DNA of 64,000 nt, taken from a virus. Lineage: Duplodnaviria; Heunggongvirae; Uroviricota; Caudoviricetes. Positions 1-64,000 of the stretch are shown here, one piece after another. The translations under genes were made by a program, and so were the position numbers. Numbering within the stretch: position 1 is the stretch's first letter; each line of letters begins with the position of its first letter. Where the stretch lies: positions 12,922-76,921 of the IMG/VR virus record IMGVR_UViG_3300028559_000023. One strand, given 5' to 3'. The notes beneath the pieces are model-generated. The model had not been told where the DNA came from. It made no database searches and was given only the letters and a program-made list of their open reading frames with translations.

Positions 1-132
1 TGCAGTCACCGAGTTCTCGGGTCTCCGGGCTCCTGCTACGGCTGCTGAGGGAAACGTCTTACCGAAGACGAGCTGACGCTATACGAGCTGGCGTATAGAC
101 TGCGAATACCTATCTATGTGCTAAAACAAGAG

Positions 133-384
133 ATGCCTCATGAGGAGCTGATGGGCTGGTACCACTACTTCGACAGGTATCCTTTTGGCTGGCAAGACGA
201 TGAAAGAGCTTACCGCATAATGCAAGCTCAAGGCGTCAAAGAGAAACCTGAGAACTTGTTCCCTTCTTTAGCTCGTCTGAAGGCTTCTGCCCACGCTGAG
301 AAGATGACAGCGAACAAGTTCAAGTCCTCTAAGATGTTTGATTTCATGTCTAAGGCTATTAACGGTGATAGGCTTGATCTATGA
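133..384 (+). CDS. hypothetical protein. Its position just upstream of the tape-measure gene is the only basis for calling it a possible tail assembly chaperone.
   Basis: ORF open from 49. Candidate starts are GTG 118, ATG 133 (AAGAG 3 nt upstream) and ATG 151. The stop overlaps the next ATG as ATGA. The window may begin inside this operon. Confidence 0.4.
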   Translation: MPHEELMGWYHYFDRYPFGWQDDERAYRIMQAQGVKEKPENLFPSLARLKASAHAEKMTANKFKSSKMFDFMSKAINGDRLDL

Positions 385-683
385 CTTTAAAAGGCGCGGA
401 TAAAGTCTTGAGAGGTATTCGGCTGGAGGTTCAGAAGCAATCTCTTAAGGCTGTTGATTCATCTAAAAGGAAGTTACTCGTAGAGCTTCAGGAAAGCACG
501 CCGGTAGACACTGGTGAAGCGCGTGATGGCTGGAGAGTAACTAGTAAGGGTCTAGAGAACGATGTGGAGCACATAATTGCTCTAAATGAAGGCCACTCTC
601 CTCAAGCCGAACCTAATTTTATCGAGCACTCTGTCTTAAAGCTCGGTCTGAAAATAAATGGTTCGATAGTACAGTTTAAGTGA
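381..683 (+). CDS. hypothetical protein (possible second tail assembly chaperone by position)
   Basis: ATG at 381 overlaps the upstream stop (ATGA). 100 aa. Lies directly before the tape-measure gene. Confidence 0.4.
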   Translation: MTLKGADKVLRGIRLEVQKQSLKAVDSSKRKLLVELQESTPVDTGEARDGWRVTSKGLENDVEHIIALNEGHSPQAEPNFIEHSVLKLGLKINGSIVQFK

Positions 684-741
684 GTTTGTGCCCGTGAGGT
701 TGGCTTATGCCTTCTTTCACGGGCTTTTTAATGAGGATAAC

Positions 742-3700
742 ATGACCGGTGTCATAGTACCAGTTACCTCAGATTCAGCGGCAGCTAAACGTGATTTACG
801 ACAAGTTGAAGCGTCTCTGGGAAGAATCGACGATGCCACCAGGTCTGTTGGGCGTACACTCAAAAGCACTTTTTCGAATATAGGTGCAGCCGCCGGCCTG
901 GCAGGCTTGGTTTATGGTTTAAAATCAGCTGTTGATGAATACCAACAGATAGAGAACAAGATCGCTCTAGTTACAGGGCGAACAAAAGAGCTTGTATCCG
1001 CACAGATGCAAGTGTTCAAATTAGCTGCAGACACGCGCTCTTCGGTAAGTGCCACTGCAGGTCTTTATAGCTCTATGGCCAGAGCTTTGAGGTCCTCACA
1101 AGTAGGTACTGTAAAGGTTCTTGAAGCCACTAAAGCAATCCAAGAGGCTGTGATTGTATCAGGTGCTTCGGAGGCCAGCGCTTCTGCAGCCATAATGCAG
1201 CTCAATCAGGGTTTATCTGCAGGAGCTTTGCGTGGCGAGGAGCTGAACTCTGTTATGGAGCAGACACCTCGCATTGCGCAAGCTATTGCTGATTCCCTCA
1301 AGGTAAGCACAGGCCAGTTGCGCATACTTGGTGAGCAAGGTAAGCTTACAAGCAACGTCGTTTTCAGCGCGATTCTGGCGCAAGCACAGAATATCAACAA
1401 AGAATTCCAGGCGATGGCGCCTACCATTGGTCAATCGACAAATCTTCTGACCGACGGAATAAAGCAGTTTGTTTCTCAATTCGACAAGGGGTTGGGGCTT
1501 TCTGCGTCGCTTTCTAAGTACATGCAGTCTACTGCTAAGTATGTATCTGCAGCTGCCGACAACGCTTTCCAACTTGGCACTAATGTCGCAGTCACTGTAA
1601 GACGCGTTAAGAACTTGGTGTCGTTAATCTCTGCACCAGTCGCTTCCATATTCGGTAGCCTTGCTACACAGTTTGCCCAGGCCTTGCCACAGATAAGGTT
1701 TACAGACACGTTTAAGGGAGACCTGAACGAGTTCATCAGATACTTTGATAGGACGTTCTTAGGCAACTTCATACGTGGTTGGAAACAGTTCCGTTTTATT
1801 GACCTCGTAACAGTCGAGTCTGATGTTGAGAAGGCTATAAGAACTTTAAAGCGGCTGAGTCCTAAATATTGGGCAGCTAGCGGATTCGACAGAAAGAGTA
1901 TTGTAGAGCTCTTCTCAGCGCGGAACATTCTTGAGTACTCTAAAGCATTTGGTGTGCTTGCTAAAGCCGTTGCGTCCAATATCACAACCATTGGCGGTAA
2001 TATCGAAGGGTTTGCCAAACGACTTAACGCCAGTATATTCAGCTTGTACCGCTATTGGGGCGGTGCTAGTGATGCGTTCGTATCCTTCACAGCCGGCTCT
2101 TTTGAGAATCTCACACAAACAATTGCTGAAATAACTCGCGGCTTGTTTGGGCTAACTGCACGCTTTTGGGATATCAGAGGGCTGATTGTACAGAATTGGT
2201 ATCCCGGCATACGAACAATGATCCACGCCTTCAAAGAGGCTGGTATACCTGCTTTGAGAGCCTTTGCCAAAGCTACTGTAGAAGTTGTCCTGTACGCTAT
2301 CAAGTACTTCACAGCTTTCGGCGAAGCCATTTCTGAAATCTTCAGAGCCAAGTCTTTCAAGAGCATGGCTGCGGACGTGTTTGACTTGATCTTTGGAATC
2401 TCAGATGCTATAAGCAACTTGGCCGACTTTGACAGCCCGCTGAAGAAGATCGAGAATTTTGCTAAGAAAGTTATTTATTACTTCTTCACAATATACGACG
2501 AAGTGATCGGTAACTCTTGGTGGACAGACACTGTGCTGGCAATTATCAACAGCTCTGCAACGCTTTGGGAGAAATCGAAGACTGGCATCGTCAAATTCTA
2601 CAACAATTTCACAGGTTACTTCAGGTCGATTTACAACAACATCTCAGGCTCCTTTAAGAACTCACTGCGAGTACCTGAAATCAAATTCAACGTAATGCAG
2701 TCGAAGAGCAGTTTCGAGAAACTCTACGACTTAGCGCGTGCTACCTTTGCAGATATGAAGCGTTCAGCTTTGGACTTTGCAAAAGAATACCCGTCAATAT
2801 TCTCAATGGCCATTATCGGCATAGCCGGCATAATTGCAAAGCTGGTGCTGCCTTTCTCATCTATCGGCACAGTGCTGTTGGCCTCTCTTGGCACAGAGCT
2901 CGCGCTTAACTCAACAGTTCTTGCGGATTCAATTTTCAAGAGTTTGTTCGATGCTTCGGCTATAAACGCAGCTGCTACTAAGTTTGGTGAAACTATTGGC
3001 TTCCTTGTGACAGCCTCTCTCAAAAGTCTTCCAGAGATACTTACAGTGATTCTTGGCGGAGTGGCTAGTGCCTTCCGAGGGTTCTTGACCAATATCGGCT
3101 TCATGGTCGGTGACATCTTCACTAGTATTTTCTCCATCGCTGACAAGGTCGGGCTTGGCACTCCGTTAGGCCTGATAGGCGCTTTGCTATTTGGCGCAGG
3201 TGCTGCGCGTCTTGCCGGTCAAACAGATCTGGTCAAGAAGGCTACAGCTCCCTTGAAATACATCGTCGGTCTGTTTAAAGACGGTGAAGATGACAAGGGT
3301 AAAACCATAAAGGCTCCTCTTGGGGCTATCGGTTCATGGCTATTTGGCACTTTCGGTGTCGCACGTGTGGTCGGCTCCATAGGGCTGGTTACTAGCGCCC
3401 TTGGTATCTTTGACAATCTGTTTATCAATTCGCCACTCGCTGAACTTGCCGCCAACGGCGGTTTGCTGTACCTCTTGTTTGCAGGTAACAAAGGCTTCGA
3501 TAAGATCAAGACATCTGTAGTAGACGCCGCAATCCTGCCTGTTATCACATCCATAAAGACTCTCGCTGCAAAGAATAGCAAAACGATTTTTGATTTGTTG
3601 TTTGGAAGCGGGACTTTTGGCGATAGAGTCGCCGACTTTGGCAAAGCAGTTTTCACCAAGATAAATACCAGCGTTGTGGACTTCGCAACACCGTACGTAT

Positions 3701-6700
3701 CTGCGGGTGTCGACTTTCTTACAACAGCCTTTCTTGGTAAGGACCCTAAAGCCACTCTGTCAAATGTTAAGAAGCAATTCTCAGACATTGCAGGCACTGT
3801 ATCAGCGCAAATCAATAAGGCCAGCGCTTCCATGGGTCTCTCGTCTATAATGTCGAGCTTCAGCGGTATCTTCGCGGGTTCCCAGAACTACTCGCGTAAG
3901 TATAGCAATCTGATGGCCTCCACATTCGGGGCAACTCAGCGGCAGGCATCGTCGGCTTCGAAGTTTGCAGAAACTATTGGTGGTGATCAAGGTCTGCTCG
4001 GTCGCATGTTCCTTGGCAAGTATGGCAAAGCTATTCTCGTTGGCAGCATCCTGTCGGTTTTTGCTACCTTCACAATGGCTGCAACAACCACGCAGAAATC
4101 GCTTGAGGACCTCTCGCTGACTGAGCAGATAAGCCGCGACTTTGAGGCGTTGAAGAATAACAATCCTGTTGCAGCGGTACTTTTGGCTTCATTACCTCTT
4201 ATTGCAGCAGCCGCTTTCTTGTTTAGACGACAAATCGGTTCTCAGCTGTCGAAGGTCTTTGATGTAAGCAACATTAAGCGTTGGTCCACGACTTCCATAG
4301 ATGCTATAAGGGCAGTAGCTGCAAAGCGCAAGGCACTGTTGGCTGGTGTTGGCGCAGGGGCTGTTGGCGCAGGGGCTGGGTTTCTCACAACGGGTAGCTT
4401 AGTAGACGCCATAAGTCTTGGTGTCCTTGCAGCGCAATTCGGTTTCTTCATACGTAAGGCGCTTTATAAGGCTGTGGCATGGGCCTTCTCGACTGTTTTC
4501 TCTGCAGCCGTGATGGTGCCTCTGTTCAAGATCGCGGCGGTTGCGTTAGGTGCTCTGTCACTTGGTGGTATGGCGTACATATTCCTGTTCGGTGAGAATG
4601 ATTTCTTGACGGATATGGATTTGGCGATTGACAAGATGAAGGAGTTCTTCGGTTTTAAGAACAAGAATTCTAAGTCTACCAAGCTGTCTGAGGAGCAGAC
4701 GAAAGCGGTGCAGGATGCTGGTATTAGCCTCTCGTATGATCTATCCAAAATTGATCCCAAAAAGATTGCTACAAAGGACAGAGACCGCCTCGATGCCACG
4801 TTGGAGAAGCTCAAGGAATCTATAACTCAGGCTGCTGAAGAGCAAGCCCTACTAGGCATCACAACTGAGGACACAAAGAACAACATTCGCCAGCTTGATA
4901 AGAGCCTGGCAAATCTTGTGTCGAAGATAGACGCACGCAACTCGCTCAAGTCTGGCGACCTCGCAAAACAAATTCAGGATATTTCAAACCGTGATCCTAA
5001 GAGTCTAGCTGGCAAATTTGTGCTAGCTCTCGACCAAACTGCGCTTGACTTTGAATACACAATTCGTGAGTTCTCGCTAAAACTTCTTAGATTCGCTTCC
5101 GACAAAGACTCAAAGGGTGCGGTTACACGCGACCTTGAGGCGCTTACAAAGCTTAAAGACACTCGCTTCAATGCTAAGTTTGTACCTCTGTCTCCTGACG
5201 ATAGACAGGCCGTAGATCTGTCGAAAGAACTACGCACCTTCAAGTACACCAATGATCAGCTAATGACTGAGATCGGTGTCTTGGAGAATGCCTACCGCGA
5301 AGCTTTCACTGAGGTTGCAAAAGCAGAGAACACACTGTTCGGTCGGGTCGATAAGCTGTCTGAGGATGATCAGCGAAAGTTTGACCTCAGATTTACTAGA
5401 GATATTCTGCTTGATTCGTACAACAAAGCTAAGCTGTTTGATAAGCAGTCTGCTAAGGCAGCTGATTTCAAGCAACAAATCGAAGAGATAAGCGCTTCTT
5501 TTAATGCTCTGAACATCAGCTTTGATTCAAAAGAATTGTCGTTGAAAGACGATGATGCCATGGATCGTGCAAAGTTCTTGGCTGCACAGTTACGAATCCT
5601 TGCAAAAGAATTCGAAATGACTGCAGACCTTGCGGAGCGTCGCGAGATAATCTTGCGAGTCACAGAGATCAGGAGCCAGGTTGAAGATCTCAAGTTCAAT
5701 GCTGAGAAATCGAACCCTGCTGTTCGTAAACAGTTCCAGCTCGAAGACCTTGCAAATCAAGCGGGTATTGCAGTATTCAGCAAAGAAACCTACCAACGTC
5801 TCTCTGATGCAGATGCTGAAGCGCTCAATGCAACACTGCTTCAGATAATCCAAAAGCGTAAGGACATCCAAAAGAAGTTTCAGGGTGATGCGGCTAGCCT
5901 GAATCCTTTGACTGGTGAACGGTTGCTATCACTTGGAGCAACAAAGTCTATTGAGTCTGAAACTGCAGCTATTGATCAAGCCACCCGAGAGTTCACAGCA
6001 CGCGTTAAGGAAGCTGCTGGACGGTCTGCTAAGGGCAACAAGATCGCAATGCAAGAGCTCGCCTCTAGCGTCGGTCTTGACTTTGATGAGCTTGTTATTG
6101 CCAAGGGTTACGATGCAGCTGTGCAAGCTGTCAAGCGTGCGGAGGGTCTCTCTGAAAAGATTAAAGACGCCACCAATCCAGCAGAGCTCCGGACAAACTT
6201 GCGCAATTACAAAAACTTACTTGATCAACTCAAAGAAGCACCTACTACTGCTAGTGAAGTTTTGAATCAAGCTAGCAGTATCTCTGGCATACAGCTTGAG
6301 GACATTACGAAACTAGCGCCTAAAGCTTTTGAAGCGCTTAGAACGCTTGCCTTCCAAGGTATACAACAAGAAAAGGCTTTCTCAAAGCTTGATGCGTCAG
6401 CTTCAAGAGCGCAGTTCGCCAATTATCTTACAGCTAAGGCAAAACAAGCAAAGGACGCTTTTGCCATCATGCTGTCGACCATCGGCAACACTGTCGCTAA
6501 AACCGTCACAATTCTTGAGGGCTTCGGTGTAAGAGACGAGTGGCGCATAGCCTTGTTTGAAAAAGAGGATCTCAAACGTTTCACTCAGATACAAGTGGAG
6601 CTTGAGAAACTCAAGAACGAGCGTCTTACGCTGTCCCCAGAATCTGCTCGTTTCCAAGCGACTGCTAAGGAGATTGTAAGGCTCCAGACCGAGGCTGATA

Positions 6701-8403
6701 TTTTGTCAAAGAAGTTCGAATCCTTTGATGAAGTCGTTGCCAATGTCAATGATACATTAGGTCTAAGTCTCTCTAAGAGCGTTTTCGCCAATCTACCTGA
6801 AGAACTCCGTAAACAACTTTCCTCTACTGCATTTGACCAACGCTCGAAGGTACTTAACACAGCTCCAAATGACGCCTCAGGGTTGCTTGGTATCGACAAC
6901 GAGAATAAGGTACTTGCTGCGAGATTCAGCAAACTTATTCTGGAAGCAGGTACTGAGTTCAGTGTTGCACTACAGTCTCTACCTTATGAGACGCGTGACA
7001 GTCTTATCTCAAAGATATCCGAAGCTTTGCCTGAAGGTTCTGATTTACGAGGTGAGCTGCTCAAGCTTAGCCGTGATATCTTGCTGGATCTGGCTAAATC
7101 CGCTCTGGACATTGCCAGGCAAGAAAAGTTGTTCAATACAGGAGTTGGAAACCAAAAGTCGTTGGAGCGGTCTAAAGACAACTTTGCAAACAGCGTGGTT
7201 GGTAAGTCAAACAACCCAAACGCCGCTCTTTTAGGTAGTGCGAAGAAGTTCGGTCTGTCACAAGACGCGGCTGACTTTAATCTACTTGGACGCGAACAAC
7301 GTGCACGTGTTGAGTCAATGCTGTCCAAAGGTCTTGCTGCAGTCGATAAACTTCAAGTCGAAGCTGATGAAAACACCCGTAGGTCTTTACAACTTTACGT
7401 CAACTCAATAAAGTACGAAGTCGAAAGCTTACTTGAGTCTGCTGCTAAGGACATCTCGATAACCACAAGAGAAGCCGGAGCTGAATTTTCTACCAGCGTC
7501 TCTGGAGGTTTTAAAGAGGCTTTGAGTGGACTTCTGAAGGGCGCTTCTGATGAAGGTTCCTCAGTGTTCAAAACCTTTGTCAGCAAAATCCTCGACACCT
7601 TCACATCAAATGTAATCGACACTTTTGTCAGTGGTCTGACTAATGCGGTATCGGGGAAAGATTCTTTCCTTATGAAGTCGCTACAGAGCATTGGCGCCAA
7701 TATGTTCGAGTTCGGTGCGAAAGCTTTAAGTGGTCTGCTACCTACAGGAGACTCCGGCGGGCAGTCGTCATCTAATCCAGTTGTGTCTGCGATTAGTACG
7801 TTGGGTGTGACGCTTCTGGCGCCTCTGGTAGCAATGCTGGGATTGACGGCTACCTCCACAGGCTTTGATCTGTTAGGTGTTTCGGTTGAACAAGCTCAGC
7901 TCATTTACTTGGGCACTCTCGGCATAACAATCCCAGCAGCTATTGCAGCGTCTACCGCAGCTATTGTTGCAGCTATTGCAGCAAGTGCGGCAGCTTCTGC
8001 AGCCGGCGGTGCGCTGGGTGGCGTTGGTGGCTTTCTAGGTGTATTTGCAAACGGTGGCCGAATATCAGGCCCGGGTACCGGTACTTCAGACAGCATTCCA
8101 ATATGGGCGTCTAATGGCGAGTACATGGTGAACGCGAAGGCCACCAAGAAGTTCTTGCCAGTGCTCGAAGCAATAAACAGCGGTCGTATACCTAAGTTCG
8201 CTGATGGTGGTTTTATTGGAAGTGGTTTGATAAATGACCGCTCTAAACTGTCGAGAGCTGGAGGCGGTGATCCGTCAAGCAATACCCAAATGTTCAACAT
8301 CAACATAACCGGCGACATCAGTAGGCAAACTAAGTCGACAATCTACGAGATGATACCTCAAATTGCGGCTGGTGTGAACAAACGAAATAGAGAAAAGGGT
8401 TGA
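742..8403 (+). CDS. tail tape measure protein
   Basis: Single ORF; the track places a GTG start at 688, while an ATG at 742 has TGAGGA 4 nt upstream. The N-terminus carries the tape-measure hallmark ...QLNQGLSAGALRGEELNSVMEQTPRIAQAIA...GIKQF. A long central coiled-coil-like K/E/A/L-rich region follows. A C-terminal Ala/Gly-rich hydrophobic segment (IPAAIAASTAAIVAAIAASAAASAAGG) is also present. Confidence 0.85.
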   Translation: MTGVIVPVTSDSAAAKRDLRQVEASLGRIDDATRSVGRTLKSTFSNIGAAAGLAGLVYGLKSAVDEYQQIENKIALVTGRTKELVSAQMQVFKLAADTRSSVSATAGLYSSMARALRSSQVGTVKVLEATKAIQEAVIVSGASEASASAAIMQLNQGLSAGALRGEELNSVMEQTPRIAQAIADSLKVSTGQLRILGEQGKLTSNVVFSAILAQAQNINKEFQAMAPTIGQSTNLLTDGIKQFVSQFDKGLGLSASLSKYMQSTAKYVSAAADNAFQLGTNVAVTVRRVKNLVSLISAPVASIFGSLATQFAQALPQIRFTDTFKGDLNEFIRYFDRTFLGNFIRGWKQFRFIDLVTVESDVEKAIRTLKRLSPKYWAASGFDRKSIVELFSARNILEYSKAFGVLAKAVASNITTIGGNIEGFAKRLNASIFSLYRYWGGASDAFVSFTAGSFENLTQTIAEITRGLFGLTARFWDIRGLIVQNWYPGIRTMIHAFKEAGIPALRAFAKATVEVVLYAIKYFTAFGEAISEIFRAKSFKSMAADVFDLIFGISDAISNLADFDSPLKKIENFAKKVIYYFFTIYDEVIGNSWWTDTVLAIINSSATLWEKSKTGIVKFYNNFTGYFRSIYNNISGSFKNSLRVPEIKFNVMQSKSSFEKLYDLARATFADMKRSALDFAKEYPSIFSMAIIGIAGIIAKLVLPFSSIGTVLLASLGTELALNSTVLADSIFKSLFDASAINAAATKFGETIGFLVTASLKSLPEILTVILGGVASAFRGFLTNIGFMVGDIFTSIFSIADKVGLGTPLGLIGALLFGAGAARLAGQTDLVKKATAPLKYIVGLFKDGEDDKGKTIKAPLGAIGSWLFGTFGVARVVGSIGLVTSALGIFDNLFINSPLAELAANGGLLYLLFAGNKGFDKIKTSVVDAAILPVITSIKTLAAKNSKTIFDLLFGSGTFGDRVADFGKAVFTKINTSVVDFATPYVSAGVDFLTTAFLGKDPKATLSNVKKQFSDIAGTVSAQINKASASMGLSSIMSSFSGIFAGSQNYSRKYSNLMASTFGATQRQASSASKFAETIGGDQGLLGRMFLGKYGKAILVGSILSVFATFTMAATTTQKSLEDLSLTEQISRDFEALKNNNPVAAVLLASLPLIAAAAFLFRRQIGSQLSKVFDVSNIKRWSTTSIDAIRAVAAKRKALLAGVGAGAVGAGAGFLTTGSLVDAISLGVLAAQFGFFIRKALYKAVAWAFSTVFSAAVMVPLFKIAAVALGALSLGGMAYIFLFGENDFLTDMDLAIDKMKEFFGFKNKNSKSTKLSEEQTKAVQDAGISLSYDLSKIDPKKIATKDRDRLDATLEKLKESITQAAEEQALLGITTEDTKNNIRQLDKSLANLVSKIDARNSLKSGDLAKQIQDISNRDPKSLAGKFVLALDQTALDFEYTIREFSLKLLRFASDKDSKGAVTRDLEALTKLKDTRFNAKFVPLSPDDRQAVDLSKELRTFKYTNDQLMTEIGVLENAYREAFTEVAKAENTLFGRVDKLSEDDQRKFDLRFTRDILLDSYNKAKLFDKQSAKAADFKQQIEEISASFNALNISFDSKELSLKDDDAMDRAKFLAAQLRILAKEFEMTADLAERREIILRVTEIRSQVEDLKFNAEKSNPAVRKQFQLEDLANQAGIAVFSKETYQRLSDADAEALNATLLQIIQKRKDIQKKFQGDAASLNPLTGERLLSLGATKSIESETAAIDQATREFTARVKEAAGRSAKGNKIAMQELASSVGLDFDELVIAKGYDAAVQAVKRAEGLSEKIKDATNPAELRTNLRNYKNLLDQLKEAPTTASEVLNQASSISGIQLEDITKLAPKAFEALRTLAFQGIQQEKAFSKLDASASRAQFANYLTAKAKQAKDAFAIMLSTIGNTVAKTVTILEGFGVRDEWRIALFEKEDLKRFTQIQVELEKLKNERLTLSPESARFQATAKEIVRLQTEADILSKKFESFDEVVANVNDTLGLSLSKSVFANLPEELRKQLSSTAFDQRSKVLNTAPNDASGLLGIDNENKVLAARFSKLILEAGTEFSVALQSLPYETRDSLISKISEALPEGSDLRGELLKLSRDILLDLAKSALDIARQEKLFNTGVGNQKSLERSKDNFANSVVGKSNNPNAALLGSAKKFGLSQDAADFNLLGREQRARVESMLSKGLAAVDKLQVEADENTRRSLQLYVNSIKYEVESLLESAAKDISITTREAGAEFSTSVSGGFKEALSGLLKGASDEGSSVFKTFVSKILDTFTSNVIDTFVSGLTNAVSGKDSFLMKSLQSIGANMFEFGAKALSGLLPTGDSGGQSSSNPVVSAISTLGVTLLAPLVAMLGLTATSTGFDLLGVSVEQAQLIYLGTLGITIPAAIAASTAAIVAAIAASAAASAAGGALGGVGGFLGVFANGGRISGPGTGTSDSIPIWASNGEYMVNAKATKKFLPVLEAINSGRIPKFADGGFIGSGLINDRSKLSRAGGGDPSSNTQMFNINITGDISRQTKSTIYEMIPQIAAGVNKRNREKG

Positions 8404-8404
8404 T

Positions 8405-8998
8405 ATGTATGGCATTTATGATGGTACGCGAGTAATCGCAAAATTTGTGGCGCCTCTTAGCATCATCAGTAATGTACCTGTTGCCATCACACAATCTGCA
8501 AGCCTCAAGATTCATGCTCAACGTTACTCAACTCAAAGATGGGAGATTTCAGCTAACCTGGAACCTCTCAGCTTTGGGGCTGAGTACCTCATGGCGCTGT
8601 TAGTAGCTAATGGCCACTTTAATCCAATTGATGTAGTCGTGCCTCAGAATTACGGCGTGATTAATCGTAGGACTTCTGTGTCCATTTCTACAGCAGCGAC
8701 TGGATCTATAGGCGAGTCAGATGTTGATGTGGTTGGCAATAGCGGTTTGATACCGCTGGGTACATTCATAAAGTTCGGTAACCATAATAAGGTTTATATG
8801 GTTACAAACGACCGTGTTGGTGATGGGCCTATGGGGATTTACCCCACCCTGAGAACTGCGGTCACAGGTATTTCTTTCAAGCACCGAGATGATGTTATCG
8901 CAAAGTTCATGATGGACAGTGATACAGCTATCGGTATGAGCTACACTGATGGCGTACTGATGGATATTGGTACGATTAAATTACTAGAGGATTTATGA
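8405..8998 (+). CDS. minor tail protein (distal tail / tip component, by position)
   Basis: 197-aa ORF starting 2 nt after the tape-measure stop. Sits between the tape-measure and central-fibre genes. Confidence 0.45.
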   Translation: MYGIYDGTRVIAKFVAPLSIISNVPVAITQSASLKIHAQRYSTQRWEISANLEPLSFGAEYLMALLVANGHFNPIDVVVPQNYGVINRRTSVSISTAATGSIGESDVDVVGNSGLIPLGTFIKFGNHNKVYMVTNDRVGDGPMGIYPTLRTAVTGISFKHRDDVIAKFMMDSDTAIGMSYTDGVLMDIGTIKLLEDL

Positions 8999-9561
8999 TT
9001 GAATTTTCTGAGGCTATTCAAGTTTTGCTGGCAGGGCGTTCCTCTGAAGCTTTCTATCTCGTCAAAATCGGCAATAGCTTCAGAACCAGTCATAGCAGCA
9101 ATGTAACTGTTGGTTCTGACACGTATATTGCTGACGGTTCCATTCTAGAAGTCACTCCGGCGGAATTCTCTTCCGTTACAGATAAACAAGAATTCAGTGT
9201 TGCAGTAGCGGACGTAGACAATTTCTTGTCTGACAAGATTACAGCGGGTATCATTGGTCTAAAGGTTGAAGCCCGAATAGGCTTTATAAATCCTGCCACA
9301 GGTGTTGCTTTCACAAGCTACGCTGATACGTTCTTCTTGTACCGGAGTGCTGTTGATAGGGTTGAATTACAAATCGCTACGGGTAGTAGAGGCAAACGCA
9401 ATTTCGTAATTGTTTGCACTAGTCCTCTACATGATCTTGACCAAATAAGGGCTGTTTACACAAGCCAAGACTACGCTAATAGTGTGTTGCCTGGCGACAC
9501 ATCTTATAGCCAAGTCTATCAAGGATCCGGTCAAATAAATCTAAAGTGGGGTAAACTATAA
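8995..9561 (+). CDS. minor tail protein (tip assembly, by position)
   Basis: 188 aa. ATGA overlap with the upstream gene and with the downstream fibre gene. Confidence 0.45.
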   Translation: MIEFSEAIQVLLAGRSSEAFYLVKIGNSFRTSHSSNVTVGSDTYIADGSILEVTPAEFSSVTDKQEFSVAVADVDNFLSDKITAGIIGLKVEARIGFINPATGVAFTSYADTFFLYRSAVDRVELQIATGSRGKRNFVIVCTSPLHDLDQIRAVYTSQDYANSVLPGDTSYSQVYQGSGQINLKWGKL

Positions 9562-12500
9562 TGTTTTGGCTAGTCGTACAAATCGCAATCGCTGCTGGTT
9601 CCATAGCTTACCAGCAATCTCAAGCGCGAAAACAAAGAAAGAAAGCTGCTGAACAAGAAGAAGCTCGTAAGGGTTTTGAAATCGTTGTTGAAGGTGAGAC
9701 TACTCCGTTAGTGCTACCTTATGGTCGAGTCAAAGTGGGAGGTGCCAGAGTATGGCATAATGTAGCTAACAGTTACAAATACGTAGCTAACAACTCCGAC
9801 AAAGTATTTCTAGCGGGTTCTCCCGACGTGCCTCCAGGAACCTACGAAGAATACTTTGCAAACGAGGGCGGCGCCTATACTCAAACAACGTCTTACGGGG
9901 CGATACCTGGCAGCTCCTTGACAAAGGACATAGCGGGCTCAAAGAATGAGTTTCTGTTCTTCCAGCAGGCCTTATGTGTTGGACCAATCAACAGAGTGTA
10001 TGACGTAATCATTGATGGTGACAGAGACATTGATGACCCGTCTCTGGGCTCTACTGCAGTCACGACGTCAGGTGGCAAGATTGTCACGAAGACTACTAGT
10101 TTCAAAGCTGCTCTTCGCATAGATGTTCACAACGGTGTGGCGCCAGTTGCTGACACACTTACAGTAGCTAACTTCCCTGAAAGAGCCACTGCCAGGTTTC
10201 CCAACGCAGCTTACGCTTCAGTCTTTGCAAAGCTTAACCGTGATGACCCGCAGTTTAACGGCGTTTTTGATGTTCAGTTCATAATGGAGGGCTTGATACT
10301 TCCTAAGGTGGTCGGCGGTGTTTTGGGCACGCCTGAGTACTCCACTTCACCTGCCTACGCACTATTACACTACTTGCTTTCGCCTTTTGGAAAGAACCTG
10401 CTTCCTGAAGACATCGATTTAAGCTCGTTTGAGTCGGTGCATAACCGTAGTTACAGGACAGTGGTACCGTCGGCAAAGGTTGGTGGTAAGATTTGGAGAC
10501 CCACTGACGGCTACCGAAATGTTGGCACACGTGCGTTACCTCGCTACGAAACAAATTTGGCGATAAAGACGTCAGACAAGATTAGAGACAACATCACCAA
10601 GCTTCTCTCTTGTCTCGGCCCCACCGCAACACTGCCTTATATTCAGGGCAAGTATCGTCTTGTATTCCAAGATCCGGATACTAACGCAGGCATCGTGGTT
10701 GCTGGTACGATAACAGATGACGACATTGTTGATGAGTCTGACATCAACATCTCTTGGCCTGGTGGAGACGATCGTTTCAACTACGCAACTGTTCGTTTCA
10801 ATAATGCCGAACTTGACTTCAGAGAGGACTCGGTCTCGTGGCCTCCGAAACGCACTGGTACTTACTTCTATGGAGTTGACGGTAATTTGTACCCTATAGT
10901 GGACGGCTGGGACGACACTAAGGCCGGTGGCCAAAAACTTAACAAATATGCCGTCTGGACTGGATCTTCCAATAGCGCTAGCTTTGCCTGGAAATTTGTT
11001 GCGATTAACTCTGGCGTACATACTGTATACTTTACTGCCGGTGGTAGTTGCTCCGTTGTTGCAAAGGGTGTTAGTAGCACCCACAACAATATAAACACCG
11101 TAAAGAACTTTGCAATATCAGCTAACAAGGATGAAGTAATCTCCATTTCTGGTAGTGCCACTTGTACTGCAGACCTTAAGGGTTTTGCAGCTTATGTGGT
11201 GGATTCGGTCGGTGTGACTGTTTGGACGTCCAGATCACCTGCTTATACAGATTTTGTAACCTACACCCAGAGTGACGCGATTTATCAGCAATTGTTAGCT
11301 GAAGACAATGGTGTAGAACTTGAGGCATCCATAACAGCAGATGGCATCGATAACGTATATCATGCACTGGCGAGAGCCGAAGAGACTGTCAGGTCTAGTA
11401 GATCTGCAGTACAAATCGAACTTAAGTATCGCGTGCGAGAGAAGTATTACACGCCAGGCGATTATCTGCTGATTAACTCCGACATCTTAGGTGTGTACAA
11501 CAAGTATTTCCGAGTAGAGACGTCTCGCATGACGGATGCGGTTTCGGCAGAGCTTGCTCTAGTTGGGTTTGATGCTGCACAATTGGCCTGGAATGTACCG
11601 GACAACGTGTATGAAAAGCCAAAGAGTCTTTTTGACTTCAAGCTTGTAGCGCCTTATTCGGTTTCATTCACTAAGAGCAGCAACGTACTAACGTCATCTG
11701 CTGGTACAGTGTCTTGGGCGTCTGCCAATGACTCTAGAAATACTGGTTTCATTGTGTACGTCAACGTCTCTGGAGACTACGACAGCAATGGTCTTCCGCT
11801 GTTCAGAGAAGTCGGGCGTACTGTAGACAACTCCTACGAGCTACCGGCAATAAAGGAAAAGGCCGGCCGTGTTGCAGTCAGGGCGTATAGCGGCAGTGCA
11901 ATGTCCGAGATGATTGAATCCGGACCTATCCTGTTCAACACTAGAGATCTTCAACTTACCTCATCAGAGATCGGTTTCATTAGAAACAAAGCTAATGAAT
12001 ATGTTCCGGGTGAAATACTTATCACAGCTGCTTACAGTGGCTACGACAATCCATCTGTAAAGTGGTTTGAGGATACCGCTGAGATAACGGTTGTTGGTAA
12101 TGTATTGACGCTAGCTCCGTTTACAACAGGCTCCTTCAAGAAGTTCAAGGTTTATGTTGAGGAGCTTGGTGATTCGAGCACTCGGATTGAAAAAGAGTTG
12201 ACGCTGTTTTCAATCGAGGAGGGTAAGGATACAACCTCCATGATGCTTACGCAAGAGATCGCCATACTGCCGGCTAACTACGCAGGCGCTGTCTCTGATT
12301 ACTCTACTGGCACTACCACACTGACTCTCATGGAGGGCTCAAATAACGTAACAGCTGGATGGACAATCACACGTACTTCATCTTCGAGTGTTGCGTCGAC
12401 TATTGCGGGTAATAGTGCCTACAATCACTCCGTCACAGGCCAACCTTCGGTAGTTTTTCAGGTAACCGCGCTTACTGAGGATTCAGGGTATATTGACATA

Positions 12501-15500
12501 GTTGCAACAAAAGGCTCGGCCACACTCACCCGACGTTTCAGTGTAAGCAAACTCAAGACAGCGGCTTCTTCATCCTACGCACTTATCACCGTATATGCTG
12601 AGCGTCCTGTACAACCTTTAGCACCTACTGGCGGTAAATACACAGCGGCCACTGATACCTTTGTGTCGCCTGACGGTTGGTCTAGAACGCTCCCTGCTCT
12701 GAGCTTTGCGCCTATCTGGGGATCTTCTTTTGCATTCGTGTCACCTGATGCTTCCGTTGAACTGGATGGCGGTCCTTGGTCTACCCCGGTGCTCATTGCA
12801 AGTCCCGTAGTGAACGGTCGACGCACTGCCGTACTACAACTATACAAGTGGTCGTCAACACCTCCGACTACTTACCCGGTAGGTACCTCTACTTACAACT
12901 GGCAAACAGGCTTATTTACAGACCCTTCCTTCAACTCAAACGGCTGGACCACCACGCCTGGAACGCCTTCTCCTGGCATGTCACTTTACGTGGTCAGGCA
13001 GATATACACCAACATCGATACGTCTACTGAGAGTGTGGTTACTTGGAGTGCGACAACTTATTCAGTTCTGTCTCAAAGCGGGCTGGATGGTAGCAATGCG
13101 ATAGCTCTTAAGTTAAACGTCAACGCAAATTTGTTTAAGTTTGACAAAGACGGGCTCGGCTCTCCGATATCCCAAACCTTAACCTTCAATACTGTACTGT
13201 CGAACATCTCTGGTACACCCACCCTTGTATGCACACGTTACAACGCGTCAGGAGGATCTCTTGGTACAGTCGCACTAGGTGGTTCCGGATTATCAAGAAC
13301 GTTGACAATAGCGCAATTCGGCACTGCAGCATATGCTGTTATCACCTCCACACTCAGCGGGTACAGTGATCAGATTACTGTTTACAGAAGCGCTGATGGA
13401 GCTACTGGTAGCGCAGCGGTCGTAGGCTATCTGACAAATGAGAGCCACACGGTTCCTGCCGACTCTGGCGGCGTTGTGTCTGCGGGTAATCTCGCTGCCG
13501 CAGCAGGTGCTTTTAAGGTATCCTTTGGTACCACTGATGTAACCAGCAGCAGCACTTTCTCTAAGTTCAGTCAATCTGGACTTGTGGGTAGTATTGACGC
13601 AGCGGGTAACTACACTATCAGCAGCATGTCCGCCGACACAGGTTATATGGTCCTCAGAGCCGTATATAATGGGGTTACGATTGAGAAGACTTTCAATGTC
13701 TCTAAGGCTCGTCAAGGCGCAGCGGGTGAATCAGCTACAGAAAACTTGTATGCGGTGCTGTCCAACGAGAACCACACATTCACGGCGTCTGCAGATGGTA
13801 CAGTAAGTAACTATGGTGGTAGCGGTACAACCATACGCGTGTTTGAGGGCGTTACTGAGCTTACATATGACGGTGTTGGTACTTCAAATGGTACTTACTT
13901 CATCGGTATGGCACCCTCGGGTGTCACGTTAGGTACGCTGTCGGCAAACGGCGATTCAGCGGACATGAGCGCGGTGTCTGCGTTCGTTGCTTCTTCTGGC
14001 TCAATCGTATACACGATTGTTGGTAAGCTTCTTGACGGTACTCCTTTTAACTTAACAAAACAACAAAATTTCTCGAAGGCTTTAGCTGGTGTTGGAGGTG
14101 CTGCAGGTTCTGCTTTCTGGTTGACAAGGTCAGCAGCTTCCATTAGGAAGTCTATTAGCGGCGTGTTGACGCCTAGCGCTCTGACATTCAACGCAATTCA
14201 GTCGAGTGGCTCAACACCGTCTCCTTACTCTGGTCGTTTCAGAATAAGTGTCGACACAGGCGCAGGGTATACTGAGAGCTACGCAAGCATTGTCAATGAG
14301 ACCACAACAAACTTCACGATACCCTCCAACTGTATAAGCCTAAAGGTCGAGTTATTCAGTGATGCTGCCTTTACAAATTTAGTTGATTACGAGATAACCC
14401 CAGTAGTGCTAGACGGGCCTAAGGGCGATTCAGGGATAAGCGCGATACTAAGCAACGAGAGTCATTCTGTGCCATCCGATGCGCAGGGGAATGTTCTGTC
14501 TTATGCTAACTCAGGTACACTGATTTATGTGTATGACGGATCTACTGCTCTTGATTTCGATCAGGCTGGCGCAAGCGCAGGGACCGCTGGTAAGTGGGGC
14601 TTCACGACGACTGTTTCAAACATAGGTTCACCAACCGTTTCAGACGTGGGTTTTCCGGCTTCTGTGGCCGATCTCTCAGGTATGACTTCGGACAGTGCGG
14701 CAATTACCTACAACATATTCGGAAAGAGCCTGGCGGGTAATTCGTTTGCACTCACAAAGACACAAAGTATAACAAAGTCGAAGCAGGGACCCCAAAGCTC
14801 CTCTTTCTGGGTGTCATCGTCAGCGGCTGTAATTCAGAAAAGTAACACATCTGTTTTGAATCCATCTAGCGTTAGATTCTCTGGCTTCAAGAGCACTCAG
14901 GGATTGCCTGAGACTTACGCGGCAAGATTCATAATCCAGACGTCTACAGACGGTACTAACTACACCACTCAGTACACTTCAGGGGCGGATGAGACCTTCA
15001 AAGACTATAGTATTTCCGCCAATGTCAAGTCAGTTAAGGTATCGATGTATGCGGCCGGCGGTGTGAGTACCTTGTTGGATAGTCAGACTGTGCCAGTTGT
15101 ACAAGATGGCGCAACAGGTCCCAATGGCTTAAGATACGGTGCAATGACAATGTACCGTTGGTTGCTTAATAAACCTACAACCTTTCCATCAGGAAATTCT
15201 ACCTATACGTGGGCCTCAGGCGTATTTACCGTTCCGTCAATAACTAACGGCTGGTCGATAACACCGCCTGCAGCTGTGCTTGGCAGTACTCTGTGGGCAA
15301 CTACAGTTACCTTTACTGACTCCGGCTCATCGGCTACTTCAGCCATCACCTGGGCCGTCACTGACTGCTTTGCAGTGTCGTACGCAGGTACCAACGGTTC
15401 CAACGGTACGAGTAGTGCCAGAATTGACATCTTCAGAAGGTCACCGACAGATAACCCGTCAGCTCCTAATGCAACGGCGTCTTATGACTTTGTTTCAGGT

Positions 15501-17690
15501 GTTTTAAACAATCTGACTAATGGGTGGTCCACGACTTGGCCTACGGGAATTGATCCTGTGTATGTTCGTAGTGTTTCTGTTACAGGATCAGGTACAGTAA
15601 ACATACTACCTGCCAACTGGAGCTCTGCTGTTAAGATTGTTGAAAACGGCCTTAACGGTTCTAATGGTTTCAACACAGCGACCATATTCGTATTCAAGCG
15701 AACCACTCTTAACAACCCACCTCCTCCCCCAGGCACAGTAGTCTACGAATTTGCAACAAAGCAAGTTGTGTCTGGCGACTTAGACGGGTGGACGACAAGC
15801 TTACCCACTACAGGTGGTCCTTATAGATGGATGTGTGTAGCAACGGCCAACAGTACGTCAGCTACAGACCAAATTCTGAATGCTGAGTGGTCGGCACCTG
15901 CTCTGGTCAGTCAGGATGGTGTTAATGGCGTCAACGGTACCAAAACGATAACGCTTTCGGTCTACAGATGGCTATCTTTCCAACCCACTACTAACTCTCC
16001 CTACGGCACATACTCTTGGACAAACAACACCGTAACCTTCATCGACGCGCAGGGTTGGACTTTCTATGTACCTACTAATCCCGGTACTCCTGGTATAAGT
16101 CTTTGGCAATTGACCAAGACATTTACGACTGATGCGTCAGACAACGTAACCTCTGTAAGCTGGGCAGGTGTCACACCGGTTGCTGTAAGCGCCAACGGTA
16201 CAAATGGCACAGCGGGTGTGAATGGCTTTCAAAGTACGGAAGTGGTTGTTCATAGGTGGGATGGAAGTACGCCTGCTATATCAGGTACATCTACATACAA
16301 CTGGAGCACCGCGTCTTTCAATGTCAGCCCTAATGGTTGGTTTCCGAATCCAGGTGCTGGAGTTCCCGGCCTCAACTTGTATACTGCAAGAGTGAGAGTC
16401 ACTGATAGCGCAACTGCAAACACTACCAACTTCAACTGGGACGGCGCTACTATAACCGTCACCGGATATAAAGCCGTAGACGGTGCGACTGGCCCTCAGG
16501 GTCCACAGGGGCCGCTAGGACCACAAGGCTCACAAGGCCCTCAGGGTCCACAAGGCCCACAGGGAAGCCAGGGTAATACAGGTCAAACAGGTATTAGTGC
16601 AAGACGAGCCTATACAATATCGATTGCTGACACACTGAGCACACCTGGAGCTACGACTGGGATAAACTCAGTTCCTGCAGGCTACTCTTCGATTGCTGGT
16701 GTACCGACTCCAAATACAAACGAGAAGCTTTTTCAGAGCGATGGTCTTTACAATCCGGCCACTGATATTGTCACTTGGGGTACTCCGTACATCAGTAGTC
16801 TACGTGTCGGCTCTTTGTCCGCCATAACTGTTAATACAGGTGGCCTTAGTGTGACAGGCAATCTAACAATGAGTAGCAGCGGTATGATAAACGCTGGTTC
16901 ATTTGTTGGTTGGTCTTGGCCTACTAGTGGTAGAGGGTTTCATTTAGGGCCTGAAGGTATACTGCTTGGTAGACCTAATAGTGGCGCTTACATGCAGATA
17001 ACTGCTGACGGTAATCTGTATGCACCTGCATTCAGTATCGTCAATGGCGCGGCCACGTTTAGCGGTACACTAAGCGGCGCAAATGGTACTTTCTCAGGAA
17101 CAATCAGCGCAAGCACTATCACAGGTAGTACTATCACTGGTGGCCTGATACGTACTGCTGATAGCGGTAAACGCATAGCTCTTAACGAAGGCGGTTCCAA
17201 CGACCTGGTCTTCTACTCCAACCTACCAGGCTCGCTGCAAATAGTCGCCAGAATCGGTGACAACTACGACAATGGCGATTTCTTAGGCTATAGTATTGGC
17301 AGATTCGGCTTTGTTTCTAGCTCAATAAACGGCGTCTACGGATTGTCAGGTTCTGGTAGCGGCGGCGTATTCTCTTCAGCTACAGGTACCGGTGTTTTTG
17401 GCTTTAGTGATACAGGGTACGCGGCGCTCTTCAGGACTGGAGCCTCTAAGACCAACGGGCAGATCATACTACTTGGTTACAACGACATGACCACCTTTCA
17501 AGATCTGATACCTAATGTCGTTGTTTCAGGCCCCTCTCCAAGAGCGCTAGCATTGGGAGTAGGACCTAACGGTTCGCTACGAATTGCTGATCATAACAGC
17601 ATCGGGACAGTGCTGGATACTTCCCATGTAACTGTTTCAGCGTCGGCGCCCAGCGGCGGTAACGACGGCGACATCTGGATTCAAACATGA
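9561..17690 (+). CDS. central tail fibre / host-specificity protein (J-like), giant, with collagen-like and repeated beta-rich modules
   Basis: 2709 aa, Ser/Thr/Gly/Asn/Val-rich. A collagen-like GPQGPQGPLGPQGSQGPQGPQGPQGSQGNTGQTG run lies at nt 16483-16592. At least six copies of a Y(R/K)W..P(T/S)T.P.G(T/N)STY.W..G.F...GW...P module occur between 12.8 and 16.4 kb. Three copies of an LSNE(S/N)H(T/S)(V/F)...G.V...SG module lie at about 13.43, 13.76 and 14.45 kb. The C-terminus is Gly/Ser/Thr-rich and fibre-tip-like. Confidence 0.8.
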   Translation: MFWLVVQIAIAAGSIAYQQSQARKQRKKAAEQEEARKGFEIVVEGETTPLVLPYGRVKVGGARVWHNVANSYKYVANNSDKVFLAGSPDVPPGTYEEYFANEGGAYTQTTSYGAIPGSSLTKDIAGSKNEFLFFQQALCVGPINRVYDVIIDGDRDIDDPSLGSTAVTTSGGKIVTKTTSFKAALRIDVHNGVAPVADTLTVANFPERATARFPNAAYASVFAKLNRDDPQFNGVFDVQFIMEGLILPKVVGGVLGTPEYSTSPAYALLHYLLSPFGKNLLPEDIDLSSFESVHNRSYRTVVPSAKVGGKIWRPTDGYRNVGTRALPRYETNLAIKTSDKIRDNITKLLSCLGPTATLPYIQGKYRLVFQDPDTNAGIVVAGTITDDDIVDESDINISWPGGDDRFNYATVRFNNAELDFREDSVSWPPKRTGTYFYGVDGNLYPIVDGWDDTKAGGQKLNKYAVWTGSSNSASFAWKFVAINSGVHTVYFTAGGSCSVVAKGVSSTHNNINTVKNFAISANKDEVISISGSATCTADLKGFAAYVVDSVGVTVWTSRSPAYTDFVTYTQSDAIYQQLLAEDNGVELEASITADGIDNVYHALARAEETVRSSRSAVQIELKYRVREKYYTPGDYLLINSDILGVYNKYFRVETSRMTDAVSAELALVGFDAAQLAWNVPDNVYEKPKSLFDFKLVAPYSVSFTKSSNVLTSSAGTVSWASANDSRNTGFIVYVNVSGDYDSNGLPLFREVGRTVDNSYELPAIKEKAGRVAVRAYSGSAMSEMIESGPILFNTRDLQLTSSEIGFIRNKANEYVPGEILITAAYSGYDNPSVKWFEDTAEITVVGNVLTLAPFTTGSFKKFKVYVEELGDSSTRIEKELTLFSIEEGKDTTSMMLTQEIAILPANYAGAVSDYSTGTTTLTLMEGSNNVTAGWTITRTSSSSVASTIAGNSAYNHSVTGQPSVVFQVTALTEDSGYIDIVATKGSATLTRRFSVSKLKTAASSSYALITVYAERPVQPLAPTGGKYTAATDTFVSPDGWSRTLPALSFAPIWGSSFAFVSPDASVELDGGPWSTPVLIASPVVNGRRTAVLQLYKWSSTPPTTYPVGTSTYNWQTGLFTDPSFNSNGWTTTPGTPSPGMSLYVVRQIYTNIDTSTESVVTWSATTYSVLSQSGLDGSNAIALKLNVNANLFKFDKDGLGSPISQTLTFNTVLSNISGTPTLVCTRYNASGGSLGTVALGGSGLSRTLTIAQFGTAAYAVITSTLSGYSDQITVYRSADGATGSAAVVGYLTNESHTVPADSGGVVSAGNLAAAAGAFKVSFGTTDVTSSSTFSKFSQSGLVGSIDAAGNYTISSMSADTGYMVLRAVYNGVTIEKTFNVSKARQGAAGESATENLYAVLSNENHTFTASADGTVSNYGGSGTTIRVFEGVTELTYDGVGTSNGTYFIGMAPSGVTLGTLSANGDSADMSAVSAFVASSGSIVYTIVGKLLDGTPFNLTKQQNFSKALAGVGGAAGSAFWLTRSAASIRKSISGVLTPSALTFNAIQSSGSTPSPYSGRFRISVDTGAGYTESYASIVNETTTNFTIPSNCISLKVELFSDAAFTNLVDYEITPVVLDGPKGDSGISAILSNESHSVPSDAQGNVLSYANSGTLIYVYDGSTALDFDQAGASAGTAGKWGFTTTVSNIGSPTVSDVGFPASVADLSGMTSDSAAITYNIFGKSLAGNSFALTKTQSITKSKQGPQSSSFWVSSSAAVIQKSNTSVLNPSSVRFSGFKSTQGLPETYAARFIIQTSTDGTNYTTQYTSGADETFKDYSISANVKSVKVSMYAAGGVSTLLDSQTVPVVQDGATGPNGLRYGAMTMYRWLLNKPTTFPSGNSTYTWASGVFTVPSITNGWSITPPAAVLGSTLWATTVTFTDSGSSATSAITWAVTDCFAVSYAGTNGSNGTSSARIDIFRRSPTDNPSAPNATASYDFVSGVLNNLTNGWSTTWPTGIDPVYVRSVSVTGSGTVNILPANWSSAVKIVENGLNGSNGFNTATIFVFKRTTLNNPPPPPGTVVYEFATKQVVSGDLDGWTTSLPTTGGPYRWMCVATANSTSATDQILNAEWSAPALVSQDGVNGVNGTKTITLSVYRWLSFQPTTNSPYGTYSWTNNTVTFIDAQGWTFYVPTNPGTPGISLWQLTKTFTTDASDNVTSVSWAGVTPVAVSANGTNGTAGVNGFQSTEVVVHRWDGSTPAISGTSTYNWSTASFNVSPNGWFPNPGAGVPGLNLYTARVRVTDSATANTTNFNWDGATITVTGYKAVDGATGPQGPQGPLGPQGSQGPQGPQGPQGSQGNTGQTGISARRAYTISIADTLSTPGATTGINSVPAGYSSIAGVPTPNTNEKLFQSDGLYNPATDIVTWGTPYISSLRVGSLSAITVNTGGLSVTGNLTMSSSGMINAGSFVGWSWPTSGRGFHLGPEGILLGRPNSGAYMQITADGNLYAPAFSIVNGAATFSGTLSGANGTFSGTISASTITGSTITGGLIRTADSGKRIALNEGGSNDLVFYSNLPGSLQIVARIGDNYDNGDFLGYSIGRFGFVSSSINGVYGLSGSGSGGVFSSATGTGVFGFSDTGYAALFRTGASKTNGQIILLGYNDMTTFQDLIPNVVVSGPSPRALALGVGPNGSLRIADHNSIGTVLDTSHVTVSASAPSGGNDGDIWIQT

Positions 17691-18157
17691 AAAGCTTTCT
17701 TAAAGTTAATGGTGTTTGGCGAGATCTCAACAAAGTACAGTTCAACAAAAATGGCACCTGGTATAAGCCTCGTAAATTGTGGATAAAGCTCGGCGGTGTC
17801 TGGACTCAGATGCTTGACGCTTTGGCCCCAACGTTCGCAAGAGTGGGCGACGACGGTTTCCTAGACAGCACTTCGATAGAATGGCGTTCCGACGGGTCAG
17901 TCGATGCGGGTGAGAATTCACCCTGGCTGAACTCTGTGGCTGCTGGTAATGGCAACGGTTTCTGGATACGTATTCCCTCGCATGTGGGAGTGTCGTGCAA
18001 CAGAGGGCCGCAGAACACGTGGTACCAGATGAGTTCTGCTTTGCGATTGTCAAGAGCTGCAGGTCAGTACTTCATCAACGGTACTTACCAGGTATCTAGC
18101 GATGGTGGCGCGACAATCCTAGGTTCTGGTACTTGGTATCTAGCCGGCGAACTATAA
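17687..18157 (+). CDS. hypothetical protein (tail-fibre-associated by position)
   Basis: ATGA overlap with the fibre gene stop. 156 aa, Trp/Gly-rich. Confidence 0.5.
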   Translation: MKSFLKVNGVWRDLNKVQFNKNGTWYKPRKLWIKLGGVWTQMLDALAPTFARVGDDGFLDSTSIEWRSDGSVDAGENSPWLNSVAAGNGNGFWIRIPSHVGVSCNRGPQNTWYQMSSALRLSRAAGQYFINGTYQVSSDGGATILGSGTWYLAGEL

Positions 18158-18289
18158 GACAAATCGACTATCTCAATCGAAAACGGCTCGCAGGTAGCCC
18201 TTCAGGAAGGCCCCGACTGGTAGGCAGGTTCATCGACCCTCACACGCATTTTGCGAGGGGATGCCTGCCCCATGGCGTGGGCGCCGGAG

Positions 18290-18322
18290 GCACCTCGGGC
18301 CGCTTTTCTTCGTTTATTTGTT
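18290..18322. repeat. 33-bp sequence GCACCTCGGGCCGCTTTTCTTCGTTTATTTGTT. Its exact reverse complement occurs at 43024-43056.
   Basis: Base-by-base comparison of 18290-18322 with the reverse complement of 43024-43056 gives a perfect 33/33 match, with mismatches immediately outside on both sides. Confidence 0.85.
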
Positions 18323-18359
18323 CATCTCGAAGATGCTGCGAAAGCGACTTCACGTTCGG

Positions 18360-18380
18360 GAACCCGTTAACTTAACCCTT
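18360..18380 (+). promoter_or_regulatory. conserved 21-nt motif GAACCCGTTAACTTAACCCTT, a putative phage-RNAP promoter (copy 1 of 4)
   Basis: Near-identical copies at 28962-28982, 57816-57836 and 43168-43188. All are intergenic and each sits upstream of a gene block; this copy lies 75 nt upstream of the lysis cassette. Confidence 0.5.
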
Positions 18381-18454
18381 AAACGCTCCCCCGGACATAA
18401 GCATGAATACTGAGAATATTCTTCTTATATTCTTAGTCAGTACAGAGGATTGTT

Positions 18455-18985
18455 ATGTTACCTATCGTTGCAAGCCTTTTGTCGAACGGCCTGAGCCTCC
18501 TGGGCAACGCAGTTTTGGCTAAAGGGAAAGATTGGGTTGAAGCGAAAACCGGTGTGGATCTTACGAGGGAGTCTCTGAGTCAAGAGGATCTGACCAAGCT
18601 CCGTATTGCCGAGATGGAACACGAAGAAGAGCTTCTACGAATCAAACAGAATGACGACCGGATCAGTCTGGAGTTTGAGCGGATGAAGCTGGACAATGTA
18701 AAAGATGCCAGGTCTATGCAGGTCACGGCTCTGTCTCAGAATGACTGGCTGGCCAAGAACTTTGTGTATCTTTTCATTGCCATCTGGTCAGTGGCCGCGA
18801 TGGTGTTCATCGGCGCAATAACATTTGGCGATGTCCCTGAAAATAACCAGCGCTTTGCTGATACCATTCTAGGCTTTGTGCTAGCCACTGTCCTTGGTGG
18901 TATTTTCCAATACTTACTCGGGACTACGCCGCAGTCTAAGGCAAAAGACAGCACTATCCAGAATCTTGCGGAGAAAGCATTATGA
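18455..18985 (+). CDS. membrane protein, putative holin or lysis-associated membrane protein
   Basis: 176 aa. It has an N-terminal hydrophobic segment, a charged central region and two C-terminal transmembrane-like segments (NFVYLFIAIWSVAAMVFIGAITFG; LGFVLATVLGGIFQYLLG). The stop overlaps the next start as ATGA. Confidence 0.4.
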   Translation: MLPIVASLLSNGLSLLGNAVLAKGKDWVEAKTGVDLTRESLSQEDLTKLRIAEMEHEEELLRIKQNDDRISLEFERMKLDNVKDARSMQVTALSQNDWLAKNFVYLFIAIWSVAAMVFIGAITFGDVPENNQRFADTILGFVLATVLGGIFQYLLGTTPQSKAKDSTIQNLAEKAL

Positions 18986-19308
18986 GCTTAGGTAAGGAAC
19001 AAGAAGCCTTCAGTCGTCACCTTGCGCTTCTCCTCATGGAGGCGTTTAATCGTGGCTATGAAGTGCGCATGGGTGAAGTGCAGAGAATGCCTGAAATGCA
19101 GCAGATTTACTTTAAAACAGGTAGATCCAAAACACTGAATAGCGCTCACTTGTCAAAGCTGGCTGCCGATCTCCATTTCACTAAAGCTGGTGTGCTCTGC
19201 TACCCAGATGAGCTTGGTAGATATTGGGAGTCGCTAGACCCTAAAAATCAGGCAGGCATGTTCTGGAAAACGTTCAAGGACTCTCCACACTTCGAGCGGA
19301 AAATTTGA
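18982..19308 (+). CDS. putative endolysin, M15-like metallopeptidase
   Basis: 108 aa. The ...NSAHLSKLAADLHF... and C-terminal ...DSPHFE motifs resemble the His/Asp zinc ligands of M15 / VanY-type cell-wall peptidases. Sits immediately after the putative holin. Confidence 0.45.
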   Translation: MSLGKEQEAFSRHLALLLMEAFNRGYEVRMGEVQRMPEMQQIYFKTGRSKTLNSAHLSKLAADLHFTKAGVLCYPDELGRYWESLDPKNQAGMFWKTFKDSPHFERKI

Positions 19309-19366
19309 TATCTTATATGAAGGCTCGATAATGGGCCTTTACCACCCACCAACCTAGGAGTCGCCA

Positions 19367-19600
19367 ATGGCGTCTAACGAAGCAGTCAGACAGGCTGACA
19401 TTTTGGACAAAGTGCAGTCGATGCGTTTCGCCATGTTTGAAAGTGAGCACAAGACACATCCGGCCGCCGACGAGCTGCGACGTCTCTCCAAAGAAAACGA
19501 AGAGCTTCTGGCGCTGCTGAAACGCACAACTGAAGAATGTATCTACCCAGGATACCTCGTGTCTGACATTTACGCGAAAGTTGTGGAGAAGATTAAATGA
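19367..19600 (+). CDS. hypothetical protein
   Basis: 77 aa. RBS AGGAG upstream. Confidence 0.55.
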   Translation: MASNEAVRQADILDKVQSMRFAMFESEHKTHPAADELRRLSKENEELLALLKRTTEECIYPGYLVSDIYAKVVEKIK

Positions 19601-19815
19601 CGAAGCTTGAGGAGCTCAAGTTGCGCATGTTTCAAAACAAGTACGGCGTGATGACCAGCAATGAAGCTCTTGAGTGCGCTATGCTCGATGATGGCATAGC
19701 TCGTGATTTGGCGACTCACGATCCCGCCAAGGCACGGTTCTGGCACAGCGCTCACGATATGCTTTCCTACGCAGAGCTTTTGGAGAAGAAAGAGGTATCA
19801 AATGCTGTACAATGA
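19597..19815 (+). CDS. hypothetical protein
   Basis: ATGA overlap with the upstream gene. 72 aa. Confidence 0.5.
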   Translation: MTKLEELKLRMFQNKYGVMTSNEALECAMLDDGIARDLATHDPAKARFWHSAHDMLSYAELLEKKEVSNAVQ

Positions 19816-20044
19816 ACAGCGTGTTGTGCTGAAGTTTGAAAACGACGCTGATGGTACTGAAAAAGCTTTTGTGGATCTTAATAGAGCATATGGCCACCCT
19901 TGCGGCGCCACTTCACCTCTTCAGGCACACGATTTCAAGACAACAGAGCTGGCCTTGGCGTATGCTGCACACTTCACGACGTATCCTCTAAAGATACGCC
20001 AAGAAGCGATCATCCTAAACATCAACGTAATCTGGATGGACTAA
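19802..20044 (+). CDS. hypothetical protein
   Basis: ATG at 19802 preceded by AAGAAAGAGG. This is the in-frame later start of track ORF 19703..20044. Confidence 0.5.
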   Translation: MLYNEQRVVLKFENDADGTEKAFVDLNRAYGHPCGATSPLQAHDFKTTELALAYAAHFTTYPLKIRQEAIILNINVIWMD

Positions 20045-20047
20045 CAA

Positions 20048-20590
20048 ATGAAATTCGAGAAAGTAACTGAGACTGCATACTACGCAGAAGACGGCTCACA
20101 CATTCTCAAAGAAGGCGACGAATGGGTAAAGCGAGACAGAAAGGGCAAACGCCTAGACTCAAGCAGCAATGCTGACATGTTACTGGGAGAAGTTGATTGG
20201 CGTGGTCGTGCGTATCCGTCTGTCAATCAGATCACGGTCAATGTCAACTCGAGTGTGACTTCGAAGAGTCTTGGACAGCTGCTTCGTGAAAAAATCTACG
20301 CCGACGAGGCTCAGCGAACGATCAAGATGTTCTTCAGGGATGTCCCTATTGGACAAACTTTCGTGGATGCCCACGGAAAAGTCTACGCGAAGGATGCAAC
20401 ATCGGCTAGCTGGGCACGTCGTTCACTTGACGGCGCAAACCGCCATTTTGCTCACGATGACGAAGTGGAACTCGTCGGATCCAGCACTCTAGTCAGTAAT
20501 TTCAATCAGGCTCCGGTCAAGTCCCACTTCTTCGCCGGTCCGCGACGTTACTTCAAGAGCGCTGTCGATATGTGTGTGAGGGCTTCATGA
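20048..20590 (+). CDS. hypothetical protein
   Basis: 180-aa ORF with a tight 3-nt gap from the upstream gene. Confidence 0.55.
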   Translation: MKFEKVTETAYYAEDGSHILKEGDEWVKRDRKGKRLDSSSNADMLLGEVDWRGRAYPSVNQITVNVNSSVTSKSLGQLLREKIYADEAQRTIKMFFRDVPIGQTFVDAHGKVYAKDATSASWARRSLDGANRHFAHDDEVELVGSSTLVSNFNQAPVKSHFFAGPRRYFKSAVDMCVRAS

Positions 20591-20946
20591 TGAAATGGCA
20601 GATTTGGTTTGCGTGGTACCCAGTGGCCTTCGGGCCGCATATTGCCTGGATGAAGTACGTCCAGCGTCGCAGAGACCTTGACGACGGTTCTTGGATCTAC
20701 AGGCGCGACATTTTTCCTTTGGACAGTCCTTCGTACCATTTCAGAAATCTTCCGTGCAGCGTAGTTCAAGACGAAGATCTTTGGTACGTTGCAGGGCACC
20801 TCTACAAGAATAATGAGATCACAATGTCCGGCATTCTTGAGTGGTGCACGAGTAAAGAAGACGCTGATGCAGTATGGCGTCGCATGGTAAACTCAGGCAC
20901 TGATTTCAGAAACCTCTACTTTGCAAAGTTTCTCGCAAATGACTAA
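20587..20946 (+). CDS. hypothetical protein
   Basis: ATGATG at 20587 overlaps the upstream TGA, with GAGGG 6 nt upstream. This is an in-frame later start of track ORF 20572. Confidence 0.5.
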   Translation: MMKWQIWFAWYPVAFGPHIAWMKYVQRRRDLDDGSWIYRRDIFPLDSPSYHFRNLPCSVVQDEDLWYVAGHLYKNNEITMSGILEWCTSKEDADAVWRRMVNSGTDFRNLYFAKFLAND

Positions 20947-21025
20947 ACCTACTCCCGCAGGCTGGTTCTGGCTGTGCTACACAGTCACAATCCTTTCAAT
21001 TCTCTCAACCATGGTGCAGTGGTGA
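20939..21025 (+). CDS. small hydrophobic peptide (28 aa, one predicted transmembrane segment)
   Basis: ATG at 20939 overlaps the upstream stop region. Product MTKPTPAGWFWLCYTVTILSILSTMVQW. Not in the track because it is under 60 aa. Confidence 0.3.
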   Translation: MTKPTPAGWFWLCYTVTILSILSTMVQW

Positions 21026-21152
21026 ACCAGATCAATTGGCTTAAAGAAATCGTCACATCTGACTCAAAGGATGACGAACCCTTCAATTCACCTTTCTTGT
21101 CTGCTTGGTTTTCGGACACCTCGATCTTAGATGCTGCTGACGCGCTAGGTGT

Positions 21153-21419
21153 GTGGTGCATGGGAGGTCCGCTTTGAGCTTCATTCAGAACGTATCCTTG
21201 GATGACATCGTAAAGGCCTGGCACTACGACCCTGGTGTTAACAGTATGTTGATACAGATCGTGGATGTCGAACGGCCGACTTTTCCGAAACCTTTGTATG
21301 TGTTTAAGGAGACGCATCAGTTTCGCTTCGACGACATCGATGAGGGCCTACAGCAATACGTCCAGGTCAGGCAGCGCAGATTGCCGATCTGCTACGAAAA
21401 GCTCTTGAACTACGAATGA
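21153..21419 (+). CDS. CX5R-family (tyrosine/dual-specificity-type) phosphatase, N-terminal part, upstream of a -1 frameshift
   Basis: GTG start. Contains the general-acid-like region FRFDDIDEG about 35 aa before the P-loop encoded in the next frame. Ends LPICYEKLLNYE with stop at 21417-21419. Confidence 0.45.
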   Translation: MVHGRSALSFIQNVSLDDIVKAWHYDPGVNSMLIQIVDVERPTFPKPLYVFKETHQFRFDDIDEGLQQYVQVRQRRLPICYEKLLNYE

Positions 21420-21574
21420 ACGTGATTGTCCATTGCGCGGCTGGTATTTGTAGGAGCGGTGCTGTAGTTGAAGCCGGCGTTGTTCTTGGCTTCGACGACA
21501 CACAGACAATGAGGATACCGAACACCCTTGTCAAGACATCAATCCTTGAACAACTAGGATTCAAACATCAATGA
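21416..21574 (+). CDS. CX5R phosphatase P-loop fragment (MNVIVHCAAGICRSGA...), in the -1 frame relative to 21153..21419
   Basis: HCxAGxxRSG is the signature active site of Cys-based protein/RNA phosphatases. The -1 frame is open from 21344 and encodes ...GQAAQIADLLRKALELRMNVIVHC. The overlap contains GAAAAG. Confidence 0.5.
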   Translation: MNVIVHCAAGICRSGAVVEAGVVLGFDDTQTMRIPNTLVKTSILEQLGFKHQ

Positions 21575-21873
21575 CCACCTTCGCCAATACTCTCAAAGCT
21601 GCAGCTAACCATCAGCTTGAGGACGGCCCTTATGAGACAGGCCATACCGGCAGAACACGCTACAGCTGCGTTGCAATACACTTTGAAGAAAGAAAACACA
21701 AGCTTGATATATCAGGTCCCTGCGAACTTTGGTATGCAGCCAACGCTTTCGGAGACCTGGATATCGATTGCGTACCCTCGCTGATCCGGTCTTCTTGTGG
21801 CGATGAAGCGCAGAATGTACGCTTTATGCTTTTGATGTTCATGTCCTATCTTGCCAAAGACTCGGGGTTGTGA
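21571..21873 (+). CDS. hypothetical protein
   Basis: ATGA overlap with the upstream gene. 100 aa. Confidence 0.5.
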   Translation: MTTFANTLKAAANHQLEDGPYETGHTGRTRYSCVAIHFEERKHKLDISGPCELWYAANAFGDLDIDCVPSLIRSSCGDEAQNVRFMLLMFMSYLAKDSGL

Positions 21874-22025
21874 TGCGTGAATTTCTTTTAGGGCTTGTGT
21901 GCTGTCTTGTTGCGTTCGCCATGGGGAGCTACATGGCAAGGACTAGAATAGAAAACGAGTGCAAAAACTTTGGGCTGTTCATAAGCGGCTCCAACAAATA
22001 CAGTTGCAAAACTGCGGAAAAATAG
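21873..22025 (+). CDS. small secreted/membrane peptide (50 aa) with an N-terminal signal-like segment
   Basis: ATG overlaps the upstream TGA. Product begins MREFLLGLVCCLVAFAMGSY... Not in the track. Confidence 0.35.
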   Translation: MREFLLGLVCCLVAFAMGSYMARTRIENECKNFGLFISGSNKYSCKTAEK

Positions 22026-22090
22026 CCATCCTATATGAAGAGCTCGAAAGAGTTACTTCTTAACCTACCAACCATCGAAGGAAACCTATC

Positions 22091-22489
22091 ATGCGTGAAA
22101 TTGCCATTTTTGCCGCGATCTGCCTGATCGCTTTGTTCTGCGCCGTTCTGTCGGTGTTCGGCCTCACCGTCGCCGCTTCTGCAGTCGCTGTTGCAGTTGC
22201 CGTTTCGGTGTTTGCTGGCGTGTTCGGTCAAGCTGTCAATCTCCTGTCTGTCGGCCTGTTGGCGATTTGGCGTGAGATTCTGTGGTTTCTGGAGCTGATG
22301 GGCGCACCCATTTTCTTCGGAATCTTGTTGCAGAAAATTGCAGTTGCCTACTTTGGTTACGGTGCCTTCGGTATCGCTTTCCTCAGCGGCTTCGGCTTGT
22401 TTCTGTTCAACGCAGCTGTCTACATTGTCATCTTCTGGGTGACCATGCGTCTCGTTCGTGAAGTTCAAATCATCGCAGCCAACGCCTAA
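22091..22489 (+). CDS. integral membrane protein (about 4 transmembrane segments)
   Basis: 132 aa, strongly hydrophobic throughout. A conserved leader AACCTACCAACCA lies 17 nt upstream of the ATG. Confidence 0.6.
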   Translation: MREIAIFAAICLIALFCAVLSVFGLTVAASAVAVAVAVSVFAGVFGQAVNLLSVGLLAIWREILWFLELMGAPIFFGILLQKIAVAYFGYGAFGIAFLSGFGLFLFNAAVYIVIFWVTMRLVREVQIIAANA

Positions 22490-22498
22490 GGAGGCAAT

Positions 22499-22720
22499 AT
22501 GCTCGCAATCATCTGGGTTACCATCGCTGCACTGTTGGCGATTGCTGCGCTCATAGTGGGCGCTTTTGAGAAAAACAAACTTCGGTTCCAAACCGAGTTC
22601 GCTGAAGAGCTTCGCAAAATGGAGGCTTGGGAAAAGGCCGGCGGTGTCTGGCTCACACTGCAAGAGAAGCACGCCGACGGGTGGCGCACTCAAGCTGTCT
22701 TGCAGGGGAGGCTGTCATGA
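22499..22720 (+). CDS. small membrane protein (1 transmembrane segment)
   Basis: RBS AAGGAGG upstream. N-terminal transmembrane segment IIWVTIAALLAIAALIVGAF. Confidence 0.55.
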   Translation: MLAIIWVTIAALLAIAALIVGAFEKNKLRFQTEFAEELRKMEAWEKAGGVWLTLQEKHADGWRTQAVLQGRLS

Positions 22721-23022
22721 GAAACCTCAGCAACATGCTTCGCTCAGCCAACAGCTTGCTTCGGCGGGCAAACGAAGCGTTAACCGAAGAGATTCGGAAA
22801 GCGCGCGACGAACACAAGAACAACAAAGAAGTTCTGAAGCTCATCGACGTCATCTGTATGCGACATCGACAGCATACGCTTCGCGAGACCACAGAGGCAA
22901 CACTTCGCAACCTGGTGAAAGAAGATCTCGACAACATCGTGGATCTTGTTGAGCTGGTGCTTCTGTGTACGACAACGCAGGCGCGGATGTTTGAGCTTGT
23001 GGCGCGCAACAAGGGCCGATAA
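22717..23022 (+). CDS. hypothetical protein
   Basis: ATGA overlap with the upstream gene; this is the in-frame later start of track ORF 22627. Its last 10 nt, including the stop codon, lie inside tRNA-Met. Confidence 0.45.
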   Translation: MRNLSNMLRSANSLLRRANEALTEEIRKARDEHKNNKEVLKLIDVICMRHRQHTLRETTEATLRNLVKEDLDNIVDLVELVLLCTTTQARMFELVARNKGR

Positions 23023-23089
23023 CTCAATAGGTTAGAGTAGCCGACTCATAATCGGTTAGTTACAGGTTCGAGTCCTGTTCGGCCCACCA
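23013..23089 (+). tRNA. tRNA-Met (anticodon CAT; elongator type or Ile2), CCA encoded
   Basis: Cloverleaf folded by hand. Acceptor GGGCCGA/TCGGCCC. D-stem ACTC/GAGT with GG in the loop. Anticodon loop CTCATAA. T-arm ACAGG-TTCGAGT-CCTGT. Discriminator A followed by CCA. Confidence 0.8.
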
Positions 23090-23312
23090 GTGTTCAGGTT
23101 AAGTGCACTACCTGCTGAAAAGGTGCAACGAAGCTTTAGCCTACCACGGGCTACTGCGGGTAAATAGTGGAGTGCTTGAGGTCATCCCTCTTACTCAAGC
23201 ATAAGGACAACAGAGGAACCCATCTGAAATATGGTGGGACCACTTAAGTGCCTTTAGCAGGGTATTTAAGTGGTCTTCTCAACAACCTACCAACCAACAC
23301 GAGGTAAACGAA

Positions 23313-23543
23313 ATGAAGTTCACACGCCATGCAGTTAAGGAAATCGATCAGCCGCGCTACATGTTGGCCGGTGAGAATGGACATGCAATGTGGGTTCTGG
23401 TACCCCTCAACGCGAGTTTGTTCAACACTGAGCAGGACGCTTTGAACGCCATTGAGATGTACCGGCGGATTGACTCACGCAGCTTCCAAGGCCGCAGCAT
23501 CGAAGTCGTCAAGCTCGAAATCGAAGTGAAGGTGATCGAATGA
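23313..23543 (+). CDS. hypothetical protein
   Basis: 76 aa. RBS GAGG upstream. The same AACCTACCAACCA leader lies 17 nt upstream of the ATG. Confidence 0.55.
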   Translation: MKFTRHAVKEIDQPRYMLAGENGHAMWVLVPLNASLFNTEQDALNAIEMYRRIDSRSFQGRSIEVVKLEIEVKVIE

Positions 23544-23767
23544 TCCAGTACTACGACTTCGCAATCCAGTTCACGGAAAGCACCTTCCTTGGCCTCGACA
23601 GTGGTTACAATCCGATTGAAGTTGACAGCATCAAGCACGCTTGTCGATTCGAGCGTTTTGAGTTGGCTGACAACTATCTCAAAAGCTGGCCGAAGGATCG
23701 TTTTCCAGCCTCTACAAGCATCGTGCGTGTGTACAACACCTCAGAGATCGTGAAACAGCGCGGTTGA
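23540..23767 (+). CDS. hypothetical protein
   Basis: ATGA overlap with the upstream gene. 75 aa. The 3' end overlaps the start of tRNA-Leu. Confidence 0.5.
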   Translation: MIQYYDFAIQFTESTFLGLDSGYNPIEVDSIKHACRFERFELADNYLKSWPKDRFPASTSIVRVYNTSEIVKQRG

Positions 23768-23842
23768 CGGAACCGGTAGACGTAGCGGGCTTAAAACCCG
23801 CAGCCGAAAGGCGTATGGGTTCGATTCCCATACCGCGCACCA
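23758..23842 (+). tRNA. tRNA-Leu (anticodon TAA), class II with long variable arm, CCA encoded
   Basis: Acceptor GCGCGGT/ACCGCGC. Anticodon stem GCGGG/CCCGC with loop CTTAAAA. Variable arm AGCCGAAAGGCGT. T-arm ATGGG-TTCGATT-CCCAT. Ends A + CCA. Confidence 0.75.
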
Positions 23843-23855
23843 CACAAGGACGACC

Positions 23856-23975
23856 ATGAAAACATTCTTGATGTTGATTCTGCTGGCGAGCCTCACAGCT
23901 TGCGGTGGAGGCGACCCTGAAGACGACGGCATGAAGACAATTCAGCCGATCACCTGTTCCAAGTGCACAACCTAG
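23856..23975 (+). CDS. small lipoprotein (39 aa; lipobox LTAC)
   Basis: Product MKTFLMLILLASLTACGGGDPEDDGMKTIQPITCSKCTT. RBS AAGGA 8 nt upstream. Classic signal peptidase II lipobox. Not in the track (under 60 aa). Confidence 0.5.
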   Translation: MKTFLMLILLASLTACGGGDPEDDGMKTIQPITCSKCTT

Positions 23976-23984
23976 GAGCCATCC

Positions 23985-24170
23985 ATGTGCGTACATCAGA
24001 AAGAAGTCAAAGGCGCGGTCGATCTGGCCGCTGAGAACCAAGCGCTGCGATCACAATCAGGCGCGCGGATGCGTGACATTGCAGCCGCTCGAAGCTCCCG
24101 TAGGCGTGCAGGGCTGCCTCGAAACAAGATGACGCATTCCGAACTCTGCCGTCGCGTCAACGGCAACTAA
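23985..24170 (+). CDS. hypothetical protein
   Basis: RBS AGGAG 6 nt upstream. 61 aa, Arg-rich. Confidence 0.45.
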   Translation: MCVHQKEVKGAVDLAAENQALRSQSGARMRDIAAARSSRRRAGLPRNKMTHSELCRRVNGN

Positions 24171-24219
24171 ACGTATCGGTGCTTACGATAAAGCACCACA
24201 TGCTCAACAAGGAGAAATC

Positions 24220-24504
24220 ATGAGCGCTCGCAAGCAAGTGGAAGTCAATTTCGGTCAGTTCTTGAGCGACCTGTCCGGCGAACAACAAGGCGTCAGCGCG
24301 GAAGTGCTGAAGGAGCTCCACAAGGAGTTCATCGACCGCAAGAAGGTCGAAGTCAAGCGCAGGCTCGAGAACATCTACGAACGCATGCAGCAGCACGTTG
24401 CCAGCCTGCGGCAAGTTCGTCGTCAGGAGAAGGCCATCCAGGTTGCCATGAAGGAACTGCAGGATGAGGCCAACAACGTTGTGAAGGGTCTCAGCACCGA
24501 CTGA
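24220..24504 (+). CDS. hypothetical coiled-coil protein
   Basis: RBS AAGGAG upstream. 94 aa, K/E/R-rich and helical. Confidence 0.55.
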   Translation: MSARKQVEVNFGQFLSDLSGEQQGVSAEVLKELHKEFIDRKKVEVKRRLENIYERMQQHVASLRQVRRQEKAIQVAMKELQDEANNVVKGLSTD

Positions 24505-24811
24505 ACGCGTATTACTGATGAGCCCTGCGTGAATGGGCGAAAAACGTCGTGAGACGTTTCTAATACTATTGTTAGTTTATATAGGGTGTAGCTTCGACCA
24601 TAAGTAGAATCTTTCGAAAGAGAGAATCTCAGTGTCTACGGCAGCCCAGACCCTTGAGGCGAATCAAGTACTCCCAGTGAGAGGCATCCCACCAAGCGTT
24701 ACGCGTTTCAGACAAATATACTTAAATGTTAGTATATTAGAGTCTTTCACGTGTGATGGTGGGCTCTGTCTTAAGAGCTTCTTAACGAGTTTTTAAGTCA
24801 GAAAGGCTTAT

Positions 24812-25168
24812 ATGCAAAGGCTTGATTTGAAAAGAATTGTGCTCGTGTCAAAGCGAGTGGCAATCTCGGTAGTTGTATTACTGAGTTTTTTGATGTTTCC
24901 CTTGTTCACACTAGGGTGCATCTCGTTCTACCTGTTTGTTCCAGTAACCTCCCAACTGAAAGTAGACATCATGCGAGTCGTCACATACGCAGCGTTTGCA
25001 GCCCTTGCAGTTCTTGCCGGGTTTGTGTTCGGTGCCCCTGGTTTCTTTGGTGTTCTTGCAGTCCCTGCTACAGCGATTTTCTGGTCCGTCCTTGCAGCCA
25101 TTGGCGGCGGCTTGATCGGGATTGGTCACACGCTGTATGCCAAGCTCCGCAAGCCTGCCACCGAGTGA
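24812..25168 (+). CDS. integral membrane protein (3-4 transmembrane segments)
   Basis: 118 aa with hydrophobic segments throughout. Follows a 307-nt AT-rich non-coding region. Confidence 0.55.
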   Translation: MQRLDLKRIVLVSKRVAISVVVLLSFLMFPLFTLGCISFYLFVPVTSQLKVDIMRVVTYAAFAALAVLAGFVFGAPGFFGVLAVPATAIFWSVLAAIGGGLIGIGHTLYAKLRKPATE

Positions 25169-25466
25169 TGTAGTTCGGATACACGGCTACTACTGCACGA
25201 AGAAAGAAGGCTTCTCAAAAGCCAGACGTTACCTCGACGATCGTGAGTTCATCTTTACGGTCAGAGAGTTCAAGCTTAGTGCAGTAGAGCCTGTGATCTT
25301 CGAAGAGTCCTACTACTTCGGCTCGCTGCTGAATCCGATACCTGTCGTTCCATTCGTAGATATCTTCGGGTCGCCTGTCCCTTTCTTTGTGAAAAAAGAC
25401 AGTGCAAGAAAATTACGTTTGTTGCTATCAGGTTTCGCCGGCGCGAGATCTGTGAATCGCGTCTAA
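25122..25466 (+). CDS. hypothetical protein
   Basis: 114 aa. Overlaps the upstream gene by 47 nt in another frame, with no alternative in-frame start. Followed by a strong terminator. Confidence 0.35.
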   Translation: MVTRCMPSSASLPPSDVVRIHGYYCTKKEGFSKARRYLDDREFIFTVREFKLSAVEPVIFEESYYFGSLLNPIPVVPFVDIFGSPVPFFVKKDSARKLRLLLSGFAGARSVNRV

Positions 25467-25470
25467 GCCA

Positions 25471-25515
25471 CTCAGCCTTCGGGCTGGGTGGTTGTAGTCC
25501 CTCTTTTTTTTTTTT
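25471..25515 (+). terminator. intrinsic terminator (hairpin with UUCG loop plus a 12-T run)
   Basis: CTCAGCC-TTCG-GGCTGGG stem at 25471-25488. T12 at 25504-25515. Confidence 0.7.
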
Positions 25516-25532
25516 CGCTGGAAGGAGGTCGT

Positions 25533-25694
25533 ATGTCTAAAGAACTCATAAAAATAGAGCTTGCTCACTTCATACTCCTTCTGGTTGCTATCTTTCTATT
25601 TTTCCAACTATCGCCTGGTGCTTGTCTGCTGCTGTCTGCCTTGATCTACGTTGTTCAAAAAGGTAAGTTAAAGGAGCTCGGCATCTATGACTAG
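25533..25694 (+). CDS. small membrane protein (53 aa)
   Basis: ATG at 25533 with GGAGG 5 nt upstream; this is the in-frame later start of track ORF 25488. Product MSKELIKIELAHFILLLVAIFLFFQLSPGACLLLSALIYVV... Confidence 0.5.
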   Translation: MSKELIKIELAHFILLLVAIFLFFQLSPGACLLLSALIYVVQKGKLKELGIYD

Positions 25695-25756
25695 GTTTTT
25701 AATTGGATTTTGGATAATTTATTTAATCCCTTACATACTGGCGAAGCTACCGAAAC

Positions 25757-28009
25757 ATGTCAGTAAAACTAACTAAATCGATAATTGTAGCATCCATAAC
25801 TAATCGACTTGCCAACGAAATAGCACCACAGAACCCTGTGTCTTTTTTACTAAAGCACACTGTGGATGACTACTACTCAGAACTCATAAGTACGCTGTAC
25901 CTGTACACAAGGCCCAAAAAGGGTGCCAAGTCGCAGAACATTTACTTCTCAGAGCTTATATCAGCTTTAGGCCACACAATACGCTCCAAACTAGGCCATC
26001 GTAAAGACTCGGCTGTTGCTGCAAAAACCGGAGCGTTTCTGTTGTATACGTTCCAGACCTTGGGCGTTCTAGAGTTGGTGGTCGTTGCAGGAAAATCACA
26101 TGCAACTTATGCAATAGTTGTTAAAGATGAAGAAGCAATTGCTGCAATATGGAGCACACTGTCTTTTGAAAAGGTTAGAAAGCTCCCCACACTTTCAAAG
26201 CCTTCAGATTGGGTCGGTACTAGACATCCTTCCGGTGTCATGATCGTGAAGACAGGTAGCTCAGAGGTGCTCAAGTCCTTGAGCCCTTCCAATCAGCCAA
26301 TGGTGTTTGAGTCTCTCAACAGATCACAACGTATCGGTTGGAATGTAAATAGCGAGTTGCTCACTGTTGCAGCCTGGGCCTTGAAGAATCGTACTGACGC
26401 TTTTGCGGATATCTGGGAGCAGGTCAACCCAGAAGCCAGGGCCACAAAAGTCAGAGAAGCAAAAGCTATCACTGACATGGGCAAACGGCTACTCAACAAA
26501 ACTTTTTACCATGTCTATTACTACGACTTTCGTGGTCGTAAGTACCCATCATCAGCCTATCTACACGAGCAAGGTTCTGACTTATCAAAAGGCCTATTGT
26601 TGCGAGCCGAAAGGAAACCGATAGGTGCAAGAGGCTATTGGTGGTTAATGGTCACTATCGCGTCGGAGTGGGCGGGTGATGCAGATAGATCTGACGGTCT
26701 TAAGACTGACAAGATACCTCTACAAAACCGATTTGAGTGGGCTGAGCGTCATGAAGATCTTTTGCTGTCTTATGCTGAAGCGCCGAAGATAAACACTGGA
26801 TGGATGTCTGCAGAAAATCCATGGAGATTCCTGGCTGGCTGTATTGAGCTTAAAAATCTACGAGTGTGGCAGTTCAACAACAACGATTTCAACAGCTACG
26901 GCTATCAATCTGGGTACTTGGGTTTCATAGACGGATCCAACAATGGTTGCCAACACCTTGCTGCTCTTACGCGAGACGAGGTTACGGCCGTACATGTGAA
27001 CCTTGTCAAACAGGAATACCCCGGTGATTTGTATCGTTATGTGGCTTCAAGCGTGTGGGAGAGCGTCAACGCTGAAGTGTCAAGGCTGCCAGCTGATGTA
27101 GTTGCACGCGCAGACGCTTTTATTGATGACCTGATGACTCTTAAACGCGAGATATCGGCGAAAGAATTCTCTGACGAGACAAGAGCGCCACTGGTAAACG
27201 CTCTGTTAGCGCTTAAGAACTCCAATCCTGATATCGATGTTATTACACCACAAGTCTTCTGGCGTCGCGTAGATAGCGCCAAAGAGAGGCGCAAGATTGT
27301 CAAACGAAACGTGATGACACTACCGTACGGAGGTACGCCATACGGTCTTGGAGAGCAGCAGATAAGTGACGCAAAGAAACATGGCATTGCGCTTCTGCTT
27401 CATATGCAACATCGATGGGCTGCTTTTATGGGGCGTCGTGTGTACGAAGACTGCAAGGTTTCTCTTAAGCGCCCTATGCAGCTTCTTAGCCTGTTTGAAG
27501 ACGCAGGCAGAAAGGCCGAGGAAGAAGGTCGCTTTCTTAGCTGGGTGGTCCCTATAACAAAGTTTCCCGTAGTTCAGAATTACACATCTGGAAAGATAAA
27601 GAAGATCTATGTGCAGTACGGTCCTCCAGTCGGTGCCAGAAAGAGTACTGGTTACTATGAGAACACACTGCAGATAAATATTTGTTTTATCGAAGATGTC
27701 GAGCCAACTAAGGGTAAACAAATTCAAGGCGCCAGTCCTAATGCAATCCACTCTCTAGACGCTGCTCATGTTGCCATAACCGTGTGCAATACTGACGCAG
27801 ATATCACTACTATCCACGACAGCTTTGGCGCTCTCCTTTCAGATATGGATGAGCTTTTTGTGTCTGTTAGAAAGTCATTTGTACAACTCTACAATGTAAA
27901 CCCTCTTAAGCAACTATTTGATGACATCGGCGCTGACATGTCAAATGTTTCATTTGGAAACTTGGACGTCTCAGCTATACTTGAATCTGAATACGCATTT
28001 AGCCCATGA
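25757..28009 (+). CDS. single-subunit DNA-directed RNA polymerase (T7-like), compact 750-aa form
   Basis: Carries ...IDGSNNGCQHLAALTRD... (compare T7 DGSCSGIQHFSAMLRD), ...HSLDAAHV... and ...IHDSFGALL... (T7 HDSFGT). Confidence 0.85.
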   Translation: MSVKLTKSIIVASITNRLANEIAPQNPVSFLLKHTVDDYYSELISTLYLYTRPKKGAKSQNIYFSELISALGHTIRSKLGHRKDSAVAAKTGAFLLYTFQTLGVLELVVVAGKSHATYAIVVKDEEAIAAIWSTLSFEKVRKLPTLSKPSDWVGTRHPSGVMIVKTGSSEVLKSLSPSNQPMVFESLNRSQRIGWNVNSELLTVAAWALKNRTDAFADIWEQVNPEARATKVREAKAITDMGKRLLNKTFYHVYYYDFRGRKYPSSAYLHEQGSDLSKGLLLRAERKPIGARGYWWLMVTIASEWAGDADRSDGLKTDKIPLQNRFEWAERHEDLLLSYAEAPKINTGWMSAENPWRFLAGCIELKNLRVWQFNNNDFNSYGYQSGYLGFIDGSNNGCQHLAALTRDEVTAVHVNLVKQEYPGDLYRYVASSVWESVNAEVSRLPADVVARADAFIDDLMTLKREISAKEFSDETRAPLVNALLALKNSNPDIDVITPQVFWRRVDSAKERRKIVKRNVMTLPYGGTPYGLGEQQISDAKKHGIALLLHMQHRWAAFMGRRVYEDCKVSLKRPMQLLSLFEDAGRKAEEEGRFLSWVVPITKFPVVQNYTSGKIKKIYVQYGPPVGARKSTGYYENTLQINICFIEDVEPTKGKQIQGASPNAIHSLDAAHVAITVCNTDADITTIHDSFGALLSDMDELFVSVRKSFVQLYNVNPLKQLFDDIGADMSNVSFGNLDVSAILESEYAFSP

Positions 28010-28347
28010 CTGAAAACTCAACTGGCCGTTCTAATCATCGTCTCGATATCCGTAAAGCTATGCTTGTGGCTGCGCTTGTGGAGAAGGAGTTTGTTGAAAA
28101 GTGTATAAGCGATGATGAGTTTGCGAAATACGCTGAGAAGACGCTTAACTTCAAAATCACTGCAGGAAACATTCGCGGTCTTCGGGAGTCGCTTAATGTA
28201 CCGTCAATGACTGACATTGTCAGGTCGAAGAAGGAGCTGACACAGCTAGAACGCCTTACACAACTTGAGGCGAGCTTCTCGGAACTTCAACGCAAGTTCA
28301 GCAAGCTTGTGGAACAACTTGGAGGAGTTTCTCTTGAAGATCTTTGA
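28006..28347 (+). CDS. hypothetical protein
   Basis: ATGA overlap with the RNAP stop. 113 aa. Confidence 0.55.
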   Translation: MTENSTGRSNHRLDIRKAMLVAALVEKEFVEKCISDDEFAKYAEKTLNFKITAGNIRGLRESLNVPSMTDIVRSKKELTQLERLTQLEASFSELQRKFSKLVEQLGGVSLEDL

Positions 28348-28360
28348 CACACTTGAGGAA

Positions 28361-28756
28361 ATGAGAGTCGCTCTTGGCGAAGACCATGTGGTCTACAAAA
28401 CAGTCAAAGAGCAAGTTACGCTAATCTACGATGCAGGCGACATCGAAACGTCCTTCATGGGTATGTTTGGAGGTAATTGCTACCTGATCGAAGCTCCAGA
28501 GGACACTCTTAAGTTGCCGGGTCTGGCGCTGGATGCAGGCGGCAATTATCTGAGTTGTGCTTTGAAGCCCTCAGCGATTGACACTGTGAGTCGTCACGGT
28601 GATTATATCATGTTTTTGCTATGCACAAACAATGCAGGAGGCGACTTCTTTTATGTACCTCAATCCATTCACAATAACAACGCAAACCTGCTTGCAACAG
28701 AAGCGTTGACTATTGCGTACTGGGCGCGTAATGAGCAAGAATTGACATGCAAGTAA
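28361..28756 (+). CDS. hypothetical protein
   Basis: ATG at 28361 with GAGGAA upstream. A TTG at 28334 with GGAGGA upstream is an alternative start. Track ORF 28265 would overlap the upstream gene by 83 nt. Confidence 0.5.
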   Translation: MRVALGEDHVVYKTVKEQVTLIYDAGDIETSFMGMFGGNCYLIEAPEDTLKLPGLALDAGGNYLSCALKPSAIDTVSRHGDYIMFLLCTNNAGGDFFYVPQSIHNNNANLLATEALTIAYWARNEQELTCK

Positions 28757-28947
28757 CAAGGACTTCAGCGCTGACGGGTGTTACAAGGACACTCGAAGTA
28801 AATTGCACTCAAGATCAGTTGTCACGGTTTGAAAACGGTCAAGGACTCGCGCAGAATATTTTTCCTGACTTGTCTGCTGATGATCGTGAGTTCATCATGA
28901 CAGGCATTTCTAAAGAAGAGTGGGATCGTTCGATTCCAGACGAGTAG
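28747..28947 (+). CDS. hypothetical protein
   Basis: 66-aa ORF overlapping the upstream gene end. Confidence 0.4.
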   Translation: MQVTRTSALTGVTRTLEVNCTQDQLSRFENGQGLAQNIFPDLSADDREFIMTGISKEEWDRSIPDE

Positions 28948-28961
28948 CACTTCATGTTTGC

Positions 28962-28982
28962 GAACCCGTTATCTTAACCCTC
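28962..28982 (+). promoter_or_regulatory. conserved motif GAACCCGTTATCTTAACCCTC, a putative phage-RNAP promoter (copy 2)
   Basis: 19/21 identity to the copy at 18360. Intergenic, 26 nt upstream of the SSB-like gene that opens the replication block. Confidence 0.5.
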
Positions 28983-29007
28983 TTCTTCTTTTCTACTAAA
29001 GGTACTT

Positions 29008-29523
29008 ATGGCGATCTTAAAGGACTGCGAAGTCTACTACCTCAAAGCAAACCCCAGTCGTCCCAATCGAAAGTATGACAAGGAAAATCCCACTTGGGAA
29101 GTTCAGCTGCGTACCCGCGATAAGGTCAAAAAGGCTGAATGGCGCGCCCTCGGCTTGCCAATGAAAGACGTTATCCCGGAAGACGGTTCGCCTGCATACA
29201 CGCGGGTAAGTCTTCGCAAACGAATCATCAAGAAGGACAAGACGGCCGCGTCGCCTGTTGAAGTCATCAACGCAAGTCGTGAGCCAATTGATCCTGACAC
29301 TGTCGGTAACGGCTCTATTGCCAACATCCGTCTTTATCAGTACGAATATCCTAAGAAGGGCGGCGGAATGGCTGTCGCTTTTGTCTTGATGGGTATTCAG
29401 GTCAAGAAACTCATTAAGTACGAAGCTCGTGTACGTGATGACGACTTCGATGATGAAGGTGAGACTGAGGTCGTTGAACCTGAAGCAGCAGGCGCTCCTG
29501 AAGAGGATCCTGAGAAGTATTGA
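29008..29523 (+). CDS. putative single-stranded DNA-binding protein (acidic C-terminal tail)
   Basis: 171 aa. Basic N-terminal two-thirds, then the acidic tail DDDFDDEGETEVVEPEAAGAPEEDPEKY, as in T7 gp2.5-type SSBs. First gene after the promoter motif. Confidence 0.35.
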   Translation: MAILKDCEVYYLKANPSRPNRKYDKENPTWEVQLRTRDKVKKAEWRALGLPMKDVIPEDGSPAYTRVSLRKRIIKKDKTAASPVEVINASREPIDPDTVGNGSIANIRLYQYEYPKKGGGMAVAFVLMGIQVKKLIKYEARVRDDDFDDEGETEVVEPEAAGAPEEDPEKY

Positions 29524-29530
29524 TGAGAAT

Positions 29531-29546
29531 GGCACCTTCGGGTGCC
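29531..29546 (+). other. GC hairpin with UUCG tetraloop (GGCACC-TTCG-GGTGCC) followed by TAAAATTT
   Basis: Lies immediately after the stop at 29523. A member of the UUCG-hairpin family seen at 25471, 38489 and 46007. Confidence 0.6.
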
Positions 29547-29562
29547 TAAAATTTGAGGTCAT

Positions 29563-30165
29563 ATGCCACAATATCGTGTATTTCACTTAGACGCCCTTCA
29601 GCACTCCAATATCCCGCAATTCGCCGAAGTTTTCCAAGATGCCAATGCGCTTTTTGACAATTATCCTGCACCTTTGTCAACAGATCTTCGTATCGTACAG
29701 CTGAAGGCTCAAGACCCTAACGAGTTCTTTGACTTGTCCCCTAGAATAATTCAAGAGCTCCTTGAGGGATGGCAAGAGTTACAACAGGCGAAAGAAATAG
29801 CCTGGTCAATGGGTATGGAGGCTAGCTCTGACGCCCAGGGCGTCGGCCCCACCACTGCTGACACTATCGACTACAAAGGGCAAGTCCAAAGAGCAGCGCA
29901 CTATCAGAACTTCATTGATGACTATCAATGGATTGACGCTGAGATGCGTAAGCCATATTTGCGAGATGACCTATCCGCAGCTTCTAAGGCACTGTCTTTA
30001 CAGATAAGCAAATACTTATCAAGAGAAGGGCGTAAGGACGACGTTATCAAGGAGAATCTCAAGGCAGTGTGGTACATCCACTATAAGGTGGCAATGCTGC
30101 TAGAAGGTGGACCTATCAAAGCAGATGACGTTCCTGCGATTCTGAAGAAACATGGCTTCCTTTGA
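29563..30165 (+). CDS. hypothetical protein
   Basis: 200 aa. The 3' end overlaps the DNA polymerase start. Confidence 0.55.
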   Translation: MPQYRVFHLDALQHSNIPQFAEVFQDANALFDNYPAPLSTDLRIVQLKAQDPNEFFDLSPRIIQELLEGWQELQQAKEIAWSMGMEASSDAQGVGPTTADTIDYKGQVQRAAHYQNFIDDYQWIDAEMRKPYLRDDLSAASKALSLQISKYLSREGRKDDVIKENLKAVWYIHYKVAMLLEGGPIKADDVPAILKKHGFL

Positions 30166-32131
30166 GCAATGTATTTTTGACATAGAAGGTGATGGGCTGC
30201 TTTCCAAGGTCACTAAGATGTGGATTATACACTTTGTGTGTGTAGCCACAGGTGAAACTAAAGAGTGGCTTATCGGCGAGCAAGGTTGGCAAGATTTCAT
30301 AAACAAGCGTGTAAAGAAGCTGATTGGTCACAATATTCTTGGATATGATGTCCAGGTATTTGAGAAGCTGTTTGACTACAAGATACCTGATCATGTTTTG
30401 CTAGTTGACACAATTGTCCTATCACGGGTTTTGAATTACCGGCGTTTCGGTCTGGATGGTCATAGCCTTGAGGCTTGGGGCGAGTTCTTCGGGCAACCCA
30501 AGCAAGAACACGAAGACTGGTCTCAATTGTCCCCTGAGATGATCAGTCGCTGCCGCTCTGACTGTCAGCTTAATTTGCGTGTGTATCAAACACTACGTGA
30601 AGAATTGCTCGACAAGCTGGCAAGACAGAAGACCAGCTCCATACCGCCAGAGTTGTTCATCACATATCTAGATATCGAGCATGCAGTGTCTAGATGGTGT
30701 GGAGATTGCGAGCGTGAGGGCTGGCCTTTCAACAAGTCTAAGGCTGTTGTGCTGAGAGGCGAACTTCAGGAAGAAGTAAGGAAAGCAGAGGACGCTCTAT
30801 CAGCAAGGCTTGGAAACAAAACAATCGCTACGGACCTTGTCAAAGGTATCGTTGAAACTAAGAGACCGAAGTGGACAAAAGAGGGTTTCTACGACGCTCA
30901 CACCTGTCGTTGGTTCGGCGTTGATAAGTTTGAAGGTCACCCTGAAGAGTCTCAGCCAATAATTGGCGAGTACTGTCGCGTAGAGTTTGTACCACTAAAG
31001 CTTTCATCGGTGACAGACGTTAAGATATTTCTTGACCGCAATGGCTGGGAGCCGACGGAATGGAATTGGAAGAACGAAGTCGACGACAACGGCCGTAATC
31101 GCAAGGTCAAAGGCTCGCCTAAAATCACTGAAGATAGCCTGGAGTTTCTTGGCGGCGATGGCGTGCTGTATTCGAACTATGTGGTCGCAAAGTCGCGTCT
31201 GTCCATCCTTGAAACGTGGATTAACGCAGTAGACGAAAACGGAAATCTGCACGGTGAGTGCTTGTCAATCGGCACGCCCAGTATGCGTGCAACACACAAG
31301 ATCATTGTCAACGTACCATCAGCAGAATCTGCTTACGGTCGGCAGATGCGTGAGTTGTTCGAGTGCGAACCAGGCTGGGTGCTGATAGGCTGTGACTCTG
31401 CAAGCAACCAAGCGCGTGGCTTAGCGCATTTCCTTGGCGATCCGGTATTCACTGACACGCTGATCAATGGCGATATTCACACCTACAACGCTGAGTTGAT
31501 TGATCGCATCCTGACTTCAATGGGTATTGACTGGAGCGAGGAGCTCATAAAAGGTGGCTTGAAGCCAGACAAAGATCAGACAATGGAGCAAGCGCTGAAG
31601 AAGAGAAAGCGCGCTGCGGCAAAGCGAATTTTGTACGCTTTCTTATTCGGCGCCTCGGGCGGCAAACTTTGGTCTTATCTGTTTGGCAAAACCAACGCAA
31701 AGCAAGGTAACAAATTCAAAGCAGGATTCGTTAACGCCGTGCCTGGATTCAAGAATCTCCTCGAAAAACTTGAGAAGATCTTTGGTGCTACGTCACGTGG
31801 AGGTAATTTCGGTTACATCCCTTCAGTGGCTGGTGCCCGTATCTACGTAGACTCCTTCCATAAGCTCTTGGTGTACTTGCTTCAGAGTACTGAGAAGGCC
31901 ACTTGCGGCGCCGCCGTGATGCTGCTCGTTAAGGCATTAAAAGCAAAGAACATACCCTTCAAACCATCCATATTCATGCACGACGAAGTTCAGTTTAGAG
32001 TGCCTGAGGCTTACGCCGAGGAGGCTAGAGCCCTAGGTGCGTTGGCTTTCAAGGAAGGTCCGAAGCTGCTCAACGTCAACATCATGGATGGCGATGCGCG
32101 TATTGGTAAGAATTGGTTCGACACACATTGA
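30152..32131 (+). CDS. DNA polymerase, family A, with N-terminal 3'-5' exonuclease
   Basis: Exo I motif FDIEGDG. Motif A region LIGCDSASNQARGLAHF. Motif B KRKRAAAKRILYAFLFGASGGKL. Motif C IFMHDEVQF. Confidence 0.85.
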   Translation: MASFEQCIFDIEGDGLLSKVTKMWIIHFVCVATGETKEWLIGEQGWQDFINKRVKKLIGHNILGYDVQVFEKLFDYKIPDHVLLVDTIVLSRVLNYRRFGLDGHSLEAWGEFFGQPKQEHEDWSQLSPEMISRCRSDCQLNLRVYQTLREELLDKLARQKTSSIPPELFITYLDIEHAVSRWCGDCEREGWPFNKSKAVVLRGELQEEVRKAEDALSARLGNKTIATDLVKGIVETKRPKWTKEGFYDAHTCRWFGVDKFEGHPEESQPIIGEYCRVEFVPLKLSSVTDVKIFLDRNGWEPTEWNWKNEVDDNGRNRKVKGSPKITEDSLEFLGGDGVLYSNYVVAKSRLSILETWINAVDENGNLHGECLSIGTPSMRATHKIIVNVPSAESAYGRQMRELFECEPGWVLIGCDSASNQARGLAHFLGDPVFTDTLINGDIHTYNAELIDRILTSMGIDWSEELIKGGLKPDKDQTMEQALKKRKRAAAKRILYAFLFGASGGKLWSYLFGKTNAKQGNKFKAGFVNAVPGFKNLLEKLEKIFGATSRGGNFGYIPSVAGARIYVDSFHKLLVYLLQSTEKATCGAAVMLLVKALKAKNIPFKPSIFMHDEVQFRVPEAYAEEARALGALAFKEGPKLLNVNIMDGDARIGKNWFDTH

Positions 32132-32137
32132 GGTAAC

Positions 32138-32413
32138 ATGCCTAAAAATGACATATACGCCGTTGGAGTTCGTTTCAACGACATGGGTGGCTGGTCAAAA
32201 GTATATACATACAAATCGTATGTGTCTTCAAAACCAGGGTCTATTGTCTTAGTAGACGCTTCAGGGCTGCCAAAGGTTGCTCATGTTGTTAGCTGCCACG
32301 ATGAATTCACGTTTGATCCAAGGATTAACTATAAGAACATCCTGGCGGACGTTACACCATTGGTACCTGACGAGATTAAGGATCGCCTCAAGCTTCCAAA
32401 AGTACTTAAATGA
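32138..32413 (+). CDS. hypothetical protein
   Basis: 91 aa. RBS GAGG upstream. Confidence 0.5.
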   Translation: MPKNDIYAVGVRFNDMGGWSKVYTYKSYVSSKPGSIVLVDASGLPKVAHVVSCHDEFTFDPRINYKNILADVTPLVPDEIKDRLKLPKVLK

Positions 32414-32877
32414 ATGTATTCATTCTCGCAAGCGATCCTGCAGAGGCAGCCTCGTACCTTTGCGATAAACATCTTGTAAGCCAGGCAAACGAGTCCGCTC
32501 AAATAATCTCTGCAGTAAACCGTGGTCCGTACAAACATACACAAGCGCAGTTGAACCATCCTTGTGTTAAATGGGCTGGGTTCTCTCCTGACAACTACAG
32601 TTGGCTAGTAGAGCATGCTAAGGCGATTTATAAGGAGTACACGGCAGTGTACAACAAACGCCACGCGGCCGAGGATTTGTCTTATTGCTTTGAAAAGCCG
32701 ATTGTAAAAATAGGGCCTGGCAAGGCAACTTTCATTCGAGTTTTCAGAGAACCCTTCAGTGAGCTTATACCTGCAGACTTGAGCATCGTTGAGGCTTACA
32801 GGCAATATTACCGCTTGACGCCACTACCAAAAATTTACTCTACGAGAAATGAACCATCATGGCTAAAATTAGTGTAG
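32410..32877 (+). CDS. possible pyrimidine-dimer DNA glycosylase (T4 endonuclease V-like)
   Basis: The N-terminus MNVFILASDPAEAASYLCDKHLVSQ resembles T4 DenV [23 protein letters not shown]. The size is also compatible. Judged by eye only. Confidence 0.3.
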   Translation: MNVFILASDPAEAASYLCDKHLVSQANESAQIISAVNRGPYKHTQAQLNHPCVKWAGFSPDNYSWLVEHAKAIYKEYTAVYNKRHAAEDLSYCFEKPIVKIGPGKATFIRVFREPFSELIPADLSIVEAYRQYYRLTPLPKIYSTRNEPSWLKLV

Positions 32878-33179
32878 AAGACTATTTGCTTGCTAAAGCA
32901 GCTGAAGAAGCTTCAGAGCTGTCGATTGAATTCAACAAATGTATTGTGTTTGGGCCAAGTTCTGTTTACGAAGGAAAGACGCAGCTTGAAAAAGTCAACA
33001 GGGAATTCAATGATTTACTGACAATCGTTGGTATGTTGAATGCGATATTCATACAGAAATACGGCAGTACGGTCGTTGTAGACCGAGATATGTCGGTTGA
33101 AAAGATCGCTAAGACGCAGTATTACATGAACGTTTCAAGAGAGCTAGGAAGGTTAGAAGGTGACAATAGCAATAATTGA
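32859..33179 (+). CDS. hypothetical protein
   Basis: 106-aa ORF overlapping both neighbours. Confidence 0.5.
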   Translation: MAKISVEDYLLAKAAEEASELSIEFNKCIVFGPSSVYEGKTQLEKVNREFNDLLTIVGMLNAIFIQKYGSTVVVDRDMSVEKIAKTQYYMNVSRELGRLEGDNSNN

Positions 33180-34005
33180 CGGCGATATCATCTGCTACCA
33201 GTGCACTTACAACATTTGGCAAAACAGGCTGCAGGATGCCGGTATAAAGCCAGACTCTAAAGGCATTTACAAGGTTACGTTAGACGCCGACGGGAACAAG
33301 TTCATACCGCCGATGACTCGCGAACAAGAGACTAAGTATCTAAAAACTTGTTGGGAAATCTTCAAGAAGAAGCTTAACGATCTACTTGAAGTAACCTACT
33401 GCGACGAGTTTGTCATGGCAGTCAAGGGAGGCTCTTCCTTCCGAGACCACATGTTTGATACGTATAAAGGCAACCGGGAGCAGACTGAAGAAGTTCGGAA
33501 TGCGTTTGTGCCGACAATAAGGCAACTGGCAGTTCATGAGCTAGATGCCATACCTTGTGTAGGATACGAGGCTGACGATCTTTTGCGTATATGGCGAAGA
33601 CAAGCCAACGAGGCTGGCCAAGATAATGTACTGTGCACTATCGACAAAGATCTGAAGTGTGAGCCAGGTCTCTACTTCAACATGCATAAGATGCACTGGA
33701 GGATGGAGACTATTAGCGAGCACGATGCACTTTACAACTACTACTACCAGCTAATCCTTGGTGACGGTACAGACAACGTACCTGGCATCCAAGGTGTGGG
33801 TAAGGTAGGTGCAAAACGCATACTATCCGGAGCCCTGACCGATAACGATTTTCAAGAAGCTGTTGTCGGGGCGTACATCGCAAGATACCAGGATAGCTGG
33901 TTCTCAAGTCTGCTTGCCAATGGGCGAATGATTCATTTATGGCGTTACCCTCACGACTATTTCAATCCTCGCGAGTGGGCTGTTGTTAGGGAGTTACTGG
34001 AATGA
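33160..34005 (+). CDS. 5'-3' exonuclease / flap endonuclease (FEN family)
   Basis: Motifs DGDIICY, GYEADD, CTIDKDL and the H3TH motif LILGDGTDNVPGIQGVGKVGAKR. Confidence 0.8.
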   Translation: MTIAIIDGDIICYQCTYNIWQNRLQDAGIKPDSKGIYKVTLDADGNKFIPPMTREQETKYLKTCWEIFKKKLNDLLEVTYCDEFVMAVKGGSSFRDHMFDTYKGNREQTEEVRNAFVPTIRQLAVHELDAIPCVGYEADDLLRIWRRQANEAGQDNVLCTIDKDLKCEPGLYFNMHKMHWRMETISEHDALYNYYYQLILGDGTDNVPGIQGVGKVGAKRILSGALTDNDFQEAVVGAYIARYQDSWFSSLLANGRMIHLWRYPHDYFNPREWAVVRELLE

Positions 34006-34487
34006 GCGTTTATACGGGTACTGTCCCCACAGTGAAGAGAGAGATTGTCGCCTCCAACGATAATGGACAGTGGGAATTTGGTAGCAAGATGGGCGTAGGT
34101 TTGGGGTTTGTGTATCTGGTGTATGACACCGTATTGCACCGCTTCTACATCGGTAGGAAGAACTATCAATCGCGGAGTAAAGGACGATTGGTTGAAAGTG
34201 ATTGGCGAAACTACCGCTCGTCTTCAAAGATCTTGGCTAGTCTATTGGAAAACAGGCCGCACGAAGAGTTTCGATGGATCTGTTTGGATCAGTATTTCAC
34301 AGCATCTGGGCTGGCTTATGCAGAAACTTGGTCGCTATGCTACGTCGAAGCACCGACTAAGAAGTACGTGTACAACAAGCGTATAGAGGCCATCACCTGG
34401 AACGTCAAAGAACCTGTATCTTTGCTTCACATGGCTACTCTAAACAAGTATAACGACATGGCAATCGAGTTTAACAAGACTGCTTAA
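34002..34487 (+). CDS. GIY-YIG endonuclease (homing-endonuclease-like)
   Basis: Motif GFVYLVYDTVLHRFYIGRKN matches GIY-x(10)-YIG. 161 aa. Inserted between the exonuclease and primase genes. Confidence 0.6.
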   Translation: MSVYTGTVPTVKREIVASNDNGQWEFGSKMGVGLGFVYLVYDTVLHRFYIGRKNYQSRSKGRLVESDWRNYRSSSKILASLLENRPHEEFRWICLDQYFTASGLAYAETWSLCYVEAPTKKYVYNKRIEAITWNVKEPVSLLHMATLNKYNDMAIEFNKTA

Positions 34488-34488
34488 A

Positions 34489-36144
34489 ATGGGAAAGATA
34501 AAGAAAAAGGATTTATCTTGTCTAGATACTGTAAACTGTAAATCCTCAGATGCGCGGCAGCTTTATGAAGACGGCACTTCGTTCTGCTTCTCTTGTAAGA
34601 CGTGGTTCCCAAAAAGTGAAGAGGACGGTGAAGTGACTGAGGATGAAGAGATCAAACCTGTAAAACGTAACGATCTCAACAAAGAGTTGGAACAGATTGC
34701 TGCTTATGGTCATAGAGGCTTTGCTGAAAGAAAGGTTGAGAAATTAGTCGCCGAGTATTTTGGAGTAAAGGTCTCGTATGGTTCTGACGGCAAGATAGAC
34801 ACACACTATTACCCATACGAAAACGGCAAGGCCTACAAAAGGCGCTACGTACCTACCAAGAAATTTAACTGGATAGGTAAATCAAAAGCGTTGTTTGGTA
34901 AAGAACTGTTCAACGGCGGCGGACGTCGTGTAATTGTTGTAGAAGGTGAAATTGACTGCCTTTCAATTGCGCAAGCCAGCCAAGACAAGTACAAGAAAAT
35001 ATACCCAGTAGTATCCATATCCTCAGCAACTTGGGCACCAGAGCAGCTACTTGCGAATAGAGATTGGCTTAGGTCTTTCAGCGAGATCATTATATGCTTC
35101 GATGAGGATGATGCAGGCGAAGACGCCCGCAAAGAAGCTATAAAGATTCTAGGCCTTGACAAAGTAAAAATAACGAAGCTCCCGAGGAAGGATGCTAACG
35201 AAGTTTTAGTCGAGGACGGCTCCGAAGCCTTGATGACTTGTATTTTCAATGCCGCTAAATATATCCCATCAGGTATCATAAGTACCTCGGATGTATGGAA
35301 AGCAATTGTAGAGTACAGCTCCAAGCCTTCAATACCGTATCCTCCATGCTTTGGAGGCATCACTTCAAAGACCAAGGGGATGCGTCTTGGTGAGATTAGT
35401 CTGTTCACGTCCGGTACATCTTGTGGCAAAAGCACGATGCTGCGGGAAATTGCGCTGCACATAATCGAAACAGTACCTGGCACAAAGGTGGGTATCTGCT
35501 CTCTTGAGGAGTCTCCAGCCGAAACAGGTATTAAGTTCGCAGCAATGCAACTAAAGCGAAACCCTGCTGATGTTGAAATACCTCTTGATGAACTGCAAAT
35601 CGGTTTCGATAATGTGTTTAGAGATGATCGTCTCATGCTGGTTGACCACCAAGGCAGCCTCAAAGACGAAAGCATCATTGACAAACTTGAGTACCTTGCA
35701 CTGTCGGGTTGTCAGTATATCGTGATTGACCACGTGACTATTCTTGTATCGGAAGGTGCAGAAGGTCTTACTGGCAATGAAGCGATTGACAAGGTCATGA
35801 ATGACTTGTTGCGATTTGTAAAGCGACATAATGTATGGGTAGGTCTCGTTAGCCACCTTCGCAAAACTCCGGTAAATGGAACGTCCTTTGAAGGCGGCCA
35901 AATGCCGACGCTAGATGATATCAAAGGCTCAGGCTCAATCAAGCAAGTGTCCTTTGATATAATCGCATTCGCAAGAAACTTGATGGAAGATGATGTGATA
36001 AAGCGTAACACTATTTCAGCTGCGGTTCTGAAATGCCGATTCACCGGCTTGACTGGTAGAATCCCTGGTGCGTACTACGATTTCAAGACCGGCAGGTTTC
36101 TTGCAGAAGAAGATATCCCGTCTGAAGAGTTTCATTCGCTATGA
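34489..36144 (+). CDS. bifunctional DNA primase / DnaB-family helicase (T7 gp4-like)
   Basis: N-terminal Cys4 zinc ribbon (CLDTVNC...CFSC). TOPRIM motif IVVEGEIDCLS. Walker A GTSCGKST. Walker B YIVIDHV. Confidence 0.85.
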   Translation: MGKIKKKDLSCLDTVNCKSSDARQLYEDGTSFCFSCKTWFPKSEEDGEVTEDEEIKPVKRNDLNKELEQIAAYGHRGFAERKVEKLVAEYFGVKVSYGSDGKIDTHYYPYENGKAYKRRYVPTKKFNWIGKSKALFGKELFNGGGRRVIVVEGEIDCLSIAQASQDKYKKIYPVVSISSATWAPEQLLANRDWLRSFSEIIICFDEDDAGEDARKEAIKILGLDKVKITKLPRKDANEVLVEDGSEALMTCIFNAAKYIPSGIISTSDVWKAIVEYSSKPSIPYPPCFGGITSKTKGMRLGEISLFTSGTSCGKSTMLREIALHIIETVPGTKVGICSLEESPAETGIKFAAMQLKRNPADVEIPLDELQIGFDNVFRDDRLMLVDHQGSLKDESIIDKLEYLALSGCQYIVIDHVTILVSEGAEGLTGNEAIDKVMNDLLRFVKRHNVWVGLVSHLRKTPVNGTSFEGGQMPTLDDIKGSGSIKQVSFDIIAFARNLMEDDVIKRNTISAAVLKCRFTGLTGRIPGAYYDFKTGRFLAEEDIPSEEFHSL

Positions 36145-36335
36145 AAAACTTAGATAAGGCACGGGAGTTGGCGCAGAAAAGTGCTAATAGGCTTAATAAA
36201 GTTCACTATGTTATGCGAACTGTTAAAGGTGATCTTGCAGTGGAGCGTGAAGACATCCTGAGCACGCCCTTCGGAAAGGGCTTGTATCCTGCAAAAGATC
36301 AAATGTTAGTTAAAGTGGAGCCGCATAAAAAATGA
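36141..36335 (+). CDS. hypothetical protein
   Basis: ATGA overlaps on both sides. 64 aa. Confidence 0.5.
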   Translation: MKNLDKARELAQKSANRLNKVHYVMRTVKGDLAVEREDILSTPFGKGLYPAKDQMLVKVEPHKK

Positions 36336-38239
36336 CACCAGCAATTGTAACACCTTGGTCATCCATAGGTTATCTTACCTACAAACGAACTTACGCCAGA
36401 CAAGTGCCTGAAGAAGGCAGAACAGAAGAGTTTGAGGAAACGTGGGGAAGAGTAATTGATGCGTGTAGAAATCAGTTGAACGTTGGCTTCACACCAGACG
36501 AGGAAGCTCGCCTGTTAGAGTACGGCATGAGCCTGAAGGCCACCAGCGCTGGTCGTTTCCTTTGGCAGCTAGGTACACAGACTGTCGACCGCCTTGGTTT
36601 GGCGTCTTTACAGAATTGTGCTTTCACTGTAGTCGACCACCCTATCCGACCTTTCTGCTGGGCAATGGACATGCTGGCGCTGGGTAGCGGTGTGGGTTAC
36701 AACATTCAGCATAAACATGTCGATAAATTACCAACTGTTAGAGAGTTCTTTTCAGCCCCTACGCGAATTGATAATGCAGGCGCAGATTTCATTATTCCCG
36801 ACAGTCGCGAAGGATGGGTTAAATTCCTCGGAAAGACCCTTAAGGCAGCCTTTCTTAGTGATTCCCCTGAAAAGGGAACCTTCACCTTCTATACTGGTTG
36901 CGTCCGTGGTAAAGGAACGCCAATCAAAGGGTTCGGTGGAGTTGCATCTGGACCGGAAGATCTTGTATGGGGCATCGGAAGAATCTCTGAAATCCTAATC
37001 AAGCGACGCGGTCGAAAGATCCGTCCTGTAGATGCGCTGGACATAATGAACATTATCGGTCACATCATCGTGGCCGGCAACGTTCGCCGTAGTGCCCAGA
37101 TCGCCATTGGTGATCCGGATGACGTCGAGTTCTTGCTGGCTAAGCGCTGGGATATGGGTAACATTCCATCTTGGCGTGCGATGAGCAATAACTCAGTGGC
37201 TTGTGACGATATCGAAGATTTGCACGAATTGTTCTGGGACGGTTATGAAGGTAAAGGCGAGCCATACGGTCTCATCAACCTGAAGCTGTCGCGAGCTGAA
37301 GGTCGTACTGGCGAAACTAACTACCCCGATCCAGAAGTTGAGGGCTTCAATCCTTGTGCCGAGCAAAGCCTTGCTCCATACGAGACTTGCTGTCTTGCAA
37401 CTATCTTCCTCCCGAATATTGCTTCGAAGGAAGAGCTGATGGATGCATGCGAACTCGTGTACCGAGTGAATAAGCATTCGCTGATGCTGGCCTGCCACCA
37501 CAAAGATACTGAGCGTATTGTGCATAAGAACATGCGCATGGGTATCAGTATTACAGGTGTTCTTGAAGCAACTCAAGAGCAGCTGTCGTGGCTGGATGAC
37601 ACTTATATCTATCTTCGTCAATTTGATGTCGACTACTCCGCTAAGCTTGGTGTAGCGACTTCTATCAAGCTGACAACGGTCCAGCCTTCTGGAACACTTA
37701 GCTTGTTGCCTGGCATCTTGCCTGGTGTACACCCTGGCTATGCGCGTTTTATGTATCGTCGCATCCGTATCGCTGCCGAGCATCCCTTGGTGCAGCTTTG
37801 CCGCGACAACGGCTATCCTGTAGAGTATGTTCGCAACTTTGACAACTCAGAAGACTACAACACTGTCGTTGTAACCTTCCCGTTCAAGTACTCAGACAAT
37901 GCAAAACTGGCCAATCAAATGACTGCGCTGGATCAGCTTGAGGCTGTTCGTATGATGCAACGTTTGTGGTCCGACAATGGTGTGTCTTGCACTGTCTACT
38001 ATCGCAAAGAGGAGCTGCCTGCAATCAGGGCCTACTTGGCACAAAATTACAGTAAGTTCCATAAGAGTCTATCCTTCTTACTCCATTCAGATCATGGCTT
38101 CCAACAAGCACCTTATGAAGAAATCACCGAGGATCAGTATCGAGACTTGCTTGCCAGAACTAAACCAATTGGTCGTGTCGAGTCGGCGACATTTGAATCT
38201 TCCGACGAGTGCGCTGCAGGTGTTTGCCCGGTCAAGTGA
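36332..38239 (+). CDS. ribonucleotide reductase catalytic chain, probably a monomeric class II (NrdJ-like) enzyme
   Basis: Active-site motif N-x-C-x-E in ...FNPCAEQSLAPYETCCLATIFL. 635 aa. No NrdB-like partner is seen in the window. Confidence 0.55.
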   Translation: MTPAIVTPWSSIGYLTYKRTYARQVPEEGRTEEFEETWGRVIDACRNQLNVGFTPDEEARLLEYGMSLKATSAGRFLWQLGTQTVDRLGLASLQNCAFTVVDHPIRPFCWAMDMLALGSGVGYNIQHKHVDKLPTVREFFSAPTRIDNAGADFIIPDSREGWVKFLGKTLKAAFLSDSPEKGTFTFYTGCVRGKGTPIKGFGGVASGPEDLVWGIGRISEILIKRRGRKIRPVDALDIMNIIGHIIVAGNVRRSAQIAIGDPDDVEFLLAKRWDMGNIPSWRAMSNNSVACDDIEDLHELFWDGYEGKGEPYGLINLKLSRAEGRTGETNYPDPEVEGFNPCAEQSLAPYETCCLATIFLPNIASKEELMDACELVYRVNKHSLMLACHHKDTERIVHKNMRMGISITGVLEATQEQLSWLDDTYIYLRQFDVDYSAKLGVATSIKLTTVQPSGTLSLLPGILPGVHPGYARFMYRRIRIAAEHPLVQLCRDNGYPVEYVRNFDNSEDYNTVVVTFPFKYSDNAKLANQMTALDQLEAVRMMQRLWSDNGVSCTVYYRKEELPAIRAYLAQNYSKFHKSLSFLLHSDHGFQQAPYEEITEDQYRDLLARTKPIGRVESATFESSDECAAGVCPVK

Positions 38240-38261
38240 GGACGCACCTTTACTAGCGCCT

Positions 38262-38486
38262 ATGGCTGAGTTTGTATCTCATAAAGGCGAATACGTATCT
38301 GTGTTCCGAGCACTCCCCATATGTCACTTGATCGCATCCATGGAGCAATACCCTATGGTGATCGCGGCTAGGTTGATATCTATTTGTGTAAGAATAGACG
38401 ATCAGCCGATAACAGTGTTTGACGCAATGACGCGTTTTCGCATGTATGAGTTCAACAAAATCATCAACTTACTAGCTAGGAACTAA
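38262..38486 (+). CDS. hypothetical protein (uncertain)
   Basis: This is an in-frame ATG inside track ORF 37977..38486. The full-length version would overlap the RNR gene by 260 nt. Confidence 0.25.
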   Translation: MAEFVSHKGEYVSVFRALPICHLIASMEQYPMVIAARLISICVRIDDQPITVFDAMTRFRMYEFNKIINLLARN

Positions 38487-38488
38487 CT

Positions 38489-38510
38489 GGGAGGGCCTTC
38501 GGGCCCTCCC
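38489..38510 (+). other. GC hairpin with UUCG tetraloop (GGGAGGGCC-TTCG-GGCCCTCCC) followed by TTTAAATT
   Basis: Perfect 9-bp stem. Near-identical to the element at 46007-46024. The next gene starts 13 nt downstream. Confidence 0.65.
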
Positions 38511-38522
38511 TTTAAATTGAAT

Positions 38523-38801
38523 ATGGACGACGAAGCATTTAGGAAGAGCCTCAGGTTTTGGCATATACCGGTGCTTATCTGGTATGGCACTAAAGTGTTG
38601 TGGGCAGAGGCTTCTGAGGACCCTCGCGAGGTTGCAGGTGTAGTACGCGATTTGCCAATGTGGGTGATCCGCTGCATGCTGCTTACTGACGCCAGTAAAC
38701 GGGCGAGAGGGCTTGAAAGCTCATTCGAAGAGTCTACAATTGAAATATGTAAGATAGAAAGGGATTTACGTGCAGTTCTTTCCGCTAAAAGCTCCGAATG
38801 A
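38523..38801 (+). CDS. hypothetical protein
   Basis: ATG at 38523; the track's TTG at 38517 is also in frame. 92 aa. Overlaps the ligase gene start by 32 nt. Confidence 0.4.
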   Translation: MDDEAFRKSLRFWHIPVLIWYGTKVLWAEASEDPREVAGVVRDLPMWVIRCMLLTDASKRARGLESSFEESTIEICKIERDLRAVLSAKSSE

Positions 38802-39675
38802 AGTTCCGATCAACTACCCAAACTACTTTAAGGAGCTACGGTATCCTCTCCTGATGTCCCCGAAGATTGACGGCTTTAGAGGTGGTGCTCACAAGGGCAC
38901 GATGCTGTCAAAGTCCTCAAAACCTTTTCGCAGCTACCAAGTCCATGAGGAGCTGACTGCGATCGACTTTTCTGATGGTGAGATCGTAGAGGGCAACGCT
39001 ACTGACAGTGATGTTTGTAATAGAACTAATAGTCACCTGATGTCTTTTAAGAAGCCTGGTGACCTCTTTTACTACATCTTCGACACGTGGAATCCTGCTT
39101 GCGCTCACTTCCCTTTCGAGCAAAGGCTGGCGCTTGTGCACGGCCAAGTAGCAACTCTGAATAACCCTCAGTATATTGCACTAGATCACTCATTCGTAAA
39201 CAACGAAGACGAACTCCTGGAAGCTGAGTCTAAGTTCATCCAGCTCGGCTATGAGGGTGTTATGTTACGGGATCCGCGAGGCACTTACAAGCCTGCACGG
39301 TCCACTTGGAACGAAGGCATCGTCCTTAAGTTGAAGCGTTTTGTGGACACAGAGGCTCTTGTTGTTGGCATCTACGAGCGAATGCATAACGACAACGCTC
39401 AGACTAGAGACGAACAGGGCTATGCGTTCAGGTCATCCTCCAAGACTAACTTAAAGCCTACAGGGATTGCTGGAGGCTTCATAGTTGACTTTAACGGTAC
39501 TCGCGAGGAAGTACCCGGCGGAAAATTCACACTTCCAGAATTGACATGGATTTTTCAAAACCAGGAAAAAGTTATCGGAAAGAAATACCTTAAATTCAAA
39601 TATATGCAGCATGGTATGAAAGATAAGCTGCGACACAAATCTGCCTTAGGTTTCCGCGACCCACTGGACATGTAA
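38770..39675 (+). CDS. ATP-dependent DNA ligase
   Basis: Motif I lysine in MSPKIDGFRG (KxDGxR). 301 aa, the size of compact phage ligases. Confidence 0.7.
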   Translation: MQFFPLKAPNEVPINYPNYFKELRYPLLMSPKIDGFRGGAHKGTMLSKSSKPFRSYQVHEELTAIDFSDGEIVEGNATDSDVCNRTNSHLMSFKKPGDLFYYIFDTWNPACAHFPFEQRLALVHGQVATLNNPQYIALDHSFVNNEDELLEAESKFIQLGYEGVMLRDPRGTYKPARSTWNEGIVLKLKRFVDTEALVVGIYERMHNDNAQTRDEQGYAFRSSSKTNLKPTGIAGGFIVDFNGTREEVPGGKFTLPELTWIFQNQEKVIGKKYLKFKYMQHGMKDKLRHKSALGFRDPLDM

Positions 39676-40677
39676 ATGAACGGTTTCAAAGCATCTACTA
39701 TTCGTAAGTTACTTAAGAAGAAGATTGACGAAGTATGCGAAAGCATTACGGACCCCGATATCAAGACTATCTTCAAGCGAGACGCAATTGTAAGCGGTGG
39801 TGCAATTGCTTCTTTTCTCCAAGGCGATCAACCTAACGACTACGACATTTACTTCAGCAATATTGAAACGACTGAGCGAGTTGCTAAATACTACGTTGAT
39901 AAGTTCAACGAGGCTGTTGGAAAGCTTACAACGGCTCCTGGTGTCAAGGAGTATGCTCCTACAGTCCGTCGTGAAAAACGTGTCAACATCAAGGGCATTG
40001 AAGAGGACCGTGTTGTCATCTTTATGAAGTCCGCTGGTGTTGCTGGCGAGAGCCAAGATGTCTACGACTATTTCGAGGGTCGTGCAGACGAAATCACAGA
40101 CGACTTTGTGGCCAGTCTTACAGAAGGCGCCACTGTCATGGGTAATACACCAGATGTGTTCCAAGCTGTGTCTGCGATCAAGGAAGAGCTCCGCGAATCA
40201 AAAGAGAAACTTCCATATCGACCTATCTTCCTGTCTGATAACGCTATTACGTTAGCTAACCGAGTTCAGCTGGTAATTCGTTTCTATGGGTCGCCTGCAG
40301 AGATTCACGTAAACTACGACTATGCGCATGCCATGTGCTTCTATAAGGCTGGCGAAGATGAGCTTTGCCTTCCGTCAGAAGCGCTACAAGCAATCTTGAG
40401 CAAAACACTGATCTATAAGGGCTCCTTGTATCCTGTCGCTTCCATCTTTCGTGTTCGAAAGTTCTTGAAGCGTGGTTGGAATATCAGTGCAGGTGAGCTG
40501 CTCAAGATCATGTTTCAGCTTAGTAAGATCGATCTGAGCAACCACGCAGTGTTGCGTGATCAACTGATCGGAGTTGATGCAGCATACATGAATCAGCTTG
40601 TTAACCTTATCAAGGCAAACGATGGTAAGGTTGATCAGGCGTATCTTGTTAAAATCATTGATGAGGTGTTTGAATGA
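39676..40677 (+). CDS. nucleotidyltransferase of the Pol-beta superfamily; its head motif resembles CCA-adding / poly(A) polymerase enzymes
   Basis: IVSGGAIASFLQGDQPNDYDIYF fits G[GS]-x(9-13)-DhDh. Compare the CCA-enzyme head motif VGGAVRDLLLGrppkDiDi. 333 aa. Confidence 0.45.
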   Translation: MNGFKASTIRKLLKKKIDEVCESITDPDIKTIFKRDAIVSGGAIASFLQGDQPNDYDIYFSNIETTERVAKYYVDKFNEAVGKLTTAPGVKEYAPTVRREKRVNIKGIEEDRVVIFMKSAGVAGESQDVYDYFEGRADEITDDFVASLTEGATVMGNTPDVFQAVSAIKEELRESKEKLPYRPIFLSDNAITLANRVQLVIRFYGSPAEIHVNYDYAHAMCFYKAGEDELCLPSEALQAILSKTLIYKGSLYPVASIFRVRKFLKRGWNISAGELLKIMFQLSKIDLSNHAVLRDQLIGVDAAYMNQLVNLIKANDGKVDQAYLVKIIDEVFE

Positions 40678-40898
40678 AGCGCGGCAGTCTGACGATTTTC
40701 TTAGAAGTTTTTGACCCGATTGACCCAACGGACCCGACTGAGCGTGTTATGCGTAAACGTCGTGTTGTTCTTTGGCGTGATCGCATGGTTACGGAAGATG
40801 AAGCTCGAAGCATTTTCACAAAGTTCAAGAACACCAACCCGTGGGTTGATACGAGTCACCTGGAAGCCTATATTTCATACGAACCGGTTAAGCTGTGA
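40674..40898 (+). CDS. hypothetical protein
   Basis: ATGA overlap with the upstream gene. 74 aa. Confidence 0.45.
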   Translation: MKRGSLTIFLEVFDPIDPTDPTERVMRKRRVVLWRDRMVTEDEARSIFTKFKNTNPWVDTSHLEAYISYEPVKL

Positions 40899-41275
40899 AA
40901 GAACCATACACAATCGGGCCAAATGAAGTGTTTGTGTTTGGTAGCAACCTCAGGGGCTACCATGGTGCTGGCGCTGCAAGAACTGCTCTTCTTAAGTACG
41001 GAGCTGTCTCAGGGTGTTCTGTAGGTCTTCATGGTAAATCGTACGCCATACCTACAAAAGACATACACTTAAAACCACTAAGCCTGGATAGTATCGCTAC
41101 TTCAGTAAAGCAATTCTTGATGTTTGCTGAGCACCACGATTTACTAACCTTCAAGGTAACTGATATTGGTTGCGGATTTGCAGGGTATACGCCCCTGCAG
41201 ATTGCGCCTTTATTCCTTCAAAGGTCAGCTAACGTTCTGTTGTCTGACCGCTTTATGAAAGCTCTAGATGAGTGA
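40895..41275 (+). CDS. macro-domain-like protein (possible ADP-ribose binding / hydrolase)
   Basis: GTG start overlapping the upstream TGA. VFVFGSNLRGYHGAGAARTALLKYGA aligns with the macro N-terminal motif NAAN..L.GGGV..AI..AG. VTDIGCGFAGYTPLQIAPLF aligns with the macro motif FP.I.tGv.G.p...aA. Confidence 0.4.
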   Translation: MKEPYTIGPNEVFVFGSNLRGYHGAGAARTALLKYGAVSGCSVGLHGKSYAIPTKDIHLKPLSLDSIATSVKQFLMFAEHHDLLTFKVTDIGCGFAGYTPLQIAPLFLQRSANVLLSDRFMKALDE

Positions 41276-41636
41276 TTTACGAACACTGATTCTTGAATAC
41301 GGTAAGGCTGTCTACATCAACGCCACAAAACCCTCCGATGAGAATCGGGATAAGGTCAGTGACGCTTTGAACAGGATCTCAGAGTCTGAGACAAACGGTA
41401 TCACAAAACGGATGTCCAACGACGAGTTTGTGAACTACATTTTCAGCTTTTCAAAAGCCGGCCCTATCGCACAGATGGTGCTTGTCTATGCCATGCAGGA
41501 ATACGTAACCAGGGTGGCTGATGGACCTCCTATGCTAGACGATCCAGAGAAGCCTCAGTTTATCGAGCCTTCTGCTTGGCAATCGGCATGTAAGATCTTA
41601 AAGTCAGAATTTGAGCAAAAATACGGGACACAGTAA
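41268..41636 (+). CDS. hypothetical protein
   Basis: 122-aa ORF. Confidence 0.5.
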   Translation: MSDLRTLILEYGKAVYINATKPSDENRDKVSDALNRISESETNGITKRMSNDEFVNYIFSFSKAGPIAQMVLVYAMQEYVTRVADGPPMLDDPEKPQFIEPSAWQSACKILKSEFEQKYGTQ

Positions 41637-42004
41637 TGCTTGCAGGCGAACAGTTTCAACATCACAACGATTTCTACTTCCACTACCTAAACGATGGTAG
41701 TCCTAAGAGTCACAACGCAAATCACAGCCATCGCGGCTTTACAGTCTTGGCTCGATCTTTCAGCCAACGACTTGTTGCTGTAACGGTTGCAAAGTGTTCT
41801 TGGGAAGACGAGTTCAGGAAGAAGGATGGCGCTCGCATTGCGCTTCAAAGGATGGACAATTCCAAGGCTGATTTGATCAACCGCCGGAACCTTCCTAAGT
41901 ACATCGCCGCTCAGTACCTTCGTATGAATGGTGTGAATCGCAGCCGAGTGAATAAAAAGTGGGCTGAAGAGCTCTTTATGCACACCCTCAAATCGGTGGT
42001 CTAA
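41636..42004 (+). CDS. hypothetical protein
   Basis: 122-aa ORF. Confidence 0.5.
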   Translation: MLAGEQFQHHNDFYFHYLNDGSPKSHNANHSHRGFTVLARSFSQRLVAVTVAKCSWEDEFRKKDGARIALQRMDNSKADLINRRNLPKYIAAQYLRMNGVNRSRVNKKWAEELFMHTLKSVV

Positions 42005-42862
42005 GTGTACGCAATCTACCATTCGAACTGTCCAGACGGCTTCACGGCCTTCATGGTGCTGTATAAGCATGTTGGCGGTAATGTCAAAGGCATCCCAGCT
42101 GGCTACTCCAAACTGCCTGATGTGTCAGATATTGCGCCAGAAAGTTTGGTCTACATACTTGACTATTCGGTCAAGAGAGCTACATTAGAGGCTTTGTTGT
42201 TGAAGAGCTGCAATGTGATTCTCCTGGACCACCACGAAAGCACCTTTAGAGAGCTCAAGGACTATCCAGCACATAAGTCTTTCTACAACTTCAGTGATCA
42301 GGCGTTTTCTGGAGCTATGCTCACTTGGCGTTTCTTGAACGGGCCTGAGGTTGCTGCGCCTTTGTTGGTGGAGTACGTTCAAGACTACGACCTATGGAAG
42401 TTCCAGCGGCCGTGGTCAGAGCAAATCAACGCGGCAATTCAATCGTACGATTTCACGGTGCAGAGTTATGAGGATCTGTGGAGCGGCATTGAAACCTCAA
42501 ATGGTTACGACAAATTGCTGCTAGAAGGTACGGCAATCGAGCGAAAGCTTAACAAGCTGTCCAGCACAATCATCGCATCGACGAAGCGGTGGATCGTTAT
42601 TGGTGGACATCGTGTACCAATCGCTAACGCCCCTTACGAGTTGGCCAGCAAGACAGCCACAAACCTCTCAAAGTTACACAAGGATGAGGCGCCATTTGCA
42701 GCCACGTACTTTGATAACAGTGAGGGACGACGAGTGTTCAATCTGCGAACCATCAACGATGATATCAAAGTGAATGAAGTTGCTGAATTCTTTGGGGGTG
42801 GTGGCCACCCCAAGGCGTCAGCTTTTAGTGTCGGTAACGATTCTTATTTGAGGAGCATCTGA
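42005..42862 (+). CDS. DHH/DHHA1-family phosphoesterase (NrnA / small RecJ-like)
   Basis: GTG start. DHH motif in VILLDHHEST. DHHA1 motif FFGGGGHPKA near the C-terminus. 285 aa. Confidence 0.65.
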   Translation: MYAIYHSNCPDGFTAFMVLYKHVGGNVKGIPAGYSKLPDVSDIAPESLVYILDYSVKRATLEALLLKSCNVILLDHHESTFRELKDYPAHKSFYNFSDQAFSGAMLTWRFLNGPEVAAPLLVEYVQDYDLWKFQRPWSEQINAAIQSYDFTVQSYEDLWSGIETSNGYDKLLLEGTAIERKLNKLSSTIIASTKRWIVIGGHRVPIANAPYELASKTATNLSKLHKDEAPFAATYFDNSEGRRVFNLRTINDDIKVNEVAEFFGGGGHPKASAFSVGNDSYLRSI

Positions 42863-43032
42863 TGAACGAAACCCAACTGTCGCGCCAACTTCTGGATGAA
42901 ATTTCCAAAAACTTTAAAGAGGAGATTGCCAAGAAGCCTAGCTGGGGCTCAAAGCAACTTGAGAACCTTTACGATCAAGTTGTAAGTAAAGTGCTTATGG
43001 ATAAGTTGTTCAATTCGCAAGTAAACAAATAA
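42862..43032 (+). CDS. small hypothetical protein (56 aa)
   Basis: ATG overlaps the upstream TGA, with GAGGAG upstream. Not in the track. The last 9 nt overlap the 33-bp inverted-repeat copy at 43024-43056. Confidence 0.4.
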   Translation: MNETQLSRQLLDEISKNFKEEIAKKPSWGSKQLENLYDQVVSKVLMDKLFNSQVNK

Positions 43033-43056
43033 ACGAAGAAAAGCGGCCCGAGGTGC
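43024..43056. repeat. 33-bp sequence AACAAATAAACGAAGAAAAGCGGCCCGAGGTGC, the perfect reverse complement of 18290-18322
   Basis: Exact 33/33 complementarity checked base by base. Sits at the left edge of the GC-rich island. Confidence 0.85.
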
Positions 43057-43167
43057 GTCGCGTTTGCCCGGATGACTACCCCCATGGGTTTCGCCGTGCG
43101 CTGCACCCGCGCCGAACCTGGTATGTAGCCGTGGCTGTTTTTAGGCCGGCAGTCACGGTCAGAGGGG

Positions 43168-43188
43168 GAAGCCGTTGGCTTAACCCTT
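43168..43188 (+). promoter_or_regulatory. promoter-like motif GAAGCCGTTGGCTTAACCCTT (copy 4, 18/21 identity to the copy at 18360), immediately followed by the inverted repeat CCTTATC-N6-GATAAGG
   Basis: Lies 44 nt upstream of the island gene. The 7-bp inverted repeat spans 43185-43204. Confidence 0.4.
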
Positions 43189-43231
43189 ATCTCCGATGAT
43201 AAGGCCAAATCTCACTAAACCAAGGATTTCC

Positions 43232-43852
43232 ATGTCTATTTCTGCTGACTCTTTTGTTACCAAGATCATTGTCAAGGGCCCGGACGGTAAAGAACATCAG
43301 TTCGATACCAAGCAGGAGGCTGTTGACTTTCTGCGTCGCCCCAAGATTGAAGAAGCTCTGAAGGCTGTCACTGCCAACAACGCCGAGCTGACCAAGTGGC
43401 TGATGGAGAACCAAGAAGGCGTCGAAATGGCCTTCGAGATTGGCACTGTTCGTCGTGTCACCAAGCAAGAGCACAAGAAGATGGGTCTGGCTCTGGACTT
43501 CATTGCTGAACAAATGAAGGACCAAAAGGCTGCTGCGTTCGCAGTTGACAACATCGCCGCTATCAAGGATTCGTTCCGTTGGCCGTCGGTGAAGCGTCTG
43601 AAGCCCGAAGAGAAGACTGAAGCTGCTCGTCGCTCGCTCATGGCTCTTTCGAATAACAACGAGTCGCTGTCGGCTTGGGTTATCGAAAACCAAGAGAAGG
43701 TTATGGAAGCTTTTGAAGCTGGCAAGGTCAAGCGCGAAGTGCACCCGGCCGCTTCGGAAGCCCTGGCTGCCTGGCGTGCCAACAAGGCGGCTGCTAAGGC
43801 TGCTGAAGCGGGTGCGGCTCCCGCTGCTGAAGGCGGTGCTCCCTCTGCTTAA
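43232..43852 (+). CDS. hypothetical protein with two tandem ~50-aa repeats and an Ala/Lys-rich C-terminal tail; the gene of the GC-rich island
   Basis: ATG at 43232 with AAGGA 6 nt upstream; the track's start at 43196 has no RBS. Internal repeat consensus ...ALxxNNxEL(T/S)xW(L/V)(M/I)ENQExVxxAFExGxVxR... The tail reads ...ANKAAAKAAEAGAAPAAEGGAPSA. Codon usage is distinct (CTG/AAG/GCT/CGT-rich). A strong terminator follows. Confidence 0.6.
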   Translation: MSISADSFVTKIIVKGPDGKEHQFDTKQEAVDFLRRPKIEEALKAVTANNAELTKWLMENQEGVEMAFEIGTVRRVTKQEHKKMGLALDFIAEQMKDQKAAAFAVDNIAAIKDSFRWPSVKRLKPEEKTEAARRSLMALSNNNESLSAWVIENQEKVMEAFEAGKVKREVHPAASEALAAWRANKAAAKAAEAGAAPAAEGGAPSA

Positions 43853-43914
43853 AGACTAGGCCATTACCGGAATGGATGTCACCTAGTCGTAATTGAAAAA
43901 CCCTCGCGTTTTTC

Positions 43915-43954
43915 GGCCCCACTCACGTTAACGCGTGTAAGTGGGGCTTTTTTT
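43915..43954 (+). terminator. intrinsic terminator (GGCCCCACTCACG...CGTGTAAGTGGGGC hairpin plus T7)
   Basis: Long GC stem, then TTTTTTT at 43948-43954. Confidence 0.7.
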
Positions 43955-44116
43955 AAGGAACTCCTTTGCGATTCAAGACGGTAATTAATGTATCAGCCAG
44001 TACTACCATAGGTGCTATCTGTTACACTTACTTCTTCCCAATATCAGTGCCTGTCTACGTGATTTTTTCGGCAGGTTACCTGATGCTTCTACTCGCCTAT
44101 ATTCACGAAAAGTTAT

Positions 44117-44332
44117 ATGACTTCAAAGGATGACTACGATCTGTGGAAGACATGGTGGTATGCTGCGATGTATGGTGCAGGTTCTGCCAAGCGTATGCAA
44201 ATGTTAGATGACAAACGGAGGTCAAATGAGCTGCAATTGCAAACTAGAAGCGGACGAGTGCACAGATGGCGTAGCTATCTTCTATCCATTGCAAGACGGT
44301 GGAATGTGCTCTACAAGGCCATGCGGAAATGA
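44117..44332 (+). CDS. hypothetical protein (uncertain; the region has ORFs in all three frames)
   Basis: ATG start, 71 aa. The C-terminal half is Arg-rich and low-complexity, so the real protein may be shorter or shifted. Confidence 0.3.
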   Translation: MTSKDDYDLWKTWWYAAMYGAGSAKRMQMLDDKRRSNELQLQTRSGRVHRWRSYLLSIARRWNVLYKAMRK

Positions 44333-44456
44333 AGAAAATCTCTCGCACATTCAACAACCAAAGGTTTGCGTTTTACTTGGGGGCAGCAGGCGCGGAGATC
44401 TACGAGCGCAACCCCTCGGAACAATCAAGCGAGGTGCGGCTATTACAGCTGGCTGA
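44226..44456 (+). CDS. hypothetical Cys-rich small protein (uncertain)
   Basis: ATG at 44226 with GGAGG 5 nt upstream. N-terminus MSCNCKLEADECTDG...CSTRPCG. The C-terminal part is low-complexity. Confidence 0.3.
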   Translation: MSCNCKLEADECTDGVAIFYPLQDGGMCSTRPCGNEENLSHIQQPKVCVLLGGSRRGDLRAQPLGTIKRGAAITAG

Positions 44457-44556
44457 AGTTTGTGTAAACATTTCGCTTAACCAGCTTGTGAAATGCAGAT
44501 CAGCCTCATTGGAAGATTTGTTCGACACTTTCTTTGAGGCGCATCTATGCAAATGA
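44329..44556 (+). CDS. hypothetical protein
   Basis: ATGA overlap with the 44117 ORF. Product MKKISRTFNNQRFAFYLGAAGAEIYERNPSEQ... Ends at a stop overlapping the next ATG. Confidence 0.35.
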   Translation: MKKISRTFNNQRFAFYLGAAGAEIYERNPSEQSSEVRLLQLAEVCVNISLNQLVKCRSASLEDLFDTFFEAHLCK

Positions 44557-44774
44557 TTCGTTTCGTAATGAAACTTGACTGCAAAGACGGCTCAAGAGGA
44601 TACTACACAAACACAGGCATTGCGCATGCAAGTCCTGATATCGAACAAGCCTTCTTATTTGAACATGTCCCAGACGGAAGCTATCTGTTTGGTCCTAAGT
44701 TCGCCCACTTAAATCCTGAAATATCGAGAGTTCAAATTGTTAAAACAACCACTGAAATTGCATGGTCGGTATAA
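44547..44774 (+). CDS. hypothetical protein
   Basis: ATG at 44547. 75 aa. Confidence 0.45.
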   Translation: MQMIRFVMKLDCKDGSRGYYTNTGIAHASPDIEQAFLFEHVPDGSYLFGPKFAHLNPEISRVQIVKTTTEIAWSV

Positions 44775-44928
44775 CTGGGTCGGACAGCCGGAAAGGCTGA
44801 TCTACCTTGGTGATAACTTTAGCGGCAACGGTTATTGGCATCAGTTCGCAAAAGTCGAGGCGCCCGACGTAGTCTGGTGCGAAGTCAAAGGAAATCAACT
44901 CGAACAGTTTGAGGAAACAGTTGATTAA
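44737..44928 (+). CDS. hypothetical protein (TTG start only; possibly the +1-shifted continuation of 44547..44774)
   Basis: No in-frame ATG. The frame is open from 44713. Overlaps the upstream ORF across an A4 homopolymer at about 44742. Confidence 0.3.
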   Translation: MLKQPLKLHGRYNWVGQPERLIYLGDNFSGNGYWHQFAKVEAPDVVWCEVKGNQLEQFEETVD

Positions 44929-45187
44929 GTTCATCGACTCAGGAGGCTGCGTCACAAAACTTATCGTGAAGTTACCGAAAGTTATTGTGAAGCGTGGTAA
45001 GGGTTACTCAAAAGAGAATTCTGTTGCCTGCGAATTGACCGACACAGGTAACGGTTACATCGCCAAGTTTCCGGCGCATGGTTCAACTGATCAGGATCAG
45101 TACATCAGTATTGATTATGATAACGCTCGTAGTTTGATACTCGCTCTGTCACCTCACGCTAAAGATCTAGGATTTACAGATGGCTAA
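44921..45187 (+). CDS. hypothetical protein (TTG start only; possibly a further +1-shifted continuation)
   Basis: No in-frame ATG. Candidate TTG starts at 44909 or 44921 (GAGGAA upstream). Confidence 0.3.
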   Translation: MIKFIDSGGCVTKLIVKLPKVIVKRGKGYSKENSVACELTDTGNGYIAKFPAHGSTDQDQYISIDYDNARSLILALSPHAKDLGFTDG

Positions 45188-45428
45188 CTATGTTGTAGGT
45201 TCCCTGTTACATACGAAGGACGGCCGAAAAATTGGTAATGCAATTATCGCCGGAATGAAAGCAGGTACAGATCGCGAGCAGTTTTATGACGTGGTGACCG
45301 ACTTTGGTAATCGTATTGTCTTTAACTTAGCAGAGCTCATTGAGTTGTTTCACCCGCCTGAGCGAGTTACCACCTTCACAAACTGGGCGTTGGACCGATT
45401 AAACAAACGAGAAACAAATGGCAACTAA
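45180..45428 (+). CDS. hypothetical protein
   Basis: ATG overlaps the upstream stop. 82 aa. Confidence 0.5.
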   Translation: MANYVVGSLLHTKDGRKIGNAIIAGMKAGTDREQFYDVVTDFGNRIVFNLAELIELFHPPERVTTFTNWALDRLNKRETNGN

Positions 45429-45642
45429 AGTTGAGATGTTCAAGAACATCGAGGGTCAGCTCTTTGAAACCGAGTTCAAAGCAGACTGCTCTTCGGCAGC
45501 TATTGTCGTTTCACAAGAGGTGCGACAGCTGCCCGAGGTTCCTGCAAGCATCTACAAATCGATGCTCGCTGTATTTGAGCAGAAGATTCTTCCGCTACCT
45601 AAGCTCAAGCAAATCGGTCTTGGCTGGTTTATCGACAAGTGA
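45418..45642 (+). CDS. hypothetical protein
   Basis: ATG overlaps the upstream gene end. 74 aa. Confidence 0.5.
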   Translation: MATKVEMFKNIEGQLFETEFKADCSSAAIVVSQEVRQLPEVPASIYKSMLAVFEQKILPLPKLKQIGLGWFIDK

Positions 45643-45800
45643 CATCTAAATTTCCAGAGAACGACTAGAGTCCGCATTCCACGTATTGTGCTGGCGCCTA
45701 TCTGGAAGCGAAGGCCAGTGTTGTAGCTACCACTGTTACCGCAGACTACGCGGCAGTCATAGACTGTAGATGTCACTTAAACAACTTAAAGGAGGTGAAA

Positions 45801-45815
45801 ATGAAGCTAATTTAA
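45801..45815 (+). CDS. 4-codon leader mini-ORF (MKLI) with a perfect Shine-Dalgarno
   Basis: AAAGGAGGTGAAA-ATG AAG CTA ATT TAA. The first 8 nt (ATGAAGCT) are the exact reverse complement of 45827-45834 (AGCTTCAT). That segment covers the 3' end of the SD and the spacer of the downstream gene, so the pairing would hide its RBS. Confidence 0.35.
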   Translation: MKLI

Positions 45816-45835
45816 CTTAACAAAGGAGCTTCATT

Positions 45836-46000
45836 ATGGGTGCAAAGAAGGCTGGTGGTACTGCGGGTCGTAAGCGCGCTAAGGATTCCGCCATGGCTGC
45901 TCAGTTGGCCAAGGACGGTGTCAAGCGCACCACTTACCGCGATCCCATCACCAACAAGATCGTTCCGATCGGCACTTATCCCGGCAAGAACAACCGTTAA
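45836..46000 (+). CDS. small basic protein (54 aa, Lys/Arg-rich)
   Basis: Product MGAKKAGGTAGRKRAKDSAMAAQLAKDGVKRTTYRDPITNKIVPIGTYPGKNNR. RBS AAGGAG 7 nt upstream. The hairpin at 46007 follows immediately. Not in the track. Confidence 0.5.
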   Translation: MGAKKAGGTAGRKRAKDSAMAAQLAKDGVKRTTYRDPITNKIVPIGTYPGKNNR

Positions 46001-46006
46001 TTCGGA

Positions 46007-46024
46007 GGAGGGCTTCGGCCCTCC
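46007..46024 (+). other. GC hairpin with UUCG tetraloop (GGAGGGC-TTCG-GCCCTCC) followed by ATTTAAATG
   Basis: Near-identical to the element at 38489-38510. The next gene's ATG lies 7 nt downstream. Confidence 0.65.
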
Positions 46025-46030
46025 ATTTAA

Positions 46031-46252
46031 ATGCAAAGACACTACTCAGCTATTGTTACCAATGAGTTACTCTGGTATAACGGGTTATCACCGCAACAGC
46101 AAGAATTTATTGATAACCTTAAGTTGGATATCCGAGATGCTTTTGTACAACGTGATGAAATAAGGACACGCAATGGATGGCCCGAAACCAAGTTTGGAAA
46201 CGACGAACAACTGTCTACGGCTCGAATGCTGGGGAATCGTTCCAAACGGTGA
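46031..46252 (+). CDS. hypothetical protein
   Basis: ATG directly after the hairpin. 73 aa. Confidence 0.4.
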   Translation: MQRHYSAIVTNELLWYNGLSPQQQEFIDNLKLDIRDAFVQRDEIRTRNGWPETKFGNDEQLSTARMLGNRSKR

Positions 46253-46538
46253 TGTCTACACAGCCCCTGAAAGGCAAAGTTTCTCACTAAAAGGATTTGT
46301 ATTCAACCACCCTAATTTCGAAGATGGCTCTGACATAACCACTTCCCCTATTACTTCTGTCACTTCACAGCTAGGCGATGCCGTTTTAGTCAGGCTAGAA
46401 GGTCCTGCGTATGCAATAGAAGTGTTCGTGCACACAACATCGGGTTCAAAGTACATGCTTGGCGACCCAGACCCAAACTACGAAAAGTTGTATCCCAACG
46501 CTAAGGAAAGGATTCTTAAAAATGGGCTCAAGTCATGA
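46173..46538 (+). CDS. hypothetical protein
   Basis: ATG with AAGGA 6 nt upstream. 121 aa. Overlaps the upstream ORF by 80 nt. Confidence 0.5.
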   Translation: MDGPKPSLETTNNCLRLECWGIVPNGDVYTAPERQSFSLKGFVFNHPNFEDGSDITTSPITSVTSQLGDAVLVRLEGPAYAIEVFVHTTSGSKYMLGDPDPNYEKLYPNAKERILKNGLKS

Positions 46539-46894
46539 CAGCCGTTACTGGGTATGCAAAAAATTGCTTTGTGCAGCTTGACTGGGAAACAGATGATATT
46601 GACAAACATCGATGCTCAAAACAAAACGAAGTCATCGATATGCCCGTCAAACGATATGTAAACAGAAAAGACATTTGCCTTGGTTGGGCTAGGGTAAAGC
46701 GTCAAGACTGGCTCATAATGAAACGCGGAGAAACGACTTTTCGCGTGCTACGCGCGGGCTTGCCACAGTATATCTTTGAGCACATTGATAGAGAACAGTT
46801 CAAAGAAGAATTTGGAATAAGCGCTGCTGATTACCAGGCCAGCTACTACCTCTTGCAGCATCTTATAAAGAACGCCGAACGTGTCGACATCTGA
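46535..46894 (+). CDS. hypothetical protein
   Basis: ATGA overlap with the upstream gene. 119 aa. Confidence 0.5.
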   Translation: MTAVTGYAKNCFVQLDWETDDIDKHRCSKQNEVIDMPVKRYVNRKDICLGWARVKRQDWLIMKRGETTFRVLRAGLPQYIFEHIDREQFKEEFGISAADYQASYYLLQHLIKNAERVDI

Positions 46895-47063
46895 CGCTTA
46901 TCAAGAATTAAAACGGCTTTCATACCCACACTACAGGCTAGCAATCGAACGCGCATTCGTAATCACTAGTCATGTCAAAGATATCGATCTTTCGGTGGCT
47001 GCTAAAATAGAGCGGTCTGTCGTAGGTCTTGTATTGGAGTTGGTTAATGAAACTAAGCAATGA
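46881..47063 (+). CDS. hypothetical protein
   Basis: 60-aa ORF overlapping its neighbours. Confidence 0.35.
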   Translation: MSTSDAYQELKRLSYPHYRLAIERAFVITSHVKDIDLSVAAKIERSVVGLVLELVNETKQ

Positions 47064-47343
47064 ATTTCTAGCCGCTTTAGATCATTTCTCCGTAGTGCGT
47101 ATTGGCAGAAGCCCTGCAAGATACGTCGAGCCCACGATCTTCATAACTCGTAATGACCAAGGCTTTGAGCAGGGCTGGACGGTTGAGCGAGTTTGCAGCG
47201 TGGCTTACCACGTGCTCTCGACTGAACAAATCCACATGTTAAAGCTAAAAACGCTAGCCGAGGGTTTGAAGAAACACGGTATGGAAGGCTTGTATGAGCG
47301 TATCATGCATGAGCCGATTTCTCAAGCAGTTATCAGAGAATGA
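47047..47343 (+). CDS. hypothetical protein
   Basis: ATG at 47047 with GGAG 7 nt upstream; the track starts at a TTG at 47029. 98 aa. Confidence 0.45.
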   Translation: MKLSNEFLAALDHFSVVRIGRSPARYVEPTIFITRNDQGFEQGWTVERVCSVAYHVLSTEQIHMLKLKTLAEGLKKHGMEGLYERIMHEPISQAVIRE

Positions 47344-47696
47344 GTCAGCCCAACTTTGGAAAGTTGTACACTGAAAAGTGGCCATACCGAGAAGACGCAG
47401 GTGTAGGGCTATCTTTCAGAGGTCTACCGACCAGTCTAGAAGATTTTCAAAGCGTACTAATGGACTTCAGCTGCCACCCAGTAGCTGCGGAAAGAATCTT
47501 CAATCGCATTAGAGAAAATGGTGAGACAAAGACGACTGTGGTTGCTTTTCTGGATTTTGAAAAGCTATCCAGTATGCTTGCAGAGCTCGGAGTCTCTTTA
47601 TCTATTGTACCACCAATCGACAACCCCGTGTCTTATGAATATGATACTCCCTTTCCATCTTCTTTCATCCCGCCTCATTTGAGAAAGCCGTCTTAG
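47340..47696 (+). CDS. hypothetical protein
   Basis: ATGA overlap with the upstream gene. 118 aa. The stop codon lies inside the 5' end of tRNA-Thr. Confidence 0.5.
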   Translation: MSQPNFGKLYTEKWPYREDAGVGLSFRGLPTSLEDFQSVLMDFSCHPVAAERIFNRIRENGETKTTVVAFLDFEKLSSMLAELGVSLSIVPPIDNPVSYEYDTPFPSSFIPPHLRKPS

Positions 47697-47762
47697 CTCC
47701 AGCGGTAGAGCAATCGCCTTGTAAGCGAGAGGTCGTCGGTTCGAATCCGACAGACGGCACCA
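47687..47762 (+). tRNA. tRNA-Thr (anticodon TGT), CCA encoded
   Basis: Acceptor GCCGTCT/AGACGGC. D-arm GCTC-CAGCGGTA-GAGC. Anticodon loop CTTGTAA. T-arm GTCGG-TTCGAAT-CCGAC. Ends A + CCA. Confidence 0.7.
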
Positions 47763-48028
47763 AATATGTTTAAACCAAAGATCAGGTTTGTTCGCACAAT
47801 CAAGAGTTGGCGTTGCCTATCCTATCAAAACGGTGTTGTGGCGTTTGGCAGGTCGCCTAAGGCAGCCTATGATGAGTGGTTTAGATTAACAGTGTTTTGG
47901 GAGATTAGCCATTCACTTTCACACGATACTACTGATCAATAACATTCGAGTAGGAGTAATTGACCTTTTCACTTGTGAGCTAGCTGTAAGACAAAAGTAC
48001 GGCAGCTTGCTCCAATCAACAACACTTT

Positions 48029-48283
48029 ATGTACCACACTCTGCGACGAAATTCCGATGAAACAGTTGATGTACTTGAGTGGTCCGAGTACACGTCCGGT
48101 GTCCTGGAAGGACAGCCTAAAAAGACGTACAAAGGTACATTCAGCACGGTCGAGGAAGCTCAAAAAGAGTATCCGGGAGCGACTCAGTTTTCAAGTATAT
48201 GGACCGAACCGATGGTTTCATTAAACCATCTGCCTGACGAGAACGACCCTGTCCCTGGTGGCATGTACCCAGACGATATATGA
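48029..48283 (+). CDS. hypothetical protein
   Basis: 84-aa ORF. First gene after a 266-nt non-coding stretch. Confidence 0.5.
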   Translation: MYHTLRRNSDETVDVLEWSEYTSGVLEGQPKKTYKGTFSTVEEAQKEYPGATQFSSIWTEPMVSLNHLPDENDPVPGGMYPDDI

Positions 48284-48531
48284 AATCATTATCGACCTTC
48301 TTTATACAAAACAGCGACGGTGAAGGACTGCACTACATACAAGGCAGTCTGTACTGGCGTAAGCCGGACACTGTTGAGAATGTAACCAACTTCACACCTT
48401 TCGACACTCCTGACGAGGCTGCTAACTTCGCAATAGAACGTCGAATACCAGGCAAGCTTTTTGTTGGCCAGATCGTCTACTCTTTATTTGAACTGAGCCC
48501 GATAAATGAAACCGCTATTTCGAAGGGGTGA
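48280..48531 (+). CDS. hypothetical protein
   Basis: ATGA overlap with the upstream gene. 83 aa. Confidence 0.5.
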   Translation: MKSLSTFFIQNSDGEGLHYIQGSLYWRKPDTVENVTNFTPFDTPDEAANFAIERRIPGKLFVGQIVYSLFELSPINETAISKG

Positions 48532-48934
48532 GCTAGACCTCAACCACACACGCGTTGGACAACTTGTAACTCGTTTACAGAACTCACCAAACTATTACTA
48601 CGTGTTACTCGGAGCGAGCCTTGTAAAGCGACCTGACTCTTCGCTGATCTTTGAAAATATGGTCAATTTAGACTACTTGCGTTTTGCGGTTGGTGGCGCC
48701 AAGAAGCTTCGCGATACCAAACCCGTAGTCACTTCTGGCTCTTATGTTTGGTTGCGTAGTTTACGTCCACTAAGTGATGAAAGCAAAGTTGCTTGGGAAA
48801 TGGCACGCCTAGCGGTAATAGAAGCGTATACGCGTAAGCTGTACAATGAGCCTATACTTTGGATGGCTCGTGAAAACATCAACAATGTTCTAAACTATTG
48901 GAGCGATAATGTCCCTCGTCCGCGCACTATCTAA
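48506..48934 (+). CDS. hypothetical protein
   Basis: 142-aa ORF. Confidence 0.5.
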   Translation: MKPLFRRGELDLNHTRVGQLVTRLQNSPNYYYVLLGASLVKRPDSSLIFENMVNLDYLRFAVGGAKKLRDTKPVVTSGSYVWLRSLRPLSDESKVAWEMARLAVIEAYTRKLYNEPILWMARENINNVLNYWSDNVPRPRTI

Positions 48935-49142
48935 TCTTCGTGTTCAGCAAGCTTTTGCTAAGGAAGCTGCACGAATCACCACAGTCTTTCTTGACCAGGT
49001 TGAGAAGGGTGACTTTGCTGACGTAACCGTTGTTCAATTACCCGAGGTGCTCGACATCGTTCAGCAGTGGGCTATTGGTAACGGTTATAAAGTTTCCGCA
49101 CATAAGACTGATCCGACGGTAATCACTGTGAGTTTGCCATGA
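48909..49142 (+). CDS. hypothetical protein
   Basis: 77-aa ORF. Confidence 0.45.
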   Translation: MSLVRALSNLRVQQAFAKEAARITTVFLDQVEKGDFADVTVVQLPEVLDIVQQWAIGNGYKVSAHKTDPTVITVSLP

Positions 49143-49411
49143 ATCTGCCAGAAATTTGTAGATTGCTACCGAGAGGTTTTGAGTGGAACCAGCCGTGCAC
49201 GCCGCAACTTTTGAAAGAGATTTTGTGCAACTATCTGTTGGCCCAACAAACCTCTTTTAAATGGATGCCATCGCCGGCTAAGACAGAATATGGGGCAGGT
49301 GTTCTGGAGCTTCTCGTTGCTGTCAACAAAGACGAGACTATGCGGATTTACGTTCACGCCGAAGCAGTGCTTGAAGCTGAAAAAATGCTTAAAGAAGGTT
49401 TAAAACCCTAA
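49139..49411 (+). CDS. hypothetical protein
   Basis: ATGA overlap with the upstream gene. 90 aa. Confidence 0.5.
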   Translation: MNLPEICRLLPRGFEWNQPCTPQLLKEILCNYLLAQQTSFKWMPSPAKTEYGAGVLELLVAVNKDETMRIYVHAEAVLEAEKMLKEGLKP

Positions 49412-49416
49412 CACAA

Positions 49417-49493
49417 CCGACCATAGCTCAGCTGGATAGAGCAGCGGACTTCTAATCCGCAGGTCAGAGGTTCGAATCCTCTTGGTCGGACCA
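49417..49493 (+). tRNA. tRNA-Arg (anticodon TCT), CCA encoded
   Basis: Acceptor CCGACCA/TGGTCGG. D-arm GCTC-AGCTGGATA-GAGC. Anticodon stem GCGGA/TCCGC with loop CTTCTAA. T-arm AGAGG-TTCGAAT-CCTCT. Ends A + CCA. Confidence 0.8.
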
Positions 49494-49499
49494 ACCATC

Positions 49500-49649
49500 A
49501 TGATGCCTAAATATGCTATCTGCCCAGGTTATGTTAGAAGTGAAACAGACGGACAGCTTCACTACATAGACGCTGTAGCACTTATGAGACTCTACAAAGT
49601 GGCTCCCACTGACTGTGTCATAATCTCCAGCAAACAAGTACAGACGTGA
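49500..49649 (+). CDS. small hypothetical protein (49 aa)
   Basis: ATGATG starts 7 nt after the tRNA. Product MMPKYAICPGYVRSETDGQLHYIDAVALMRLYKVAPTDCVIISSKQVQT. Not in the track. Confidence 0.35.
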   Translation: MMPKYAICPGYVRSETDGQLHYIDAVALMRLYKVAPTDCVIISSKQVQT

Positions 49650-49706
49650 TCCGAGCGAGAACCAACAACGCCACCATCTTCCTACACCCAGACCCTAAAG
49701 GCAAAT

Positions 49707-50252
49707 ATGAAAGACCTTCTTGAAACAGCTATCTCTGTCACAGCTGCAATAGCACGAGGAAAGGCTGATAAGTTGGGGAAACCTTGGATCATGCACTCTA
49801 TGCGCGTGATGTCCAACCTCAGCTTGAAGACTTCAGACCCCATCATCCTATCAGCAGGGTGCATGCACGATCTTGTAGAAGATTTCCCAGAAGCAATATC
49901 CTTCAAGGCGCTGCTTGACATGGGCTTTCCGGTACGGTTAATAAATGTCTTGTGGCACTTGACGCACCATGACGGCTATAGCTATCCTCGATACATTGAA
50001 CAAGTGGTATCTGACAAGATTGCGTGTTTTGTCAAAGAAGAGGATGTGCGCGAAAACATGCGTCGCATGGTAGACTACCAAACAACGGAACCTGCAACTT
50101 ATGACCGACTCAAAGCCAAGTATGAAAAAGCGTTTCGCTTGTTGGTGGTCCTCAACGATTCAACAAGTTATGACGAGGCTTGCAGAGACTCTTTTGAGTT
50201 CATCTACGAGCTTCCGTTTAGTCTCCGACGACCTCCAGCGTTTAAAGCATAG
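49707..50252 (+). CDS. HD-domain small alarmone hydrolase ((p)ppGpp hydrolase-like, SpoT/Mesh1 type)
   Basis: GKPWIMHSMRV and SAGCMHDLVEDF match the SpoT/RelA hydrolase HD motifs (GEPYI.HP..VA and AALLHDVVEDT). 181 aa, about the size of Mesh1. Confidence 0.6.
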   Translation: MKDLLETAISVTAAIARGKADKLGKPWIMHSMRVMSNLSLKTSDPIILSAGCMHDLVEDFPEAISFKALLDMGFPVRLINVLWHLTHHDGYSYPRYIEQVVSDKIACFVKEEDVRENMRRMVDYQTTEPATYDRLKAKYEKAFRLLVVLNDSTSYDEACRDSFEFIYELPFSLRRPPAFKA

Positions 50253-50489
50253 GGCTGAGGCTACAGAGATATTCCTCCGGGAACATTTCTCCCACCATGT
50301 TGATTTAAGTCCCAATGGAGATAACCTCGTCTTGGTTGTTGGGCATGCAAAGGGTACCGATTACGTAACAACGTACCGGATGGACGCTACTGATTTCTTG
50401 TCAGTCGTTGACCTTTTGAGAAGGCTTGGGCGTCATAGTCGACGAGGTATTGTAGACACACCACCACATTGGCGAGGTAAGTTTCATTT

Positions 50490-50894
50490 ATGAACTCAAT
50501 TGCACTAGTTGCTTTCGAGTCTCGTTACCCTAGTTTTATCTTTGTTAAGGATCCATCACTTCGGGGAAGATACCTTCGAACAGATAGATCAGTGATCCGC
50601 GCAGCGTGCAGTCTGTGTGGAGCATTCATAGGCGAACCTTGTTTTTCAAAGCGAGAAGGCTTTAAAGTGTACCACGCAACAACGCATTATGTACGTCGTA
50701 ATCTTGCCAAGCGCACAGATGATCCAGGTCTGTTGTCCGAAACAGAATTCTTAGACGGCCTTGCCGACAGGAAAGAAATAATCGATGTGGTCGGTGAAAT
50801 CAGAGCTACAAGCATCGCTCAATGCATCCAGGAGAGTTTCAAAGTGTACAACGGGTCACCGTCTCAAATCTTTGAACGGTACTCCGAAGGTTGA
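50490..50894 (+). CDS. hypothetical protein
   Basis: 134-aa ORF. Carries a Cys cluster (CSLCGAFIGEPC). Confidence 0.5.
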   Translation: MNSIALVAFESRYPSFIFVKDPSLRGRYLRTDRSVIRAACSLCGAFIGEPCFSKREGFKVYHATTHYVRRNLAKRTDDPGLLSETEFLDGLADRKEIIDVVGEIRATSIAQCIQESFKVYNGSPSQIFERYSEG

Positions 50895-50908
50895 ATCAGC
50901 GCTGCGAA

Positions 50909-51312
50909 GGGTGGCGGCAGCCGCTTTGTTGGTAGAGGCGCCGTCGTCAGTTACAACAGGTGTTGCGCTAGGGTGGGACATTGCTGTTGCTAGAGAAGCC
51001 ATCGAGATGGGGATCCCACACCGAGCTGCTATACCTTTCGCGAAGCAGCATGAATTGTGGAGTGATGCTCAAAAGAAAGAGTACGAGTGGGTCCTGTCTA
51101 ACTCTGAGGTGGTTTATACTTCAAATGAAATAAGTTACGCAAAAGAACTAATGTTGTCCAGAAATGTTTGGATGGTTGACAATACGTCGGCCATCTTTGC
51201 TTTCTACAACTACAAAATTGTTAGCGGAACTGCGCATTGCGTAAAGTATGCCAGGTCTAAAGGTAAAGCCATCAACAACTACTGGGATTTATGGCAACGA
51301 ATCATTCTCTAG
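50909..51312 (+). CDS. DprA/Smf-like Rossmann-fold (SLOG) protein
   Basis: The frame is open from 50785, with no in-frame ATG before 51004; GTG 50909 and ATG 51004 are both candidate starts. TGVALGWDIAVAREAIEMGIPHRAAIPF resembles the DprA motif SGlAxGiDaaAHrgALeaGgpTiAV. The C-terminal IVSGTAHCVKYARSKGKAI resembles the DprA segment SGSLiTA..A...GR.V. Confidence 0.4.
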
Positions 51313-51548
51313 GTCTTCGCAAGTTTCCTGATGTACACACTACGTCAGTGAACCGTATTTGTTTTTCCGTACGAGACGAGTACAATCGTCAAGAAATTTG
51401 TAGAATCTTCTGTGACTCCCCCGAAGAAGCAATTCAAATTGCAAAAGCGAAGAAGATGTCTATTGCGCCTATCATTGATCTTATGGCTAGTAGACAGACG
51501 CGGGATTTATTGGCTAAACTCAAAAGCGAAAGCCTGAGGCAACAATGA
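51291..51548 (+). CDS. hypothetical protein
   Basis: 85-aa ORF. Confidence 0.45.
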   Translation: MATNHSLGLRKFPDVHTTSVNRICFSVRDEYNRQEICRIFCDSPEEAIQIAKAKKMSIAPIIDLMASRQTRDLLAKLKSESLRQQ

Positions 51549-52213
51549 TGAAATGGTCAGCGGCTCTGTTGGTTAAACTTTCAGCAGCGCAATTGAACTA
51601 TCACTATCGACATTACGGGAAGAAGCGAACAACTTGGGTTCCAACGGAGTCCCAAATAAAAGGCAATACGTATGCTGCGTCTGAGAAGCTAGGTCCCTTT
51701 CTTGAAATGGTCAGCTCAGTGGCCTATAGGGATCATGAGATCTTCTATTCGTTTGATGAGATTTTCAAGCCGGGCTCTGTGACGTACTTTATCGAGCGTA
51801 AACAACCGCCCAAAGACGACAGCAAGCTTGAGGCCTACATGCTTAAAGCAGTTTCTCAAGTGGCGCTCTATAGAGCTCTCTTCTGTATACCTGGTTTGAA
51901 CGAATTTCAGACCGCCAGGTTTGCTGTTAAAGCTGGCTCGCCATCTTACAAGTTCGCAATCGAACACGACGCTATGCGTGTTAAGTTCGCTCTGCAATTC
52001 AATGACCACTATTACGAGATCTCTGATACAGATAACGCAAGTGTTCTCAAGTACTACATGACAAAGTTACGTGCAGCGTCAGACTACAATAGAGCTCGTG
52101 AGTTTGATGCAGCGCTGGGCTCTAAGATCGAAGATCACTTAGGTAATTGGAATTACGCAACATGTCGACAACTTCAAGCAGCATCAAAGAGCCTTCATAC
52201 CTCGAAGGCTTGA
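51545..52213 (+). CDS. PD-(D/E)XK nuclease of the RecB / lambda-Exo / YqaJ family
   Basis: ATGA overlap with the upstream gene. Motif II D in YSFDEIF. Motif III E-x-K in TYFIERK. QxxxY in SQVALYRAL. Confidence 0.55.
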   Translation: MMKWSAALLVKLSAAQLNYHYRHYGKKRTTWVPTESQIKGNTYAASEKLGPFLEMVSSVAYRDHEIFYSFDEIFKPGSVTYFIERKQPPKDDSKLEAYMLKAVSQVALYRALFCIPGLNEFQTARFAVKAGSPSYKFAIEHDAMRVKFALQFNDHYYEISDTDNASVLKYYMTKLRAASDYNRAREFDAALGSKIEDHLGNWNYATCRQLQAASKSLHTSKA

Positions 52214-52386
52214 CTCAACGCGAGCGCAACACTACGCCTCACCGGCAAATGATCAACTCTTGGACAGGCCCTTTTCATGAGGGTGTTGGAGCATTCTTTG
52301 AGTACAACGACGGCGGAATTGAAGTCTTTTCGGGCAGGCAATGGTTCACGCATAGGCCTGCAAACAGTGTTAGCAGCAAAACTTAA
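52162..52386 (+). CDS. hypothetical protein (uncertain)
   Basis: ATG at 52162 inside track ORF 52147 (which has a TTG start). Overlaps the nuclease gene by 52 nt. Weak RBS. Confidence 0.25.
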   Translation: MSTTSSSIKEPSYLEGLTQRERNTTPHRQMINSWTGPFHEGVGAFFEYNDGGIEVFSGRQWFTHRPANSVSSKT

Positions 52387-52405
52387 CGTAGGTAGAAGTA
52401 TCTTC

Positions 52406-52786
52406 ATGGATACCGTAATCATGGATGAAACCCCGAAGCCTGTATTGGCTCTTGATTGGGACGGGACTGTCACTGAGAGTGTGGGTCAGTGGTTCACAGC
52501 AGCAGTTATGCTGGCGAAGATCTATAAGATCTACATTGTCACGATGCGGTATCCCAGCGAGATCGATCAAGTTATGCAGGGATTTGCTCAGGGCATATCT
52601 GCTGAAATTATCGCTACTGGCCGCAAGGCTAAGATGACGTATACTAAGCAGCTAGGCATCGAGGTAAATGTGTGGATTGATGACAACCCAAAAGCTGTAC
52701 TGATGAACGCTTTGGAAGCATTCGGAGGTGACACACCTGAAGGGCACGTTGTTACTCAAAACTTCTCTGAGAGTCTTCACGGATGA
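52406..52786 (+). CDS. HAD-superfamily phosphatase (5'-nucleotidase / polynucleotide-phosphatase-like)
   Basis: HAD motif I in VLALDWDGTVTES. Motif IV in VWIDDNP. The start is uncertain (ATG 52406 or 52421; track ORF from 52277). Confidence 0.5.
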   Translation: MDTVIMDETPKPVLALDWDGTVTESVGQWFTAAVMLAKIYKIYIVTMRYPSEIDQVMQGFAQGISAEIIATGRKAKMTYTKQLGIEVNVWIDDNPKAVLMNALEAFGGDTPEGHVVTQNFSESLHG

Positions 52787-53040
52787 TGTGGTCTGGGTAT
52801 CGAGTTGTTGTGTCGGAAGACTCACCAAAATACACACTCCCTGAGGAGTTGATACCTGGCGTACCCTGGCCTCCTGGCTTTCGTGATGAAATAAACACGT
52901 GGTCGAAGAGCTTCCTGGGCTACCACAACAACCTCAAGCCGGGGCAGTCTTACGTGATTGAAGATCACACTATCGTGGTTCACCCCACGGTCTACAAAAC
53001 TTTGAGAAAGTTCACAAATGAAAGCATGGCGTCGTCATAA
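52783..53040 (+). CDS. hypothetical protein
   Basis: ATGA overlap with the upstream gene. 85 aa. Confidence 0.45.
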   Translation: MMWSGYRVVVSEDSPKYTLPEELIPGVPWPPGFRDEINTWSKSFLGYHNNLKPGQSYVIEDHTIVVHPTVYKTLRKFTNESMASS

Positions 53041-53169
53041 CAGCAGTAAGTATGTTCGTCAAAACCCTGAGGGCCGTCGTATCAATAGATTTGAGCGACG
53101 TACCCACTTCAACACTGAGATGAAAAATCCCAGTCAACTCATTCTCAATCTTCTCAAGCGAGTCTAAAT

Positions 53170-53964
53170 ATGCGCACTTACATCAAGTGGTTCTCCATCG
53201 CAGTTCTTTCTATCTTCGCCGTTGTGGCGTTATTCAGCAGTTTCTTTGTAACGCAGCCTGGTACTGTCACACTGCTGACTCGCCTCGGTAGTGTCTCCGA
53301 GCGTGTTTATCAAGAGGGCCCTCATCTCAAGTTTCCATTTATTGAGAAGGCGAACGCGTTGATTGTGCAGCCCCGTACATATGACGCACAGAATGTTGAC
53401 GCCGGCACCAAGGACCTCCAAAGCGTCAATGTTAAGCTTGCAATCGTCTACAAAGTGGAAGAGACTGCAGCAATTGAAGTCTTCCGTAACTATCGAGACG
53501 TGGACACGCTGGCCTGGCGAATTCTGAACCCTGCTGTAGAAGAAGTTTTTAAGGCTGTTGCGGCTAACCACAGTGCCGAAGAGCTTATCACCAAGCGAAC
53601 TAGCGTTCGCGACAGCGTGGTCAAGAGCCTCCGGGCTAAGGTGAAAGATCACAACATCTCAATTCTTGATGTGAATGTGGTTAATTTCCGTTTTGCACCA
53701 TCCTTCGCAGCATCGGTTGACGAAAAGGTAGTTGCCGAACAACGTGCTCTTAAGGCCCGTCACGAGCTGGATCGGATCAAGACTGAAGGCGAGTCTCGTG
53801 TCGCTGCTGCTAACGCTGAGGCGGCTGCAACTCGTGTGATTGCTGAGGCTGTCAAAAGCCAAGGCGGTGCCGAATACGTTCAACTCAAGTGGATTGAGAA
53901 GTGGAATGGTGCATTGCCTACCCACAATCTCGGTAATTCACAAACCATGCTTGGGCTCAAGTAA
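53170..53964 (+). CDS. SPFH / band-7 (prohibitin-HflC-like) membrane protein
   Basis: N-terminal transmembrane segment. The SPFH core reads ...VTQPGTVTLLTRLGSVSERVYQEGPHLKFPFIEKANALIVQPRTYDAQNVDAGTKDLQSVNVKLAIVYKV... A C-terminal Ala/Glu-rich coiled coil follows. Confidence 0.7.
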   Translation: MRTYIKWFSIAVLSIFAVVALFSSFFVTQPGTVTLLTRLGSVSERVYQEGPHLKFPFIEKANALIVQPRTYDAQNVDAGTKDLQSVNVKLAIVYKVEETAAIEVFRNYRDVDTLAWRILNPAVEEVFKAVAANHSAEELITKRTSVRDSVVKSLRAKVKDHNISILDVNVVNFRFAPSFAASVDEKVVAEQRALKARHELDRIKTEGESRVAAANAEAAATRVIAEAVKSQGGAEYVQLKWIEKWNGALPTHNLGNSQTMLGLK

Positions 53965-54263
53965 TGAAGTCACTTCAAGTTATCAATCTCATGGGTCTGG
54001 GGATCATATCCCCGGATGAGGCTGATGAGTATTCAGAGCTTAAGGTTCTCAAAACTCCTGCTGGTTACTACCTTGGAACCACTTGCGGCTTTGAACCAGG
54101 GTCGCGGGATACGGGTTACTTCACAGAAGAGGCTCATGCCAAATCTGCATTGGAACTGCTTGAGACTCTGTTCTTGAGTCATGGAGCAAACTGTATTCTT
54201 CCCTGGGAGCTCGCTATCGCAAAGACTTACGGTCGCGACATCCCCTATAGGATCAACCCCTAA
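53964..54263 (+). CDS. hypothetical protein
   Basis: ATGA overlap with the SPFH gene. 99 aa. Confidence 0.45.
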   Translation: MKSLQVINLMGLGIISPDEADEYSELKVLKTPAGYYLGTTCGFEPGSRDTGYFTEEAHAKSALELLETLFLSHGANCILPWELAIAKTYGRDIPYRINP

Positions 54264-54710
54264 ATGCGTGAGCAAAAGCAGAAGTATCGCCACAACATTG
54301 AGAAGGGCAACATTGGAGACTGTTTCAGGACATCTGTAGCATGTGTCTTGAATCTAGACAGAGATAGCGTCCCTCACTTCTTTGAGGCTGTTTGGAGTCA
54401 AGAGCGCTCAGCTCAACTCGCTCACGAACATCTCAATAGCTGGCTTGTCAGTGAGGGCCACGGTCTGCACTTTGTTGAATTTCCAATCGAGAGCCCTTCT
54501 GTTGAGGCATTCAAAGGTTACTTGGAGAGCTTCTTCCAGGACCTTTACGTCTTGGTCGGCTGTAACTCTCGTAACGGTGGCCATTCTGTTGTTATGCGAG
54601 GGAAACACTACATGTGGGATCCTTCAATCGATGACAGCGGCTGCGTTGGCCCTATGGACGACGGTTATTACTGGATTGGTCTTTTGGTACACAGGAGGGA
54701 CTTCGGGTGA
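54264..54710 (+). CDS. putative Cys-His hydrolase (papain-fold-like)
   Basis: Candidate catalytic Cys in GNIGDCFRTSVACVLN. Candidate catalytic His in NGGHSVVMRG. Judged by pattern only. Confidence 0.3.
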   Translation: MREQKQKYRHNIEKGNIGDCFRTSVACVLNLDRDSVPHFFEAVWSQERSAQLAHEHLNSWLVSEGHGLHFVEFPIESPSVEAFKGYLESFFQDLYVLVGCNSRNGGHSVVMRGKHYMWDPSIDDSGCVGPMDDGYYWIGLLVHRRDFG

Positions 54711-54802
54711 CGTGCTTTACACCTGACGAGCTCAGGGCTTTCTTCTTCGGTTTGTTAGCGGCTATCGTAGTCCTAGTAATTATCGCTACAGTAAGGAGAT
54801 AA

Positions 54803-55282
54803 ATGGATTCTTTTGAACAAATTGCTTTCACGTGCCATGAAGTGTTGAGAGCCTTAGGCGCTACTGCCTTCAAGCAATGGCAGGATCTTCCTTTAGGGAC
54901 TAAAGCAAAGCTCTCAGACGTTGTCTACGAGATTGCTTTGAACTTCAAGTCTTTTGAGCAGATCCATAATCGTTATCAGCATGTTGGCTGGATAGTTTTG
55001 AAACTCACTCCCGATGCAGTATCGTACGAGGATCTGAGCGACACAGCGAAAATGCATTATCGTGTTGTGGTTGCTTTAGTCAAGTCTATGTACGCGGCGC
55101 AGCAATTCGACGCTATTGCAGACATCACCAGCGCTTCAGAATTGCTCACTGAAAAGGCTAAGTTTGTGTCGCCTGAATATTCCGCGCTTGTAGCTGAAGG
55201 TCTTAACTTGTTCGATGCGAAACGCGCTGAGCAGGAAGCCCAGATCTTCAAAAACGCCGTAGTCACAGATACTCTCACCTAG
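54803..55282 (+). CDS. hypothetical protein
   Basis: 159 aa. RBS AAGGAG upstream. Confidence 0.55.
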   Translation: MDSFEQIAFTCHEVLRALGATAFKQWQDLPLGTKAKLSDVVYEIALNFKSFEQIHNRYQHVGWIVLKLTPDAVSYEDLSDTAKMHYRVVVALVKSMYAAQQFDAIADITSASELLTEKAKFVSPEYSALVAEGLNLFDAKRAEQEAQIFKNAVVTDTLT

Positions 55283-55408
55283 AGGTTCATGCAGGTTGGT
55301 CAATTACCTGGGCGAGTGGTGACCGCCATCTTTCAACTGCGAGCTGACACAGTAGAATTGACATCAGCGTAAACAGAGGCTCTGTAGTATTTGTAAGAGC
55401 TGCGTAAG

Positions 55409-55702
55409 GTGAGAACCCTTAACCAACTTTGGATAACCATGCAATACTTACTAACTGAAACTGAATATCTTAAACTCAAGTCCGAGAAAGCCGTACGTGT
55501 AGGTAAAGAGCGTGACGAACTTCAAGCATTTTGTACGCTGGCTGCTAACCACATTCCTGTAAAGCCTCACTGGAGTAGTGAGCCTCCAAGTCCTTGGGGC
55601 TGCATCTTGGGAGGCCAGCAATTTAGCGTAAGGCCTGAATACTGTGATTGCTGCCCGTCTCAAAAGCTTTGTCCATATGATGGTAAGGAGTGGTCCAAAT
55701 GA
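55409..55702 (+). CDS. hypothetical protein with a C-terminal Cys cluster
   Basis: 97 aa. C-terminal motif CDCCPSQKLCPYDG. Confidence 0.45.
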   Translation: MRTLNQLWITMQYLLTETEYLKLKSEKAVRVGKERDELQAFCTLAANHIPVKPHWSSEPPSPWGCILGGQQFSVRPEYCDCCPSQKLCPYDGKEWSK

Positions 55703-56046
55703 GCTTTGAGTGCCATATCACGTTACATAATAGACACGCAGACGTTGGGAAGCAAATTGCTGAGCTGTTTGGGTGGAAAACATCTGCTATTGATGGAGAT
55801 CCTCTTCTTGGCAAGGAGGTGTTCTTCTACTTAACAAAGCATGACGACGATTATAAACAGATTGCTGAGGACATGTACAAGTGCTTTGGTCGACTACAAG
55901 ACCTGCAGGTAGAAGTCGTTCGTCTTAAAATTGAGGAGATTCTTTTTGACTCAAGGAATTTACGTGGGAACGGTCTCCCACTTAGTCGGGAAGAGCGCCT
56001 TGCTGCGGTTTCCTCCGGAAGAATCGCACGTGCTGGCTCAGTTTGA
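55699..56046 (+). CDS. hypothetical protein
   Basis: ATG at 55699 with AAGGAG 8 nt upstream; the track starts at a GTG at 55690. The C-terminal part is low-complexity. Confidence 0.4.
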   Translation: MSFECHITLHNRHADVGKQIAELFGWKTSAIDGDPLLGKEVFFYLTKHDDDYKQIAEDMYKCFGRLQDLQVEVVRLKIEEILFDSRNLRGNGLPLSREERLAAVSSGRIARAGSV

Positions 56047-56199
56047 TGATCGCAAGCTTACTAGATCGGGACATCCATTTCAAAGTGTACTTGAGTACGA
56101 GCCTCATTCACGCTTTCCAACACAACAACTCCCCGACGAACCTCCTAGGGACGCGCTAGGCTTTGGCTGGCACGTATTTCGAAAAGAAGAGTTTGAAAT

Positions 56200-56415
56200 A
56201 TGTTCGTAGAGTTTACGATCTACCCAGGCGTCATGCCAGTAGTAGGTTACAATCTCTGGTCACAAGAAACTCACCCTCGATATCAGCTAGGAGGGTCTCC
56301 TTCAATCTGTATCGGCAAGTTTGCTGATATTGTCAGAGGTACTTCTCAAAACTTGGATTTCCTAGAACAATGCAACGCTCTAGGTATCGACATAAAGTTA
56401 TACAATCATGTCTGA
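56200..56415 (+). CDS. hypothetical protein
   Basis: 71-aa ORF. Confidence 0.4.
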   Translation: MFVEFTIYPGVMPVVGYNLWSQETHPRYQLGGSPSICIGKFADIVRGTSQNLDFLEQCNALGIDIKLYNHV

Positions 56416-56572
56416 GGCCAATTACTTCTGCATTGTTGAAGGTATTGACAGGCCTATCTTTGAAGAGCAATGTAACTTCAAGATGCGAATGGGGTGGCGT
56501 CTGCATGGCACTCTCAACATATCTACCAATGAACACGGTGTTGTTCGTTATATACAGGCCTTCGTCAAATGA
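56408..56572 (+). CDS. small hypothetical protein (54 aa)
   Basis: ATG overlaps the upstream gene end. Product MSEANYFCIVEGIDRPIFEEQCNFKMRMGWRLHGTLNISTNEHGVVRYIQAFVK. The stop overlaps the next ATG. Not in the track. Confidence 0.35.
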   Translation: MSEANYFCIVEGIDRPIFEEQCNFKMRMGWRLHGTLNISTNEHGVVRYIQAFVK

Positions 56573-56763
56573 CTGATCTAGAGAAGTTTCAAGCGTTATG
56601 TAAAGACTTTGGATTAGAGCCAGAGACAACTATCAGTGAAAGTAAGGCTACACATCTAACTTTTGAGAAACCTCAGGCAAAGGTAAAGGGCTATGCCAGC
56701 TCGTTAGCTGAGTTTGTATTCGAGGCCGATGGTAGTTTTAGTCATGTTGGAGTATGGGAATGA
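56569..56763 (+). CDS. hypothetical protein
   Basis: ATGA overlap with the upstream gene. 64 aa. Confidence 0.45.
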   Translation: MTDLEKFQALCKDFGLEPETTISESKATHLTFEKPQAKVKGYASSLAEFVFEADGSFSHVGVWE

Positions 56764-57041
56764 GCGGTAATTCTGATCAGGCTTATGAAGACTTTGCCGA
56801 TGCCGCTAGGACAAAGAACAGAGTAATATACAGGCGCAAGTTCATAGAGTATAACAACGACCCTCAAAGACGTTGTTATAACGGCTGTCATTTTAGCACA
56901 GCCACCTATTGGACTGAGTGGGAAGAGTACGATAGCGTATCTGAAGACAAATTTGAGGCTCGATTAGCCTTCTGGCGAGACCTTAACGCTGATGCTGTAA
57001 AAGCACGTGGTAAGGGTAACACACTTTGTGAGTACAAATGA
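56754..57041 (+). CDS. hypothetical protein
   Basis: 95-aa ORF. Confidence 0.45.
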   Translation: MGMSGNSDQAYEDFADAARTKNRVIYRRKFIEYNNDPQRRCYNGCHFSTATYWTEWEEYDSVSEDKFEARLAFWRDLNADAVKARGKGNTLCEYK

Positions 57042-57322
57042 CTTCTTTATTTGATGTGATCTACAGGCTTAATCAAGCAAAAGATAATCTTGAACGGATT
57101 TCGGCTGAACATGAGCAAGCACGTGCTCAAATGCGAGAGGCCAATACCGCATTCCAAAACTTTGTTGGTGCGTACGTCACCGCTAGTTTTCCTGCAGTAG
57201 TTGAAATCAGCTATAAGAAATATTTGCTCTCTTTCTGCGTCAGTTCTCAATCCTACCAATTGGAACAAGTCGAGACGCTTAGTCCGACCATCATCACGGA
57301 TGCTGCTACAGCTGAAGTTTGA
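57038..57322 (+). CDS. hypothetical protein
   Basis: ATGA overlap with the upstream gene. 94 aa. Confidence 0.45.
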   Translation: MTSLFDVIYRLNQAKDNLERISAEHEQARAQMREANTAFQNFVGAYVTASFPAVVEISYKKYLLSFCVSSQSYQLEQVETLSPTIITDAATAEV

Positions 57323-57328
57323 CAAACA

Positions 57329-57390
57329 CACCTCCATGGGAGCCCTTAACAGGGTTTCTGTGGAGGTGCCCTCAATTTATTTTTTTTTTT
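57329..57390 (+). terminator. intrinsic terminator (CACCTCCA...TGGAGGTG 8-bp stem enclosing an inner hairpin, then a 14-T run)
   Basis: Stem arms at 57329-57336 and 57361-57368. T14 at 57377-57390. Confidence 0.6.
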
Positions 57391-57464
57391 CTATGATCAA
57401 ATGGCTAAACAACCGGCTTTCTTTCAACTACTATTATGGGCTAGTATGTACAGAAAAGGAGTTC

Positions 57465-57803
57465 ATGAAGACACTAAAGAAGATGGGTATTCAAGACGTT
57501 GGTGTATGGCTGGACGGAGCTCATGCTAGAACACACCACTTTGTGTCTAACAGAGGTAAGGGCTGTTCAGTAGTGTGCTTCAACGCTTATGACCCCGACA
57601 ACATAGCCAGACTTAAAGATAACCCTATAGGTATCTGTGGCCTGATGGTTCATGAAGCGACTCATATCAAGCAAGACCTAATGCGCTTTATTGGAGAATC
57701 TAAACCCTCTCTTGAGTTTGAGGCTTACCTTATGCAAGCCATTTCAGAAGAGCTTATAGGTGCTGTTGGTGAGGCCCTCCAAAAGGCATCCACAACTAAG
57801 TGA
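57465..57803 (+). CDS. small HExxH zinc-metallopeptidase-like protein
   Basis: ATG at 57465 with AAAGGAG 4 nt upstream; this is the in-frame later start of track ORF 57201. Motif MVHEATHIKQD (HExxH). 112 aa. Confidence 0.45.
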   Translation: MKTLKKMGIQDVGVWLDGAHARTHHFVSNRGKGCSVVCFNAYDPDNIARLKDNPIGICGLMVHEATHIKQDLMRFIGESKPSLEFEAYLMQAISEELIGAVGEALQKASTTK

Positions 57804-57815
57804 GTTGAGGTTGTC

Positions 57816-57836
57816 GAACCCGTTAAATTAACGATA
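57816..57836 (+). promoter_or_regulatory. conserved motif GAACCCGTTAAATTAACGATA, a putative phage-RNAP promoter (copy 3)
   Basis: The first 17 nt match the copies at 18360 and 28962. Intergenic, upstream of the AT-rich region and the terminase genes. Confidence 0.45.
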
Positions 57837-57839
57837 TAC

Positions 57840-58088
57840 GTCATATCGACGACATTATATTAAAGAATGTACATTGTTGATGTCATGTTCAATGTCGATA
57901 AAATACTTTTGTTTATTATTGTTGTTTTGTTATAAAGATCAATAACTCTCTATAATAGTTGTTATTAGTTCTAAATACATAGATAATGAACTTACGTAAG
58001 CGTTGAGATTGCAATTTGAGTAATGTGCTTTCGAGATATATTCCGAGAATGACTTTCGAGGTGGCGCTAAGCCGATGATTTTGTTGAG
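57840..58088. other. AT-rich non-coding region with short TTGTT-type iterated motifs; candidate packaging (pac/cos) site or other late control region
   Basis: About 250 nt with no credible ORF, strongly AT-rich relative to the window. Contains TTTGTTTATTATTGTTGTTTTGTTAT and TATAATAGTTGTTATTAGTT. Lies immediately upstream of the small terminase gene. Confidence 0.4.
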
Positions 58089-58091
58089 GTG

Positions 58092-58574
58092 ATGAACGTG
58101 GATTTAGACTACATCGTGGACGATAAACAGCCTAGTGGTCGTGGAGAACGTGGTGTTTCTACATACGTTCGTGGTGCTCAGAGATCTGTGTCCCGGTTAA
58201 AACAACTACGTTTTGACCCCATTGAGAAGCTCGTCGGTCAATACACTAGACTGGAAGAAGAGATTACTCACTACAAACAGATTCGTGCTGGCACTAGGAT
58301 CGAACTGCTAGGTAATGGTAAGCCGAGAACCTTTAGTTATGAGGTTCTTATGAAAATGGAAGAACAACTTCAAGGTATAGCTAAGGAGCTCTTGAGGTAT
58401 GGGTATGGTCGTGTCCCTGAAAACGAGGATCCGAATGCTCACAAACAGAAGTCCGGAGGTCTTGTGGTTAAGTTACATAAACAGGGTGATGTGTACACTG
58501 CAGGCGGCCCTACTGAAGACGACCCGGATGACTTTGAAGAATCTGGATTTGGGTACATAGAAAATGGACAATGA
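58092..58574 (+). CDS. terS: terminase small subunit (by position)
   Basis: ATG at 58092 with GAGGTG upstream; the track starts at a GTG at 58089. 160 aa, charged. Overlaps the large terminase start. Confidence 0.5.
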   Translation: MNVDLDYIVDDKQPSGRGERGVSTYVRGAQRSVSRLKQLRFDPIEKLVGQYTRLEEEITHYKQIRAGTRIELLGNGKPRTFSYEVLMKMEEQLQGIAKELLRYGYGRVPENEDPNAHKQKSGGLVVKLHKQGDVYTAGGPTEDDPDDFEESGFGYIENGQ

Positions 58575-59925
58575 AGTGTCTTTGCACTGGGGTCAATCCC
58601 AGGTATACGAAGATTTAATCGTTAATCAAACATGCCGCTACCCTGTCGTGGATTGCTCTCGTGGATGGGGTAAGTCGTATCTAGCCGCGACTATCGGCTC
58701 TACAGCTGTATACGAGTTACTCGATCTGCCTTTTTGGGTTCCTAACAAAATTGTGTGGATCATAGCCCCAACATATGATCAAGTAACAGACATTTACTAC
58801 CCGTTGTTAGCCTATGACATGGGTCTTGAAGCCGAAGCTCTTAAATCATCGCGCGATTTAGGCAGATTTTGGTTTCGTAACAATGTGGAGCTTAGACTGC
58901 TGTCATACGAAGCCGTTGAACGTATGCGTGGTAAAGGTGCATACCTAGTTATCTGGGATGAGGTGTCCTCATGCAAGAAGGGTATCAAGCCTAAAGACGC
59001 TTGGAACTCGGTTATCAAACCGTGTATCGTCACTCGATGGTCCAAGCGACACGCCAAACGTTACGGTGCAAGACGCCCTGGAAGTGCACTTTTCATAAGC
59101 ACTCCTAAGGGCTACAACTTCTTTTACGACCTTTTCAACTACCAAGAAACGGATAAGGAATGGAAGTCTTACATGTTCGATCACACTACGAGTCCCTTGC
59201 TGGACCCTGAGGAAATCGAGCGTAATAGAGCCATTATGGATCCCATTGAGTTTGCGTCGGAGTATCTGGCCTCCTTCAAAGACTCTGGTAATAGCGTTTT
59301 CTACTGTTTCGATAGATCTGTGCATCTACGAGACGACTTGCCTTATTTTCTACCACCCTACGGAGACCAGCTCGGCGAAGATGTGCACTTGAATATTGAC
59401 TTTAACGTCGGATTACAGTGTACTTCGGCCTTCGCTTTGAGAGGTCATCAGATGCACTTTTTGGATGAATTCAAAGGGCATCCCGATACAGAAACTTTGG
59501 CTCAAGTCCTTAAGGAGACATACAAGGGGCATCGAATATTTGCATACCCCGATCCTTCTGGAAGAGCACGTAAGACATCAGCACCTGTTGGTCGTACTGA
59601 CTTCTCCATCTTAGAGTCCTACGGTATCCAATGCCTTGCCAGACCTAAAGCACCGCCTATTGTTGATAGTGTACAGGCGGTTAATCGGCGCTTGAAGTCT
59701 GCTGTAGGTGGTGTGCAGATGTTCTTCTCTAAAACAAGAGTACCTGGCGTAGTGAGATCCATGGAGCGTACCAAATGGGCAGACACTAATTTAGATGTCG
59801 CCGTGATCGATAAGTCCGAGGGTGTAGAACATTTCTCAGACGGTATTAGATATGGTACCGAGTGGCACTTCCCTGTTGAGCAAGGTACTAAAGTGGTAGG
59901 CAGAAATGTAAATGGCAGATTCTGA
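58564..59925 (+). CDS. terL: terminase large subunit
   Basis: Walker A variant VVDCSRGWGKSYLAA. Walker B AYLVIWDEVS. ATPase motif C ISTPKG. Nuclease-domain motifs AYPDPSGRA and DGIRYG. Confidence 0.85.
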   Translation: MDNEVSLHWGQSQVYEDLIVNQTCRYPVVDCSRGWGKSYLAATIGSTAVYELLDLPFWVPNKIVWIIAPTYDQVTDIYYPLLAYDMGLEAEALKSSRDLGRFWFRNNVELRLLSYEAVERMRGKGAYLVIWDEVSSCKKGIKPKDAWNSVIKPCIVTRWSKRHAKRYGARRPGSALFISTPKGYNFFYDLFNYQETDKEWKSYMFDHTTSPLLDPEEIERNRAIMDPIEFASEYLASFKDSGNSVFYCFDRSVHLRDDLPYFLPPYGDQLGEDVHLNIDFNVGLQCTSAFALRGHQMHFLDEFKGHPDTETLAQVLKETYKGHRIFAYPDPSGRARKTSAPVGRTDFSILESYGIQCLARPKAPPIVDSVQAVNRRLKSAVGGVQMFFSKTRVPGVVRSMERTKWADTNLDVAVIDKSEGVEHFSDGIRYGTEWHFPVEQGTKVVGRNVNGRF

Positions 59926-60202
59926 AAATGAAGCACAAATTCTTTCAGCAAAGGAATTCACAGTACTCGACAGTCACATAAGAACGGTTGTCAGAGATGC
60001 TGTACAAGAGGCTATTAGAGGTCATATTCTGACACCTGAGGAGTCTCAATTCGTGAAATTAGCACTTAAGCGTGAAGCTCGTAGGGAAGCCTTCCAGACT
60101 GCAATAATCGAAAAGAGTCTGATAGGCCTCGTCTTTATGGTTTTTACGTTCTTAGGTTTAACAATATTCGAGTGGGCTGTCAAGCACGGCTTTAAACCTT
60201 AG
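59912..60202 (+). CDS. hypothetical protein with a C-terminal transmembrane segment
   Basis: 96 aa. Overlaps the terL stop. C-terminal segment LIGLVFMVFTFLGLTIFEW. Confidence 0.5.
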   Translation: MADSENEAQILSAKEFTVLDSHIRTVVRDAVQEAIRGHILTPEESQFVKLALKREARREAFQTAIIEKSLIGLVFMVFTFLGLTIFEWAVKHGFKP

Positions 60203-60210
60203 GAATATAC

Positions 60211-62163
60211 ATGTATACAGCAAAAGAACTCGAAATGCGAGCCGCGCCGTCAAACTGGACTGTTGAGAATAACAGCGGCTTGACAATTACCGCATACAAT
60301 AGTGTTACTAAAGAGCGTTTCGTCGGTTCTGCAGAAGACTTCAAGAACCTTTTCAACAAGACCGGTGCTGGTGGTGTTGAGGTTGTCTACGCAGCCGATG
60401 GAAAGTTTGCAGGCTTTCGTAATGCAGATGGTAGTGAGATTGATCTTCGTGGTCTTACCGAAACAGGTGGCCCTGAGAGCGACCCTGAGATTATCAGGAA
60501 GTACAGCGTTGCAGATCCTTCTGTTTTTGATCGGGTTACCACCGATGAGCAGTCTGCAGGTTTCCTACAAAAAGCCACTCTCGGCCCTACCTACGCAGAG
60601 ATTTCGGCTTTGACAACGTTAGGCTCTAAGCGTGCTTGGATGCTTGCAGAGATGGCTAAGCCCTTATCCAAGACGTTCGCCTCACGCTGCTGGGTGGATC
60701 AAGCCTTGACGGATACTGCGGTGTTTGACAAAAGCATTGAGACCGAGCGCGCCTGGCTTACTGGTTATATGCAAGAACCGGCCCTTCGCATGAAGTGCCT
60801 GCATGTTCTTAACAAGCTTTTCGTCATTACGATCGCTGGTACTTTCCAAGATCCGGGTCGTTGGGCTGCTTGGATGTCTTGGCTTGACCGCATCAACAAC
60901 CATGTGTTCGGTAACTGGCGTGATCTTATTGAAAGCATCACCTATTCGCCACACATGAGCCTGATGTTGACGTACTACGCGAACAAAAAGGCCTCTGGGG
61001 AGCGACAGCCTGACGAGAACTACGCTCGTGAGATCATGCAGCTTTTCAGTATTGGTCTTGTTCAGTTGAACATGGACGGTTCTTTGAAGCTGGACGCTGC
61101 AGGTAATCCCATTCCCACGTATTCTAACGACGACATACGACAAGTTGCTCGCTGCTTGACCGGGATGACGCGGTGGAATTTCGCTCCTCCGTACGAACGC
61201 TATGATCTGAAGACTGCTTCCGGAGATACTCGTTTCAATGGTGCGATCGGTACTGGTGACTACGACGACATGATGGCTGACCCTGAAGTCAGACTTAAGC
61301 ACTATCTGCCTGAGTATGAATACGGTCCTAAGCGTGCTTTAGGTGGTCTGCTCGATGTACCTGAGAACACTGAGCCAGAAGCTTGTTTGACGATGTTGCA
61401 TGACGCTCTGTTTAATCACCCTAACACAGCGCCTTTCTTTGCTATTCGCATGATTCAGAGCATGGTTACCAGTAACCCTTCTCCTGGCTACATCTCACGT
61501 GTGGCTCACGCATTCGCAGATAATGGTAAGGGTGTCAGGGGTGACATGAAGGCTGTTTGGATGGCTATCCTGACAGACCCTGAGGCCAGTAGCGACGGAC
61601 GCTATAACAAGGGCTTTGGTCGAGTTCGTGATGGATTTGACGTGTTCGCCAATCACATCCGTTCGTTCGGGCGTATTGGTAGCACTGGCTTTGTGGCTAT
61701 CGCATCGGATGGTTTCTCTGGCACGTACGTAGGGGATTTCGGCCCAACCGCTTTCCGTACACAACCTAGTATTTTCAGCGCCTACGATCCATTGTATGTG
61801 CCGCCTGAACTGGAGGTCTCTAACGGACTTGCCCCTGAAATGCAGATGTGGTCTGAGGTCTTGTTACTGCGTTGCATGAACCGCCTTTTGGTGCTGATTA
61901 ATGCGGGTAAACCTAGTGATACCGCTGGTGCCAACGTCATGAAGAGTGACTATTCTATGCTGCCTCTCACAGGTACTCCTGACGAGCTTGTGCAGCGTGT
62001 CAATCTCTTAATGTGCGGCGGTAAAATGTCGGCAGGCCTTAGAGCAGATCTTGTTGCGAATGCAGTGGCTATCGGTAGCGGTACGACAGCGCTTCAAGAG
62101 GCTCGTGCAACAGGTTGCCTGTTGATCACCTCTAACTCGCCGGACTACTTCGTACAACTGTAA
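60211..62163 (+). CDS. DUF1800-family protein
   Basis: Hallmark ...PDENYAREIMQLFSIG...QVARCLTGMT (DUF1800 signature NENYAREL.EL.TLG ... AR.fTGW). The typical C-terminal ...HPNTAPFFAIRMIQSMV... region is present. Ends ...SNSPDYFVQL. 650 aa with no signal peptide. RBS AGGAA upstream. Confidence 0.65.
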   Translation: MYTAKELEMRAAPSNWTVENNSGLTITAYNSVTKERFVGSAEDFKNLFNKTGAGGVEVVYAADGKFAGFRNADGSEIDLRGLTETGGPESDPEIIRKYSVADPSVFDRVTTDEQSAGFLQKATLGPTYAEISALTTLGSKRAWMLAEMAKPLSKTFASRCWVDQALTDTAVFDKSIETERAWLTGYMQEPALRMKCLHVLNKLFVITIAGTFQDPGRWAAWMSWLDRINNHVFGNWRDLIESITYSPHMSLMLTYYANKKASGERQPDENYAREIMQLFSIGLVQLNMDGSLKLDAAGNPIPTYSNDDIRQVARCLTGMTRWNFAPPYERYDLKTASGDTRFNGAIGTGDYDDMMADPEVRLKHYLPEYEYGPKRALGGLLDVPENTEPEACLTMLHDALFNHPNTAPFFAIRMIQSMVTSNPSPGYISRVAHAFADNGKGVRGDMKAVWMAILTDPEASSDGRYNKGFGRVRDGFDVFANHIRSFGRIGSTGFVAIASDGFSGTYVGDFGPTAFRTQPSIFSAYDPLYVPPELEVSNGLAPEMQMWSEVLLLRCMNRLLVLINAGKPSDTAGANVMKSDYSMLPLTGTPDELVQRVNLLMCGGKMSAGLRADLVANAVAIGSGTTALQEARATGCLLITSNSPDYFVQL

Positions 62164-62171
62164 GGATTTTT

Positions 62172-64000
62172 ATGGCTAAACCAATAAGTTACAGAAGCCC
62201 TGAGGCTGTAGCTGCTGTGGAAGCAGAGACAGGCAGGACAGGTAACGATTACAGAGCCCTTGTGTGCGTTTTCTTGTTTGGTGGCAATGACTCCCATAAC
62301 ATGATCATCCCGCGTGATGGCTCGGCTAATCGTATTCATTACGATTTACAACGTGGTACTCTGGCAATTACTGCAGGTACTGAGCTCCCATTAACGGCAG
62401 AGTGGGGCGTGCACCCCAGCATGACCAATGTGAAATCCATCTTCGATGCCGGTAAGCTTGGCGTCTTGATGAATGTTGGTTTGTTGGCTCAACCGACAAC
62501 GCGTGCGCAGTATAAGGCTAATACTGTCACATTGCCTACTCAGCTCTACGCTCACAACAGCCAACAAGCTCTCTGGCAAGCCCTTCCGATCCTGGCAAAG
62601 AATCCTGTCAACGGTTATATGGGGCGTGCTGATGATTTGGTTGGCGAGTTCTTCAACTTCAGCGCTGTTGATGATATCGGTGGCCAATTCTCGATCGCTG
62701 GTCGTCCACTTCAGATGCAAGGCTACGAGAGCCGCTCTAATGACTTGAATACCAGCGGACCTACATCCGCAACCGCTAGCGCAACCAACGCTCCCGGTAC
62801 TTACCTCACACCTGCCAGAACGCGTCAAGTTTGGGACAACGAGCGCCAGGCCTTATTTGCAGGTGCGGTTGGTTCTTCGGTAAAGAAACAAGCAGCTATC
62901 ACAACTAACCTCCAAGCCTTACCTGCTCCGGTTACTACTACCTTTACAGGTTTGAGTACTGCTTACGGTAACCTTGGAGGTCAACTTGCAATGGTTGCTC
63001 GTGTTCTGTTGAGCCGCTCCAATATGGGCCATAGAAGGGATACTTTCTTCGTATCAATCTCAGGATGGGATGATCATGATGGTCTGGCTGCTAACTATGG
63101 TCCTCGTTTGGCAGCTCTCGATGCAGCCTTGGGCGCTTTTTGGGCTGCGCTTGGTCAACTCGGCCTGCAGGAGAACGTCGCTCTCTATACTCAATCTGAT
63201 TTCGGTCGTGCCCTTAAGCAAAACAACGATGGGTCTGACCACGGTTGGGGTGGACATGCACTTGTGATGGGAGGCTCTGTTCTCGGCGGTCAGCTCTTCG
63301 GAACACCGCCTGACTTTGCTACCAATTCTGTGAATGACGCAGATCAAGGTCGTCTTATCCCGACCACAAGCGCGGATCAGTACGTAGCCACGATGTTGAA
63401 GTGGTGGGGTGTACCTGAGAGTCAGATGGAGCTTGTTCTACCCAATTTGGCCAACTTCAGCCAAAAGACGCTGCCGATGCTTCGTGAGCCATTGCCGGTT
63501 GTTACACAACCTAAGGCTTACTCTATTGACCTTGTTTCGCAAGTGCTCAATACAGGTGCTTTTGGTGACGACGTTTCGTTTACTCTGCCCTATACCGCTG
63601 TAACCACACAGTTCGACAGAGAGGGTAATCTCATAGCGTCTCCCGTAAACGTGATCCCGAATAGTGAGTTCTTCGGTGGTGAAGCTCTTGTTGGACAATC
63701 GTCGCCTCCTTTGGGCAACCATTGGCTCGACTGGAATACGACGCCAGGTAACGCAGGCCTTAAATTCACGCTGAACGAAATTGGCGTTGAGAACGGCATG
63801 CGGTATACTGAATGGAATCTCAGTGGTACTGTGACTGTCACTGCGGCATATAGCCAGATTGCTTTTGGCGCGTTTGCAACGGTTCCCACAGCAATCGTGG
63901 CCGCTAACGGGCAATCGTACACCTTCTTCTTGAAAGCTCGGCGTATTCTGAGCAAGAGCCCGAACCCAGTTTCTTGGGGCTGCAACCTTCGCGCCACTAC
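62172..64000 (+). CDS. DUF1501-family protein (sulfatase / alkaline-phosphatase-like fold) with a long C-terminal extension; 3' end outside the window
   Basis: Open frame from the ATG at 62172 (AAGGA 5 nt upstream) to the window end. It is absent from the ORF track because no stop lies in the window. N-terminal LVCVFLFGGNDSHNMIIP and later GSDHGWGGHALVMGGSVLGGQLFG match DUF1501 hallmarks. There is no TAT or Sec signal. At least 200 further residues follow the DUF1501 core. Confidence 0.65.
   Translation, partial: MAKPISYRSPEAVAAVEAETGRTGNDYRALVCVFLFGGNDSHNMIIPRDGSANRIHYDLQRGTLAITAGTELPLTAEWGVHPSMTNVKSIFDAGKLGVLMNVGLLAQPTTRAQYKANTVTLPTQLYAHNSQQALWQALPILAKNPVNGYMGRADDLVGEFFNFSAVDDIGGQFSIAGRPLQMQGYESRSNDLNTSGPTSATASATNAPGTYLTPARTRQVWDNERQALFAGAVGSSVKKQAAITTNLQALPAPVTTTFTGLSTAYGNLGGQLAMVARVLLSRSNMGHRRDTFFVSISGWDDHDGLAANYGPRLAALDAALGAFWAALGQLGLQENVALYTQSDFGRALKQNNDGSDHGWGGHALVMGGSVLGGQLFGTPPDFATNSVNDADQGRLIPTTSADQYVATMLKWWGVPESQMELVLPNLANFSQKTLPMLREPLPVVTQPKAYSIDLVSQVLNTGAFGDDVSFTLPYTAVTTQFDREGNLIASPVNVIPNSEFFGGEALVGQSSPPLGNHWLDWNTTPGNAGLKFTLNEIGVENGMRYTEWNLSGTVTVTAAYSQIAFGAFATVPTAIVAANGQSYTFFLKARRILSKSPNPVSWGCNLRAT

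Follow-up and report, generated by a model that had tools for sequence, protein, structure and literature searches.

Genomic context of the locus

The locus described here lies within a 64,000-nucleotide stretch of a tailed phage genome (the window, to which all coordinates refer) and comprises, in this order, a GC-rich non-coding element, a promoter-like motif, a leader with an inverted repeat, a gene for a protein of 206 aa and an intrinsic terminator. All genes of the window are located on the plus strand. They encode a T7-like single-subunit RNA polymerase of 750 aa (25757-28009, plus strand; Pfam PF00940, E = 3e-59), a gp2.5-like SSB (29008-29523, phrog_112 match), a family A DNA polymerase, a 5'-3' exonuclease, a primase-helicase, a class II RNR, a ligase and a Gad2-like protein. 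The tail genes are found at 381-17690 and the large terminase at 58564-59925; a neck protein, a tape measure protein of 2571 aa and a distal tail protein are also encoded, together with four tRNAs.

No match to phage records was found at the DNA level, and the closest isolates as judged by the RNA polymerase are the roseophages DSS3_VP1 and DSS3_PM1 with 32% identity. The same phage was recovered from several metagenomes in contigs of about 76.9 kb. It belongs to an uncultured, Naomviridae-like lineage of phages of about 60-97 kb, which combine siphovirus-type tail genes with a T7-like RNA polymerase. The window phage (about 77 kb) and the Naomviridae roseophages DSS3_VP1 and DSS3_PM1, which are dU-DNA podophages of 70-75 kb, have in common the layout of genes on one strand and the order RNA polymerase, DNA polymerase, exonuclease, primase-helicase, RNR and small open reading frames, whereas the tape-measure and distal-tail genes set the window phage apart from these podophages. 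A homologue of the 206-aa protein was not detected among the open reading frames of the 40-75 kb part of the DSS3_VP1 genome (best hmmsearch E = 0.23).

A probable promoter of the phage RNA polymerase

In the preliminary description of this DNA a degenerate copy of a promoter motif with 18 of 21 matches had been placed upstream of the gene. Such a copy is indeed present as a 20-nt motif, GAAGCCGTTGGCTTAACCCT, on the plus strand at 43168-43187, and 17 of its 20 positions are shared with the copy at 18360. Altogether the 64-kb window contains four copies at a chance expectation of 0, all of them on the plus strand and all intergenic. The exact consensus is located at 18360-18379 (plus strand), a further copy at 28962-28981 (plus strand), 26 nt 5' of the gp2.5-like SSB gene, and the last one at 57816-57835 (plus strand), upstream of the terminase and the structural module.

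The motif is not confined to the window. In nearly all related loci, with a GC content ranging from 31 to 66%, CCGTTAAnTTAACCCT is found 20-215 nt upstream of the homologue of the 206-aa gene, and this also holds for EBPR siphovirus 1, the sole database phage with a homologue. Related contigs carry CCGTTAAnTTAACCCT on the plus strand on either side of the RNA polymerase gene, and in the close relative L315 the motif in front of the 206-aa gene is identical in 20 of 20 positions. Because the window encodes a T7-like RNA polymerase and the motif precedes the homologue in nearly all relatives, CCGTTAAnTTAACCCT is most likely the promoter of the phage RNA polymerase, and the copy at 43168-43187 would be the probable promoter of the 206-aa gene. 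The features of the T7 group of promoters can be recognized here, as an RNA polymerase is encoded and a motif of about 20 nt occurs in several copies, on one strand, between genes and at the heads of operons. Only the AATTAACCCT part of CCGTTAAnTTAACCCT coincides with the upstream half of the T3 promoter. In this way a probable promoter is defined for a widespread group of uncultured, Naomviridae-like phages which encode their own RNA polymerase. A scan of the viral collection with the pattern AAAGNGGCCNNAGGTGC turned out to be too unspecific, with chance matches making up most of the 117 hits.

Leader stem-loop and terminator

The 3' end of the promoter motif overlaps with the inverted repeat CCTTATC-TCCGAT-GATAAGG (43185-43204, plus strand), which is present as previously noted, with the arms at 43185-43191 and 43198-43204 and TCCGAT as the loop. 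It forms a stem-loop in a leader of 44 nt; counted from where the promoter ends, the first 48 nt fold with a dG of -8.5 (z = -2.7). Both arms are identical in L315, and the loop varies in sequence as well as in length. Across the family, a leader hairpin that makes use of the terminal CCC of the promoter is weakly enriched (46% versus 32% expected, p = 0.04), and such hairpins are about as frequent at other promoters of the same class. Therefore, the leader hairpin reflects a general tendency at these promoters and is not a specific operator.

Downstream of the gene, the proposed strong terminator was confirmed at 43916-43954 on the plus strand. It consists of a 14-bp GC-rich bulged hairpin (43916-43947) with a dG of -20.1 kcal/mol, which is directly followed on the coding strand by a run of seven T residues (43948-43954), as expected for an intrinsic terminator. 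Only two sites on the plus strand of the 64 kb reach -20 kcal/mol or stronger, this one included, and the fold of the 3' UTR has a z-score of -4.2. The terminator is 90% identical in L315, and a hairpin with a dG of -8 or lower followed by at least four U residues was found within 160 nt downstream of the gene in 27 of 49 homologous loci.

Composition of the gene and its product

The 206-aa protein is encoded at 43232-43852 on the plus strand, with an AAGGA ribosome-binding site 7 nt 5' of the ATG at 43232, and the N-termini of the homologues support this start. With 54.4% the GC content of the coding sequence is in the top 1%. The codon usage had been said to differ from that of the neighbouring genes, and this is borne out by an effective codon number (Nc) of 36.8, compared with 47-65 for most other genes of at least 100 codons; the only other genes of the window with a low Nc are 22091-22489 (35.6) and 22681-23022 (44.8). 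The preferred codons are GCT, CGT, CTG, AAG and AAC.

The protein has an N-terminal beta-hairpin, about ten helices, an internal duplication and a low-complexity tail rich in Ala, Glu and Lys. Two tandem repeats of about 50 aa had been proposed. The internal repeat itself is clear, since the alignment of residues 41-74 with 134-167 scores 85, compared with 26.7 +/- 5.2 in shuffled sequences (z = 11), but the two units are not adjacent and lie about 93 residues apart. Similarly, the tail that had been likened to histone H1 is Ala-rich and of low complexity, but it does not resemble H1, as residues 176-206 carry a net charge of 0. The tails of the homologues vary, with a mixture of Ala, Glu and Lys, and differ from the Lys-rich, strongly basic tails of the histone H1/AlgP kind. 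The alternative suggestion of a DNA mimic is unlikely because the protein has a pI of 6.9 and a net charge of 0 (31 acidic and 31 basic residues), and a pI below about 5 would be expected for mimics of the Ocr, ArdA or Ugi type. Invariant residues of the family are concentrated in the clusters RRP (RRPK), TIRRVTK, SFRWPSVKR and GxxKRE.

A comparison with L315, which shares 81% DNA identity across the gene, gave identities of 89, 90 and 65% at the first, second and third codon positions, respectively. The identity drops to 53% in the downstream spacer and to 42% at third codon positions in the neighbouring DHH gene. Promoter, leader stem-loop, ribosome-binding site, reading frame and terminator are all retained between the two phages, whereas divergence is seen in neighbouring spacers and at third codon positions.

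Conservation of the gene within the phage lineage

In metagenomes 151 homologues of the 206-aa protein were identified, with 46-87% identity and a length of 183-241 aa, and no Pfam domain was detected in any of them. A full HMM search against 1.84 billion representative proteins returned only 174 clusters, which are mostly full-length (about 200 aa). Seven of ten contigs longer than 60 kb that were recovered via the RNA polymerase also carry a homologue of the gene. In related long contigs the order is ligase, Gad2-like gene, a few small open reading frames, a gap of 200-400 nt, the gene in question and a second gap. The same slot is occupied in L002, L007, L009, L011, L315 and about 80 IMG/VR loci, and it is conserved across dozens of related viral contigs of 60-97 kb. 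The compositional bias is likewise a trait of the whole family: the GC content of the gene exceeds the local GC content in nearly every locus, at genome GC contents between 31 and 66%, and in 33 of 56 loci the homologue has a lower Nc than all genes around it (median 38.4 versus 45.4).

These data bear on the proposal that the locus is moron-like, that is, a foreign and possibly host-derived cassette which was inserted recently and still shows the GC content and codon usage of its donor. The description as a self-contained unit of unusual composition stands, as promoter, leader hairpin, gene and terminator could all be identified, and in having an autonomous promoter-gene-terminator unit with a composition unlike that of its neighbours the locus does resemble morons in the sense of Hendrix and Juhala. 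The foreign origin does not stand. The gene sits in the identical syntenic slot of dozens of diverged relatives, with no insertion polymorphism; its promoter is the lineage's own motif and belongs to the phage's own promoter class; the bias is raised over the local genome at any GC content between 31 and 66% and thus follows the gene and not a donor; and the substitutions relative to L315 indicate purifying selection. Moreover, a pattern-seeded scan that covered 185,579 bacterial and archaeal species with one genome each detected no relative and hence no bacterial counterpart of the cassette. In view of this we consider a horizontally acquired island to be highly improbable. As the GC and Nc bias is family-wide and no bacterial or archaeal relative was found, the unusual composition is better understood as the property of a core, phage-only gene under selection for expression. 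The preliminary description had named a conserved structural component of related phages as the outcome that would speak against its reading, and of this the part on conservation in related phages is confirmed. More generally, strong selection for expression can give a core gene the look of an island, with odd GC content and codon usage and a promoter and terminator of its own, and such an island need not be horizontally acquired cargo.

A conserved non-coding element 5' of the probable promoter

The region 43033-43231 is GC-rich as originally stated, with 58.3% compared with 47.5% for the window, and ranks within the top 0.5% among windows of 199 nt. It does not form a single island with the gene, as 43033-43167 belongs to a separate conserved non-coding element and is not part of the gene's promoter. 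This element of about 123 nt (copy B, 43023-43145, plus strand) has a 5' block, AAATAAACGAAGAAAAGCGGCCCGAGGTGC, a CCATG box and, near the 3' end, a small hairpin and a T-run. An nhmmer profile built from relatives matched about 30 related loci at the corresponding position, with E-values down to 2e-18 (4.8e-17 for the window). The alignment is nearly gapless over about 125 nt, so that the length is almost invariant, and the conserved blocks are AAATAA...AAAG-GGCC-NN-AGGTGC, the CCATG box and the small hairpin with its T-run. Compared with L315 the element is 81% identical and its 5' block 89%, in contrast to 42-65% at third codon positions and to the 53% of the downstream spacer. This identity well above that of synonymous sites indicates that the element is under purifying selection. 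The GC-rich island has two unrelated causes, namely the 123-nt non-coding element on the one hand and codon bias by translational selection together with an Ala-rich protein on the other hand.

The same profile, which was built without this second copy, detected an inverted copy A on the minus strand at 18202-18322 (E = 9.2e-10), 38 nt in front of the promoter copy at 18360. The two copies share an inverted repeat of 36 nt (18287-18322 and 43024-43059) with 35 of 36 positions matching. Each of them lies directly next to a phage promoter, and the roughly 25 kb between them contain the RNA polymerase gene and the replication module. A layout with an inverted second copy was also observed in L306/L036, although weakly, and searches for it in other phages that started from the flanking genes 18455-18985 and 17687-18157 retrieved either no phage or mostly unrelated ones. 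The 5' block, which reads CACTTTAAAGGGG in many relatives, was also considered as the core of a T3/T7-like promoter; this was rejected, as the copies in the window read ACGAAGAAAAGCGG and the block occurs only together with the element.

With regard to its nature, no consistently open reading frame runs through the element, and coding of a small protein was therefore rejected. It is possible, if doubtful, that the segment 43023-43145 acts at the RNA level, either as a small non-coding RNA or as a structure for processing or termination where the upstream operon ends. The nearly invariant length would fit such a role, as would the GC-richness, which is maintained even in genomes with 33-36% GC. 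Folding is slightly better than in shuffled sequences, in the plus orientation only (mean z = -0.70, p = 0.0016, versus -0.28), and a scan of all column pairs found a single conserved hairpin of 4 bp followed by the T-run near the 3' end. However, RNAalifold on MAFFT, subgroup and hmmalign alignments (gapless, 25 sequences) revealed neither consensus helices nor covariation on either strand, and an Rfam search with 43023-43231 gave nothing at the gathering thresholds and only chance-level matches with E > 3. In addition, copy A runs in the opposite direction in a window whose genes all lie on the plus strand, so that the element would either need a leftward promoter of its own or act as DNA. 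Current RNA and protein libraries offer no explanation for a conserved non-coding element that is present in two inverted copies.

A putative high-output expression cassette

Taken together, the arrangement points to a conserved cassette for the high-output expression of a single gene in an uncultured phage lineage, and we give this reading, which is derived from sequence comparison, a probability of roughly 0.8. It depends on the motif, since the cassette can be regarded as a single-gene high-output unit because the motif is most likely the promoter of the phage polymerase. In such a cassette the phage RNA polymerase would start transcription at 43168-43187, the resulting short mRNA would presumably be stabilised by its 5' and 3' hairpins, and the 206-aa protein would be among the most abundant products of the phage, comparable to the phi10-gene 10-Tphi unit of T7. 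The likeness to this unit comprises the T7-like RNA polymerase, a promoter directly upstream, a leader stem-loop, a strong ribosome-binding site, a heavily codon-biased gene and a strong hairpin with a U-run immediately after it, with transcription start and output in our case predicted from the sequence. The weak enrichment of the 5' hairpin across the family is a point against this picture. In contrast to T7 gene 10, the product is no capsid protein and the gene is located outside the structural module; the phage also differs from T7 by its lineage-specific promoter CCGTTAAnTTAACCCT, its siphovirus-type tail genes and its genome of about 77 kb. As to its kind, the cassette would be an ordinary phage-polymerase high-expression unit, and what it carries is an uncharacterised, lineage-restricted protein. 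This protein is probably one of the most abundant of the lineage; it is a member of a small phage-only family and a good target for expression and biochemistry.

Possible functions of the protein

The protein, an orphan found only in phages, is neutral, alpha-helical and internally duplicated, and no significant fold or family match was obtained for it. The closest likeness, which is non-significant, concerns YebG (PF07130/COG3141), an SOS-induced 'dsDNA-binding' protein of enterobacteria. In hhalign, residues 8-75 align collinearly with residues 3-79 of YebG at a probability of 13.7% and E = 0.002, with a shallow YebG profile that was derived from the E. coli sequence and an alignment of 11 sequences, as the search with YebG returned only close enterobacterial relatives. 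Within the alignment the two proteins have in common a beta-hairpin, a helix start of the form F-x-[ST]-K-x-E-A and the pattern WL-x-E-x-x-x-V...G, and one homologue cluster carries the JGI name COG3141. The phage protein differs from YebG in its double length, its second helical repeat and its Ala-rich tail. The Pfam family PF07130 did not match the window protein, and it matched two of 48 family members at E = 0.05; the full profile search led to the small family of about 200 aa, with unannotated matches, and not to a large family of about 96 aa.

Tentatively, we suggest that the protein is made in large amounts and has a non-enzymatic role in association with nucleic acid or with the replication nucleoprotein. 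Although this assignment is far from certain, it appears to be the most likely one because of the Arg/Lys and aromatic motifs, the weak resemblance to the beta-hairpin and helix of YebG and the position of the gene at the end of the replication module. For the locus as a whole, a high-output cassette that encodes such a nucleic-acid- or replication-associated protein is the best explanation, to which we would give slightly better than even odds. A net charge of 0 is atypical of a DNA-coating protein and counts against the nucleic-acid role. The possibility that the protein is the SSB of the phage was rejected, as it has no PHROG SSB match and the gp2.5-like gene is found at 29008-29523.

An alternative that we regard as unlikely is a role in virion assembly or structure, as a scaffolding or a decoration (cement) protein encoded apart from the head genes. 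The genes soc and hoc of T4 are examples of such a location. Copy numbers at the level of a capsid protein would explain the strong promoter, the terminator and the codon bias, and the expression signals are indeed of capsid-gene strength. In its all-helical, Ala/Glu/Lys-rich composition with a variable tail the protein resembles many scaffolding proteins, and a 'scaffolding protein' was among the non-significant BFVD matches. On the other hand, the gene lies outside the structural module; it follows the replication genes, and 14 kb separate it from the module with the terminase and the head genes. Known scaffold and decoration proteins gave no fold match, and scaffolds are typically acidic, whereas this protein is neutral.

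It is also conceivable, but less probable still, that the protein serves in bulk against host defence, as a sponge or decoy that sequesters an immune signal or effector of the host. The neighbourhood would be compatible with this, as a conserved Gad2-like gene (PF26128) precedes the gene at a distance of a few genes, a DHH phosphoesterase adjoins it in the window, and in L007 a Tad3-family gene is located immediately upstream with an Acb3-family gene nearby; a high copy number is also what a sponge would need. However, a near-universal and syntenic protein with 45-87% identity is unlike typical anti-defence cargo, which is variable, and no fold match to any solved structure was obtained. The presence of neighbouring anti-defence families (Gad2-like, and Tad3 in L007) fits a role other than the association with nucleic acid.

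Finally, the element and the adjacent, presumably abundant orphan protein may belong together in an undescribed phage nucleoprotein system, with the two copies as, for example, origin or genome-organising sites to which the protein binds, or the element may represent a new class of phage non-coding RNA; we consider either of these a long shot.

As a minor observation, contig ends were found to cluster 0-4 kb 3' of the 206-aa gene, which may reflect a genome terminus just behind the gene or a hypervariable region.

Inverted copies of the GC-rich element and contig ends

The GC-rich non-coding element upstream of the cassette gene (copy B) has a second, inverted copy 24.7 kb further upstream (copy A, 18202-18322, minus strand), and the two copies flank the RNA polymerase and replication module on either side. 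Both are adjoined by the 20-nt promoter motif, the probable promoter of the T7-like RNA polymerase, and they share a 36-nt inverted repeat (18287-18322 versus 43024-43059), in which 35 of the 36 positions match and 33 nt are exact. Copy B of the close relative L315 has a variable part, GGTGCCTCCGGCGCC (within 3780-3900), that agrees with copy A of the window (18270-18300) and not with the window's copy B, suggesting that the inverted pair has undergone gene conversion. The first base of the 36-nt repeat is also the start of the contig behind the related locus L003, which is likely due to a break at a repeat of such length.

A survey of contig ends, drawing on the related loci L012-L091 and L289-L312, revealed a strong asymmetry around the cassette gene: among 80 viral contigs, 30 have an end in the 4 kb downstream of this gene and only 2 have one in the 4 kb upstream. 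Several related contigs begin a short way before the RNA polymerase gene, and a single contig of 24.6 kb (L211/L031) runs exactly from the homologue of the gene at 18455 to the cassette gene. This pattern points either to a terminus of the genome or to hypervariable sequence on the downstream side of the cassette gene.

Gene neighborhood of the cassette

The cassette is surrounded by a cluster of counter-defence-type genes. A conserved Gad2-like gene (PF26128, 39676-40677) is located upstream and a DHH/DHHA1 phosphoesterase gene (42005-42862) is adjacent, while in the related locus L007 a Tad3-family gene (7214-7705) immediately precedes the cassette gene and an Acb3-family gene (16290-16573) is located downstream of it.

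Extreme codon bias (Nc 35.6, GC3 0.63) was also found for a second gene (22091-22489), which had no PHROG match and lies in another GC-rich stretch (22000-24400) near tRNA-Met (23013) and tRNA-Leu (23758).

Overall make-up of the phage

The phage has siphovirus-type tail genes (381-17690), whose products are Neck1, a tape measure protein of 2571 aa, a distal tail protein and a protein of 2709 aa. Alongside them it encodes a T7-like single-subunit RNA polymerase (25757-28009), and the order of its replication module is similar to that of the Naomviridae. Within this module, a gene for a SegE-type GIY-YIG homing endonuclease (34002-34487) sits between the 5'-3' exonuclease and primase-helicase genes.

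Besides the cassette terminator, the plus strand has only one hairpin followed by a T-run that reaches -20 kcal/mol or stronger (690-729, dG -21.8), located right at the annotated start (688) of the tape-measure ORF. This site could serve as an attenuator; alternatively, the start of this ORF may be mis-called. A run of 9-nt repeats (GGNCCNCAR) at 16491-16565, within the 2709-aa ORF, is predicted to encode collagen-like Gly-X-Y repeats, suggesting that the product could be a tail fibre.

Follow-up and report, generated by a model that had tools for sequence, protein, structure and literature searches.

A DUF1800–DUF1501 gene pair without export signals between the terminase and portal genes of a tailed phage, and among the virion genes of unrelated phages

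DUF1800 and DUF1501 are large bacterial protein families with thousands of matches, and to our knowledge neither has a known function or a solved structure. In bacteria, the pair consists of a lipoprotein and a Tat-exported protein, both exported to the cell envelope. An N-terminal lipoprotein or secretion signal is typical of the nearest bacterial DUF1800 members and a Tat signal is typical of DUF1501, and both signals lie outside the Pfam definitions of the families. Linkage of the two genes in bacteria has been reported in a study in which they accompany a chitin-synthase-like polysaccharide locus (PMC5122149). DUF1501 modules of PVC bacteria have PSCyt/PSD1 partners, sometimes with Laminin_G_3 or F5/8-type-C domains (PMC3542564). 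A first-pass annotation of the DNA studied here knew of no report of the pair in a phage late operon, and a text search likewise found no such paper. The only paper found to name DUF1501 in a phage concerns a weak CDD match on a 61-aa protein and was set aside as irrelevant.

The window analysed here is a stretch of 64,000 nucleotides from a tailed phage (IMG/VR record IMGVR_UViG_3300028559_000023, positions 12,922 to 76,921). The following features were located at its end:

58089..58574, + strand: candidate small terminase subunit (terS), 161 aa, assigned by position only
58564..59925, + strand: large terminase subunit (terL), 453 aa, PHROG_2 match with E = 1.3e-25
59912..60202, + strand: 96-aa ORF, a soluble N-terminal part followed by one C-terminal transmembrane helix (aa 69–90)
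60211..60540, + strand: N-terminal add-on module of the DUF1800 protein (aa 1–110), a small beta domain and a disordered linker
60562..62163, + strand: DUF1800 domain proper (aa 118–647), all-alpha, then the final three codons and the stop
62172..63490, + strand: DUF1501 catalytic domain (aa 1–440), predicted alkaline-phosphatase-superfamily fold
63491..64000, + strand: start of the C-terminal extension of the DUF1501 protein, the first of three beta-sandwich domains

Together with contigs of the same phage that reach beyond the window, the gene run reads terS, terL, 96-aa ORF, DUF1800, DUF1501, 120-aa protein and portal. The candidate terS gave no Pfam, PHROG or NCBIfam match and overlaps the start of terL by 11 nt, and TerL is 57% identical to the terminase of EBPR siphovirus 1 and 54–55% identical to those of the Naomviridae phages DSS3_PM1 and DSS3_VP1. 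The 96-aa ORF overlaps the terL stop by 14 nt, has a Kyte–Doolittle 19-residue maximum of 2.06 and showed no match in Pfam, PHROGs, NCBIfam or PADLOC; a protein of the same architecture lies directly upstream of DUF1800 in the unrelated locus L014, with 26% identity to it and an E value of 0.046, which is not significant. DUF1800 and DUF1501 are separated by 8 nt, no terminator-like site was found on the + strand of the run, and promoter-like sites cluster at 57877–57987, just 5′ of candidate terS. The pair had been described as packed directly behind terS and terL. The common strand and the identity of terL held up, whereas terS is assigned by position only and the 96-aa ORF, which had gone unmentioned, lies in between. 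The pair had also been placed where a portal gene is expected. Reading further downstream, as had been proposed, located a portal gene (525 aa; PHROG_145, E = 3.5e-60) two genes 3′ of the pair; the pair is inserted between terL and a normal portal and is no stand-in for it. Moreover, the closest GenBank relatives of this terL have no portal directly after the terminase, and the expectation of one is therefore weak for this lineage.

The 650-aa ORF at 60211–62163 matched DUF1800 (PF08811) over its full length in the Pfam HMM search (E = 3e-49; 168.8 bits against a cut-off of 26.1; profile positions 2–418 of 419). The ORF starting at 62172, which continues past the window end with 609 aa visible within it, matched DUF1501 (PF07394; E = 1.4e-28; 100.6 bits against a cut-off of 27; profile positions 2–366 of 390). 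These searches confirmed the family assignments of the first-pass annotation, and the hallmarks that it quoted are all present, with PDENYAREIMQLFSIGL and SPDYFVQL in the DUF1800 protein and FLFGGNDSHN and SDHGWGGHALVMGG in the DUF1501 protein. In a 52-sequence alignment, all 40 invariant DUF1800 columns are kept in the window protein, including the PDENYARE...QLF.IGL block and the C-terminal SPDY.

At the N-terminus of the bacterial DUF1800 homologues is a hydrophobic stretch with a lipobox Cys, which the window protein and the other signal-less matches lack. An RR Tat motif upstream of GGxD was found in 108 of 120 DUF1501 homologues and is missing from the window protein and from the copies in loci L007, L008, L009 and L012; these five have a different N-terminus in common. 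Further DUF1501 copies from phage loci start without an RR motif or a hydrophobic stretch. The absence of signal peptides noted earlier is therefore real. Judged from these comparisons, both phage proteins are full members of their families that have lost their export signals, the lipoprotein signal in DUF1800 and the Tat signal in DUF1501.

A search for homologues in other phage genomes, which had also been proposed, revealed the pair at 13 or more phage loci, spread over many unrelated lineages. DUF1800 precedes DUF1501 in 13 of 13 loci, with gaps of −4 to 39 nt, and almost all loci place the pair within or next to head, tail or packaging genes. Its surroundings include the following:

L008: portal, protease and capsid genes precede the pair, and a Gly_rich_2 protein and tail genes come after it
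L009 and L022: the terminase gene comes shortly after the pair
L012: the pair between capsid and head–tail connector genes
L030: the pair between portal and MuF genes, with a Phage_holin_2 gene directly after it
L014: the pair after genes for terL, portal, capsid and a protein resembling a decoration protein or fibre
L020: the pair after the capsid gene and before a protein that weakly matches minor-tail proteins (E = 1e-6)
L007 and the P0003 contig: GpJ, DUF4376 and endolysin genes precede the pair, which is four genes past a Peptidase_M15_3 endolysin; the P0003 contig also has a PhoH gene close to the pair
L029: a weak CHAP match three genes downstream of the pair

Copies from different phage loci share 25–77% identity, and the pairwise identities of DUF1800 correlate with those of DUF1501 across the 13 loci (r = 0.90). 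The closest copy, 71–77% identical, has a quite different genome position, after tail-tip and endolysin genes. As traced by these comparisons, the pair moves and diverges as an intact unit among the virion-gene blocks of unrelated tailed phages. A conserved third gene was sought and rejected, as the small flanking ORFs, membrane proteins included, are not homologous between loci. The window pair is about 35–40% identical to Burkholderiales and other bacterial copies, and the signal-less DUF1800s cluster apart from the bacterial lipoprotein forms in a neighbour-joining tree (unbootstrapped). The suggestion that the pair is a captured host module was thus not sustained for a recent event, given this separate grouping, nearest bacterial matches of only about 36% identity and the spread of divergent copies over the phage loci.

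Megablast of positions 58000–64000 and tblastn of both proteins against 50,697 GenBank phages gave no usable match. In addition, neither DUF1800 nor DUF1501 was matched in PHROGs, NCBIfam or PADLOC, and no link to defence or anti-defence systems was found. As no PHROG family or GenBank phage has a homologue of the pair, no inference can be transferred from a studied phage. No close relative turned up in single-sequence scans of IMG/VR and of GTDB genomes, and hence no prophage that points to a host.

In the window DUF1800 protein, the add-on module replaces the lipoprotein signal of the bacterial homologues. The AF2 model places strands at aa 16–70 (pLDDT about 70–79) and gives low confidence to aa 80–95. 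Stand-alone homologues of the module are 52–150 aa long. A motif in it weakly matches the C-terminal end of the 120-aa protein encoded before the portal, and apart from this match no repeat of its ‘PSNW’ motif was found elsewhere in the window. The N-termini of phage DUF1800s vary by lineage, and in L008 three neighbouring genes encode N-termini homologous to the first 100–120 aa of DUF1800 (E = 4e-18, 1e-8 and 3.8e-6), a pattern typical of proteins with a common virion attachment module. No fold relative of DUF1800 was detectable in the PDB.

On contigs of the same phage, the gene of the DUF1501 protein runs about 1.4 kb past the window end and encodes 1089 aa in full. Its extra C-terminal extension had been described as beta-rich and more than 200 aa long; it is beta-rich, but its full length is about 650 aa. 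The extension consists of three beta-sandwich, ConA-like lectin domains, which belong to the DUF1501 sub-group of the window protein and resemble those that occur in tail fibres, tailspikes and carbohydrate-binding modules. It matches gp49, a ‘tail protein’ of Azospirillum phage Cd, as well as tail-fibre and minor-tail proteins in BFVD. Furthermore, 43 homologues without a DUF1501 domain were found, many of them on phage-sized contigs; Pfam recognised no family in the extension or in these 43 proteins. The DUF1501 protein thus has distal lectin/jelly-roll binding domains as in known fibres.

According to the structural model, the DUF1501 domain is an alkaline-phosphatase-superfamily domain with the core alpha/beta fold. 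Its closest fold relatives are NPP-type phosphodiesterases, sulfatases and phosphoethanolamine transferases, and it also resembles alkaline phosphatases; PDB sequence searches with the single proteins and with a DUF1501 profile matched no PDB chain. The family-invariant residues D40, N43, N101, H128, Q131, W135, D300, H302, R346, N351, D356 and H357 are kept, and most of the candidate metal-site residues are conserved. Among the candidate nucleophiles, T110 is kept and S127 is lost in the window protein. Of 124 sequences, 121 have Ser at position 127; the other three, with Ala, all come from phages (window, L007 and L012). If Ser127 is the nucleophile, these three copies are not hydrolases.

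We therefore speculate, at somewhat less than even confidence, that the pair is a late-expressed, probably virion-borne, glycan-targeted phospho- or sulfo-esterase complex. The virion-associated enzyme pair suggested by the first-pass annotation is the best-supported reading, with the same reserve. DUF1800 and DUF1501 would form a complex, as their gene linkage suggests, which would be made late, in the cytoplasm, and mounted on the virion via the variable N-terminal module of DUF1800. The lectin domains may then bind a host surface glycan, and the metallo-enzyme domain may cleave or remove a phosphate- or sulfate-ester substituent of that glycan. Ester removal could aid adsorption or passage through capsule or LPS, like tailspike esterases and depolymerases. 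A more specific version, namely a virion-borne two-subunit metallo-esterase, a type with no known description in phages, that docks via its tail-fibre-type lectin domains and strips phosphate or sulfate esters to expose or pass the receptor, is doubtful.

Family membership, signal loss, the packing of the operon, the portal downstream and the placement by structural or packaging genes elsewhere speak for the virion-borne esterase, as do the joint movement and divergence of the two genes, the grouping of the signal-less DUF1800s, the shared N-termini in L008, the matches of the extension, the folds and the conservation of most candidate metal-site residues. Against it stand the short DUF1501 proteins without lectin domains in 8 of 13 loci, DUF1800 add-ons of only about 46 aa in some lineages, and the Ser127-to-Ala change in the window, L007 and L012 copies. 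A small membrane protein adjoins the pair in 5 of 13 loci, one of them a holin, which is more in keeping with a periplasmic or lysis role. A late operon is, moreover, a usual landing place for unrelated cargo genes, which also counts against a virion-borne complex.

Such a lysis-linked role, in which a soluble late complex stays in the cytoplasm until holin opening or lysis and then reaches the periplasm, the site of action of its bacterial relatives, is rather unlikely overall. The complex would assist in breaking down or altering an envelope polymer, or would act on neighbouring cells after release, and the missing export signals would be explained as they are for canonical endolysins. The export of the bacterial homologues by Tat (108 of 120) or lipobox signals is consistent with this explanation, and the lectin domains could serve as cell-wall-binding domains do in endolysins. 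Lysis-type neighbours also occur: the Phage_holin_2 gene in L030, the weak CHAP match in L029, the Peptidase_M15_3 endolysin in L007 and on the P0003 contig, and the small single-pass membrane proteins that flank the pair in the window, L014, L013 and L007. However, the endolysin-like gene of the window phage (18982–19308) is 40 kb from the pair, most loci have no lysis gene near it, and the flanking membrane proteins are not mutually homologous. Holin-dependent release would also leave unexplained the variable N-terminal modules, including the one that L008 shares with its neighbours.

It is unlikely that the pair is cytoplasmic auxiliary metabolic cargo, acting as a phosphodiesterase or phosphatase to supply phage DNA synthesis with phosphate or nucleotides, and that its place in the late operon reflects only the tendency of cargo genes to land there. 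Three tail-fibre-like lectin or CBM-type domains would have no obvious target in the cytoplasm, although a fold nearest to nucleotide pyrophosphatases/phosphodiesterases and alkaline phosphatases, together with the missing export signals, would suit such an enzyme. In the terL relative DSS3_PM1 the phosphate-starvation gene phoH directly follows terL, and the PhoH gene on the P0003 contig agrees with a phosphate-related function. Yet the pair is nearly always by structural genes and not by nucleotide-metabolism genes, which in the window lie at 25–43 kb, and its bacterial relatives act outside the cytoplasm.

The gene 3′ of the portal encodes a fusion of a MuF head-morphogenesis domain with an RNA polymerase domain. 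This fusion is likely an ejected protein, so that the window phage probably packages cargo. Together with the position of the pair in the head module between terL and portal, and between portal and MuF genes in L030, this finding raised the prospect that both proteins are head cargo, ejected into the periplasm along with the DNA at the onset of infection, as are T7 gp14–16 and N4 vRNAP. We judge this improbable, since neither protein has a MuF or other known packaging domain, closely related copies are in a tail/lysis region instead, and a 1089-aa protein ending in three jelly-roll lectin domains resembles an external binding protein. Finally, the notion that the 650-aa protein is a portal or portal substitute, drawn only from its position after terL and its size, can be dismissed almost with certainty, because it matches DUF1800 over its full length, shows no PHROG portal match, portal HMM match or portal fold (portal similarity being what the first-pass annotation named as fatal to its assignment), and has the PHROG_145 portal two genes downstream.

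Signal loss, fusion to tail-fibre-type lectin domains and mobility as a unit within virion-gene blocks provide a testable hypothesis for phage and bacterial systems alike, that of a glycan-directed phospho- or sulfo-esterase complex at the cell envelope. If virion-borne, the complex would be a new enzyme class alongside the glycosidases, lyases and deacetylases with which phages are known to modify receptors; if not, the pair would be a clean case of an envelope module re-tooled by phages. A virion-borne metallo-esterase would give the first functional handle on a two-gene module widespread in bacteria, and the bacterial module would then be a periplasmic esterase that removes phosphate or sulfate from glycans, accompanied by an all-alpha protein of new fold. 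Being soluble and free of export signals, the phage copies may be the easiest family members to express for biochemistry.

Compared with the bacterial DUF1800/DUF1501 pair, the phage version has the same two families, gene order and tight linkage, and nearly all family-invariant residues. It differs in the absence of lipobox and Tat signals, in being encoded in phage structural modules, and in the variable N-terminal add-on of its DUF1800s, the signal-less forms of which group separately; the window DUF1501 differs further by its 650-aa three-lectin extension and the change of Ser127 to Ala. NPP/ENPP phosphodiesterases, PafA/PhoK phosphatases, type I sulfatases and EptA/MCR-1/BcsG/LtaS phospho-transferases share only 9–15% identity with DUF1501. 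None of these alkaline-phosphatase-superfamily enzymes has a DUF1800 partner, whereas DUF1501 needs, or at least always accompanies, one. Phage tail-fibre, tailspike and baseplate proteins also bear ConA-like or CBM distal domains, but the window pair has no evident trimeric beta-helix or coiled-coil shaft. In contrast to tailspike esterases and depolymerases, the window pair is a two-gene system, and its enzyme class is unmatched by any PHROG family or GenBank phage searched. In the PVC DUF1501 modules the PSCyt/PSD1 partner is not DUF1800, the lectin domain is on the partner and signal peptides are present; nevertheless, both they and the window pair combine DUF1501 with a second protein and associate it with lectin-type carbohydrate-binding domains.

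Pfam searches recovered both families that the first-pass annotation had named from motifs. The 650-aa protein matched DUF1800 over the whole profile (E 3e-49) and the last ORF matched DUF1501 (E 1.4e-28), and every quoted motif was present. These matches together with the motifs lie far beyond chance and confirmed the assignment. The window covers much of a siphophage genome, and its 3' end carries five ORFs, all on the + strand. The main features are as follows.

Features of the window
688-8403, tape measure protein, 2571 aa, unusually long
8405-8998, distal tail protein
9561-17690, giant tail protein, 2709 aa, J-like by position and size, with PHROG matches of tail-fibre type only
18982-19308, endolysin-like gene
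25757-28009, T7-like RNA polymerase
58089-58574, + strand, 161-aa ORF, named terS from position alone
58564-59925, + strand, terL (PHROG_2, 1.3e-25)
59912-60202, + strand, 96-aa ORF with one C-terminal transmembrane helix
60211-62163, + strand, 650-aa ORF, DUF1800
62172 to beyond the window end, + strand, DUF1501 ORF

The gaps separating terL, the 96-aa ORF, the DUF1800 ORF and the DUF1501 ORF are -14, 8 and 8 nt. No terminator-like site was found on the + strand in this gene run, and promoter-like sites cluster only upstream of the 161-aa ORF. DNA polymerase, primase-helicase, ribonucleotide reductase and ligase genes were also present. Near aa 2300, the giant tail protein has a segment of tail-fibre or collagen-like type. 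Upstream of the terminase, amid small genes of the early or middle class, lies a gene for a 264-aa Band_7/SPFH-family membrane protein (53170-53964; Pfam, contig annotation).

The identical 650-aa protein was found on 22 metagenomic contigs (JGI and Logan assemblies; longest ~76.9 kb), on which the complete DUF1501 protein is 1089 aa and is followed by a 120-aa gene, a 525-aa portal (PF13264; PHROG_145, 3.5e-60), a 112-aa gene and a MuF-RNA polymerase protein. Therefore, the pair is inserted between terL and portal: it does lie behind terL, as first described, but it does not replace the portal, which is encoded further downstream. The nearest GenBank terL relatives are EBPR siphovirus 1 (57%) and the Naomviridae roseophages DSS3_PM1 and DSS3_VP1 (54-55%). 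The portal is not next after terL in EBPR siphovirus 1 or DSS3_PM1 either, and phoH directly follows terL in DSS3_PM1. The DNA of both roseophages is deoxyuridine-substituted. The MuF-RNA polymerase fusion (at least 1561 aa; 17547-21953 of L004, the contig of the window phage, ~5.5 kb past the window end) joins an N-terminal MuF/head-morphogenesis domain (PHROG_241, 9e-68) to a single-subunit RNA polymerase domain (PF00940, 4e-7; PHROG_414, 1.8e-18), and is a candidate for a virion RNA polymerase that is encapsidated and ejected. The T7-like RNA polymerase at 25757-28009 is additional and separate.

Both proteins lack signal peptides, as had been noted. A twin-arginine (RR) Tat motif with a hydrophobic stretch precedes the conserved GGxD in 108/120 DUF1501 homologues, whereas both were absent from the window DUF1501 and from all phage-locus copies examined, most of which have a different N-terminus in common, M.KP.SY.dP..v......DY[KR]ALVC. 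Bacterial DUF1800 matches start with a lipobox signal. None was detected in the ~30 closest matches, which instead carry N-terminal stretches of ~45-170 aa that differ by lineage. In a neighbour-joining tree without bootstrap, the signal-less DUF1800s clustered away from the lipoprotein forms, and three divergent IMG/VR copies fell near the base of the bacterial side.

The pair is rare: IMG/VR yielded 16 loci, GenBank phages no copy, and BFVD a single DUF1501 protein, which belongs to an uncultured phage. Genomic context was read for 13 loci, and neighbours were assigned at all except L019 and L025.

Position of the pair in phage contigs
L004 (window phage), between terL and portal
L030, between portal and MuF, with a holin next
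L008, after portal, protease and capsid, and before a Gly_rich_2 protein and tail genes
L012, between capsid and head-tail connectors (Mu-like head)
L009 and L022, directly upstream of the terminase
L013, probably directly upstream of the terminase, judged solely by the size and sequence of the ORF
L014, downstream of terL, portal, capsid and a decoration- or fibre-like protein
L020, between capsid on the upstream side and, on the downstream side, a protein that weakly matches minor tail proteins (E 1e-6)
L007 and the P0003 contig (75.9 kb), after GpJ, DUF4376 and a Peptidase_M15_3 endolysin
L029, three genes upstream of a weak CHAP match

The pair is embedded in late and structural operons. 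DUF1800 preceded DUF1501 without exception at the 13 loci, with gaps of -4 to 39 nt, and the pairwise identities of the two proteins covaried (r = 0.90, 78 comparisons). The copy closest to the window pair (L007/P0003 contig; 71-77% identity) comes from another siphophage lineage, where it occupies the tail and lysis region, and has a helical DUF1800 N-terminal module, unlike that of the window. This combination suggested fairly recent movement of the cassette between phages. What is shown is a genuine DUF1800/DUF1501 module: phage-specific, signal-less and mobile.

The window DUF1501 retains the family-invariant candidate metal-site residues D40, N43, N101, H128, D300, H302, D356 and H357, as well as T110, which is Thr or Ser in 117/124 sequences. 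Codon 127 (62550-62552) encodes Ser ('LFSH') in 121/124 homologues, including the other phage copies, and Ala ('LYAH') in the window, L007 and L012; catalysis could be lost in these three if Ser127 is the nucleophile. By sequence, 43 homologues of the last two of the three lectin-type domains in the C-terminal extension lack a DUF1501 domain, and many of them are on phage-sized contigs; the two domains also match gp49, a 'tail protein' within the tail module of Azospirillum phage Cd. The long form is confined to a sub-group that shares at least 49% identity with the window copy (window, L007, L008, L009, L013 and the P0003 contig), and more distant phage copies are 414-463 aa. The enzyme subunit belongs to the phospho-/sulfo-ester branch of the alkaline-phosphatase superfamily and, in the window lineage, carries tail-fibre-type glycan-binding domains.

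Virion appendages with a common anchoring module show homologous N-termini and differing C-terminal parts. At L008 (6824-16412), four adjacent genes (372 aa; DUF1800, 694 aa; Gly_rich_2, 404 aa; 529 aa) have a common ~100-aa N-terminal module and different C-terminal parts; the first 100-120 residues of DUF1800 matched the other three N-termini with E values of 4e-18, 1e-8 and 3.8e-6. Judged from these homologies, the set looks like appendages using one attachment domain. The window N-terminal module (aa 1-110) has stand-alone metagenomic homologues of 52-150 aa (P0288, P0291, P0292). Its motif 'PSNW...G(I/L)...N..T...F.GS..(D/E)F' (60247-60354) recurs at the C-terminus of the 120-aa protein upstream of the portal (L004 15525-15629), a weak match (pairwise E 0.001, genome-wide E 0.6). 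The 96-aa ORF overlaps the terL stop by 14 nt; its N-terminal part is soluble, its single transmembrane helix is C-terminal, and no family match was found. A 93-aa protein of the same architecture (26% identity, not significant) lies directly upstream of DUF1800 at the unrelated locus L014.

For the mechanism, we infer that the two proteins may form a complex assembled in the cytoplasm that would be carried by the virion, the likely adaptor being the N-terminal module of DUF1800. The complex would attach to a glycan on the host surface and either cleave a phosphate- or sulfate-ester group or remove it. We favour this virion-borne, glycan-binding complex tentatively. Of the earlier proposal of a virion-associated enzyme pair in a late operon, the operon setting held, and the virion role stays at that tentative level. 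The main rival, which we consider rather unlikely, follows endolysin logic: the complex would stay in the cytoplasm until the holin lesion let it into the periplasm, where the bacterial relatives act. The holin adjoining the pair in L030, endolysins near it in two lineages and small membrane proteins beside it in 5/13 loci agree with this route; however, the endolysin-like gene of the window lies 40 kb away. Cytoplasmic phosphate scavenging would fit the fold and phoH neighbours but not the lectin domains, and is improbable. Encapsidation and ejection of the pair, to which only the head-module position and the MuF-RNA polymerase neighbour point, is very improbable.

Full-text searches found no paper describing the pair in phages, in agreement with the first-pass annotation. 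The pair is a new, phage-adapted form of a bacterial module that is known but uncharacterised. This recurrent, apparently undescribed phage feature yields a functional hypothesis that can be tested for two large families whose function is unknown. Two papers name both families: one reports that in plant-associated bacteria the pair was co-transferred with a chitin-synthase-like polysaccharide locus and records the Tat motif on DUF1501 (PMC5122149), and the other simply lists them near type VI secretion genes. In PVC bacteria, the partners that adjoin DUF1501 in some cases bear carbohydrate-binding domains of the Laminin_G_3 or F5/8-type-C kind, which parallels the lectin fusion on the window DUF1501 (PMC3542564).
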